In this document: positions 1 through 64,000 of the stretch, in pieces
How the letters are laid out: the number at the start of each line of letters is the position of its first letter
How positions within the stretch are numbered: position 1 is the stretch's first letter
Assembly (NCBI GenBank): GCA_039096225.1
Contig: JBBPEB010000008.1
Span: forward strand, 1 to 64,000
Length of the DNA stretch: 64,000 nt
Source of the DNA: Blastocystis sp. Blastoise
Lineage: Eukaryota > Protista > Bigyra: Opalinata
Direction: 5' to 3'
Notes under the pieces: generated by a model
What the model was told of the DNA's origin: nothing
The model's input: only the letters and a program-made list of their open reading frames with translations
Database searches by the model: none
Position numbers and translations under genes: made by a program

Positions 1-1760
1 TCTCCTCCTGAAGCTTCTTATCGTTTGAATTGTTTTGAAATTACTTATAATTCTGTTTCTATTAATAGATTACCTATTCATTTACCTGATGATCCATATA
101 TATTATTTCGAGAAGGACATGAAGTAGAAGCATTAAGGAATAGTTTAGAGAAAGGTACTAAATTAACAAAATACTTTGATTTAGAGAAAGAAGTTCAGAA
201 TCAAAGAAAGATATATACTTATTATTATATAGAGAAGAAGCATGGTATTCGTAATATGAATAATGTAGAAGAAGAAAGAGAATTGATTCAAGTTCGTTTA
301 GAAGAGATAAATAGAATAAATAGTTATGAAGTAGATGATGATAATATATCCGAAGAATTATTGAAAATATTAGATGAGAAATATCCTATTTATGCTTATC
401 ATGAAATACCAAAATATTATGTATGGAAATCGAATACAAATACTTGGAATAGACGTCAGAGAGATATAAAAGCTTTAGGAAGAATGTATTATGTGAATCC
501 AAAAGATAAGGAACGATATGCTTTGAGATTATTATTATTGAATACGAAAGGAGCTGATAGCTTTGATTCTTTGAAGATAGTAAAAGGATTGAATAGTAAT
601 GAACCTTATAGAACCTTTAGTGAAGCAGCTATAGCAAGAGGATTATTGAATAATGAGAGAGAAGTATTTGATTCATTTTCAGAAGCTATTGTTTTTGCTA
701 CTCCATGTCAATTGAGACAATTATTTATTACTTATATTTCAGAATCATTATTAACAAATGTGAAAGAGTTTTGGATTCGATTTAAATCATTTCTTAGTGA
801 GGATTATAAACATTCAATGCATAATAATGAAATAGATTATATAAATACTCCTTTAGCTCAAGATTTAGATTCATCAAGTGTTATAGAAGATGATACTAAT
901 AGTGTTCTTCAAGATTATGAAATACGTACTTTACAAGATATAAAAGAGATGATGATAAGTATAGGAGTGAATTATAATGATTTAGGATTACCTCAAGTAG
1001 AAGAACAACATCATTATAATGATTATAATTATAATCCTACATTAGAATTACAAGAAGCTAATAGAGTAATAGAATTATTAAATGAAGAACAAAGAAATGC
1101 ATTTGATAGAGTAATTCATTCAATAGAAAGTAGTAGAATAGAAGATAAGTTATGTTTCTTTATAGATGGTCCAGGTGGAAGTGGAAAGACTTTCTTATAT
1201 AATAGTTTATTAAGTTATTTACGTGGACATAATAAGAATGTATTACCTGTAGCTTCAACAGGAATTGCTTCTACTTTATTACCAGGTGGTAGAACAGCTC
1301 ATAAACAATTTGGTATTCCTTTGAATGTTGATCCTGATTCTACTTCAAATATAGATTTAGCTAGAGATAGAAGAAAAGTAGAAGAAATAAGAATAGCTGA
1401 TTTAATAATATGGGATGAAGCTCCTATGATGAAAGGTGATTGTTTTATGGTAGTACATAGATTATTATGTGATATAATGAATACAGAATTAGATATTCCT
1501 TTTGGTGGTAAAACAGTAGTATTAGGAGGAGATTTCAGACAATGTTTACCAGTTATAAGAAAAGGAACTCAAGCTCAGATTGTTAGTTCTTCTATAAAGT
1601 TTTGTTCCTTATGGAATTCTATCAAAAATAATGTCATTCATTTATCAAGAAATATGAGAGCTTTAGAAGGAGCAGATGATTTTAGACAATGGTTATTACA
1701 AGTAGGAGATGGTGTTCTTTCTAATAATTATACTATTAGTCATCATTTAGATATAGATTA
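1..1760 (+). pseudogene. Helitron RepHel, central fragment (Pif1 helicase motifs I-IV), truncated by nested insertion
   Basis: GPGGSGKT Walker A, IIWDEAPM, GGDFRQCLPV. Translation identical to the intact RepHel up to ...HLDIDY; the stop TAG comes from the inserted element's CTAG. Confidence 0.95.
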
Positions 1761-1976
1761 CTAGGGTCACGCCGCAGGTCCGGGGCCTAACGGCACCGGA
1801 CCGCGGCTGCAATGAATAATAACTGTTTGGTTTTTATTTACTTTCTTTCCTTTTTATCTATTATATATTATATATTATATATTATATAATATATATTATT
1901 TATTAAATATTATCTATAATATGTTACTTATTATATATTATATATTATATATTATATATATTATTTTAATAACACT

Positions 1977-2044
1977 TCTTATACTCTATATGGAGAGTAG
2001 CAATCATTTATTGATTGTAATCAGGTTCAATTCCTGATATAAGA
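1977..2044 (+). ncRNA. tRNA-like cloverleaf (diverged copy), antisense to its Helitron
   Basis: TCTTATA-CTCT atatgg AGAG-ta-GCAATC atttatt GATTGT-aa-TCAGG ttcaatt CCTGA-TATAAGA. Confidence 0.7.
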
Positions 2045-3529
2045 ACTAAATAGATTATTTGAATAGTATCTGAAAAACTAAAAACAATACTTGAAGAAAA
2101 TAAGAAATCCTTTTTGAATCATTATATTTGTTATTTATTATTTTAAAAATATATTTTGTATTTATAAATAGTTAAATTACTGTTTTAATTATTATGGAGT
2201 TTCTAAAGGTAATAAATTTAGAAATGGGTCATAATGTTAAGTATTGAAAAATATTTTTATGTTGTAAAATCATTTTAAATAGATTATAATAAAATAGCAT
2301 AAACTTATTTTAATCATTTCATAAAAATAAAACAAATCTAACACAACAAAGTCAACATTCATTTTGACTTTAACGACTTAAACACAAAGTTTTTGAATTA
2401 ATATTAATAAATTCAATCTAAATAGCATTTCTAAACACAAAAGTGTCAACAATATTACTTTTAGAGAGACTTTACCATTTCGATATCAAGTGTATCAAAA
2501 TAGTTTTAGACATAACTTCCACATAGTATAGATCTCATTATTTTATTTATTAATTCAAGTTTAATGTCTTGAATCTCTGACTTCAAGATCATTTTTAACA
2601 CATTTTGAAAGGTTGACACACTTATAATTAATTTTAAAAGCTAATATTATAACACTATACTCATCATAACTCTATCAACATAAGAGTCACCATTTTGACA
2701 CTCTTTATAAACATTTTACATTTGGTCATACACTTTGTCAAGTGTATTTTTGTCCTTTCTTTTGATATAATTTAGAATATAATTCATAGTTTGATAAATA
2801 AAATATTTTATATTGAATCTCATCCTTTGGATAATTCATTTCTACATTTAAAAATATTAATCCCTTTAAACTTGTTTTTAAAAGTCAAAATTTTCATAGT
2901 CTAATGAAAACACAATTTTAAAAGAATATACTAACTCTTTAAAATTTCTAGACAACTCAAACACATTGTTAATTCACTTTTCAAAAATGAAATTCTCTTA
3001 TTTTTTAATATGTTGTAGAATTTAGCTTATTATATATTAAACTTCTATTAGAATTTCGAATCTCCTATTTTAAGATAATATTTTTTATTTTACAACCTTA
3101 AAGTTACTTTTATGAGTTAATACGTTCACAAAATTATGTAAATATAAATGCTAGTAAACAGAGAAACTCAAAACTTAAATATCTCAATTATTGACAGTTT
3201 TAAATCAGTAATACTATACAGTGTTAAAAGTGACAATAAATGTTTTAAAATTTAATTCAAATATTTAAAAACTTGACACTATTTAACATACTAAGTATTT
3301 CAAGAATTATCTTAATAGTCGACACAATTTAAATAAAAAAAAAAGAAAAAGAACAAAACAAAAATAGCAAAAGAAAACATTTAAATATAGAATAGCTAAA
3401 ACGATAACAACAGCATAAATAAATAAATAATATAAAGAAAGCAGATAATAGAAAGCTATTAAATGTGAAAAATAATAATAATAATAAACAAAAGAAAAAG
3501 AAAAAGAACTAAAAAAAAAAAAATCTAAA

Positions 3530-4779
3530 CATAACCATAACACTAAGAGAACCTATATAGATAAAAGATATATATATATAATAAGAGATAGTATAATAAA
3601 TATATCTAACATATATATATTAAAAGAAATATTATAAATATTTGTTATATATATATATATATACCTTTAGATACATTTTTATTATTAAAATGAAAGCTAA
3701 CATTAGGGTGATAAGATCCCCTATTAGAAAAGACACCTATATATAATATAATAAATGATAAAATATATATAAACAATAAATATATATATATACCTTCTAA
3801 AGAAGGAACAGAGGAATCACCATGATATCTTAACTGACTTGAAGAACCTATATATAATGAAAAGATAATTAATAAATCAAAAAAAAAAAGAAAGGAAGAA
3901 ATAAGAATATACCTGTATCATTATTACTATTAATCCAAGACTCCATAAGAAAAGAACGACCTATATAAGATAAAAATAATAATAAACTAAATTAAATTTA
4001 AAAAGTAGACATACCTTCATCATTAATACGTTCAGCAACTACAACCACAACAGTAGAATAACCTATAAAGAAACAGTAATAGACAAATAATAAATAAAAA
4101 AAAAAATAATAATAAATGAATGACAATATATATATACCTTTAATATCATATGAGCAGTCTACCTGATCACCAACAACATCCATAGCAACATTTACATCAA
4201 TAAAACAAATCTATATATATAAAAGTAAAAAAAAAAAAATAAATGAATGACAACATACCTTCAACACCACACAGACATCTATTATCAACATCACTGTTAA
4301 CATGTACAACAACTGAAGAACCTATATATATATAGAAATAATAAAAAAATAATAATAAAATATAAAAAAAAAAATAAATGATTGGTAACATACCATCTAT
4401 AAAGCAAGAAGAACCTACATCAACACCGATATCACTATTGGAATCACTTACAATAACAGAAGAACCTATAAATAAAGAAAAGTTAAAAAAATAAAAACAA
4501 ATCATTGACAACATACCTTCACAGTTAGCATAACAGGCAACACCACCACCACTGCATAATTCAAATAGCATAGAAGAACCTAAAATAATATAATAAATAA
4601 TTAAAAAAAAAAGAAATGGAAAAATATATACCTTAAAGACCATCATAGCAAGTACCACCAAGACCAAGAGCATACACAACTGGATTTTATTGAGTAGAAG
4701 AACCTGATTTTCTTTGAAATATAAATTATTTTTTATTTCCAGGCCTCCTCCTGGATGACATTTTGTTGTTTTCAGACAT
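3530..4779 (-). pseudogene. Diverged, decayed micro-exon cassette in the non-autonomous core
   Basis: MSENNKMSSRRRPGNKK*FIFQRKSGSSTQ*... is collinear with MPRKGRMSSRRRSLNQKKYVSQRRSSSSTQQ. Repeated ag|GTTCTTC...G|gtat exons, three in-frame TAA and one 3n+1 exon. Confidence 0.8.
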
Positions 4780-5567
4780 CTTATTTAATAATATAATATA
4801 CAATTAAGTATTTGAATATGTATTTAAGAATCCTATTTCATTTGTATTAATAAATATAATAGGGTCTATTTTCAAAATATGCTTCTTTAAACATAATAGA
4901 AATAAAAAAAAACCTTAATTTTTTATTGATTTTGTTACTAAAGTAATAATTGGGTCATTCTTATTTAAAATCATTTTGGGTACCCAAAAAACATAGTTCT
5001 TTACTCTTTTTTTAAATATTTAATTATATTGATTGACTGAGTATGTTTTATTTATTTATTTGATATTGTTTAGTTATTATTTTTATATATATTTGTATGT
5101 ATATATTTATTTATTTAAAATAATACACTTTTCTATAGGATTCTTTTGTATTTTCCTTGGTTGTGGTGTTGAAGTGTTCTTGAAGTGGTCTTGGCTGTGT
5201 AAAATGGTTTATTTATGATCAGGTATATAAATATATTATTTATTTCTTAAGATCTGTTTTTCTTTTTGTTAATTCGTTTTTATTATTTATTATTTTTATT
5301 ATCAATATTATTTATTTAGTCTTTACATATAATTTATTCTATATATTATTAATAATTTTTATTCTATAGGAAAGAAACTTTAATGGATGTGTTGTGGTCT
5401 TCGTTGCTAAATATTTTCCTTCTTTAATCTGTCGTTCAAGGTTATTTTAAAGGTATATATTTATATTTTATTTATTATTTTTATTATTTATTGTTTACTT
5501 TTTTTTTATTATTTATTTATTTATTTATTATTTATTTATTCATTTTTTTTATATGTTTATTTATTTA

Positions 5568-5615
<48 letters not shown>

Positions 5616-6160
5616 TGTTTATTATTTATTTATTTATTTATTTATTTATTATGTTTATTTATTGTATATAGGTTTAATATTCTTCTTAGTTTTTTTTTTC
5701 TTCTTTCTATCTTCGTTCTTCTTCCTTCTTACTTCTTCCTTCTTCCTCATCTTTCCTACTTACTTCTTCTTCCTTCCTTCTTCTTCCTTCTTCCTTCTTC
5801 CTATTTCCTTCTTCATTCCTTCTTCCTTCTTCCTATTTCCTTCTCCATTCATGCTTCCTTCTTCCTATTTCATTCTTCATTCATGCTTCCTACTTCCTAC
5901 TTCCTTCTTCCTTCTTCCTCATCTTTGATTCTTCTTACTTACTTCTTCTTCATTCTGGATTCTTCCTTCTTCCTCATCCTTCCTTATTCTTACTTCTTCT
6001 TACTTCCTTCTTTCTCATCCTTCTTCCTCATCCTTCCTTATTCTTACTTCTTCTTCCTAATCCTTCCTACTTCCTTCTTCCTCATCCTTCCACTTCATTT
6101 CCTTCTTATTATATATATATAAATATATATATTTGATTATTATTATTATTTATAAACTCC

Positions 6161-6227
6161 CTTTATGCTCTAGAAGGAGAGAAACAATCATTATAGATTG
6201 TTTTCAGGTTCAATTCCTGACATGAAG
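6161..6227 (+). ncRNA. tRNA-like cloverleaf, antisense to its Helitron
   Basis: CTTTATG-CTCT agaagg AGAG-aa-ACAATC attata GATTGT-tt-TCAGG ttcaatt CCTGA-CATGAAG. T-arm contains the B-box GGTTCAATTCC. Confidence 0.7.
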
Positions 6228-8163
6228 TCTTATTTTTCTTTTTCTTTAATATTTTTTACATATTATATATATATATATATTTTCTCTTTTTTTAAACTTA
6301 TTTTTATCTCTTTTAGATTATACCTTTTAAATTTTGACATTATATACATATATCTAACTGTTTATAGTTTTTTTAGACTTCCTCTTCTCAACAACAGTCA
6401 CAATGAGAACAAATCCATTTTAACTCAAACAACTAAGTCATCTCAAAACTGCTTGAATCAATTAATATAGACGTCTATGACATAATTTATCAATTTAAAC
6501 TGATTTTCAACTCTCAAAAGTAAGCAAACCAAACACACATGTTGACTTTAAAACGTTAAACTCAGTATTAAAAGATAGTTTTTATAGAGTGGACATAAAA
6601 CATTGATTTAAACAAAAAGGAATGGAAACAATCAACTCTTGATACAACTTTACCATTTGACAAAACACTCATCCACAATATTTTCCAAAGTTCTTTTAGT
6701 AAAGTGTTTATATAGACATATTATGTATAAAATGAAAGTCAACTTCTTGAATCTCTTTGTTTAAGATAGTCTTTAAAACAGTTTGACAAATTGACAACCT
6801 TTAACTTGCAATTTAAAGCTAATATTTAAAGAATAGACTTGATTCAGACATGTAAACACAACTGTCATCACCATAACACTTTTAAAGACACTTTACCATT
6901 TGGTCATACACTTTGATCAAAATATTTTTGTCCCTTCTTTTGACATAATATAGACTGTGTGGTCTAGTTATATGAAAGTGAGGCGGAATTTTGAATCTCG
7001 TCCTCTAAGTCACTCATTTTTACATCTTTGAAAATTAAGACCCTTAGAGTTGATTTTTGAAGTTAATTTTTCTACAGTGTTCCAAAAACGCGATTTTGCA
7101 CAAACTGAAGTGAAAATATTTTTTCAATAACTCTCACAACCCTTTACACATCCACTCTTTAAAAATTATTTTCTTTGTACTTTTGATATGTTGTAGAGCT
7201 ACTACAGCTGTACACTAATTAATATCTCTAAATTTTTTATTCATAGTTTAAGACTATGTTTTATACATTCTTTTGAATTTGACAACCTTAAACTATTTAT
7301 TTAAAACTATTATTCATAGAATAGACTTAATACATGATTCTAAACACATATAGAAACCCTTTTACTATTTAAGACACATTTTGTCATTTGGTCAAACACT
7401 TTGATCTTCATAATTTTGACTCTCCTTTTAACATAGAATAGAGTAATATCTCAAGTTTACTAAATAAAAGTCATTGTATTGAATCTTGTCCTCTAAGACC
7501 ACTTAATTCACATTTTTCAAAATTGTCATACTTAAACTCATTATTTTAAGACTCTGTTTTAACTATAGTAGTTTGATGACCTATTGATTACAATGCTGTA
7601 ATATTAGTCCATTATAAGAAGATCGAAGAAAATATCGATCACTCAAAAATCGTCTTCAGGAGCTCAAAATCGCTACACCTAGGTTTTCTGACCTCCTGAA
7701 TCAGAATATGATGTCAAATTGACAATCTAAATTTGACCGTTAAGGCCTCACGTGTTCAATATGAAAAAGTATTAAAAAATAGATAAATATAAAGAATAAA
7801 CACGGATAACGTATATTGTGGGATTGAGAAAAAATCAAGTTTACCCCATGTTTATTTTCCAATTGTCTGGTCAACAATTTTTATCGGGGTCACCCCAAAG
7901 AGCCAATCAAAAACGACTCAAAAATCATGTTTTCTGTTCTTTTATTAATATCTTTTTAATTATAAATAATATCGCTTAACCAAATATACGGTGCACAACT
8001 ACACGTTATATCCTATTGAACTGTGTTTCAACCAAAAGTTAACTTCCCGTAAGTTTAGAGGAGTTGCGGCGACAAACTATAGTATATAGTAGCCAATCAA
8101 ATGCATTCTCCAAAAACTGACCAATGGGAATTTTTTTGCCTATTCTCATATATATAGTAATGA

Positions 8164-8550
8164 TAATACACTTTTTTATAGGATTCTCTTGTATTTGTCT
8201 TGGTTGTGGTGGTGAGTGGTTCTTAAAGTGGTCCTGGTTGTGTGAAATGGGTTACTTATTATCAGGTATATAAATATATTATTTATTTCTTAACATCTGT
8301 TTATTTTTTACTAATTACTTTTTGTTATTATTTAATTTTATTATCTATATTATTTATTTTGTCTTTTTATATCATCTATTAAATTGTTTTTAATTATTTT
8401 TATTCTATAGGAAAGAAAATGTTGTTGATGTGTTGTGGTCTTCGTTTTTTCATGTCGTTCTTCTTAGTCTGTGGTTTCAGATTATTCTATTAGGTATATA
8501 TTTATATTTTATTTATTGTTTTCATTTTTATTATTTATTATTTATGTTTT

Positions 8551-8581
<31 letters not shown>

Positions 8582-8785
8582 TTATATTTATTTATTTATT
8601 TATTATATTTATTTATTTATTTATTATATTTATTATATTTATATATATTTATTTATTATATTTATTTATTTATTTATTATATTTATTTATTTATTATATT
8701 TATTTATTTATTTATTTATTTATGTTTTTTATTTATTTATTATATTTATTATATTTATTATATTTATTATATTTATTTATTTATT

Positions 8786-8816
<31 letters not shown>

Positions 8817-9200
8817 TTTTATGTTATCTTTTTATATTTTTTCTATTTTATATAGGTTTAATAGTCTTCTTGTTCCTTTTTCTTCTTTCTTCCTTCTTTC
8901 TACTTCATTTTACTTCTTCCTTATCCTTCCTACTACCTTCTTCCTCATTCTTCATTCTTCATTCTTCATTCTTCATTCTTCCTTCCTACTTCCTACTTCC
9001 TCATCCGTCATTCTTCCTTCTTCCTTCTTCTTCCTTCTTCTTCCTACTTCCTCATCCTTCTTTCTTCATCCTACTTCTTCCTTCTTCCTTCTTCTTCCTT
9101 CATCCTTCTTCCTACTTCTTCCTTCTTCCTTCATCCTTCATCCTTCCTTCTTCTTTCTTCCTACTTCCTACTTCCACATTCTTCCTACTTCCTTCATTCC

Positions 9201-9238
<38 letters not shown>

Positions 9239-11266
9239 ATTATTATTATTACTCTTTAAACTCCCTTTATGCTCTGGAAGGAGAGAAGCAATCATTATAG
9301 ATTGTTTTCAGGTTCAATTCCTGACATGAAGTCTTATTTTTCTTTTTTTAAATATTTTATTTATATATTATTATATATATATATTCTCTTTTTTAAATTT
9401 ATTTTAATCCAGTTTAATTTATACTTTTCAATTTTGACCTTATATATATATATATCTAACTTTTTATAGTTTTTTTAGACTTACTCTTCTCAACAACAGT
9501 CACAATGAGAACAAATCCATTTATACTTAAACAGCCAAGTCATCTTAAAACTGATTATATCAATCAAAATACATGTGTTAAACTTGTTTTATTGATTTAA
9601 ACTCAATTTTAATAATTAAAAGTAAACAAACCAAACACACATGTTGACTTTAAAACTTTAAACTCAGTGTTAAATGGTTAGTTTTAAAGAGTAGACACAA
9701 AACATTGATTTATACTAAAAGGAATGAAAACAATCAACTCTTGATACAACTTTACCATTTGATAAAACACTCATCCACAATATTTTCCAAAGTTCTTTTA
9801 GTAAAGTGTTTATATAGACATATAATGTATAAAATGAAAGTCAACTTCTTGAATCTCTTATTTTAGGACAGTCTTTAAAACATTTTGACAAATAGACAAC
9901 CTTTAACTTGCTATTTAAAGCTAATATTTTAAGAGTAGACTTGATTTAAACCTATATACACAACTGTCATCATCATAACACTTTTAAAGACACTTTACCA
10001 TTTGCTCATACACTTTGATCAAAACATTTTCGTCCCTTCTTTTAATATAATATAGATCATACACTCTAGTTTAATGAATAAAAGCTCTTATTTTGAATCT
10101 CGTCCTCTAAGTCACTCATTTTTACATTTTTCAAAATTTAAGACCCTTAGAGTTGATATTTTGACTCAATTTTTCTACAATGCACGAAATTCACGATTTT
10201 ATATAAACTGAAGTGAAAATAAATTTTAAATAATAGTCACAACACCTCACACATCCACTCTCTAAAAATTATTTTCTTTGTACTTTTGATATGTTGTAGA
10301 GCTACTACAGCTGTATACTAATTAATATCTCTAAATTTTTTATTCACAGTTTAAGACTATGTTTTACACATTCTTTTAAATTTGACAACCTTAAACTATT
10401 TATTTAAAGCTATTATTCATAGAATAGACTTGATATAAGATTCTATACACATATATAAACCATTTTACTTTTTAAGACACATTTTGTCATTTGGTGATAC
10501 ACTTTGACCATCATAATTTTGACTCTCCTTTTAACATAGAATAGAGTATTATCTCTAGTTTACTAAACAAAAGTCATTATATTGAATCTTATCCTCTAAG
10601 ACCACTTAATTCACATTTTTCAAAATTGTGACACTCAAACTCATTATTTTAAGACCTTGTTTTAACTATAGTAGTTTGAGGACCTATTGATTACCATTAT
10701 ACAATATTAGTCCATTATAAGAAGATCGAAGAAAATATCGATCACTCAAAAATCGTCCTCAGGAACTCAAAATTGGTACACCTAGGTTTTTCGACCTCCT
10801 GAATCAGAATATCATGTCAAAATAAGAATCTAAATTTGACCGTTAAGGCCTCACGTGTTCAATATGAAAAAGTATTAAAAAATAGATAAATATAAAGAAT
10901 AAACACGGATAACGTATATTGTGGGATTGAGAAAAAATCAAGTTTACCCCATGTTTATTTTCCAATTGTCTGGTCAACAATTTTTATCGGGGTCACCCCA
11001 AAGAGCCAATCAAAAACGACTCAAAAATCATGTTTTCTGTTTTTTTATTAATAACTTTTTAATTATTAATAATATCGCTTAACCAAATATACGGTGCACA
11101 ACTACACGTTATATCGTATTGAACTGTGTTTCACTCAAAAGTTAACTCCCCGTAAGTTTAGAGGAGTTGCGGCGACAAACTATAGTATACATTAGCCAAT
11201 CAAATGGTTTTTCCAAAAACTGACCAATGGGAATTTTTTTGCCTATTCTCATATATATAGTAATGA
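8164..11266 (-). mobile_element. Captured Helitron 5' segment (3,103 bp), equivalent to 16538-19640
   Basis: Starts with the 5' terminus and is collinear with the intact element until an A|T site (19640/19641), where the next 5' TC begins. Direct repeat of 12416-15518. Confidence 0.9.
9265..9331 (+). ncRNA. tRNA-like cloverleaf, antisense to its Helitron
   Basis: Same fold as 6161-6227. Differences are in the D-loop and a G-U-compatible change at the anticodon-stem base. Confidence 0.7.
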
Positions 11267-11277
11267 TATCTATATAC

Positions 11278-12077
11278 CTTTAGCATTAGAAGGATGATCA
11301 CCATCAGATACAGTACCATGAACAGAAGACACTATCAGAACAGAAGGACCTATATATATTTATAAAATAAAAGTAAATCAAAAAGAAGAAAAAGAAAATA
11401 TATTATATATACCTTCTTTATGATTAAGATCAGCACCAACATTCATAGCAACAGAAGAACCTATAATAACATATAAATAGGAAATAAAAGAAATAATTAA
11501 AAATAAATAAATAAATAAATGATTACATACCTTGAAGACCATGAGAAGAGTTAGCATCACCATCAGTAGCATCAGCAACAACATCATCATGAGTATAAGA
11601 ACCTATAGATAAATAAAAATAAAAAAAAAAATAAAATAAATGATTGACAACATACCTTCAAGACCATTAGTGGAGTGTATATCATCATCAATAGCTCCAG
11701 CAACAGAGTCCACAACAACAGAAGAACCTATAGATAAATAAAAATATAAAAATAAAAACAAATGATTGACAACATACCTTCAAGACCACTTGAAAACATT
11801 ATACCATCATCAGTAAAGGACACCAAGGACAGAGAAGAGTCTAAGATAATATAAAATAATAAAACAAAAAGAAATGTATAAATATATACCTTCAAGACCA
11901 TATTGATAAGCACCATCACCATCAATGACATCCATACTTGCATCCTGTTGAGTAGAAGAACCTATATATGAATAATAAAAAAAAATAAATACAATACATA
12001 CTGGACCGTCTTTGAGAAACGTATTTTTTTTGATTCAAGGACCTCCGCCTTGATGACATTCTGCCTTTTCTAGGCAT
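11278..12077 (-). pseudogene. Truncated copy of RepHel micro-exon cassette (exons 1-7)
   Basis: Reverse complement of 19979-20777; cut within intron 7 by the next 5' terminus. Confidence 0.85.
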
Positions 12078-12802
12078 CTTATTTAATAATTTAATAAAAA
12101 TAAGTATTTTTATGTAGAAAACAAAAACATATTCATATTTGAACTTTTGTAAAATAGGGACAATATTTAAAATATGCATATTTAAAAATTAATAGGAATC
12201 ATAAATAACCTCGAATTTTTATTATTATCTTATGCTAAGCTGATAATAGGGACATTTTTTATTAAAAACATTTTGGGTACCCAAAAACTATAGTTTTTTA
12301 CATTTTTTAAATATTTGTTTGTATTGATTGTCTGGGTATGTTTTATTAATTAATTTGATGTTATTTAGTTATTATTTTTATATTTATTTGTATATATTAA
12401 TTTATTTATTTATAATAATACACTTTTTTATAGGATTCTCTTGTATTTGTCTTGGTTGTGGTGGTGAGTGGTTCTTAAAGTGGTCCTGGTTGTGTGAAAT
12501 GGGTTACTTATTATCAGGTATATAAATATATTATTTATTTCTTAACATCTGTTTATTTTTTACTAATTACTTTTTGTTATTATTTAATTTTATTATCTAT
12601 ATTATTTATTTTGTCTTTTTATATCATCTATTAAATTGTTTTTAATTATTTTTATTCTATAGGAAAGAAAATGTTGTTGATGTGTTGTGGTCTTCGTTTT
12701 TTCATGTCGTTCTTCTTAGTCTGTGGTTTCAGATTATTCTATTAGGTATATATTTATATTTTATTTATTGTTTTCATTTTTATTATTTATTATTTATGTT
12801 TT

Positions 12803-12833
<31 letters not shown>

Positions 12834-13037
12834 TTATATTTATTTATTTATTTATTATATTTATTTATTTATTTATTATATTTATTATATTTATATATAT
12901 TTATTTATTATATTTATTTATTTATTTATTATATTTATTTATTTATTATATTTATTTATTTATTTATTTATTTATGTTTTTTATTTATTTATTATATTTA
13001 TTATATTTATTATATTTATTATATTTATTTATTTATT

Positions 13038-13068
<31 letters not shown>

Positions 13069-13452
13069 TTTTATGTTATCTTTTTATATTTTTTCTATTG
13101 TATATAGGTTTAATAGTCTTCTTGTTCCTTTTTCTTCTTTCTTCCTTCTTTCTACTTCATTTTACTTCTTCCTTATCCTTCCTACTACCTTCTTCCTCAT
13201 TCTTCATTCTTCATTCTTCATTCTTCATTCTTCCTTCCTACTTCCTACTTCCTCATCCGTCATTCTTCCTTCTTCCTTCTTCTTCCTTCTTCTTCCTACT
13301 TCCTCATCCTTCTTTCTTCATCCTACTTCTTCCTTCTTCCTTCTTCTTCCTTCATCCTTCTTCCTACTTCTTCCTTCTTCCTTCATCCTTCATCCTTCCT
13401 TCTTCTTTCTTCCTACTTCCTACTTCCACATTCTTCCTACTTCCTTCATTCC

Positions 13453-13490
<38 letters not shown>

Positions 13491-13516
13491 ATTATTATTA
13501 TTACTCTTTAAACTCC

Positions 13517-13583
13517 CTTTATGCTCTGGAAGGAGAGAAGCAATCATTATAGATTGTTTTCAGGTTCAATTCCTGACATGAAG
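13517..13583 (+). ncRNA. tRNA-like cloverleaf, antisense to its Helitron
   Basis: Identical to 9265-9331. Confidence 0.7.
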
Positions 13584-15518
13584 TCTTATTTTTCTTTTTT
13601 TAAATATTTTATTTATATATTATTATATATATATATTCTCTTTTTTAAATTTATTTTAATCCAGTTTAATTTATACTTTTCAATTTTGACCTTATATATA
13701 TATATATCTAACTTTTTATAGTTTTTTTAGACTTACTCTTCTCAACAACAGTCACAATGAGAACAAATCCATTTATACTTAAACAGCCAAGTCATCTTAA
13801 AACTGATTATATCAATCAAAATACATGTGTTAAACTTGTTTTATTGATTTAAACTCAATTTTAATAATTAAAAGTAAACAAACCAAACACACATGTTGAC
13901 TTTAAAACTTTAAACTCAGTGTTAAATGGTTAGTTTTAAAGAGTAGACACAAAACATTGATTTATACTAAAAGGAATGAAAACAATCAACTCTTGATACA
14001 ACTTTACCATTTGATAAAACACTCATCCACAATATTTTCCAAAGTTCTTTTAGTAAAGTGTTTATATAGACATATAATGTATAAAATGAAAGTCAACTTC
14101 TTGAATCTCTTATTTTAGGACAGTCTTTAAAACATTTTGACAAATAGACAACCTTTAACTTGCTATTTAAAGCTAATATTTTAAGAGTAGACTTGATTTA
14201 AACCTATATACACAACTGTCATCATCATAACACTTTTAAAGACACTTTACCATTTGCTCATACACTTTGATCAAAACATTTTCGTCCCTTCTTTTAATAT
14301 AATATAGATCATACACTCTAGTTTAATGAATAAAAGCTCTTATTTTGAATCTCGTCCTCTAAGTCACTCATTTTTACATTTTTCAAAATTTAAGACCCTT
14401 AGAGTTGATATTTTGACTCAATTTTTCTACAATGCACGAAATTCACGATTTTATATAAACTGAAGTGAAAATAAATTTTAAATAATAGTCACAACACCTC
14501 ACACATCCACTCTCTAAAAATTATTTTCTTTGTACTTTTGATATGTTGTAGAGCTACTACAGCTGTATACTAATTAATATCTCTAAATTTTTTATTCACA
14601 GTTTAAGACTATGTTTTACACATTCTTTTAAATTTGACAACCTTAAACTATTTATTTAAAGCTATTATTCATAGAATAGACTTGATATAAGATTCTATAC
14701 ACATATATAAACCATTTTACTTTTTAAGACACATTTTGTCATTTGGTCATACACTTTGACCTTCATAATTTTGACTTTCCTTTTAACATAGAATAGAGTA
14801 TTATCTCTAGTTTACTAAATAAAAGTCATTATATTGAATCTCTCACTCTAAGACCACTTAATTCACACTTTTCAAAATTGTGACACTAAAACTCATTATT
14901 TTAAGACTTTGTTTTAGATATAGTAGTTTGATGACCTATTGATTACAATACTACAATATTAGTTGATTATAAGAAGATCAAAGAAAATATCGATCACTCA
15001 AAAATCGTCCTCAGGAGCTCAAAATTGGTACACCTAGGTTTTTCGACCTCCTGAATCAGAATATCATGTCAAAATAAGAATCTAAATTTGACCGTTAAGG
15101 CCTCACGTGTTCAATATGAAAAAGTATTAAAAAGTAGATAAATATAAAGAATAAACACGGATAACGTATATTGTGGGATTGAGAAAAAATCAAGTTTACC
15201 CCATGTTTATTTTCCAATTGTCTGGTCAACAATTTTTATCGGGATGATCCCAAAGAGCCAATCAAAAACGACTCAAAAATCATGTTTTCTGTTTTTTTAT
15301 TAATAACTTTTTAATTATTAATAATATCGCTTAACCAAATATACGGTGCACAACTACACGTTATATCGTATTGAACTGTGTTTCAGCCAAAAGTTAACTC
15401 CCCGTAAGTTTAGAGGAGTTGCGGCGACAAACTATAGTATACATTAGCCAATCAAATGGTTTTTCCAAAAACTGACCAATGGGAATTTTTTTGCCTATTC
15501 TCATATATATAGTAATGA

Positions 15519-16299
15519 TATTCCTATTCCTCCTCAATGTATTGTGAATGATGATTTATGTGTTACTGTATTTGGACATCGAATCAATACTTCTCTTGAT
15601 TCTGATATCAAACGATTAGCTTCTTCTGTTATATTAGCTTCTACTAATGATTGTGTTGGTACTTTAAATGATTTCATTGTTGATAATCTTCTTTCTGGAA
15701 CTACTACTCCTTATATCTCTTCTGATTCTATTCTTGATTCTGAAACAGATGATCCAGAATCAAATTATCCTATCGAGTTTATCAATTCTCAAACACCTTC
15801 TGGAATGCCTCCTCATATATTAAATTTAAAAATAGGTTGTATCATTATGCTTTTAAGAAATCTTAATCCTTCTAAAGGATTATGTAATGGTACTAGACTT
15901 ATAGTAACTCGATTAGGATCAAATAATATTACTGCTACTATTTTAAATCCTCCTCCTTCTCTTACTATTGATGAACAAACTGTTATTATTCCAAGAATCA
16001 TCTGTAATTCAAATCCTGAAGATCTTCCTATTATTATATCCAGAAGACAATTTCCTATTCGTTTAGCCTTTGCCATGACTATCAACAAATCTCAAGGACA
16101 AACATTTGAAAGAGTTGGTGTTTACTTAGATCGTCCTGTCTTCTCTCATGGTCAACTCTATGTTGCTTTCAGTCGTGCTCGATCTTTCAACGCTCTTTTT
16201 ATTAAGGTAGTTGATAGTGTCTCTCAAGGTAAGATGATTAGTAGTAGTAATGAAATATTTACTAAGAACGTGGTCTTCAGGTCTACTCTAAATAATTAA
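15519..16299 (+). pseudogene. Helitron RepHel C-terminal fragment (Pif1 motifs V-VI)
   Basis: Resumes exactly at the insertion point (tattcctattcc). GLCNGTRL, RRQFPIRLAFAMTINKSQGQT, HGQLYVAFSR. Confidence 0.95.
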
Positions 16300-17099
16300 A
16301 TGCTTTATTTTTTCTTTTTTCTTCTTTTGTTATATTTGTTTGTTTTTGTTTTATGTTTGTTAATTATTTTTTCTTTTTAATCTATTACTTCTTCACTTTT
16401 TATTTGTTTTTTAAATGTTTATAATAAACAAGGTTGTTTTGTTCAATAAAGTTAAAGAAATAATTTTAAAACCCAACTGCACAACGCAGCCGCGGCGCGT
16501 CGCCGTTAGGCGGTGCGCCAGCGGCGTTACCCTAGTATCATTACTATATATATGAGAATAGGCAAAAAAATTCCCATTGGTCAGTTTTTGGAAAAACCAT
16601 TTGATTGGCTAATGTATACTATAGTTTGTCGCCGCAACTCCTCTAAACTTACGGGGAGTTAACTTTTGGCTGAAACACAGTTCAATACGATATAACGTGT
16701 AGTTGTGCACCGTATATTTGGTTAAGCGATATTATTAATAATTAAAAAGTTATTAATAAAAAAACAGAAAACATGATTTTTGAGTCGTTTTTGATTGGCT
16801 CTTTGGGATCATCCCGATAAAAATTGTTGACCAGACAATTGGAAAATAAACATGGGGTAAACTTGATTTTTTCTCAATCCCACAATATACGTTATCCGTG
16901 TTTATTCTTTATATTTATCTACTTTTTAATACTTTTTCATATTGAACACGTGAGGCCTTAACGGTCAAATTTAGATTCTTATTTTGACATGATATTCTGA
17001 TTCAGGAGGTCGAAAAACCTAGGTGTACCAATTTTGAGCTCCTGAGGACGATTTTTGAGTGATCGATATTTTCTTTGATCTTCTTATAATCAACTAATA

Positions 17100-18300
17100 T
17101 TGTAGTATTGTAATCAATAGGTCATCAAACTACTATATCTAAAACAAAGTCTTAAAATAATGAGTTTTAGTGTCACAATTTTGAAAAGTGTGAATTAAGT
17201 GGTCTTAGAGTGAGAGATTCAATATAATGACTTTTATTTAGTAAACTAGAGATAATACTCTATTCTATGTTAAAAGGAAAGTCAAAATTATGAAGGTCAA
17301 AGTGTATGACCAAATGACAAAATGTGTCTTAAAAAGTAAAATGGTTTATATATGTGTATAGAATCTTATATCAAGTCTATTCTATGAATAATAGCTTTAA
17401 ATAAATAGTTTAAGGTTGTCAAATTTAAAAGAATGTGTAAAACATAGTCTTAAACTGTGAATAAAAAATTTAGAGATATTAATTAGTATACAGCTGTAGT
17501 AGCTCTACAACATATCAAAAGTACAAAGAAAATAATTTTTAGAGAGTGGATGTGTGAGGTGTTGTGACTATTATTTAAAATTTATTTTCACTTCAGTTTA
17601 TATAAAATCGTGAATTTCGTGCATTGTAGAAAAATTGAGTCAAAATATCAACTCTAAGGGTCTTAAATTTTGAAAAATGTAAAAATGAGTGACTTAGAGG
17701 ACGAGATTCAAAATAAGAGCTTTTATTCATTAAACTAGAGTGTATGATCTATATTATATTAAAAGAAGGGACGAAAATGTTTTGATCAAAGTGTATGAGC
17801 AAATGGTAAAGTGTCTTTAAAAGTGTTATGATGATGACAGTTGTGTATATAGGTTTAAATCAAGTCTACTCTTAAAATATTAGCTTTAAATAGCAAGTTA
17901 AAGGTTGTCTATTTGTCAAAATGTTTTAAAGACTGTCCTAAAATAAGAGATTCAAGAAGTTGACTTTCATTTTATACATTATATGTCTATATAAACACTT
18001 TACTAAAAGAACTTTGGAAAATATTGTGGATGAGTGTTTTATCAAATGGTAAAGTTGTATCAAGAGTTGATTGTTTTCATTCCTTTTAGTATAAATCAAT
18101 GTTTTGTGTCTACTCTTTAAAACTAACCATTTAACACTGAGTTTAAAGTTTTAAAGTCAACATGTGTGTTTGGTTTGTTTACTTTTAATTATTAAAATTG
18201 AGTTTAAATCAATAAAACAAGTTTAACACATGTATTTTGATTGATATAATCAGTTTTAAGATGACTTGGCTGTTTAAGTATAAATGGATTTGTTCTCATT
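17100..18300. repeat. Degenerate ~245-bp tandem array in the Helitron 5' region (also about 2300-3100, 6400-7560, 9500-10670, 13750-14920)
   Basis: Motifs such as ctttaccattt(g)g..cacttt and ttgaatct recur at ~244 and ~489 bp spacing (e.g. about 6648, 6891, 7380). Confidence 0.6.
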
Positions 18301-18472
18301 GTGACTGTTGTTGAGAAGAGTAAGTCTAAAAAAACTATAAAAAGTTAGATATATATATATATAAGGTCAAAATTGAAAAGTATAAATTAAACTGGATTAA
18401 AATAAATTTAAAAAAGAGAATATATATATATAATAATATATAAATAAAATATTTAAAAAAAGAAAAATAAGA

Positions 18473-18539
18473 CTTCATGTCAGGAATTGAACCTGAAAAC
18501 AATCTATAATGATTGCTTCTCTCCTTCCAGAGCATAAAG
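18473..18539 (-). ncRNA. tRNA-like cloverleaf in the intact Helitron, antisense to RepHel
   Basis: Reverse complement of 13517-13583. Confidence 0.7.
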
Positions 18540-18565
18540 GGAGTTTAAAGAGTAATAATAATAAT

Positions 18566-18599
<34 letters not shown>

Positions 18600-18603
<4 letters not shown>

Positions 18604-18940
18604 GGAATGAAGGAAGTAGGAAGAATGTGGAAGTAGGAAGTAGGAAGAAAGAAGAAGGAAGGATGAAGGATGAAGGAAGAAGGAAGAAGTAGGAAGAAGG
18701 ATGAAGGAAGAAGAAGGAAGAAGGAAGAAGTAGGATGAAGAAAGAAGGATGAGGAAGTAGGAAGAAGAAGGAAGAAGAAGGAAGAAGGAAGAATGACGGA
18801 TGAGGAAGTAGGAAGTAGGAAGGAAGAATGAAGAATGAAGAATGAAGAATGAAGAATGAGGAAGAAGGTAGTAGGAAGGATAAGGAAGAAGTAAAATGAA
18901 GTAGAAAGAAGGAAGAAAGAAGAAAAAGGAACAAGAAGAC
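18600..18940. repeat. Polypurine/polypyrimidine (GAAG/CTTC)-rich tract followed by (AAAT)n tract to about 19300; copies at about 5690-6110, 8865-9200, 13115-13450
   Basis: Directly visible low-complexity repeats; they explain the spurious F/L/S/I/Y-rich ORFs. Confidence 0.9.
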
Positions 18941-18987
18941 TATTAAACCTATATACAATAGAAAAAATATAAAAAGATAACATAAAA

Positions 18988-19018
<31 letters not shown>

Positions 19019-19222
19019 AATAAATAAATAAATATAATAAATATAATAAATATAATAAATATAATAAATAAATAAAAAACATAAATAAATAAATAAATAA
19101 ATAAATATAATAAATAAATAAATATAATAAATAAATAAATAAATATAATAAATAAATATATATAAATATAATAAATATAATAAATAAATAAATAAATATA
19201 ATAAATAAATAAATAAATATAA

Positions 19223-19253
<31 letters not shown>

Positions 19254-19769
19254 AAAACATAAATAATAAATAATAAAAATGAAAACAATAAATAAAATAT
19301 AAATATATACCTAATAGAATAATCTGAAACCACAGACTAAGAAGAACGACATGAAAAAACGAAGACCACAACACATCAACAACATTTTCTTTCCTATAGA
19401 ATAAAAATAATTAAAAACAATTTAATAGATGATATAAAAAGACAAAATAAATAATATAGATAATAAAATTAAATAATAACAAAAAGTAATTAGTAAAAAA
19501 TAAACAGATGTTAAGAAATAAATAATATATTTATATACCTGATAATAAGTAACCCATTTCACACAACCAGGACCACTTTAAGAACCACTCACCACCACAA
19601 CCAAGACAAATACAAGAGAATCCTATAAAAAAGTGTATTATTATAAATAAATAAATTAATATATACAAATAAATATAAAAATAATAACTAAATAACATCA
19701 AATTAATTAATAAAACATACCCAGACAATCAATACAAACAAATATTTAAAAAATGTAAAAAACTATAGT

Positions 19770-19785
19770 TTTTGGGTACCCAAAA
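19770..19785. promoter_or_regulatory. Perfect 16-bp palindrome TTTTGGGTACCCAAAA between divergent Helitron transcription units (also 12271-12286, 4974-4989)
   Basis: Seen directly and unchanged in the diverged copy. Regulatory role is inferred from position. Confidence 0.45.
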
Positions 19786-19978
19786 TGTTTTTAATAAAAA
19801 ATGTCCCTATTATCAGCTTAGCATAAGATAATAATAAAAATTCGAGGTTATTTATGATTCCTATTAATTTTTAAATATGCATATTTTAAATATTGTCCCT
19901 ATTTTACAAAAGTTCAAATATGAATATGTTTTTGTTTTCTACATAAAAATACTTATTTTTATTAAATTATTAAATAAG

Positions 19979-22900
19979 ATGCCTAGAAAAGGCAGAATGT
20001 CATCAAGGCGGAGGTCCTTGAATCAAAAAAAATACGTTTCTCAAAGACGGTCCAGTATGTATTGTATTTATTTTTTTTTATTATTCATATATAGGTTCTT
20101 CTACTCAACAGGATGCAAGTATGGATGTCATTGATGGTGATGGTGCTTATCAATATGGTCTTGAAGGTATATATTTATACATTTCTTTTTGTTTTATTAT
20201 TTTATATTATCTTAGACTCTTCTCTGTCCTTGGTGTCCTTTACTGATGATGGTATAATGTTTTCAAGTGGTCTTGAAGGTATGTTGTCAATCATTTGTTT
20301 TTATTTTTATATTTTTATTTATCTATAGGTTCTTCTGTTGTTGTGGACTCTGTTGCTGGAGCTATTGATGATGATATACACTCCACTAATGGTCTTGAAG
20401 GTATGTTGTCAATCATTTATTTTATTTTTTTTTTATTTTTATTTATCTATAGGTTCTTATACTCATGATGATGTTGTTGCTGATGCTACTGATGGTGATG
20501 CTAACTCTTCTCATGGTCTTCAAGGTATGTAATCATTTATTTATTTATTTATTTTTAATTATTTCTTTTATTTCCTATTTATATGTTATTATAGGTTCTT
20601 CTGTTGCTATGAATGTTGGTGCTGATCTTAATCATAAAGAAGGTATATATAATATATTTTCTTTTTCTTCTTTTTGATTTACTTTTATTTTATAAATATA
20701 TATAGGTCCTTCTGTTCTGATAGTGTCTTCTGTTCATGGTACTGTATCTGATGGTGATCATCCTTCTAATGCTAAAGGTATATAGATATATCATATATAT
20801 ATATTTTTTATTATTCTTTTAATTCTTTCTTATTTGTTTTTATATAGGTCCTTCAACTCAGTTAGTACATGGTCATTCTTCTATTCCTTCTTCAGAAGGT
20901 ATATATATATATATATATATATATGTATCTATGTTTATTCTATTTTATGATTCTATATAGGTGTGTCTTTTAATTTGGGATCGTGTGACTCTGTTGTTGG
21001 TCTTGATATAGTTACTACTAATATATATAAAGGTATATATATATATATATAATATTATTTATTTATTTATACTTATACTATTGTATATATATATATAGGT
21101 GATGGTGTTAATAATTCTTCAGTCGTTGATGGTGTCAACAATTCTTCAATTATTCAATGTATATTTATACTTATATTATATTCTATACTTATATAGGTTC
21201 AAATAAAGTTGTGGGTAAGTATTATTTATTATTTTAGTTTCTTTTTCTTTTGTTTTATTATTTTTTTTCTTTCACAGATAATAGCTTTCTGTTGTCTGCT
21301 TTCTTTTTATTATCTATTTATATATTTATTTACTAAGCTTAGCTTTAGCTACTTAGTATTTAAATATTTAATAGAATCCTTTCTTTTTTCATTTTTGTTT
21401 TGTTATTTTTTTTTTTATTTTAATTTTACTTTAATCGTATCGATTAACGGGAAGGTGTCGGATATTAAGATAATTTTTGAATTACTTAATATTAAATAGT
21501 GTTGAGTATTTTAATATTTGTATTTAATTTAATTAATACAACTATTGATTACCTATATGACTCATACTATTGCTGACTATTGTTCGCTTCTAACTCTATA
21601 TAGTCTAACCGATGTAATACTATCAATGATGAGATATCTAAGTGTTAAGATTCTTCACTTACTCACATTGTATATGATATTAACTGGTAGTTAGCTATAT
21701 GTTTATAGAATGTTGTAACAAAGCACAATAGCTATAGATGTCCTCTATGAGGTTGAATCATATAGATTGTTTAATAAATTATACAATATTAATTACCTAT
21801 ACTTATTTAATATTAGTTTTCATTAATTATAATATTATCTTTCATTACATTATAGTATTGAAGATAATTATTAATTAATAAAGTTTTTACTTTATATTAT
21901 TTAATATATCATACTATATGTATGTATTATTATATTAATAAAGGTTATATACTTTATATTAATAAATATATCATAGTATATCTATGTATTATTATATTAA
22001 TAAAGGTTATATACTTTATATTAATAAATATATCATAGTATATCTATGTATTATTATATTAATAAATGTTATACTTTATATTAATTAATATATCATAGTA
22101 TATTCTATGTATTATTATATTAATAAAGGTTATATACTTTATATTAATATATATAATATCATACTATACTTATGTATTATATTATATTAATAAAGGTTAT
22201 ACTTTATATTAATAAATATATCATAGTATATCTATGTATTATATTATATTAATAAGAGTTATATACTTTATATTAATAAATATATCATACTATATCTATG
22301 ACTTATATTATATTAATAAAGGTTATACTTTATATTAATTAATATATCATACTATACTTATGTATCATATTATATTGATGAAGGTTATACTTTATATTAA
22401 TTAATATATCATACTATACTTATGTATGTATTATTATATTAATAAATGTTATACTTTATATTAATATATATATTATCATACTATATCTATGTATTATATT
22501 ATATTAATAAAGGTTATACTTTATATTAATTAATAAATACTTCAACAACTATAACAATGAAAGTTAATTTATATACTACACAACTAAACTTTATTCTAAA
22601 CTTAAACATAATATATTTAATATCTAATAATTAATATATATAGGTTCCAATAAGGATAAAATAAATAATAATGATTTATCTAAATCATTTGGTTTTAACT
22701 CAAAACCTTTAGCTTTGTTTTCGACTTTTAATTTTCAAAATAATATTCCTTTACAAAACATTCAAAACAATAATTCAAATAACAATATTGATATTGATAT
22801 CGATAATCGTTATTCACAAATAAATAATAATAATTCTATATTAAATAATGGTTCAAACCTATTCAATCAAATGAATCCAGTTAATCAATCAATTAATAAC

Positions 22901-25900
22901 ATATCTATTGTTCAAAGTCAAATTAATAATAATAATCAATCTATTCCTATATCAACTACTATTATACAACCTACAGAAAAAAATACTTCTGTTTCTAATA
23001 ATAATAATGATTCTATTAATACTTCTTCACACTCTTTACCTGTTGTTACTACTATTCCAACTGATGTAAATATATCTAACAATAATAATTCTACAATCAT
23101 TAATGATAATACAAATAATTCAAGAAATAACACTAATACTAATAATAATGAAACAATAATACATAGAAATAATAGATCTATTAATTCCATTATGAATAGT
23201 TATTTAACTATTCCTGATTTAAGTCCTATTCTTCCTCCTTTAAGTATTCTAACAAATATTCCTCATATTAATTTAAATAATGATAATGAATCAGAAATTA
23301 TAACAACAATACCTAATAGTAGTAGTAGTAGTAGTTCAAGTGATAGTAGTAGTAGTAGTAGTAGTAGTTTTTCTGATAATGATTCTGATTCTGATTATAT
23401 TGATCCTTTTCCTAATATTAATAGTAATACTCAAAATAATGACGAAATACCAGTTGTAAGAACTATTAGAAGACCTATAACAGATAATAGTATGTTTTTT
23501 ATTATTTAAATATATTTATTTAATACTTTTTTATAGTTGAAGAAGATATAATTATTCATCCTATTATTAATAGAGGAAGAAGAAGAGCTTTAGATATTTG
23601 TATGCTATTTATTTTTTATAATTCTTTATGAATAATTAAATAACAAATTATTTTTATAGATAATCAACAAAGATTATTATATCCTGGATTACATAATTGT
23701 ATTGCTTCTATTCAAAGAAGTATTTATATATATTTAATATTTATTTTATATTATTTTATATAGATTCTCATGGTGATTTCGTATTAAATGAAGCATTGAA
23801 TACTTATAAAGCTAATTATTTAGGTGATTTTAATGTTCATTGTGAATATTGTCATGCTAAACATTTTGAATTAGAGAAAGGAATGAATGATAAGTTTTAT
23901 ACTTGCTGTGGTAGTGGTAAAGTAGTTCTTCCTGAGCTTCCTGATCTTCCTAATACTATTCGTTCTTTATTACAAAGAGATAATCCAGATTCAAGAGAAT
24001 TTATTAATAATATTATTCGATATAATAATTCTGTTGCTTTAGCTTCTTTAGCTGGAAATAATACTTCTGATGATGATTTAAGAAATTCTTCTGGACCTTT
24101 ACTATTTAAATGTGGAGGTAATATATATCATACTTTTAAGAGTGCTTTAGATTTTGATGTGAATGATCCTACAAGACATCCTGTATTCAATCAATATTAT
24201 ATGATAGATGGAGATGAAGCTACTCATATGAGAAGTATGAATCGATATTTTTGTGATTTAAAACCAAATATTTTAGAGATATTAGATAGTACAATAAGAG
24301 AATATCATCCATTAGCTCAAATATATAATTCACTTCGAGAAAGAGTAGATGAAGTATTAGAAGAGAATAGTCAAATGAATAGAAATAATATTAATTTATT
24401 AATAGAGTTTAAGAAACAAAGAAGAGAAGTACCTGATATAAGAAGATATAATACTCCTCAAGTAGATGAAGTAGCAGTAATATATCAATATAGAGAAGGA
24501 GGAGTAATGCCAGAAAGAAGTTATTGTTGTTTTCCTAGAAGTGGTATGGAAATAGTAGCTACTAATAGTAATAATGAACAGAATCGTTATACTTCAGGTC
24601 AATATATAGTAATGAAGAATACTAATTCTTATATAGATTGTATGGTTTATCCAGTTATGTTTCCAACTGGAAGACAAGGTTGGTATCCAGATTTATTATC
24701 ATTGAATCGTTCTAATCAAATTACTATTACTATGTTAGAATATTATAATTATATGCTTCAAATGAAAGATCCACCTTATGATAATTATTTATTAAAATAT
24801 AAGAAATTAACTTTACAATATATTACTGATAATTATATTCGAGTAGAACAAAATAGAATTAATTATATACGAAATAATCAAAATAAGTTAAGAGCTTCAA
24901 CTTATCAGAATATAAATAATATGTTAGAAGAGAGAGGAGATCAAATAAATGAGAATGATAGAAATATAGATAGAATAGGTAAAGCTATTATATTACCTTC
25001 TTCTTTTGTTGGTAGTCCAAGAAATTTGCAACAGAAATATATGGATGCTATGAGTGTAGTTCGAGAATATGGTAAACCTGATTTATTTATAACATTTACT
25101 TGCAATCCAGATTGGTTAGAAATAAAGAATAATATTCCAGAAGGTTATACTGTTAATGAATTTCCAGATTTAGTTTCAAGAGTGTTTCATTTAAAGTTGA
25201 AACAATTACTTTCTGATATAAAGGATAAGAATATATTTGGTACTGTAGAAGCTTTATTATATTCAGTGGAATTCCAAAAGAGAGGTTTACCACATTCTCA
25301 TATATTAATTATTTTAGATACGAATTCTAAATATAGAACAGAAGATGAAGTAGATAGTATAATAAGTGCAGAGATTCCTGATAAAGAATCAACTCCTCTT
25401 CTTTATGAATTAGTTAAGAAACATATGATTCATGGTCCATGTGGTCCTGATTATGATACGAATTGTGTTTGTATTGATAGATCAACAGGTAAATGTAGTA
25501 AGAGATTTCCAAAAGAATATATAGAGCAAACTAATTGTCATTTAAATTCTTATCCTTTATATCAAAGAAGAAATATTCCTGATAGAACTATTACTCTTAT
25601 TCGTAGTCATAATACTTATACTATTGATAATCGTTGGGTAGTTCCTTATAATCCTTATTTATTATTGAAATATCAAGCTCATATTAATGTAGAAGTCTGT
25701 TGTAATATTCAAAGTACAAAATATATATATAAGTATGCATTAAAAGGAAATGATTCTGTGATAGCTCAATTAAGAAGAGTGAATGATAATGGAATAGTAG
25801 ATGAAACTCAAGCTTATTTAGATTGTCGATATGTTTCTCCTCCTGAAGCTTCTTATCGTTTGAATTGTTTTGAAATTACTTATAATTCTGTTTCTATTAA

Positions 25901-28376
25901 TAGATTACCTATTCATTTACCTGATGATCCATATATATTATTTCGAGAAGGACATGAAGTAGAAGCATTAAGGAATAGTTTAGAGAAAGGTACTAAATTA
26001 ACAAAATACTTTGATTTAGAGAAAGAAGTTCAGAATCAAAGAAAGATATATACTTATTATTATATAGAGAAGAAGCATGGTATTCGTAATATGAATAATG
26101 TAGAAGAAGAAAGAGAATTGATTCAAGTTCGTTTAGAAGAGATAAATAGAATAAATAGTTATGAAGTAGATGATGATAATATATCCGAAGAATTATTGAA
26201 AATATTAGATGAGAAATATCCTATTTATGCTTATCATGAAATACCAAAATATTATGTATGGAAATCGAATACAAATACTTGGAATAGACGTCAGAGAGAT
26301 ATAAAAGCTTTAGGAAGAATGTATTATGTGAATCCAAAAGATAAGGAACGATATGCTTTGAGATTATTATTATTGAATACGAAAGGAGCTGATAGCTTTG
26401 ATTCTTTGAAGATAGTAAAAGGATTGAATAGTAATGAACCTTATAGAACCTTTAGTGAAGCAGCTATAGCAAGAGGATTATTGAATAATGAGAGAGAAGT
26501 ATTTGATTCATTTTCAGAAGCTATTGTTTTTGCTACTCCATGTCAATTGAGACAATTATTTATTACTTATATTTCAGAATCATTATTAACAAATGTGAAA
26601 GAGTTTTGGATTCGATTTAAATCATTTCTTAGTGAGGATTATAAACATTCAATGCATAATAATGAAATAGATTATATAAATACTCCTTTAGCTCAAGATT
26701 TAGATTCATCAAGTGTTATAGAAGATGATACTAATAGTGTTCTTCAAGATTATGAAATACGTACTTTACAAGATATAAAAGAGATGATGATAAGTATAGG
26801 AGTGAATTATAATGATTTAGGATTACCTCAAGTAGAAGAACAACATCATTATAATGATTATAATTATAATCCTACATTAGAATTACAAGAAGCTAATAGA
26901 GTAATAGAATTATTAAATGAAGAACAAAGAAATGCATTTGATAGAGTAATTCATTCAATAGAAAGTAGTAGAATAGAAGATAAGTTATGTTTCTTTATAG
27001 ATGGTCCAGGTGGAAGTGGAAAGACTTTCTTATATAATAGTTTATTAAGTTATTTACGTGGACATAATAAGAATGTATTACCTGTAGCTTCAACAGGAAT
27101 TGCTTCTACTTTATTACCAGGTGGTAGAACAGCTCATAAACAATTTGGTATTCCTTTGAATGTTGATCCTGATTCTACTTCAAATATAGATTTAGCTAGA
27201 GATAGAAGAAAAGTAGAAGAAATAAGAATAGCTGATTTAATAATATGGGATGAAGCTCCTATGATGAAAGGTGATTGTTTTATGGTAGTACATAGATTAT
27301 TATGTGATATAATGAATACAGAATTAGATATTCCTTTTGGTGGTAAAACAGTAGTATTAGGAGGAGATTTCAGACAATGTTTACCAGTTATAAGAAAAGG
27401 AACTCAAGCTCAGATTGTTAGTTCTTCTATAAAGTTTTGTTCCTTATGGAATTCTATCAAAAATAATGTCATTCATTTATCAAGAAATATGAGAGCTTTA
27501 GAAGGAGCAGATGATTTTAGACAATGGTTATTACAAGTAGGAGATGGTGTTCTTTCTAATAATTATACTATTAGTCATCATTTAGATATAGATTATATTC
27601 CTATTCCTCCTCAATGTATTGTGAATGATGATTTATGTGTTACTGTATTTGGACATCGAATCAATACTTCTCTTGATTCTGATATCAAACGATTAGCTTC
27701 TTCTGTTATATTAGCTTCTACTAATGATTGTGTTGGTACTTTAAATGATTTCATTGTTGATAATCTTCTTTCTGGAACTACTACTCCTTATATCTCTTCT
27801 GATTCTATTCTTGATTCTGAAACAGATGATCCAGAATCAAATTATCCTATCGAGTTTATCAATTCTCAAACACCTTCTGGAATGCCTCCTCATATATTAA
27901 ATTTAAAAATAGGTTGTATCATTATGCTTTTAAGAAATCTTAATCCTTCTAAAGGATTATGTAATGGTACTAGACTTATAGTAACTCGATTAGGATCAAA
28001 TAATATTACTGCTACTATTTTAAATCCTCCTCCTTCTCTTACTATTGATGAACAAACTGTTATTATTCCAAGAATCATCTGTAATTCAAATCCTGAAGAT
28101 CTTCCTATTATTATATCCAGAAGACAATTTCCTATTCGTTTAGCCTTTGCCATGACTATCAACAAATCTCAAGGACAAACATTTGAAAGAGTTGGTGTTT
28201 ACTTAGATCGTCCTGTCTTCTCTCATGGTCAACTCTATGTTGCTTTCAGTCGTGCTCGATCTTTCAACGCTCTTTTTATTAAGGTAGTTGATAGTGTCTC
28301 TCAAGGTAAGATGATTAGTAGTAGTAATGAAATATTTACTAAGAACGTGGTCTTCAGGTCTACTCTAAATAATTAA
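19979..28376 (+). CDS. Helitron RepHel transposase (HUH Y2 endonuclease + Pif1 helicase). Predicted 15 exons, about 2,085 aa; main exon 23764-28376
   Basis: Motifs: PDLFITFTCNP, VEFQKRGLPHSHILI (HUH), KYIYKY, GPGGSGKT, DEAPM, TINKSQGQT; N-terminal CxxC...CC Zn motif. GT-AG exons: 19979-20054, 20095-20166, 20216-20278, 20329-20400, 20453-20524, 20595-20642, 20706-20777, 20848-20898, 20961-21032, 21099-21158, 21197-21214, 22644-23489, 23537-23599, 23660-23719, 23764-28376. They sum to 6,258 nt in one open frame. The main exon is certain; the 5' exon linkage is predicted. Confidence 0.85.
21870..22535. repeat. ~60-62 bp AT-rich minisatellite, about 11 units, in the long predicted RepHel intron
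   Basis: Unit approximately aatatatcata(g/c)tatatctatgtattattatattaataaaggttata(ta)ctttatatt. Confidence 0.9.
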
Positions 28377-28565
28377 ATGCTTTATTTTTTCTTTTTTCTT
28401 CTTTTGTTATATTTGTTTGTTTTTGTTTTATGTTTGTTAATTATTTTTTCTTTTTAATCTATTACTTCTTCACTTTTTATTTGTTTTTTAAATGTTTATA
28501 ATAAACAAGGTTGTTTTGTTCAATAAAGTTAAAGAAATAATTTTAAAACCCAACTGCACAACGCA

Positions 28566-28611
28566 GCCGCGGCGCGTCGCCGTTAGGCGGTGCGCCAGCG
28601 GCGTTACCCTA

Positions 28612-28612
<1 letters not shown>
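28566..28612 (+). terminator. Helitron 3' terminator hairpin + CTAG (identical copy at 16489-16535; variant on minus strand at 1761-1807)
   Basis: GCCGC GGCGCGTCGCC gtta GGCGGTGCGCC a GCGGC gttaccCTAG. Confidence 0.9.

Positions 28613-28648
<36 letters not shown>
28613..28648. repeat. (TA)18 microsatellite at the Helitron insertion site
   Basis: Directly visible. Confidence 0.95.
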
Positions 28649-28651
<3 letters not shown>

Positions 28652-29081
28652 CCTTTTATTATAGTAATTCTTCCTCTCATTTTTATTTCTAATTTAGATT
28701 GATTATTTATATAATTTATTTTAACTTATATAGTTTTCAAATGAAAATAATATTATAAATGATAGTTTGTATACTATTAATATTATCATCTTCTTAATTG
28801 AATATCTCATTTAAATACTAAGAAACATATTAACGTTGTTCTTATCTATATCCTGTATATTAAGTATATTATTAATAATACAAAATTGTATAATTTTCTT
28901 TTTGTTTGATAAACCAATTTTTGCAACAAGATCATCAATTATAAGATTTACAGAAATAAATATATTACATAAATATAAATAAAATATATTTTAATAAAAT
29001 TATTATATTTGTTTTAAGACAAACAATAGAAAAATAAATAAAAAAAGATATATTTTTTTATCTTTAACTTATCGTTAACCA

Positions 29082-30003
29082 TGCAACAAAAGTAACATAA
29101 AACTATTTTATATAATGTTTATACTGGGAATTATAGAAATACTGCAAAAAAAAATGATATTGAAAGAGTAAAGAAATTTAAATTGAAACTGTTTGGAGCT
29201 TTTCATGAGTTTTATCGTTCGATACTATATCCTGAAATGTTAAGTATATTAATTATTAATTATATTACATTTTTAGAAACTAAAAAATGTCATTATTTGA
29301 CATATGACATGGAAACATTCTTTCGGAAAGAAGCTCTCAAAAGAAATATAAATGTGTCAGCTAATAAAGCTTCGACAAAACAAATAAAGGTATATTATAC
29401 TCTTATATATTAGACTTCACTACTATAATCTCTATTAAAAATTTATAGAATTGCTTAAAATACATACCCTATGTTATTAATGAAGGAGACTTAATAGATG
29501 CAAAGAATATGTTTATTCAAAATAATGGTAAAACACTTCTTGATGATGAAAATAAATTATTGGATATTATTTTAAAAATAGTAAAGGATTATATGTGTCA
29601 ATATAAAAATGTCGAATCACTAAGTGATTACGATATTATTAGATGTGTGAAAAAATCTCTTTATGATAAAAAGACTCATGGAGACTTTGCATCTTCCTTT
29701 GGGTTTTTATTACTAGATAAAGATGGATATAAAGTAGAAGATAAAAAAAATAAGAAGTGATTTTTTGGTATGTATTATATATTCTATATTAACACAAAAA
29801 TTTAGATGAATTATCATATATAGGCTTTGCAATGGAAAAGGAATCCAGATTTTTTTGATAAAACTACGTATGCGTATAAAACAAATTACGTAGTCATCGA
29901 AAGATTGCAGAATATTTATGACAAACTTATGGAACACAGTCTTCGTCATTCACAAGTATATCCTATTGGCTATTTATTTTATTATTGTTTCTTTATTTTA
30001 TAA
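29082..30003 (+). pseudogene. Multi-exon gene of unknown function, disrupted or mis-assembled
   Basis: Coding-like blocks separated by GT-AG introns (e.g. 29390-29448). There is a TAA after the first ATG and a frameshift/stop at the A-run near 29750. Confidence 0.35.
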
Positions 30004-30979
30004 AAATTTAAAATAAGTTGACGCAGTTGAATCTCATATATATTTAAGATATAAATTGTTTTATATTTTATTATTATTATTCTTTTAGGTTTTGTATATT
30101 ATATTATACTATAAAATATTTTCTTTATTTATAATTATCTTTATATAGTAATGAAATATACATTAGTTATGACGTCATGAATTCTTAGATCCTTAAAAAC
30201 TTATTCATTTATTATAATAATATATTTAAAATGTATGTATTATATATATATACTAGTTTTCATTATTTTTATATAGATTTATTACAATTAATAAATATGA
30301 AGCATTTTGAGTATATATCTTTTCATTTATTTTATTAATTCATTTTATATAGATTCTTTTTGATTGTCTAATTGCCTGTTACATTCAGTTGAATCTATTC
30401 TATGTATATATATATATATATTAAATATTTCTATACATTATTTATTTCATATAATTTATAGATCAGTTTTTCTTCCACAATAATATGAGAAGTGCCTTTA
30501 ATTGTATATATATATTTATTATTGTATGATATACTATTACTATTTCTATTCATTCTTATTTTTATTTATATAGTTGATTAATATTTCTTTTATATGTTAA
30601 CTAAATATGAGTTATGTAAAGTTCTTTAACAAAAAATTGTTGTTATTATAAATTTTAGTCATAAATCATTGTTTTGTTTGTTTTTACTAATGTTTATATT
30701 GATGTATATTAAAACTAAAAAAAAACTATTTTTTTAATTAATAACTCTTTTAAAGAATATTCTATAGAATTCTGGAAAAATTATATATTATCGTTAGCAA
30801 TAATTTTCCAGAAAAATCGTGATAATACTATTGGACTATTTTCATTATTTTATTGGTTAAAAATCATTAACAAACTAATCATATTTTATGAAAGAACATA
30901 GAAATTCTATAAATCTGAAACAGTCTTAAAAATATTTAGCAACAATTTCTAGTTTGTCTTATTTTTAGTCCCATGAAAA

Positions 30980-31750
30980 ATGCCTACCAGTGAAGGTGGA
31001 CATGAAACTATGATTCATCAAGGTTGGTTTGGTGAATTCTATTATGAAAATGGACCTAAGAAGGGTGATGCTACTGGTACTGGTGTTATTATTCATGGTA
31101 ATGACCATTTCTTAAATGATGTTATTTTCTTCTGGTCTAAGAATGGTGTTGAAATTAATGGTGGAGCTAATCTCTTAAGAGGTGTTCATACTTGGTGTGG
31201 AGGTTATGGTATCATCGTTAATGGTGGTGCTAATAGATTATTAAATTGCTATTTAGATTGGAATACTGCTATTGTAAAAAAGTTTGAAAATAATATTATT
31301 TTAGATACTTTCTGGTATTATGCTCATCTTATTTTAGCTCCTGAAGGTAAACAAGATGTACGTGGCTTTGCTATTGAACGTTCTTTATATGGTGGCTCTA
31401 ATGGTGTTACTATTGATGTCGATTTATCTCATGGTTCTTTTGGAGAAATCCGTGATTGTTATATTATTGAACAATTTGCTGGTACTAAGAATTATGATAT
31501 TCGTCAAACTCAATTAACTCAAAAACTTACTTTAGAACAATCTAAGGAATATACTATTGATTTTAGTAAACATCTTGTTTTTGGAAAAATTGCTTCTTTC
31601 CAATATTCTGTAGTTCTTAACGAAGATAAATTTGTTCGTTATTATGCTAAACCTATTGATGGAACTAAAGTCACTATTGTTATGGAAGAACCTGTCAATG
31701 CTACAGTTACTATCTCTGTGGATGAAAGTGTATATACTTATCAATTTTAA
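30980..31750 (+). CDS. QRT3-like polygalacturonase / parallel beta-helix protein, C-terminal portion
   Basis: GGHETMI...GTGVIIHGNDHFLNDVIFF...GVEINGGANLLRGVHTW resembles, from recall, the GHET...GND...GQAN..GVH motifs of plant QRT3-type proteins. Clear codon bias. Confidence 0.6.
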   Translation: MPTSEGGHETMIHQGWFGEFYYENGPKKGDATGTGVIIHGNDHFLNDVIFFWSKNGVEINGGANLLRGVHTWCGGYGIIVNGGANRLLNCYLDWNTAIVKKFENNIILDTFWYYAHLILAPEGKQDVRGFAIERSLYGGSNGVTIDVDLSHGSFGEIRDCYIIEQFAGTKNYDIRQTQLTQKLTLEQSKEYTIDFSKHLVFGKIASFQYSVVLNEDKFVRYYAKPIDGTKVTIVMEEPVNATVTISVDESVYTYQF

Positions 31751-31950
31751 GTACTCAATTTGAATTAATTTTATTTTTGATATTTTTTTTTTGATTTTTA
31801 TTTTATTAAGAATATTATATTTACAATCATTAAATAGCGATAATGATTGACTTTTCATAGCTTTTGTTTTGTTTATTTATATTTTTATTGAAACATCACA
31901 AAATAAAAAATAGAATCCTAGAAATGGAACACAAATATATATCCTTATAG

Positions 31951-32229
31951 AAACTGATTTTTAAGATTATAAGTAATTCAAATGGTATTATTATATTCTA
32001 TGTGCCTAAACTGATGACTGTTGCTCATATAAAAGCATTTTATGTTGTGTGTGGATTGACTGGTATCGTTTTTTCATCTACTCCATTCTATATTCGTAAT
32101 AAGAACAACCGATATATATCTTCAATGGATTTCTTTCATTCTTTGGTACATAAACAATTCTTTGATCAAATAATTATTGATTATGAACACAAACAGAATG
32201 CACAAATGAATGTAGAAGTTCGTGAATAA
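31951..32229 (+). CDS. Small hypothetical protein or terminal exon
   Basis: 93-codon open frame with non-repetitive composition after a tatag acceptor-like site; start uncertain. Confidence 0.3.
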   Translation, partial: KLIFKIISNSNGIIIFYVPKLMTVAHIKAFYVVCGLTGIVFSSTPFYIRNKNNRYISSMDFFHSLVHKQFFDQIIIDYEHKQNAQMNVEVRE

Positions 32230-32488
32230 CGGGAAATAATAATTCAAAATTGTATTTGGTATTTCTCTATAACTAAATCATGAATGTGATATATTTTTAT
32301 TATTCTGTTTTATTCAGTAGATGAATACAATAATTAACTGATTTGTTTTGTAGAGGGAAATAAATGAAACAACAATACATACAAATAAATAAAAAAAAAA
32401 AGTAGAAAATGATATATAAAACATATTCCAGTTTATTTACTAATAAGTGAAGAATCATTATAATATATATAATTAGAAGAAGATAAAA

Positions 32489-33536
32489 TTAAAGGATAAA
32501 AGGAATTAATGCTTTTCTATCCGTAGGATATGAGTTTCCAAAGTGATCTTTATAATATTGATGATGTTTTAATGCTCTTGGACCTATATTAGCTATCGTA
32601 AATACAGCAAATGATAAACCTATAGAAAAAGTATTATATATAATAAATAATGTTTAATAAATAATATTTAATAAATAATATTTATAAATAATATTTATAA
32701 ATAATATTTATAAATAATAATAAAAAAGAATTATATAAAAAAAATATCAATTCGAATATGAAATAATCAGAAAGATAAAAAACATAAACATAACAATATA
32801 TATATATATTTACCTGCTAGATTCCAAGAGGCAATAGCATATCCAAACCATTCGATACATTCACCAAAATAATTAGCACCTGAAATATATTGAAATAATC
32901 CTTTTTGAGGTATCAAATATTCACCTTCAGAAGATTGTCTCAAAGAAATAAGTTCATTGTCAGAATATATATTTATAGTCATTCCAATAATGAATAAAAG
33001 AAATCCAAGAAGGAAACATATATCTTTAAACAATATATTTGACCATGGTGCACATGAAGTAATATAATAAGATGCTTGAATATATCCATTTAATAAACAG
33101 AAAGTGACTGCCATCAAAAATATTTCGGTTGGGACTCTGTGAGTACTTTTGATACGAAATGGATAAATAAATGATCTAAAGAAATACACAATTAAAAAAA
33201 TATGAAAATATGAAACAATGTAAAGATGATGAAATACCTATTTACATAATGAGTCATGAACATAATGATCATAATACAACCATGAATATCAATACTATTT
33301 TCTATTATTCCATAAATTAGACCAAATAAAGGAATAAAGAATGAAGGACATTCTTGAAGAATCCATGACAATCTTGGACTTAAAGAACCTAAGTTGATAT
33401 GACATTTTGATTCTGACATATTTGTATATCTTCCATACCATGCAGGAACGAAGAGAAGGATTAAAAATATAGGAATGGCTAGTCCAGTAAGTATCCAAGC
33501 AATATATGATGCAATTGTACAATCAAAAAAATACAT
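32489..33536 (-). CDS. 3-oxo-5-alpha-steroid 4-dehydrogenase (SRD5A/DET2 family), 3 exons
   Basis: YGRY, WILQECPSF, HYVNRSFIYP, NIYSD, YLIPQKGLFQYISGANYFGECIEWFGYA, PRALKHHQYY..RKALIPFIL*. Exons 33536-33238, 33175-32814, 32619-32489. Confidence 0.92.
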
Positions 33537-34024
33537 TTATTCTAAAAAAATAGATATTGCTATTCGAAAGTGTTACTAATGTTGTCTAGAAATGATTTGT
33601 ACTATCTATACAATGATTATCTCAAACTTGAATTTATAGGTTGAAAAAATAAAATTTGAGAATTCACTTGGACGAGAGATTGGATAATTGTAATAGTATT
33701 TTTAAACACAAATATTGTTTTCAATTATTTATTATCATAAAATAATCATATTACATTTATAAATAATATATTAGAATATGATTATGAAAAATAATACAGA
33801 AAATATAGTTATAAAAAAGCCATCATGGAAAAAGAAAAAAATAAATATATAAATAAAAAGTGAAAATATTAAATAACAAAAATAAAGATTGAAACTATTG
33901 TTTTTGAATAATATAATACAGAAATGTCAAAAAAAGGAAAAAATTAAAAAATTAAAAAAATTAAAAAAATAAAAAGCACAGTAAAAAAGAAGAAGAATTC
34001 ATATAATAATAGAGTATTCATTAT

Positions 34025-38736
<4,712 letters not shown>

Positions 38737-38986
38737 TTAAGTATATCAATAATATAGACGTCTTTTGAGGAATAGTAGTCGTTTAACAAAAATTTTAAAT
38801 TTTTCTACTTACCAAACATTATTTCCCAAGATTAATTGAATAAACCATCTTCTTTCATATTGTTGTTTTCTTTATCTATTATTACTTTGATCGTATTTAT
38901 TTTATTTTATATATTATTACATAAAAATAATTAGATTGATATTCTACTTATTCCTATATTCCTTATTCTATTTACAAATATCTTAA

Positions 38987-39361
38987 ATGGAAGCTGTTGC
39001 CAAAATATTAAGAAGTAATCGTCCATCTAACAACTCGTTGAAGAATCTGACTAATTTTAACAAACGTATTGCTAAAAAACCTGTTGTGATGTCACCATTA
39101 GCCTATAAACAAGGCGATCAACTTCCTTTTTCAGTCACAAGAACTAAGTTATCAAAGAATCTTCCAGTTTACACAGAAATCCATAATCCTGGTATTCACA
39201 ACACTATTGTTAGAAGAATTAGAGGTGATCCTATTATTTTGGCTCAAGAATTAAAGAAAGTTTGTGAAGGTGCAGAAGTTCAAGTGCGAAAGGGAAGCTT
39301 AGAAGTGAATGGATCTTTTAATCATGAAATCAGAAAGTACTTGGAAGATCTTGGCTTCTAA
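38987..39361 (+). CDS. MRPL49: Mitochondrial ribosomal protein mL49 (Img2)
   Basis: LPFSVTRT..KNLPVY...TIVRRIRGD...LEVNG...YLEDLGF* matches the mL49 pattern; basic N-terminal leader. Confidence 0.88.
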   Translation: MEAVAKILRSNRPSNNSLKNLTNFNKRIAKKPVVMSPLAYKQGDQLPFSVTRTKLSKNLPVYTEIHNPGIHNTIVRRIRGDPIILAQELKKVCEGAEVQVRKGSLEVNGSFNHEIRKYLEDLGF

Positions 39362-39746
39362 TAAAGCTATATAAATATATTTATTATATTCTTTTCTTCT
39401 TTTTTATCACGATTCATTACTTGGGTATTATATTAATTATAAAATTGTTTATACATGTTTTGTCTTTTAAGATAACAAAAATAACAACAATAATTAGGAA
39501 AAAAATATATCAATAAAAACGATATATGCTGAAACATGAAACCATTTAAAAAAGAGAAAAAAGTAAACTAATAATTCTTAATATTACTTGTATATAAGAA
39601 TTTCGATATTATATTGAATAGCTTGAATTACAAGATTTTATAAAAATTAAATGAAAAAGTGAAAAGAATGAGAAAATATTTAAAAAAAAAAATACATATT
39701 ATTAAAGGAAAAGTGACATAAAAAGTCATATATATATATATATAAA

Positions 39747-40335
39747 TTAATTATTTATATCGTCTTCTCGTGTTTCTGATGTTTGGAGAGTAATTTCGTT
39801 CTCTGCAGAAAGAGTATCCACATCATATATAGATAAATTCGCTATTTGATTTGAAGGAATAACAAGGTATTTATCGTACGGAGGTGATACTCGCTTTGAA
39901 AGAGATCTCTATATATATACATATAATATATATATAATAAGGATATACTTTGATATATAAATTAATATTAAAAATAATAAATAGCAAAGAAATGAGAGTT
40001 CAAAAAAAAAAAACAGAAAAAAACAATAATACTTCAATAACAGGGTTTTTCAAGACATAATGCATTTCATCAATATGTATTGTATGCAGTTGACCTCTAT
40101 AAACAGTTCCATCAATTGTCTATATAAGATATATGTGAAAAAACAAAACAAATTGTTATATAAAATGAAAAAAGAGTATAAAAAATACTTTTATTCTAAC
40201 GATTTTGTCTACCATCTCATGGAAGAGAATATATAAATGTGCTTGATTCAATTCTTGTACTATTCAACAATAATTTGGAAAAAAACATATTAAATTACAT
40301 TGTTTAGATTTGTTACAACTCTCACTGTCTTCCAT
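39747..40335 (-). CDS. Small Sm/LSM-fold protein (ataxin-2 SM-ATX-like), multi-exon
   Basis: Hand-spliced: MEDSE...HLYILFHEMVDKIVRIK|TIDGTVYRGQLHTIHIDEMHYVLKNP...KYLVIPSNQI, an Sm1/Sm2-like pattern; GT-AG introns. Not in the ORF track. Confidence 0.55.
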
Positions 40336-40650
40336 TTTTCAAAATATACTTAGTAAAACTATAGATAATGAATAGAAGCGAGAAACAACAAACTTAAAAA
40401 AAAAGAAAACAATCGTTTTTTCAAGATTATTTCTCAAAATGATGTCTATAAAAAAATCATGATTTATTATGAATTAATTGGGAATTTCTGTAAAAACTCG
40501 CAATTAGTCGGTACATTGTTCAATTCTTTAATTAAAAGAAAAGAGTTACTTCTGTTTTTCATTGAACATCTTCATTTTATTTTCCAAGTATTTGGTTAAT
40601 ATATAATATCGAGTACTCTTAGTCTCTTTTGATTTTTGTTATTTATCGAT

Positions 40651-41276
40651 ATGTTTCCCGGTAGTAGACCTGATATGAGTATTTTTCTTATTTACTTTTC
40701 CATTTCACTTTGGCTACTATATTTTTAATATTTAGCTCAAGGACAAAACCTTCAGGCATACTTTTATGGGATGAACCTATTTCATCCAGATGAAATTGAT
40801 GCTTGGCTCAGTTTACCTGAAAAATGAAGAGCTTTATACTAGACTTATTACAGATATGGATGAATTCTATGCATCTTTTGTAAATAGTGGATATGGCAAA
40901 CGTAAGTATAAGCATTGGGAAGATCAAAATAAATGGAAAGATAGTAATAAGAGAGATAATGGTGATTCTAAATTTTCAAAGAATGGAAAGAAAGGTGATT
41001 CTAAGAGATTTGACAATAAATCTAAAGCTGACACGAAACAGAATAAGAAATATAAGAATGATGAAGATGATGATGATTTATATTCAAATAGTAAAGTTAT
41101 ATCTATTATTAAGGATGTATTATTAGAAAAGAATACCAATTCTAATAAGAAGAATACAAAGTCAAATAATTCTAATATTCCTATTCCTGCTGGATATCCT
41201 TCTTTTCCTTCAAATCCTATGAATATGAATAATAATAATTCTATTCCTGCATATCCTTCTTTTCCTTCAAATCCTA

Positions 41277-41312
<36 letters not shown>

Positions 41313-41584
41313 TGAATAATAATAATTCTATGACTCTTCCTCCTCTTGGTTATCCTCGTATTAATAATTCAAATCCTGTTAATACATCTATACCTTTTAA
41401 TAATAGTATTAATCAAAAGAATAATATGGCTTCTTCTACTACTACTCTTTCTAAATCTGTACCTATTTCACAAGTACCTTCAACTACTCTTGGTTCTCTT
41501 CTTAAAAGTAAACAACAACAAAATAAACAAAAAAATAATTCAACTGCTTCTAATCCTAATTCTCGTATTTCTACTAGTTCTGTA

Positions 41585-41628
<44 letters not shown>

Positions 41629-44086
41629 GATTAATAATAATAATAAGATTAATAATAATAATGCTAATAATAATAAACAAGATAATTCTAAACAAGGTTC
41701 ATTACCCTTTTTAAATCAATCGAATCTCTCTCGTTTCTTGACTACTTTAGATGCTAAACAAGGTGCTCAACAAAGTAATAATAAAAATGCTACTAGTAAT
41801 AATAATAAAAACAGTAATAAACCTAATGCTAATAATAATAATACCAATAATAATAATGACAATAATGCTTCAAATGCGAATGTTACTCCAAGTAAATCAT
41901 TAAAAGATCGTTTTATACTTCAACAACCTCCTACTCTTCATACTTCTTCTTCTTCTTCTCCTCTCCCTGCTATTCCTATGGATAATAATCATATTACTAA
42001 CGTTGCTACTACTCCATCTCTATCTAAACAAAATAATATACCTATTCTTTCAAATAAACAATCGTTTTCTACATCTCAACAAACACCTTCTTTTAATCCA
42101 CGTCTTGCTGCTATTATTGCCAATTGTCAAAAGAAGAATAGTGAATCAAGTGACGCTAATTCTCCTATAGCTCCTGTTGCACCTGTTGCACCTGTTGCAC
42201 CTGTTGCACCTGTTGCACCTGTTGCACCTGTTGCACCTGTTGCTCCTATGGCTCCTATGGCTCCTATGGCACCTACTGCTCCTACTGCTCCTATGGCTCC
42301 TAATGTTTTCTATCCTCCTGTAATGGATACTATTCCTTCTCATTCTATGAATCCTTTAGAAACACTTCCAAATCAACCTATAACTCCTCCTTCTCCTCCT
42401 CTTCCTCCTTCCTTAGTTACTCCTACTCAATCTATACATAATACTCCTAATCAATCTATACATAATACTCCTAATCAATCTAATATAACTATATTAGAAA
42501 TGAGTCAACAAATGAATTCTTCATTAGTATCACCTAATTCCTCTTCTTCTTCTTTATTTGCTTCTCCTTCATCATCAATAACTCCTTCTATTACTACTCC
42601 AAAATTAAATTTATCATCCTCATTACTCACATTACCTACATTACCTAAAATACAAAATAATATATGTATAAAATGTAATAAACATTTCGATATAAATAGT
42701 AGCGAAATATTTAATATTGGTTGTTCTAAACAACATAAGATATGTAATGTATGTTTTATGGAATTATTTAATGATAGTATTGAACATCAACAACTTATAT
42801 ACTGCTTAGATAAGTCTTGCCATTATTGTATAAATTCAGAAACAGTAAGAACTATTTTAAGTTCATTATATCCTAGTAATAATATTGATGAATATGTTAA
42901 TGTTTATAATACTATATATCAATGTAGTATTCCTCCTACAGTATCTACTCCTTCTATTCCTCCTACAGTAGTATCTTCTTCAATGATGACACCTCCACCT
43001 CCATCTATTCCTACTGATAATAATAATAATATGAATAATAATAATATGAATAATAATAATATGAATAATAATAATATGAATAATAATAATATGAATAATA
43101 ATAATATGAATAATAATAATATGAATAATAATAATATGAATAATACTAATAATACTAATAATAATAATAATATCATAGATAATACTAATAATACTAATAA
43201 TAATACTAATAATACTAATACTAATACTAATGATGAAGATGATTTATATGGATGTGTTTCTGAATCAGTTGTTTCTCCTTCTGTTCCTATAACTACTACA
43301 ACTACTACTACTATTTCTTATCAATATGCATATACTTGTGTAAATCCTCAATGCCATAATCTTATATCTATTAATGAACAGGATGTAATTCATGCTATTT
43401 CTATTACTTGTTCTAAATGTCATATTAACTTTTGTTCTCATTGTCAATCAAGTCCTTCTCATACTCCTTTTAGTTGTGATTTGAATATAATGAATCGTAT
43501 TTATTGGTTATTATGGTCTATTCAAGGTAGAAGAGATCGACTTATAAGTCGAGGGGTTTCTAAAGCTAAAGTACAACAACTTACTGAAAACCCAGAATAT
43601 TTAAATATGGTTACAGAATCAAAACAATTATTAGAACGTGTTGTTGAATATGAATTATATTGCCAACAAAATATGAAATGCTGTCCAAAATGTCATCGTA
43701 AACAAGTGAATAATAATAATTTACTTGCTGTTATGTGTGGAATTGAAGATAAATCTACAAATATGATTATAAATGGTTGTGGTACTAAATTTACTTGGAA
43801 ATCTGCTGAATATTATAAGTCACCCTTAACTATTAATAATAAAACTAAACAAGTTGAGAATACTATTCCAAATATTGATCCTAACCAAGAACATAATCAT
43901 GAATTTAAATGCTCTTTTTGTCAAAAGAGTAAATCTTTAGATAAACAATATATTCGTGGTTATCGTTTCAAATGTTTAACTTGTTCGAATTTCTATATAT
44001 GTGAATCTTGTGATGCCACAAAGAGAATTCAACATTTTAATGGACAACATATATTTGAAATTATTACTGATCTTGATGAAGCATAA
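40651..44086 (+). CDS. RBR-type (RING-IBR-RING2-like) + ZZ zinc-finger protein with Asn/Pro-rich N-terminus
   Basis: CIKC...[11 protein letters not shown]...C (RING), CVNPQC...[12 protein letters not shown]...H...C (IBR), CPKC...MCG...GCG.KF.W, CSFC...RFKCLTC..F.ICESC..H (ZZ). A start at 40651 needs one intron and a 1-nt correction in the A-run near 40820; ORF 40790-44086 is solid. Confidence 0.78.
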
Positions 44087-44895
44087 TAGAATTAAATTAT
44101 AATAACAAGAAATAATATTATACATACATATATATTTATATATTTATTTTTATTATTCTATATGTAATATTTTTTAAACTTTTTATTTATGTTTATATAT
44201 ATATATATTAATATTCTTTATATAATCTTTAAATGGATTTGATATTATACTTTATCATTTTTTATTATCATATAATAATGCAATATCATTATAGATAGTT
44301 TAACATTATTTAGTATACTTCATATCTATTTTAAAGATATATATTTATATTTATATGTTTTTTTAAGAGTTATAACTCAATTTATTATTTTAGTTTGGTT
44401 TATAATTAAATGAAATTTTTTTTTTGTAATATAAAAGAAATTAAAAAGAATTTATAAATAAACTTTTAGAGAATAAACAAACAAATAATATCATATTTTA
44501 TAACTAGAATAGATATATATACACAAAATGATATTATTAGTTAATCAAACATATATATGATGATATATATATATGCATGGATTAAAATAAAATACCAGAA
44601 AATAATAATATATAATATTTGAATGAATGAAATATTATATATAATAGATACATTTTTGCTTCACAATACAAAAGTAATATAAATATAGTTTAAAATAATA
44701 ATGTTATATAAATTATTTATATATTAAAAATGTAGTTATATGACAAATATTAATATATGAATATGAATATGAATATAATAAATATAAAAACAAATATAAT
44801 TAAATATAAAAATAAATATAATAAAAAATATAATTAAATAAAAATAAATATAATTAAATATAAAAAAATGATTAAATATAAAAATAAAAGTATTT

Positions 44896-47800
44896 TTACA
44901 TGGGTACAACTCGTGGTTCATTTAATTTTCTGTGAATTGGATGATGGCGGTAACAGAAAGGAGGGCAACTCCACCATATTTGATATCCACATATGCAAAT
45001 AACCATGAATATAATGAATATACATAAAAGAGTAATACTACAAAGTATAGTAAAAATAATATCTTGTTGAGAACCATCAATAATAATAATATCATTTGAA
45101 TATATATATGCATATGTAATAGCAGTAAGTGAAGATATAGTACTATGATGTAATGCATTTAATAAACTATCAGAAGTAGTTTCTATATAATCTTTTAATA
45201 TAGTAAATATATTCTCTGCTTCTTTATATTCTGTTTTGATTAATAAACGTATTGAAACTACTTTATCCCTTATAGAGAGAATAGACAATATATATACATT
45301 ATCTATAGATATATAATAATCATATAAATAAGTAGCTAGAAGAAGTCGAAAAGACTCATAAGTATAAGGATCTTCAAAAGAAGTCTTATTAATATTTTCT
45401 AAAATTAAAGTTATATAAAGGAAACTATGAGAAATATCAGGTTTTGTTTCTTCTTCTTCTTCATAGAAATGACAGTAATATGTATATATATCTGACCATA
45501 TCATTTCATGATTTGAATGTTCAATACATTTACGAGTCATAACTCCTTTTTGATTATTTCCACAAAATAAATATACTGTTTCATCTTTTGCAGTAGATTT
45601 CCATAAACCATCTTCTTTACAATAATATGTATGTATATTAATATATAAAGTAGCATTTGATTGACCTGCAGGATTGGATATAATTACTATATATCGGTCA
45701 TTCACTAATTCTACTGGTGTACCATATATTAGTCCATTCTCATTATTAATCTTTATATTATTAGGAAGAGAAGGAATTGTATAAATAGGATATAATTCAG
45801 CACCAAATAGATCAGGCTGAAGAGGGATGAAACTACTTCCTTTATCAACATTAATATAACTAGGTGAATATGAAATAGTTGGTTTTAATAATGTGCAATT
45901 ATTAATAATAGATGACCATACAGGAGGATGAGTAGGAATACAATAGCGATATATACTTCCTAAATAATAATTTACATTTTGACAATTTTTATGTATATAA
46001 TGATTAGGAAGGGTTTGTTTCCATTCATCTTCTGTATCACAATATATACTCTCTATAGAAATATTTATAGAAGTAGAAATATTCCCATAAATATTTGAAG
46101 CTATTATAGTATAAGTTTGCATAGAAGAAGCTTCAGTAGGAACACCAAATAATGTATTATTTGATAGTATAGTTAATCCATAAGGAAGAGAAGGAAGAAT
46201 AGTAAAATATATTTCTGTTCCATTTAATGTAAAAGGAATATTCACTTGTATATATGTATAAAAAATATAAGTATTTTGATTAAAATGGAAATTTGAAGGT
46301 ATTGCATATTCACAATAATCTTCTTCTTCTTCAAATCGTCCATAACGGCATAATCTTCTTTTTATTCCAATAGAATAATCATCACATTGTTTATAACTAT
46401 ATGTATTTTCATAAGCATAAGAATAATCAGGAGAAGGAGGAGAACATAAATGACTTTGAGAAAATAAATAAAAACTTATAGTACTTAAATGTATACCTGA
46501 TGAACATTGTTGTATATGATTGTTCTCATCAATATAATAATCATCATCTAATAAATTATATGATTTATTATTATTATTATTATACTTATTATTATACTTA
46601 TTATTAATATCATTATTATTATTATTATTATTATTAATATCATTATCATCATGAATTGGTATTTCTAAACTAGTTTCATTACATTTAATAATATGAATTC
46701 TATATTTATGGAAAGGATATGAATTATAGAAATAAAAATATTTTGTTTGATTATATTCTGTCCAATGTTCATTTATAGCTACATGTAATAATATCCACTC
46801 ATTCTCTATATTATTATTATCATCTTCATTATTATTATTATTATTCTTATCATCTTCATTATTATTATATACTTTACGTTTCATTCCTTCTAATTTCCAG
46901 CTAGTAGGATGACGTGTATTACAATTATTAGTGTTTCGAATACTATAACCATTAATAGTTTCATAACGATCTTCAGTATATTCCCATTCAAATATTGAAT
47001 CATAACAAGTATCAAATGTATTCATAATTAAAGAATTATTTTGATTAAATAGATTTGAAAGAGGATAAGAAGGATCTTCATTTCGATTACTTGATATATT
47101 TCCTGTAAATATCATTAAAGTTTTATTAGGTATATAATTAGCATCAACATCAAATGTATTTGCAAAAGGAGCTGTATTATAAATATGATTCTCTACAGCT
47201 AAAGTATTATGAATATTTAATAAATGATGATTAATTAACGATATACTAAAAGAAGCATAAGGTTTTGAAAAAGGTTGAAGAGCTGTTTGAGATGCGTTTA
47301 ATGGACCCTCAGGTAGATTAATTCGATAGAATTCTATACCATTTATATAGACTATACTTCCTCCAGGAGTATAAATAATAATATTTAATCCAGCAGTATT
47401 ATCATAATATTGTAATATAAATGTAGTTCTATAATATTGAGTTTTTGTTCTATAAGAAGGTAATCTCTTTGAATATACAGTACTCCATGATTGATCATTA
47501 TATTCTGGTATATACCATTCTATAGGAGTATTATTATCTGTAAAATAAGCTTTCCAAGAAGCTGTTTTGGGTTGATATATACTACCTACTTGAAGTGTAT
47601 GAGACACAAAGGAAGAAGAAGCAGAAAAAGTATAATGATAAAAATCAGAATCATTATTAATATATATATAATAATGATTATTAGCCCATTCTATATCATG
47701 TATTTTTTCGAATTGAAAAATAAATACTTGTGGAGAATAACAGAGTGAAATTGTATTATTTTGATTATATACTTGTATTCCTTTATTATATAATATAGTA

Positions 47801-48787
47801 TTATTTTCATCTCTTAATGTGAATATAAGTTCATAAGGAATAGTTGAAGGTGTAAATAGAATGGCGAATGAAGTTCTTGAATAAGGACATGATGTTGATA
47901 ATAATTTTAAATTTAATGTTTTTTGTTCATTATATAGAGTAATACCTGTAATAGTAGTATTAAGAAAGAATGAATATGGAGTAATACCATGTATACTTCC
48001 ATCATTACTACTAAAGGAGAGATAAGAAGGAAGATTTGAATCAATATTTAATGAATAATAATAAGGTGAATTGATTATATAAGCAGGAAATTCACAATTA
48101 TCAAATAATTGAAGTTCACCTGGATATGTTCTCATTTGAGGTATAGTAAGAGATGATATATCTTCCATATAAAAGGTAATATCAGATAAAGAATAAATTT
48201 TAAATGTAGAATTATAATTTTTATGAAATTCTAATGTATATGTAGTATATATATTATTATGAGGTAATAAATAAAAACAATATTCTTCTTGCCTTTTTTT
48301 CCATATAATAGATTTTACAGTAGATAAAAGATCAGTTTTTCCTTGATAAGTTCTGCCATATAAAGACCATTGTATTGGGTCATAATTCATCGAATTCGGA
48401 CTATTCATCATACAATATTTATTAAATAGAAAAGTAGGATTATTAAGAAAAGAGAAAATTAATATAGGATCTTTTTCTAATAATGTAGTTTTCCAATAAG
48501 TATCACGATTATTATCCATAAGATTCTCTATAGAATGCGTTGATTCAACATTACTATTTATTTTTGTATCTATTTCTAAAGGTAAAGAAGATTCGTTTAG
48601 AAAATGAAAATAAGAATCAAATATTAATGAATATTCATTAGTACTATCACGATAAAACATAATTGCTATAGTAACTTCTTTAGAATTCATAAAATATGTA
48701 TTATTTCCATTTATAGTATGCCAAACTGGATATAAAGACTCTTCGGGAGTAGGTAAAGATACATATTTATAGGGAGATGCATTCGTT

Positions 48788-48877
<90 letters not shown>

Positions 48878-51027
48878 TTCATTTTACTTGATATATCAAT
48901 ATTATTAAAATATTCTTTTCCATTTAAATAGATTATATAATAATATTCTTTTGAAGCATAAAAAGAAAAAGTCCAACTTGAATATTGAGTAGAGTTTAAA
49001 GCAGTAAATTGATTTCGAAATGCTATTATATTACTTGTTATTCGAGGATAAATAGAAGTAATATATTCATCCCAATATTTAGGAATATAAGTATCAAGCA
49101 TCCAGTCTTCATCTTTTGGTTGAGAAGTAATATATTTCCAAGTAGAATGAAAAGGTAAATCAAAATTAGTATTAAGAATATAAGTAGCTTCCATTTTATT
49201 AACTAATGTAAATGAATGTAATAAAATAGATACATTATCTTCAAATATTAAATACATATATAAATAAGAACCAGGTCTCCAACCAGTTTCTTTATCACTT
49301 GATAAAACCATTTTTTGTAAACCTGTTTCTATACATGCATATTGTATATTATTAGACTCTATTTTTCCTCCTTGTTGATATAATAATAACGCTCCTTTAT
49401 CACTTAAAAACTGAAACATCTCATCTTTATTAGGAATTAATGTATGCTTTTCTATTTTTATTAGTTTATATCGTTCTGTTATACAACCTTGTATTGTTAT
49501 ATTTAATGTAAATGTATATAATTCATCTGTTTCTATATGTCTACAGGAAAGTGTATATATTTGAGAAAATTGTTTACTTGATTGACCATATAAACGGCCA
49601 TTAGAATATGTTAAATATATGCCTTCAGGAAATATAGGTACAGATAAGAAATGATGATATAATGTAAAAATAGGATAATAATCAAATGATACATATGAAT
49701 ATATATGAAGAGAAGAAAATGAATATAAAGTGGGATTGTTTAAATAGAGTTGTTTAGAAGGAGAAGAAGAAATAGAAGAAATAATAGAAGGAGAAATAAT
49801 AGGAGAAGAAATAAGAGAAGAAGGAGAAATAATAGAAGGAGAATATTTATTCTTGTCTATAACAGAGATATTTTGTGATATATATTTATTAGTTTTATAT
49901 AATAGAGAAGAAATATTTGTTGTATTTTGTGATTGAAGAATAAACGATATGGCACAATTATAAGTTATATATATAGTAAATTCAAATGGAATAGTGACAC
50001 GAACTATAAAAATATATATAAGAAATGATTATTCGATATATATACATGTTGTATATATTTGAAATTGATTGAAAATATGTAAATGATGTTTATTTGATAT
50101 ATGAATAAATAGTTTATTATTATTTGGATCAGATTCTAAATGAGAATATAATAAAATATTATTCTTTGTATCTATTCCATATATAGAAAAAGGAAAAGAA
50201 GAAGAAAATGAAAGATATTGTGGACTTATCCATCTATATATATATATATAATGATGAAAAATTAGTCATTAATGGAATATACATGTTATTTAATAATGTG
50301 ATTGTATATATATATTTTGAAGATTTATTTTGTAATTTTATAGTATATGGATGAATAAGAAATGTATCTTCTATATATATATATATATAATTCTTAAACA
50401 ATAAAAAAAAAAATATATATATATATACTATTTGAAATCACTGAAAGGGAGAGACCATTTGTATTTTGTATTCTATTTTTAGGAACCAATGAAAATATAT
50501 TTATTAAAGTTGGTATCCAATGAGCCGAAATATATAGAGATGATCTAATATATATATATGTAATTAAAGAAAAAAGAAAGATAAACATATATATATATAT
50601 ACAAAAATTTATTCATATTATTGTTTGATGAGAGTGATCTATACATTTAAAGTATAAGAATACGAGTATATATATAATAATATACAGGATCATCGAATGA
50701 TTTTCAGAATTAAAATTAAAAAACATAGGAAATGATGAATTAATAGAATATATAAATAGATCAGTAGTATCGTATTTTGAGGAAAAAGGAGAATTATACA
50801 TATAAATAGAATAATTATTGTGATTCATGGTATTTCGCAAATCATTGGATATTAGAGAATAATATTCCTTGTTTTCTGACAATAAAGAAGGAGGAATCAA
50901 ATCTGGATAATAGTCATACGAATTCTTAAATAATTTTTGTAAATTCACTTTATAAATAAAATAACAAGTTGGAGCTAAAAAAATAAATAAAATATACAGT
51001 GAAAAATAATAGAGTAAGAATCATCAT
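44896..51027 (-). CDS. Large type-I membrane/surface protein with galactose-binding (F5/8-like), putative Ig-like and Cys-Trp repeats; multi-exon 5' end
   Basis: At least 1,507 aa open frame. P.LP.G..I....G.I.G.P Ig-like repeats, C..DG.W repeats, P..W.L.G motifs, C-terminal TM helix IIFTILCSITLLCIFIIFMVICICGY. The start (MMILTLLFFT) and upstream exons are tentative. Confidence 0.75.
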
Positions 51028-51561
51028 CTTTGAATAATGTAGGGACAATTCTTTGAAATGATACATAACGATAAACAACATAGATCGGACATTCTGAGAC
51101 CAAATATGAATGTTCACAAGACCTAGAAACACTATTGACATATTACAAATCTTTTATATACTTTATTGTACATGAGATCAAGTAGTCAGTATCGTTTTCA
51201 ACATGTAGAGATAGATTTAAATAGTTATGACGAATTTCGAACGAGGAAGATCCAACAATAGTGTGTGTATTGTTTGTCTCATGTATAACACTGCAGTCAG
51301 AATGATCTAAATATTCATTACATTTTGTTATTAGAGAAATATTTGATGAAGAAACACAAATGTGTATGAAACCTAAAAAAATGTGAATATAAACAAATAA
51401 CGTTCTTTCAATGAAATCAAATACATATTAAGAAAATAGAATAACTTAATTGTGACTTCATTAAGGTGATGAACATGTAATAAACCTCAATAAACCATTT
51501 CATGATGAAGCTAGAAACAAAACGAATTTGAAGTACTAAAAAAATAAACCACACGATAGTT

Positions 51562-51701
51562 TAGCGTTCGCCATAGGCTACCCAGGGTAGGGACTCTACC
51601 CCAGACAATTTTTATCCTACGCCTTGAGCCGCCAGAAGTACCCTTAAAACTGGCTCTTTTGGGAATTCTGTACCCCAGCAGAGTCTTCGTGGCGAACCCT
51701 G
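51562..51701. mobile_element. 140-bp hAT-like MITE candidate
   Basis: TIRs TAGCGTTCGCCA / CAGGGTTCGCCA (10/12 match). Flanking 8-bp repeat CGATAGTT at 51554-51561 and 51703-51710 (one extra C). About 50% GC island with repeated TACCC motifs. Confidence 0.55.
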
Positions 51702-52458
51702 CCGATAGTTGGATCTTTTTCAAAATTCTTTTTCTTATGGTTATGTGTATTTACGATATTGTTCAAGTGTATCAGCATGCAATTATGTTGCCTAGAAGAT
51801 GTCTGACTGTACATAAGACTAAATGTGGTTCATAACAGTTGTTAAGAATTAGTGTGATTCATTAATATGTTCTTTTACCATTTACAGGCACTCACTTGTG
51901 GAGTGAACTATTGTAAACTTGGTATGAACGTTCCAATGGCATATTGATACTGTTTAAGGAAGATACGAGGATCTGCTATTTTTATTGCTATTCTTTGCTT
52001 TTCGGTTGAGATTTAATGCATAATCAATAATATTTAGAATGGCTATAAATGATCCTTTTTTTTTGCTTCTACACATAATAAATTAGATCAATAAAAAAAA
52101 TTCATTGGAATTATTCACCGAAAAAGATGAATGAAACAGTGAAAATATGAACAAAGGGATATAATTGTAATCAACCGTGTTATACTAGTGATACTAATGT
52201 TTATATATAGTTATTTCATAATACATTATATTCGTCACTTTTTATTTGATAACATTTAAGATTTTATTCGTTTTTGAAAAGAATTATTTTAAAAAATTTA
52301 TTTATTTTGCTATTTTCTTGTATTATCTTTCTTTATATTATCCTCTAGATCTATCTAAAGGCGTATCTGATTCATAGACATTACAAATCAAGTGTAAAAC
52401 AAAAATATAAGGTAATATATAATATATATTTTATTTAAAAAAAAAAATAAAAAAGAAA

Positions 52459-52539
52459 CGCCTGATAGGGGGATCGAACCCCAAGTGTTAGCCAATTAAA
52501 GTAACCATTTGTACCAGAGAGAACGGTACACAAACAGAA
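52459..52539 (-). ncRNA. Degenerate tRNA-like element with B-box at the retrotransposon unit end (second copy 61050-61130)
   Basis: ttctgtt-tg-TGTACC gttctctct GGTACA-aa-tggtta CTTTAAT tggcta-acactt-GGGG ttcgatc CCCC-tatcaggcg, then TTTCTTTTTT. T- and D-arms are strong; acceptor and anticodon stems are weak. Confidence 0.5.
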
Positions 52540-53313
52540 AAAGAACATAAAAAAATTAAAATAAATTTAAAATATCATTTAATAACTTTTGTTCATTTTG
52601 TTTTGTTTAAGTATGTTTTACCACGGGGATATCACAACACATGTATTTCATATGCACCTTAAAATAACCAATAGGACTCTCTGAATGGGATTTGTGTACT
52701 GATACCAGATCTAGTAACACAATTTTAACACCTCCCAAGCATTTCTGGGATATAGCTGATGTATAGGTACAATATACCTTTCATATCACGACTATATATA
52801 TGTAATTAATATAATTTAATTGATTTAATTAATATTAAAGGTTAATAAGTAGTAGAATAATTTTTTAAGTAATATTTTTAAGATAAGAGTTTAATAAATA
52901 GTAAGTAAGAGAAAAAGAGAAAATTCAATCTATAAATATATAGATATTCAATCAGAGCTGATTATAAATTCAATCAGTATAAATAAGTTTTCATTAAATA
53001 GAATTAGAATAAGATATAAAGAAAAGATTTCAATAAAAAGATATATATAAAAAGTAGTAAATTATAAAATCAAGTAAAAGTAATATATCCAATATAATAT
53101 ATAGAGGATAGGGAGTAGATATATATAGTAAGTATAATATAAAGTAGAATTATTAATATAATATCCATTGTAATATGTAGAGGATAAGTAGTAGATAAAT
53201 TTCATCAATATAGTATAAGTAGAAGTAGTATATTCAATATAGTATATGGAGGATGAATAGAAGTATTATAGAGGATAATTAGTAGTATATATTATTCCAT
53301 ATAGTAATATATA

Positions 53314-56300
53314 TTATTCAATATTTCGTTGAGTTAGTTCAATATGAGCAGCAGAAGAATGTAGTCTAGAAATATTTTTTGTAATTAGTCTAGAATCAGA
53401 AAGAGATAGTCTCCAATACTTATAGGCCCATTCTAAGACTATATCATTAATTTTTGATATTAAAAAGTATAAGTATCTTCCTTTGAGTTTTGAGACTTGA
53501 GATATATTATGAATAGTAGATTCAGGAATTGTCCCAGAGGCACCAAGTATAACAGTATAGTAGGAGATTTGTTTATTAGGGAAATCATGTTGTAATTTTT
53601 GTATAGCTTCATCATATGAATGATCTTTAGTATGTTTCATTTCTAAGATAGTATCACGAGTTCCATCTACTTGTTCATAAGTAACACCAATTTCTACCAT
53701 TCTTATTTCTTTCTCACTTGTAATTATAATATCTGGACGACGATTAGCCCATTCCTCTTTATTCTTACCATCATATAGAATAGTATTCATTGATTTTTCT
53801 TGATTGACTTTATAAATAGTATAAGGAAGAGCTTTTGCCAAAGATCTAGTTAAACATTCTCGTATTTCATTATGTCTTTTGCTAATCAGATCGTGTCCAT
53901 TTTCATTTCTAGAGATTCTAGCACAAGTAGTCATGATGTGTGTTTGACTATGTATTCTTGATTCATTTTTAGTTTTCAAACAATAAGGACATAAAGCGAC
54001 AGTATCATGTAGAGTAGGTTTCTTTCCTTTCGGATCTTGTCTTCTATAAGCCATCTCACCAGTATATAGGGTTCTCATTCGAAGATTCAATAAGGCACAG
54101 TATTTTGAAGGATTAATATGTTTTGTTTTGTATATCCATTTGTTACACGATATATTATTATTCAAATATTTAGTATATTGCAAATAGGAGTATTCTTTCA
54201 GCATAGAAGCATGTCTTATTTTCAAAGATTCATTTAATAATTTACACATCTTACGTTTCACATCTTTCGCTTCTATAAATTTCGATATACTATTATCAGT
54301 ACTTCTTATTCTTATTCCAGCTCCATTTTTCGGATTATTTTCATAGTAACATATGTCCATGTTTAAAGCAACTATAGCATCAATTGCTTTTCTTATATAA
54401 GGGAAGGGATGGTTCAGTGTAGTAAAGTCTATATCTAGAGGAATAATAGTATTATTTTCTTTCTTTGCTTTTAAGGGTTTGTTAATATTGTTGATAGATA
54501 GATTAAAGAATACCAAATCTTTCTTTCTAGTTTCAGGGATTTCAGTAGGAATATGGCCTCTCATATAGTTTATTGGATCATTAATCACATATAGAGAATT
54601 TTGTAGAGTAGTATATCTAAGAGCATAATATAAAGTATTTCTAATATTTATATCATTTGAATTAGCCATTCTTACCAGTAGAGAAGCTTTACCAATATAG
54701 TACCTATCTAACAACGAAGTAACACCAAGTCCACCATCTCGTATTGAAGTGCTATAAAAGTCTTTAGGCCAGACAGAAGAACATCCATTCCAATTCTTAA
54801 CATTATTTCTTATTAGTACATCCAGTTCTTTTATTTTAAGTATATTAGTATCACCATTTCTAGCCAAGAATTCAATACAAGGAATAATATATTGACGAAG
54901 AGTTATTAATTTTTGATGAGGACTAATAGGAATAGTATTTAAAGAATTTATTTTTTCTTTGATTTCATCTAACGTATTCACCCAGAATTCTCTTCGTTTA
55001 GTAATGGATTCACCCATAGGACATCCTAAATATCTTTGGATTTCAGTATCTTTAAGTAGAGTAATCACTTCATTATTATAAGTAGGAGGAGGAGGAGTAT
55101 ACGTAAGTTTTCTATTTCCATCATTGGAATATTTCATCGCTAAACACTTACATTTATTAACCGATAGTTTCATATGATATATATTAAGTATTTCTTTTAC
55201 CTTTCCTAAAAGAACTTCCGTATCTTCTTTATTGTTAGCTAGCAGGACGATATCATCTGCATAAGCATAAGCATTACTTTCTGATATAACAATAGGATTA
55301 TTAGGAGTAGTGTTATCTTTAATATTCATCATCATGGCTTGATTATTGTTCAGGTAATTCAATAAAGGATTAAGTATAATATTGAATAGAAGAGGAGATA
55401 GGGGATCACCTTGTCTTATTCCACGCTTTAAGTATATAGGATCTGTATATGAATTTTTGGTTAATCTTATAACAGTATTAGCAGAAGAGTATAAGGATAG
55501 AATAATATTTCTGAAGTCTATAGGGAAGTTCATATATTGAAGAATTTGATGCATTAATCTTTGAGGTACCGTATCATAGGCCTTCTCCAAGTCGAGGAAA
55601 GTAAAATAGGCAGCAGTTTTAGCTCTTCTAGATAGTTTAAAGTTAGCTATGTAGTTTTGTAGTATGAAATTAAGTTCTTCACAACCAGGTATTCCAGATA
55701 TAAATCCTTTTTGATATTTTGACATAAAGTTTTGTTTATTGTTTAGTTCATTCATGTAGGTAACCATTATAGAAGAAAGTATTTTTGATTCAGTATTTTG
55801 TAAAGCCAAAGGTCTCCAGTTTCCTAAGCTACTAGGATCCGATTTATTTTTGTCTAGTAGGCAAGTGATAGAGGAACTCCAAGATTTTAGAGTAATACCA
55901 TTCGAACGACATATTTCTAATATATAAGCCAATAGAGAACAAGCAGAAGAGGAGTATTTGTAAACTTCATAAGGGAGACCATTAGGACCAGGAGTACTGT
56001 TATTTGGTAAAAATTTTAATGCATGTCTAATTCTTTCATAGGTTATCTTATTAAGGGCAGGAGGATTTAGTAATTGTTTAGTATTTGATTTTATAATATC
56101 TGGAAGTAATATATTATCTGAAGTTTCTTGTGAATCATATAGTTTCGTAAATTGTTCTTGTAAATCCTTAGAAGGTATTTCACAATATCTAGGAGTAGTT
56201 TTAGAGAATACTTTACTTCTTAAGAAAGCTTTAGTATTCTTATCAAATTCGGATTGTATTTTCTTAGCATCATTAATAGAAGTAATTCTTATTTTAGCTT

Positions 56301-59300
56301 CTTTAAGTTGGTTAATATTCCATAAGCATGATTCTATCTCATTCATTATAAGATTTAATATCTCTTTCCATTGTTCTAGAGTAAGTAGAGGAGTATTATT
56401 ATTTTCATTATCTTTCTGTAAGATATTTAATATATTTATTTTTAATTCTTCATCTTCATCAAAGAGTGTAATAGATTGTAGTTTATTTTTCCAATTAAGG
56501 ATAGACTCAGAAAGAGTAGAAGAGATAGTATAGGATTCAGTTTCAGGAATATTAGGTAATATAGTATGATTCAAATCGTATTTTAGAGTATCTAGATTAC
56601 TTTTTAGATTATTATAGTATTTCTTTAAAGCTTCAATTTCATTATCCGTAGATTTTCTGAAAGGATTATTATCAAAGAAATCATCATTCGTTTGTTTGAA
56701 ATTATTATTCATATGTATAGTGTTAGTATTATTAGTAGGAGTAGTAGTAGTAGGAGGAGGGGAAGTAGTAGGAGGAGAAGCAGTAGAAGGAGAAGTAGTA
56801 TCAGTAGAGGGAGTAGTACCATTTATAGTAGTAGATCGATTAGTAGTAGTAGTAGTAGAAGGACTTAAATCCATATAGTTCTTATATTTTTTATTCTTTT
56901 TATATTTGTTTTTATTACTATAATTGTTTATAGGATGATTATAATTATTCTTTCTTCTATTATATCTATGTTGATTATAATCATGATTATTTCCAGGAAT
57001 ATTTTGAGTATCATATCGATTTTGAGTATTCCCATGATTATTCTGAGAAATATCATGAGTATTCATAGCATCCGTATTATTAGTAGTATTCTGAAGATTA
57101 TTAGGAGAAGAACCAGTATAGTTTTGATTTTGACCATAACCGCGATTATTTTGAGAAATATCATGCATATCCATATACTTCTTTCTATATTGATTATTCT
57201 TTCTAGTATATGTTTTCTTTAAGTTTCTATATTGGTTATTTGATCTATATGAATTGCTATTTCTATTTTTTCCAGCATAAGAATATTTATTTGAAGAATT
57301 CTTATCATTATAGTTATTCCTTTGAGAAGGAGAATAACTATTATTCTTTCTGTATATAGTATTATATTTCTTAATAGAACTGTTGTTATTGAGATTATTA
57401 TTACGCCAAGATCTATAAGTAGGAGTAGAATTATTATATATCCAATTATAGAGTTCATTTTGAATATAATCACATATATTATTGAAGGAATTAATCATTT
57501 CGTTATTCATCTGTATAGTATTCGATTCATCAGAGGAGTTAGGGAAAGGAGTAACAAGAGGTATGAGTTTATCTTCTATAAATTTGTTAAATCTAATGAA
57601 ACTTTTCCAATTTCCTAATTTATGTATAGCCATGGAAGAAAGTCGTCTTTTAGGAGTATTATCTACTTTGATAGTTTTTGAGAATTGTATAGTTTTCTGA
57701 ATATTAATAGGAGAGTAAGTAGAAAGGAGATCTTCAGTATTAGGAATTCGAGGAGCCTTTATATAATCATCATATTTTGATTTATTCTTAGTATTCTTAT
57801 TTCTATTTCCTTTTTGTGTAGAATTCTTTTTATTCTTTTGAGTTGAATTATTTGTAGAAGTATTTTCTTGAGTATTAGAAGATTCAATATCCATCATAGT
57901 ATCATTATTAGTATTCATAGTAGTAGAAGCTATTTCTTCTTGTATTTCCATAGTATTCATAGGAGTATTTGTTTCAGAATTACTCATGTTTTGATCTATA
58001 TCTATATCAATATCTATAGTATTATTATTGTTTAAAATTTCATTCGTATTGATAGGAAGAGGAGTAGTAGTAGTTTCTATAGTAGTAGTAGTTTCTGTAG
58101 TAGTCTTCTTAGATCCATTTATGTCTTTTTGAGTAGAATTAAGTGGAGTAAAATTAAAATCTATATTCGAGAGACTTATATGATTTTCAAGAGGAATAGG
58201 AGAATTCATAGGAGAGGTAGTAGTTGAAGTGGATGTAGAAGAAATATTAATTATCGATTCATCAGAAGATACATCATAGTATTCATTTCGATTCTGTATT
58301 GTAGTTGTATTATTCATTTGAGTATTAGTTTCATCAAGATTAATAGTATTTCTCTTATTTTGTGTATTTTCTTCTTCATTAGTTATAGATGTAGTAATCT
58401 CCTTGTTTGTAGTAATATTCATAGTATTATTTACTAAATCCTTATGGATAGATTCCTTTTGCTGATTAATATTATTTGTATTAGAATCGATAGTATTCAA
58501 AGTAGAAGGAATACTATTAATATCTATATCTAATTCCATATCTATATTTTCTATAGAACTATTAGGAGACAATTGAGTATTATTTATAGAAGGAGAAGAT
58601 ATAATAGTATTGTTTATTATATTGGTATTTATTTGATCTATATTCATAGAAGAAGATAAGTTTGTTGAATCTATATTAGAAGGAGATTCTATAGATATAG
58701 GAGATTCTATAGTAGAAGAAATATTGACTGTAATAGGAGATTCTATAGATATAGAAGATTCTATTATAGTATGATCATCTGGATTTATAGTAGTATTCAT
58801 GATAATAGGAGTATCAATATTATTTGTAGTATTTGTAGAAGAAGAAGAAATATGTATAGGAATAGAATTAGAATTAATTATAGAATTTGAGATAGAAGGA
58901 ATAGTAGGTTCAATAGTAGTTATAGAATCAGAAGGAACAGGAGATAAAAAGGTACCCATATTAGTATGTGTATTATCCTCAATTTCATTTTGTATATAGT
59001 TATTTGTTGTATCACTTGGAGTTATTCTTTCTTGTATAGGGATTTCATTTTGTTTCGCTACTTCATTTATTGGAGCACTAGAATTTCTATGTTTATTTGA
59101 ATAAATATTTCTGAGAGTTCGTAGTAAGTAGAACAGTGTATTCACACTTGACTGAGGGAATAACATGGAGAATGCTTTTTGGCGGGTAATTCTTTTTTGA
59201 ATTCTAGGCCTATTTTTTCTTTTCTCGTAGATAAACATTAAAGTGAAGTGATTTATAAATTCCTTTAAGGATTCTATATTATTCCATTTCTTTCCATTTT

Positions 59301-61020
59301 TATGTTTTTTTATTGTATTATAACCAATTAGAAATTCAGGTTTTGCCGGGAAAAGCCAATTAAATTTAGTAGGAAAATCTTTAGGAGGAGAAGTAATAGT
59401 ATATATATTAGTAGGAAAAGAAAGAATAAATTCATTATTTTCAATAGTATTTAGTATAGTTTCATTTGTAGGAATCTCATTTTCATCTATTATATCATTA
59501 GGAGTAAGTATAGGTATTTCTATATTAGAATCAGAATTCGTATATATATCTTGATCCTCTTGTTCGGTATTATTTAAATTGATAGAAATAGGTTCATCTT
59601 CAGAGGATAAAAGGGAGGTAGTTTGTATAGAAGGATGAATAATTTCATTTCCAATAGGAGTATTATTTGTAATTGTAGCAGTATCTATTATAGTAGTATT
59701 TGAAGATGTAGATAAAGAAGGAGATAGTTCTAGTGTAGGATTTCTTGCCCAAGAAGGAGGATTCGTATCATTTGGGAATATTCTATTGTGTAGTAATTGA
59801 CTAAGTGTAGGAGTAGGAGGAGAATCAGAAGATTCAGGAGAATTTATAGCATCAGGAGAGTTTATAGAATCAGAAGAATCCATAGAAAAAGAAGAATCCA
59901 TAGGAGCAGAAGAATCAAGAGCATTAGAAGAAACCATAGAAGCAGAAGAATAAATAGAATTAGTAGAATCAACAAAAGCAGAAGAATCAATAGCATTAGA
60001 AGAATTCATTAAATTAGTAGATTCAGAAGTATTTAAAACAGTAGAATTAGATTGTGTAATGTTAACAGTAGGAATATTTTCATGAGTAGAAATAATAGAT
60101 AAATTAGTAGATTCGTTAGTAGAATTGTTCAACAGGGATTCTTTTGTAGAGGACACATTTTCAGGAGTAGATAACGCATTAGAAGAAATAATAGTAGTAG
60201 AATTTTCATTAAGAGTGTTTGTAGCCACCGAAATAACCATAGGTACATCATTTTGTTGATTTAGAGTCGTATTTTGTGTAGGAAGTCCAAGATTGGTAGT
60301 AGATTTTTGAGTAGATTTCACGTTTTGTTTAGGATCATCATAATCAATCCAAATGTTTACATTAGTAGACCAAGACTTAGCAAAGGCATCAGAAGACCAA
60401 CCAGTAGAAGACCAAGATTCATCTTTCTTTTCAGAAGTATTTTCAGTAGAAGGTTTCAAAGGTTCAGAATTCACTTGTAGAGAAGAGTCAAGAGGAGGGT
60501 TCAAAGGAGTATCCACTCTTTTTCGAATAGACTTGTATTGTGTAGATATCGGAGACATAATTCGTTTCTTAGCCGAGGAAGTAGTATCTACGTAGAGGGT
60601 ATCACTTTCAGAAAGTACCCAGTTAGAAGAATTGTTTGTAGTTGTAGTAGTTGAACCAGTAAGAGATAAGTCTATTAATTCTTTAGTATTTAAAGAATAA
60701 TCTTGTTTATTTTGAGGATCTATTTTAGTAGTAGTAGAATCACGGGAGAACTCGGAGTTTTGTGGGATTTCAAATCCGGAAAAAACCAATTTTGATCTTG
60801 GATCACCATTTTCATCATAATTTTTTTGTTTTTCGTTTTTCTCATCTTCCACAGATTTAATTCGTTTCTCGTTTATCTGTAAACTGTTCTCATCGCTAGG
60901 GCTAGGAGCAGAAGAAGACGCCAGGTTCGTAGACCCAGATTTATCTCTGATCTTCAGATCAACTTGGAGTTTTGACTCCGGAACTTCACCGTTGTTACTA
61001 AAATGGATTGCTGATTGCAT
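53314..61020 (-). CDS. RT + CCHC + restriction-like endonuclease polyprotein, 2,568 aa from first ATG
   Basis: PGPNG, NWRPLAL, QKGF, FLDLEKAYDTV, GIRQGDPLSPLLFN, AYADD, YLG, GGLG, CPYC...HIMTTC, RHN, RPDII..E. No apurinic endonuclease, RNase H or integrase recognised. Confidence 0.95.
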   Translation of the reverse strand: MQSAIHFSNNGEVPESKLQVDLKIRDKSGSTNLASSSAPSPSDENSLQINEKRIKSVEDEKNEKQKNYDENGDPRSKLVFSGFEIPQNSEFSRDSTTTKIDPQNKQDYSLNTKELIDLSLTGSTTTTTNNSSNWVLSESDTLYVDTTSSAKKRIMSPISTQYKSIRKRVDTPLNPPLDSSLQVNSEPLKPSTENTSEKKDESWSSTGWSSDAFAKSWSTNVNIWIDYDDPKQNVKSTQKSTTNLGLPTQNTTLNQQNDVPMVISVATNTLNENSTTIISSNALSTPENVSSTKESLLNNSTNESTNLSIISTHENIPTVNITQSNSTVLNTSESTNLMNSSNAIDSSAFVDSTNSIYSSASMVSSNALDSSAPMDSSFSMDSSDSINSPDAINSPESSDSPPTPTLSQLLHNRIFPNDTNPPSWARNPTLELSPSLSTSSNTTIIDTATITNNTPIGNEIIHPSIQTTSLLSSEDEPISINLNNTEQEDQDIYTNSDSNIEIPILTPNDIIDENEIPTNETILNTIENNEFILSFPTNIYTITSPPKDFPTKFNWLFPAKPEFLIGYNTIKKHKNGKKWNNIESLKEFINHFTLMFIYEKRKNRPRIQKRITRQKAFSMLFPQSSVNTLFYLLRTLRNIYSNKHRNSSAPINEVAKQNEIPIQERITPSDTTNNYIQNEIEDNTHTNMGTFLSPVPSDSITTIEPTIPSISNSIINSNSIPIHISSSSTNTTNNIDTPIIMNTTINPDDHTIIESSISIESPITVNISSTIESPISIESPSNIDSTNLSSSMNIDQINTNIINNTIISSPSINNTQLSPNSSIENIDMELDIDINSIPSTLNTIDSNTNNINQQKESIHKDLVNNTMNITTNKEITTSITNEEENTQNKRNTINLDETNTQMNNTTTIQNRNEYYDVSSDESIINISSTSTSTTTSPMNSPIPLENHISLSNIDFNFTPLNSTQKDINGSKKTTTETTTTIETTTTPLPINTNEILNNNNTIDIDIDIDQNMSNSETNTPMNTMEIQEEIASTTMNTNNDTMMDIESSNTQENTSTNNSTQKNKKNSTQKGNRNKNTKNKSKYDDYIKAPRIPNTEDLLSTYSPINIQKTIQFSKTIKVDNTPKRRLSSMAIHKLGNWKSFIRFNKFIEDKLIPLVTPFPNSSDESNTIQMNNEMINSFNNICDYIQNELYNWIYNNSTPTYRSWRNNNLNNNSSIKKYNTIYRKNNSYSPSQRNNYNDKNSSNKYSYAGKNRNSNSYRSNNQYRNLKKTYTRKNNQYRKKYMDMHDISQNNRGYGQNQNYTGSSPNNLQNTTNNTDAMNTHDISQNNHGNTQNRYDTQNIPGNNHDYNQHRYNRRKNNYNHPINNYSNKNKYKKNKKYKNYMDLSPSTTTTTNRSTTINGTTPSTDTTSPSTASPPTTSPPPTTTTPTNNTNTIHMNNNFKQTNDDFFDNNPFRKSTDNEIEALKKYYNNLKSNLDTLKYDLNHTILPNIPETESYTISSTLSESILNWKNKLQSITLFDEDEELKINILNILQKDNENNNTPLLTLEQWKEILNLIMNEIESCLWNINQLKEAKIRITSINDAKKIQSEFDKNTKAFLRSKVFSKTTPRYCEIPSKDLQEQFTKLYDSQETSDNILLPDIIKSNTKQLLNPPALNKITYERIRHALKFLPNNSTPGPNGLPYEVYKYSSSACSLLAYILEICRSNGITLKSWSSSITCLLDKNKSDPSSLGNWRPLALQNTESKILSSIMVTYMNELNNKQNFMSKYQKGFISGIPGCEELNFILQNYIANFKLSRRAKTAAYFTFLDLEKAYDTVPQRLMHQILQYMNFPIDFRNIILSLYSSANTVIRLTKNSYTDPIYLKRGIRQGDPLSPLLFNIILNPLLNYLNNNQAMMMNIKDNTTPNNPIVISESNAYAYADDIVLLANNKEDTEVLLGKVKEILNIYHMKLSVNKCKCLAMKYSNDGNRKLTYTPPPPTYNNEVITLLKDTEIQRYLGCPMGESITKRREFWVNTLDEIKEKINSLNTIPISPHQKLITLRQYIIPCIEFLARNGDTNILKIKELDVLIRNNVKNWNGCSSVWPKDFYSTSIRDGGLGVTSLLDRYYIGKASLLVRMANSNDINIRNTLYYALRYTTLQNSLYVINDPINYMRGHIPTEIPETRKKDLVFFNLSINNINKPLKAKKENNTIIPLDIDFTTLNHPFPYIRKAIDAIVALNMDICYYENNPKNGAGIRIRSTDNSISKFIEAKDVKRKMCKLLNESLKIRHASMLKEYSYLQYTKYLNNNISCNKWIYKTKHINPSKYCALLNLRMRTLYTGEMAYRRQDPKGKKPTLHDTVALCPYCLKTKNESRIHSQTHIMTTCARISRNENGHDLISKRHNEIRECLTRSLAKALPYTIYKVNQEKSMNTILYDGKNKEEWANRRPDIIITSEKEIRMVEIGVTYEQVDGTRDTILEMKHTKDHSYDEAIQKLQHDFPNKQISYYTVILGASGTIPESTIHNISQVSKLKGRYLYFLISKINDIVLEWAYKYWRLSLSDSRLITKNISRLHSSAAHIELTQRNIE

Positions 61021-61038
61021 GAGGATATAAAAAAAATG

Positions 61039-64000
61039 TAAAAAAGAAACGCCTGATAGGGGGATCGAACCCCAAGTGTTAGCCAATTAAAGTAACCATT
61101 TGTACCAGAGAGAACGGTACACAAACAGAAAAAGAACATAAAAAAATTAAAATAAATTTAAAATATCATTTAATAACTTTTGTTCATTTTGTTTTGTTTA
61201 AGTATGTTTTACCACGGGGATATCACAACACATGTATTTCATATGCACCTTAAAATAACCAATAGGACTCTCTGAATGGGATTTGTGTACTGATACCAGA
61301 TCTAGTAACACAATTTTAACACCTCCCAAGCATTTCTGGGATATAGCTGATGTATAGGTACAATATACCTTTCATATCACGACTATATATATGTAATTAA
61401 TATAATTTAATTGATTTAATTAATATTAAAGGTTAATAAGTAGTAGAATAATTTTTTAAGTAATATTTTTAAGATAAGAGTTTAATAAATAGTAAGTAAG
61501 AGAAAAAGAGAAAATTCAATCTATAAATATATAGATATTCAATCAGAGCTGATTATAAATTCAATCAGTATAAATAAGTTTTCATTAAATAGAATTAGAA
61601 TAAGATATAAAGAAAAGATTTCAATAAAAAGATATATATAAAAAGTAGTAAATTATAAAATCAAGTAAAAGTAATATATCCAATATAATATATAGAGGAT
61701 AGGGAGTAGATATATATAGTAAGTATAATATAAAGTAGAATTATTAATATAATATCCATTGTAATATGTAGAGGATAAGTAGTAGATAAATTTCATCAAT
61801 ATAGTATAAGTAGAAGTAGTATATTCAATATAGTATATGGAGGATGAATAGAAGTATTATAGAGGATAATTAGTAGTATATATTATTCCATATAGTAATA
61901 TATATTATTCAATATTTCGTTGAGTTAGTTCAATATGAGCAGCAGAAGAATGTAGTCTAGAAATATTTTTTGTAATTAGTCTAGAATCAGAAAGAGATAG
62001 TCTCCAATACTTATAGGCCCATTCTAAGACTATATCATTAATTTTTGATATTAAAAAGTATAAGTATCTTCCTTTGAGTTTTGAGACTTGAGATATATTA
62101 TGAATAGTAGATTCAGGAATTGTCCCAGAGGCACCAAGTATAACAGTATAGTAGGAGATTTGTTTATTAGGGAAATCATGTTGTAATTTTTGTATAGCTT
62201 CATCATATGAATGATCTTTAGTATGTTTCATTTCTAAGATAGTATCACGAGTTCCATCTACTTGTTCATAAGTAACACCAATTTCTACCATTCTTATTTC
62301 TTTCTCACTTGTAATTATAATATCTGGACGACGATTAGCCCATTCCTCTTTATTCTTACCATCATATAGAATAGTATTCATTGATTTTTCTTGATTGACT
62401 TTATAAATAGTATAAGGAAGAGCTTTTGCCAAAGATCTAGTTAAACATTCTCGTATTTCATTATGTCTTTTGCTAATCAGATCGTGTCCATTTTCATTTC
62501 TAGAGATTCTAGCACAAGTAGTCATGATGTGTGTTTGACTATGTATTCTTGATTCATTTTTAGTTTTCAAACAATAAGGACATAAAGCGACAGTATCATG
62601 TAGAGTAGGTTTCTTTCCTTTCGGATCTTGTCTTCTATAAGCCATCTCACCAGTATATAGGGTTCTCATTCGAAGATTCAATAAGGCACAGTATTTTGAA
62701 GGATTAATATGTTTTGTTTTGTATATCCATTTGTTACACGATATATTATTATTCAAATATTTAGTATATTGCAAATAGGAGTATTCTTTCAGCATAGAAG
62801 CATGTCTTATTTTCAAAGATTCATTTAATAATTTACACATCTTACGTTTCACATCTTTCGCTTCTATAAATTTCGATATACTATTATCAGTACTTCTTAT
62901 TCTTATTCCAGCTCCATTTTTCGGATTATTTTCATAGTAACATATGTCCATGTTTAAAGCAACTATAGCATCAATTGCTTTTCTTATATAAGGGAAGGGA
63001 TGGTTCAGTGTAGTAAAGTCTATATCTAGAGGAATAATAGTATTATTTTCTTTCTTTGCTTTTAAGGGTTTGTTAATATTGTTGATAGATAGATTAAAGA
63101 ATACCAAATCTTTCTTTCTAGTTTCAGGGATTTCAGTAGGAATATGGCCTCTCATATAGTTTATTGGATCATTAATCACATATAGAGAATTTTGTAGAGT
63201 AGTATATCTAAGAGCATAATATAAAGTATTTCTAATATTTATATCATTTGAATTAGCCATTCTTACCAGTAGAGAAGCTTTACCAATATAGTACCTATCT
63301 AACAACGAAGTAACACCAAGTCCACCATCTCGTATTGAAGTGCTATAAAAGTCTTTAGGCCAGACAGAAGAACATCCATTCCAATTCTTAACATTATTTC
63401 TTATTAGTACATCCAGTTCTTTTATTTTAAGTATATTAGTATCACCATTTCTAGCCAAGAATTCAATACAAGGAATAATATATTGACGAAGAGTTATTAA
63501 TTTTTGATGAGGACTAATAGGAATAGTATTTAAAGAATTTATTTTTTCTTTGATTTCATCTAACGTATTCACCCAGAATTCTCTTCGTTTAGTAATGGAT
63601 TCACCCATAGGACATCCTAAATATCTTTGGATTTCAGTATCTTTAAGTAGAGTAATCACTTCATTATTATAAGTAGGAGGAGGAGGAGTATACGTAAGTT
63701 TTCTATTTCCATCATTGGAATATTTCATCGCTAAACACTTACATTTATTAACCGATAGTTTCATATGATATATATTAAGTATTTCTTTTACCTTTCCTAA
63801 AAGAACTTCCGTATCTTCTTTATTGTTAGCTAGCAGGACGATATCATCTGCATAAGCATAAGCATTACTTTCTGATATAACAATAGGATTATTAGGAGTA
63901 GTGTTATCTTTAATATTCATCATCATGGCTTGATTATTGTTCAGGTAATTCAATAAAGGATTAAGTATAATATTGAATAGAAGAGGAGATAGGGGATCAC
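61039..64000 (-). mobile_element. Second retrotransposon unit (3' part; runs off window)
   Basis: Identical by eye to the 3' part of unit 1. Confidence 0.93.
61905..64000 (-). CDS. RT-RLE polyprotein, C-terminal part of unit 2
   Basis: The 682-aa track ORF is identical to the C-terminus of the unit 1 ORF. Confidence 0.93.
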   Translation of the reverse strand, partial: DPLSPLLFNIILNPLLNYLNNNQAMMMNIKDNTTPNNPIVISESNAYAYADDIVLLANNKEDTEVLLGKVKEILNIYHMKLSVNKCKCLAMKYSNDGNRKLTYTPPPPTYNNEVITLLKDTEIQRYLGCPMGESITKRREFWVNTLDEIKEKINSLNTIPISPHQKLITLRQYIIPCIEFLARNGDTNILKIKELDVLIRNNVKNWNGCSSVWPKDFYSTSIRDGGLGVTSLLDRYYIGKASLLVRMANSNDINIRNTLYYALRYTTLQNSLYVINDPINYMRGHIPTEIPETRKKDLVFFNLSINNINKPLKAKKENNTIIPLDIDFTTLNHPFPYIRKAIDAIVALNMDICYYENNPKNGAGIRIRSTDNSISKFIEAKDVKRKMCKLLNESLKIRHASMLKEYSYLQYTKYLNNNISCNKWIYKTKHINPSKYCALLNLRMRTLYTGEMAYRRQDPKGKKPTLHDTVALCPYCLKTKNESRIHSQTHIMTTCARISRNENGHDLISKRHNEIRECLTRSLAKALPYTIYKVNQEKSMNTILYDGKNKEEWANRRPDIIITSEKEIRMVEIGVTYEQVDGTRDTILEMKHTKDHSYDEAIQKLQHDFPNKQISYYTVILGASGTIPESTIHNISQVSKLKGRYLYFLISKINDIVLEWAYKYWRLSLSDSRLITKNISRLHSSAAHIELTQRNIE

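Follow-up and report, generated by a model that had tools for sequence, protein, structure and literature searches.

A non-decoding, tRNA-like module carried antisense by Helitrons of Blastocystis

Introduction

Why would a rolling-circle transposon carry a structure that resembles a tRNA, and always on the strand opposite to its own? This question is raised by positions 1 to 64,000 of contig JBBPEB010000008.1 (assembly GCA_039096225.1), a stretch of 64,000 nucleotides referred to here as the window. The source is Blastocystis sp. Rus-B ('Blastoise'), from the tortoise gut, with a genome of 33 Mb and 23% GC. Helitrons are known for capturing gene fragments, not for maintaining a structured non-coding RNA module. 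To our knowledge, their cis requirements comprise only short ends and a 3' hairpin, and we know of no comparable tRNA-like module described in them. Links between transposons or other parasites and the tRNA machinery have so far come mainly from retroelements and RNA viruses.

Five modules and their carrier Helitrons

The initial annotation of the window described five cloverleaves of 67 to 68 nt, and all five were recovered at the same coordinates in two ways. The T-arm TCAGGTTCAATTCCTGA has exactly five matches in the window, at 2021, 6204, 9308 and 13560 (plus strand) and 18480 (minus strand), against 0.01 expected by chance, and a covariance model (R1) matches only these five modules, at 90 to 99 bits. 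One of them, t1 (68 nt, 1977–2044, plus strand), scores 98.8 bits and folds into a cloverleaf of −20.3 kcal/mol (z −3.7). The other four are of a second type, t2. These include a variant, t2c, at 6161–6227 (plus strand, 93.7 bits, alignment A1), as well as three copies of t2a at 9265–9331 (plus strand, 90.4 bits, −20.4 kcal/mol, z −3.2), 13517–13583 (plus strand, an R1 match identical to the copy at 9265) and 18473–18539 (minus strand, an R1 match). Since the three t2a copies are identical and sit inside 99–100% identical repeats of 3.1 to 4.3 kb, and t2c differs from them at only 2 positions, the five are not independent witnesses. All are present, but the window holds only two independent types.

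The carriers are Helitrons, with a 5'-TC start, a hairpin-CTAG-3' end, insertion between A and T, and RepHel domains. Helitron A (1–1764, continuing at 15521–16296, plus strand) reaches its terminal CTAG at 16535, and its RepHel ORF is interrupted after the PIF1 domain. A composite, non-autonomous Helitron (1765–15520, minus strand) sits in this helicase ORF, inserted between A and T and delimited by its junctions relative to an intact copy, its 5' ends and its hairpin-CTAG. It is built of three stacked 5' parts, which end at 15520, 11268 and 8165 and contain one t2 module each, and of one 3' part with the t1 module and the single hairpin-CTAG at 1761–1783; here t1 lies 213 nt from the 3' end, antisense to the element. 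Helitron B (16538–28612, plus strand) is autonomous and 12.1 kb long, running from 5'-TCATTAC... to the hairpin ...GTTACCCTAG-3', with a 3' end identical to that of Helitron A and then a T. It encodes Helitron_like_N, PIF1 and Pif1_2B domains (Pfam). Its RepHel gene (19997–28376, plus strand), located by tblastn of P0001 and by Pfam, consists of micro-exons followed by a 1559-codon ORF at 23697–28376, and the annotated product, P0001, has 2079 aa. The t2 module of Helitron B is antisense to the element, 1.9 kb from its 5' end and 1.46 kb upstream of the RepHel start codon, divergent from the gene; TTATTTTTCTTTTTTT comes next. Element ends and junctions thus bear out the claim that all five modules are antisense to their Helitron.

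A cloverleaf that does not decode

Much of the proposed anatomy was upheld: the 7-bp acceptor stem, the D stem (CTCT/AGAG, 4 bp) with a D loop ending in GG, the 5-bp T arm with its TTCAATT loop, and the missing 8–9 linker, such that the D stem directly abuts the acceptor stem. In the case of the anticodon-like arm, the short variable loop stood and the 6-bp stem proved to be longer. The two 2-nt 'linkers' beside this stem covary (T-A to A-T) and therefore belong to a central arm of 8 to 9 bp with a 5 to 6 nt loop, leaving a four-armed junction without linkers. The description of loops and linkers as freely changing must be narrowed in the same way, as it holds for the D and central loops but not for the invariant T loop and D-loop GG, nor for the covarying linkers. 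The cloverleaf is the minimum-energy fold in every variant (z −2.8 to −3.7).

The view that this is not a normal tRNA was borne out. ARAGORN, a check that the initial annotation had called for, found no tRNA in the window or in 60 loci, and Rfam gave no match at gathering thresholds; its tRNA model reaches 27.9 bits on t1 against a cut-off of 29 and has no match to t2 at E<10. Instead of a canonical anticodon loop there is a loop of 5 to 7 nt with freely variable sequence (ATTTATT, ATATATT, AGTAAAT, ATTATA, ATATA and others), and instead of a linker at 26 and a variable loop, columns 26–27 and 47–48 pair and covary. The T arm (T loop of the TTCRANN kind) and D-loop GG are canonical, however, and TTCAATT and GG are invariant in 30 t1/t2 variants, except for one variant with GGCTC. 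The module thus has a mascRNA-like form, in that its cloverleaf does not decode but keeps the acceptor/T-arm helix and the elbow intact. The parts retained are those read by tRNA-handling proteins, namely the acceptor/T-arm helix, the elbow of D-loop GG and T loop, and the B-box, while the decoding part varies freely. These observations support a module that is tRNA-derived but non-decoding, rather than a tRNA.

Selection on the fold

The three full swaps and one G-U change reported for the acceptor stem between t1 and t2 are all found. Of the 24 pairs compared between the two types, 5 differ in both partners, 1 differs in one partner and none is broken (P~1e-5 under independence). AT-biased decay cannot account for two of these double changes, which are transversions (T-A to A-T). 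Within t1, a C-G to U-A change is seen for which the U-G state is also found. Pairing holds in 97.5% of cells over the 30 t1/t2 variants, compared with 40–50% when the partners are slid, and 6 pairs have changed on both sides.

The surroundings of the module have fared differently. It forms an identity peak between the paralogous t1 and t2 regions, at 78–88% versus about 50% (50–55% in the flanks). Diversity among copies is 0.02–0.06 in the module versus 0.17–0.26 in the flanks, a contrast that is inflated because copies were gathered as best matches to the module. Subfamilies of t1 with very different flanks nevertheless retain it. Variants with broken pairs do occur in 2 to 6 copies (a T-stem C-A, lost terminal acceptor pairs, a D-arm deletion), and copying therefore does not strictly depend on the fold. 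The claim that structure is under selection is sustained by the compensatory changes between and within types, as well as by the paired stems of six further types described below. Purifying selection and compensatory substitution have thus preserved the shape, even as nearby transposon sequence diverged.

A genome-wide family

The module is more than an oddity of a single Helitron. A genome-wide count gives 254 occurrences of the T-arm core against 0 of a reversed control pattern, and the best 150 matches of a genome search with R1 all score 84–100 bits. In 30 of 36 distinct loci, t1 lies 203–257 nt from the Helitron 3' end, and its carriers are non-autonomous elements. The t2 type is never at a Helitron 3' end and always in a Helitron 5'-region context, 1.9 kb from the 5' end and 1.46 kb upstream of the divergent RepHel gene. 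At least 11 autonomous copies, as judged by comparing coordinates by hand, have an antisense module 5.5–9.9 kb upstream of the helicase region. A further 48 places in the genome hold six more types (A–F), which have the T-loop core and D-loop GG in common with t1/t2, including TTCAATT. Their acceptor stems (for example, CCTTAAG/CTTAAGG, ACTTAAG/CTTAAGT, ATTTAAG/CTTAAAT and CCTTAAA/TTTAAGG) are all perfectly paired; the D, central and T stems also differ and still pair, and in types D and E the entire central arm is a (TA)n hairpin. The flanks of these types are different, but type-specific. The result is a genome-wide family of at least 254 copies with two Helitron positions and relatives in other contexts.

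Strand, Pol III signals and proposed mechanism

G-U pairs had been said to fix the strand. In t2 they favour the tRNA-sense strand, which folds at −20.4 kcal/mol versus −11.4 for the reverse, but the commonest t1 variants contain Watson-Crick pairs only, and both of their strands therefore fold (−20.3 and −16.0 kcal/mol). G-U states are fixed in high-copy subfamilies, and C-A states are found only in variants with three copies or fewer. The GGTTCAATTCC of the module matches the B-box consensus. The A-box is weak, with about 6 of 9 specified positions matching the consensus by eye. T5 and T7 follow t2 at +5. Several t1 subfamilies show T5–T9 at +12 to +18, but the most abundant ones lack a T-run over the next 50 nt. 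T-runs are common by chance in a genome of 77% A+T.

We favour, with moderate confidence, the explanation that the module is a tRNA-derived, non-decoding mimic kept by Helitrons as a conserved cis-module, always antisense, and putatively made by Pol III, cut by RNase P and RNase Z, or both. The tRNA-sense strand would be transcribed by RNA polymerase III from the intact B-box, or within a longer antisense transcript. The fold could then offer a target to RNase P and RNase Z, and perhaps to the CCA-adding enzyme. By analogy with mascRNA, this may yield a small RNA of ~68 nt, defined ends on the flanking transcript, or both, and transposon lineages retaining the fold would propagate better. It is a more tentative proposal, which we hold to be plausible though short of probable, that the whole set of at least eight stem types and at least 300 copies is a selected family of cis-modules shared by DNA transposons of this Blastocystis lineage and exploiting the host tRNA machinery (Pol III/TFIIIC, RNase P/Z) to propagate. 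Possible uses of such a mimic include a small RNA, punctuation of antisense transcripts, and a 'stop soon' barrier for the Pif1-type Helitron helicase.

Alternative explanations

Function could instead reside at the level of DNA and protein, with the B-box recruiting TFIIIC/TFIIIB and any RNA being a by-product. The module may then insulate the divergent RepHel promoter from the Helitron 5' end or act as a roadblock between them; alternatively, t1 may make the Pif1-type RepHel helicase pause ~200 nt short of the 3' end and so help it to stop at the hairpin-CTAG. In yeasts, Pif1-family helicases deal with tRNA-gene barriers, and the fixed positions of the module relative to element ends and gene would suit such a role. 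The T arm is unvarying in the 30 t1/t2 variants save three single-variant changes, which suggests sequence-specific reading and not structure alone. A tRNA near a Helitron 3' end has also been speculated to act as a termination signal (PMC10701932). Yet duplex binding requires no stem complementarity, and the acceptor, D and central stems covary across eight types; replacement of the central arm by a self-complementary (TA)n hairpin likewise shows shape being kept, not sequence. We consider this explanation unlikely, although it is the strongest of the alternatives.

Somewhat less likely again is a single-stranded DNA cloverleaf acting during rolling-circle transposition, for instance as a complementary-strand start like the single-strand origins of plasmids. 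Helitron movement goes through single-stranded DNA, t1 is subterminal to the 3' end, and both of its strands fold well. However, it is the TC...CTAG strand that is believed to be transferred, and its complement folds better; on the transferred strand t2 folds poorly (z −1.4), and the t2 module lies 1.9 kb inside the element. In addition, the invariant T-loop TTCAATT, D-loop GG and B-box are what one expects of tRNA biology and not of a DNA priming site.

The module might also move or recombine as a small unit in its own right, in the manner of a SINE or MITE head; it would then have inserted time and again into different transposons, and its own propagation would explain its conservation. This would fit the modules at the 48 additional places, whose stems and type-specific flanks differ. 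Against it, 2045–3160 (plus strand) is a diverged paralogue of 9332–10451, the block adjoining t2 (63.5% identity over 1291 nt, E 9e-99), and t1 and t2 are therefore of one origin and were duplicated along with their surroundings. Positions within Helitrons are fixed, and 56 of 56 distinct t1/t2 loci inspected with flanks fall in one of the two Helitron contexts, with no solo copy among them. The independently dispersed unit with its own body and tail that marks a tRNA-derived SINE is thus not what is seen for t1/t2, and stem covariation would still need explaining, making this origin improbable.

A neutral, decaying relic of a captured tRNA gene or pseudogene is the least credible option and is disfavoured: Helitrons do capture host DNA, t1 is just below the Rfam tRNA cut-off and ARAGORN calls no copy a tRNA, but the module is conserved 4–8 times better than its flanks (with the inflation noted above), no pair is broken between paralogues whose flanks are only 50–55% identical, and the compensatory changes include transversions.

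Significance and comparison with known systems

If the tRNA-mimic explanation is true, rolling-circle transposons would have in this module their first selected cis-element of RNA type, and it suggests that DNA transposons, too, are connected with the tRNA machinery (Pol III/TFIIIC, RNase P/Z). It is small, abundant and sharply defined in a host that is already in culture, making the hypothesis directly testable.

Several known systems resemble the module in part. mascRNA and the MEN-beta tRNA-like element, at the 3' ends of MALAT1 and NEAT1, share the non-decoding cloverleaf, the acceptor/T-arm helix with its elbow and a degenerate anticodon arm, and the presumed readers (RNase P, RNase Z and the CCA-adding enzyme) may be shared as well. 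mascRNA, however, sits where a defined Pol II transcript of a vertebrate host gene ends, whereas the module exists in hundreds of copies in stramenopile DNA transposons and has no junction linkers. The heads of tRNA-derived SINEs are likewise of tRNA origin, repetitive and non-decoding, and contain a B-box. SINEs differ in that each is retroposed as a unit with a body and tail of its own; t1 and t2 lie inside rolling-circle transposons at fixed positions, are antisense and are copied as DNA, and covariation over a full cloverleaf is not expected of SINE heads.

The tRNA-Cys cluster of Arabidopsis also places tRNA genes inside sequence annotated as Helitron (PMC10701932). Those genes are real and expressed, but the Helitrons were unconfirmed by three Helitron-finding programs, and the study states that capture of non-coding RNA by a Helitron would be a first; the termination-signal speculation also comes from it (PMC10701932). 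In the window, by contrast, the carriers are proven Helitrons, and what they carry is not a tRNA. tDNA and ETC (extra-TFIIIC) insulators are similar in their B-box-like GGTTCAATTCC, and the module lies between the element end and a Pol II gene, but insulator function requires no RNA fold, and the fold of the module covaries. Finally, the tRNA-like structures at the 3' ends of plant RNA viruses are, like the module, tRNA mimics carried by a genetic parasite. The viral structures lie in sense at the 3' end of RNA genomes and are often aminoacylated, whereas the module is carried antisense by a DNA transposon.

Helitron carriers and position of the module

The initial annotation placed a tRNA-like cloverleaf antisense to Helitrons, and these carriers are real: termini, insertion between A and T, and the domains of the Rep-helicase (RepHel) were all found. 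An intact ORF of 1559 codons (23697-28376) contains Helitron_like_N, PIF1 and Pif1_2B domains, while a second copy of it is split at 1764/15521. The uninterrupted copy reads ...GATTAT ATTCC..., the left junction of the insert ...GATTA/CTAGGGTCACGCC... and the right junction ...AGTAATGA/TATTCC.... The 13.7-kb insert, on the minus strand, starts with TC and ends with a GC-rich hairpin and CTAG, with A and T at its borders, and thus bears the Helitron signature. The Helitron 5' end motif also occurs at 8163, 11266 and 15518 (-), making the insert a composite of three stacked 5' parts and one 3' part, and at 16538 (+). The last is the 5' end of the autonomous Helitron B, whose 3' end at 28612 reads ...GTTACCCTAG followed by T, the same as the 3' end of the interrupted Helitron A at 16535. 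Its annotated RepHel product, P0001 (2079 aa), can be traced from 19997 via micro-exons into the 1559-codon ORF.

The Helitrons carrying the two module types of the window, t1 and t2, are therefore proven, and the module lies antisense at fixed positions in them. The copy at 18473-18539 (-) is within Helitron B, 1.9 kb from its 5' end; it precedes the transposase start codon by 1.46 kb and is divergent from it. Those at 6161-6227, 9265-9331 and 13517-13583 (+) hold the equivalent position in the stacked 5' parts of the composite, and the one at 1977-2044 (+) is 213 nt from its hairpin-CTAG terminus. Low-complexity repeats of (TTTA)n type and pyrimidine-rich sequence, about 0.8 kb in length, always separate t2 from the transposase start (8430-9260, 12680-13510, 18545-19400), and a (TATAA)n tract separates t1 from the 3' hairpin.

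Several other features of the locus can be described. The CTAG end of Helitron A (16535) and the TC start of Helitron B (16538) have TA alone between them, a head-to-tail joint (16532-16540). A 1015-bp 3' remnant of Helitron A lies between the arms of a 4.27-kb inverted repeat (11251-15520 and 16536-20804). These arms are 98-100% identical; the event is very recent, or the repeat is an artefact of assembly. A t1-bearing non-autonomous Helitron is inserted antisense in the helicase ORFs of two autonomous families with only 41% protein identity, at nearly the same point just past the PIF1 domain (1764/1765 and 15520/15521 in the window; about 4905 in the extracted genomic locus L125). The junctions read ...GATTA/CTAGGG... 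and ...GATATA/CTAGGG..., respectively, and either a target hot spot or a joint recombination product could explain the shared point. The 5' portion of the RepHel gene (19997-23764) is a cassette of short repeated exons, about 60-75 nt each, with short introns starting GT, and a shortened copy of this cassette is found in the stacked unit at 11268-12190 (-). Outside the Helitron cluster are three large ORFs: 40790-44086 (+; 1098 aa, no Pfam match), 44896-49419 (-; 1507 aa, a weak He_PIG (Ig-like) match only) and 53314-61086 (-; 2590 aa).

Copies, fold and distribution

The T arm TCAGGTTCAATTCCTGA has exactly five matches in the window, where 0.01 would be expected by chance, and they fall in the five intervals claimed for the module. 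A covariance model (R1), made from nine module variants and scored at every window position, returned these intervals only (90-99 bits; 13-28 bits on their reverse strands). The five are not independent of one another. The copies at 9265, 13517 and 18473 are identical in sequence, within repeats of 3.1-4.3 kb that are 99-100% identical, and the copy at 6161 differs from them at two positions; together these four are t2, leaving the copy at 1977 as the separate type t1. The described cloverleaf anatomy was borne out on the copies, as were three compensatory swaps and one G-U-compatible change in the acceptor stem between t1 and t2. The 2-nt stretches that had been called linkers instead pair and covary in RNAalifold, T-A in t1 and A-T in t2, giving a central arm of 8-9 bp with a loop of 5-6 nt. 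The cloverleaf is the minimum-energy structure for every variant folded (z -2.8 to -3.7).

Genome-wide counts were taken from an assembly of 33.3 Mb in 34 contigs. For comparison, PMC10690189 gives 33.3 Mb, 33 contigs and 23.1% GC for Rus-B, a Russian-tortoise isolate, and puts transposable elements at 5.6-7.5% of tortoise-isolate genomes. The 15-nt core of the T arm has 254 matches (reversed control, 0), and the best 150 R1 matches all score 84-100 bits. Among distinct loci with long flanks (t1, n=36; t2, n=20), a Helitron 3' end lies at most 600 nt upstream in 33 t1 copies, 203-257 nt away in 30, and within 600 nt upstream in 0 t2 copies. The t1 subfamilies retain the module even though their 3' termini differ in sequence and their flanks have diverged strongly. 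In at least 11 autonomous copies, by hand comparison of coordinates, the helicase region has an antisense module 5.5-9.9 kb upstream. Further autonomous Helitron families in the genome have 41%, 38% and 36% protein identity. MULE domains occur at 28 places, with no consistent pairing with modules by coordinate comparison.

The two types are of one origin, since 1914-3160 aligns with 9200-10451 (63.5% identity, E 9e-99); identity within this paralogous region peaks at the module itself (78-88%, where the background is close to 50%). All t1 subfamilies also share a second block of conservation (...TTGTATTTATAAATAATTAAACAACTGTTT...), at 2156-2185 in the window, despite its diverged surroundings; in loci L091-L124 it recurs 110-140 nt downstream of each t1 module. 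Another block, 2545-2850, has 65-78% identity to its paralogue on the t2 side.

Selection on structure

Diversity among distinct module copies is 0.057 for t1 and 0.022 for t2, against 0.17-0.26 in the flanks, a contrast that is biased because the copies compared are the best matches to the module. Near-identical modules beside flanks about 25% different could not arise by chance. Across 30 distinct variants, 97.5% of cells are paired, as opposed to 40-50% when the partners are slid, and double-sided change is seen at six pairs. When the consensus sequences of t1 and t2 are compared, five of the 24 pairs show change on both sides and one shows a single-sided change, with no pair broken; P is about 1e-5 under independence, a value that does not yet count the restored pairing of all five doubles. 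Transversions make up two of these five double changes, and AT-biased transitional decay is thus no mimic of the pattern. One C-G pair in the central arm has become U-A within t1, with U-G variants at the same pair too. Broken-pair variants are present in 2-6 copies, indicating that the fold is favoured and not obligatory for copying. These counts uphold the covariation that was initially proposed, and they show that purifying and compensatory selection maintains the module.

A wider family

A search with gap patterns that used the T-arm core as an anchor, its printed matches read by eye with no alignment or statistic, revealed 48 further modules (G000 assembly contigs C2:789685-789764, C3:92297-92378, C5:11769-11848, C14:1363385-1363467, C24:922862-922942 and 43 other places). 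As read by eye, all have the T loop of t1 and t2, a D loop ending in GG and a 7-bp acceptor stem centred on TTAA, with the remaining stems type-specific. Type A (about 28 copies) has the acceptor CCTTAAG/CTTAAGG, D stem CTTA/TAAG, central arm TCTATCA...TGATAGA and T stem ACAGG/CCTGT; type B (13 copies) has the same acceptor with a central arm TTTCAATCA...TGATTGAAA. Type C (3 copies) combines ACTTAAG/CTTAAGT with a central arm AGTCT...AGACT. Types D and E (4 copies each) share the acceptor ATTTAAG/CTTAAAT and a central (TA)n or (GTATATAT)n hairpin, with 6-bp D stems CTCCAT/ATGGAG and TTCTAT/ATAGAA, respectively. Type F (1 copy) has CCTTAAA/TTTAAGG. Again by eye, the acceptor stems of types A-F are all perfectly paired, positions 1, 2, 6 and 7 covary over the eight types, and the T stem opens with an A-T pair in A and B but with T-A in t1, t2, C, E and F. 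The printed flanks of 7-9 nt are identical or nearly so within each type, so types A-F are embedded in larger repeats. A further variant (C15:202364 and C31:555832) is antisense to family-1 RepHel ORFs and 5.5 kb upstream of them; part of this clade, at least, is therefore Helitron-borne. The t1/t2 module is a member of a larger family.

tRNA status and explanation of the module

Low scores from tRNA detectors were anticipated and obtained. ARAGORN calls zero tRNAs in the window and in 60 module loci, and Rfam at gathering thresholds finds no match in the window; with permissive thresholds, the Rfam tRNA model gives t1 27.9 bits (cut-off 29) and t2 is absent. The D-arm register that Rfam assigns to t1 (CU linker plus CUAU/GUAG) was rejected in favour of CTCT/AGAG because t2 does not keep it. 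The module is tRNA-derived and non-decoding, and classes neither as a decoding tRNA nor as a SINE. A metagenome scan for the module gave 0 matches. A T-arm scan of bacterial and archaeal genomes gave 19, with a tRNA called by ARAGORN at the match position in 0 of the 12 checked, and these matches offer no lead to the origin of the module.

The T loop, the D-loop GG and a B-box-like GGTTCAATTCC are invariant, and these are features that tRNA-handling proteins read; the decoding part varies freely or is replaced. We cautiously favour an explanation at the level of RNA, by analogy with mascRNA. The tRNA-sense strand would be transcribed, either from the B-box by Pol III or as part of an antisense transcript, and the cloverleaf would then be recognised by RNase P/Z. 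Runs of T5 and T7 occur at +5 after t2, and T5-T9 at +12 to +18 in several t1 subfamilies, with none within 50 nt in the commonest ones.

A barrier acting at the DNA and protein level is unlikely, opposed as it is by the covariation of the stems. The strand evidence bears on a second alternative. G-U pairs were said to fix the strand, and in t2 they do favour one strand: with two such pairs, t2 gives -20.4 kcal/mol on the tRNA-sense strand against -11.4 (z -1.4) on the opposite one; it does not extend to the commonest t1 variants, which are all Watson-Crick, so that both strands fold. G-U states have reached fixation in subfamilies of at least 13-17 copies, and C-A states, equivalent to G-U on the opposite strand, are confined to variants of no more than 3 copies. 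This asymmetry makes a single-stranded DNA element in rolling-circle transposition quite improbable. An independently mobile unit is harder still to credit given the paralogous flanks and fixed positions, and a neutral relic, in the face of the covariation, is extremely improbable.

Comparison with known systems

A literature search found no paper describing a tRNA-like module of Helitrons, in keeping with the original remark that none was known. The module is unmentioned in the passages of PMC10690189 returned by a term search, and the main text of that paper uses 'tRNA' 0 times. Nothing came closer than an Arabidopsis tRNA-Cys cluster that overlaps annotated Helitrons (PMC10701932), whose authors note that Helitron capture of non-coding RNA would be a first. 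That cluster consists of real tRNAs in unconfirmed Helitrons, whereas here the carrier Helitrons are proven and the module is non-decoding. In its putative mode of working, the module may be likened to mascRNA or to a viral tRNA-like structure.
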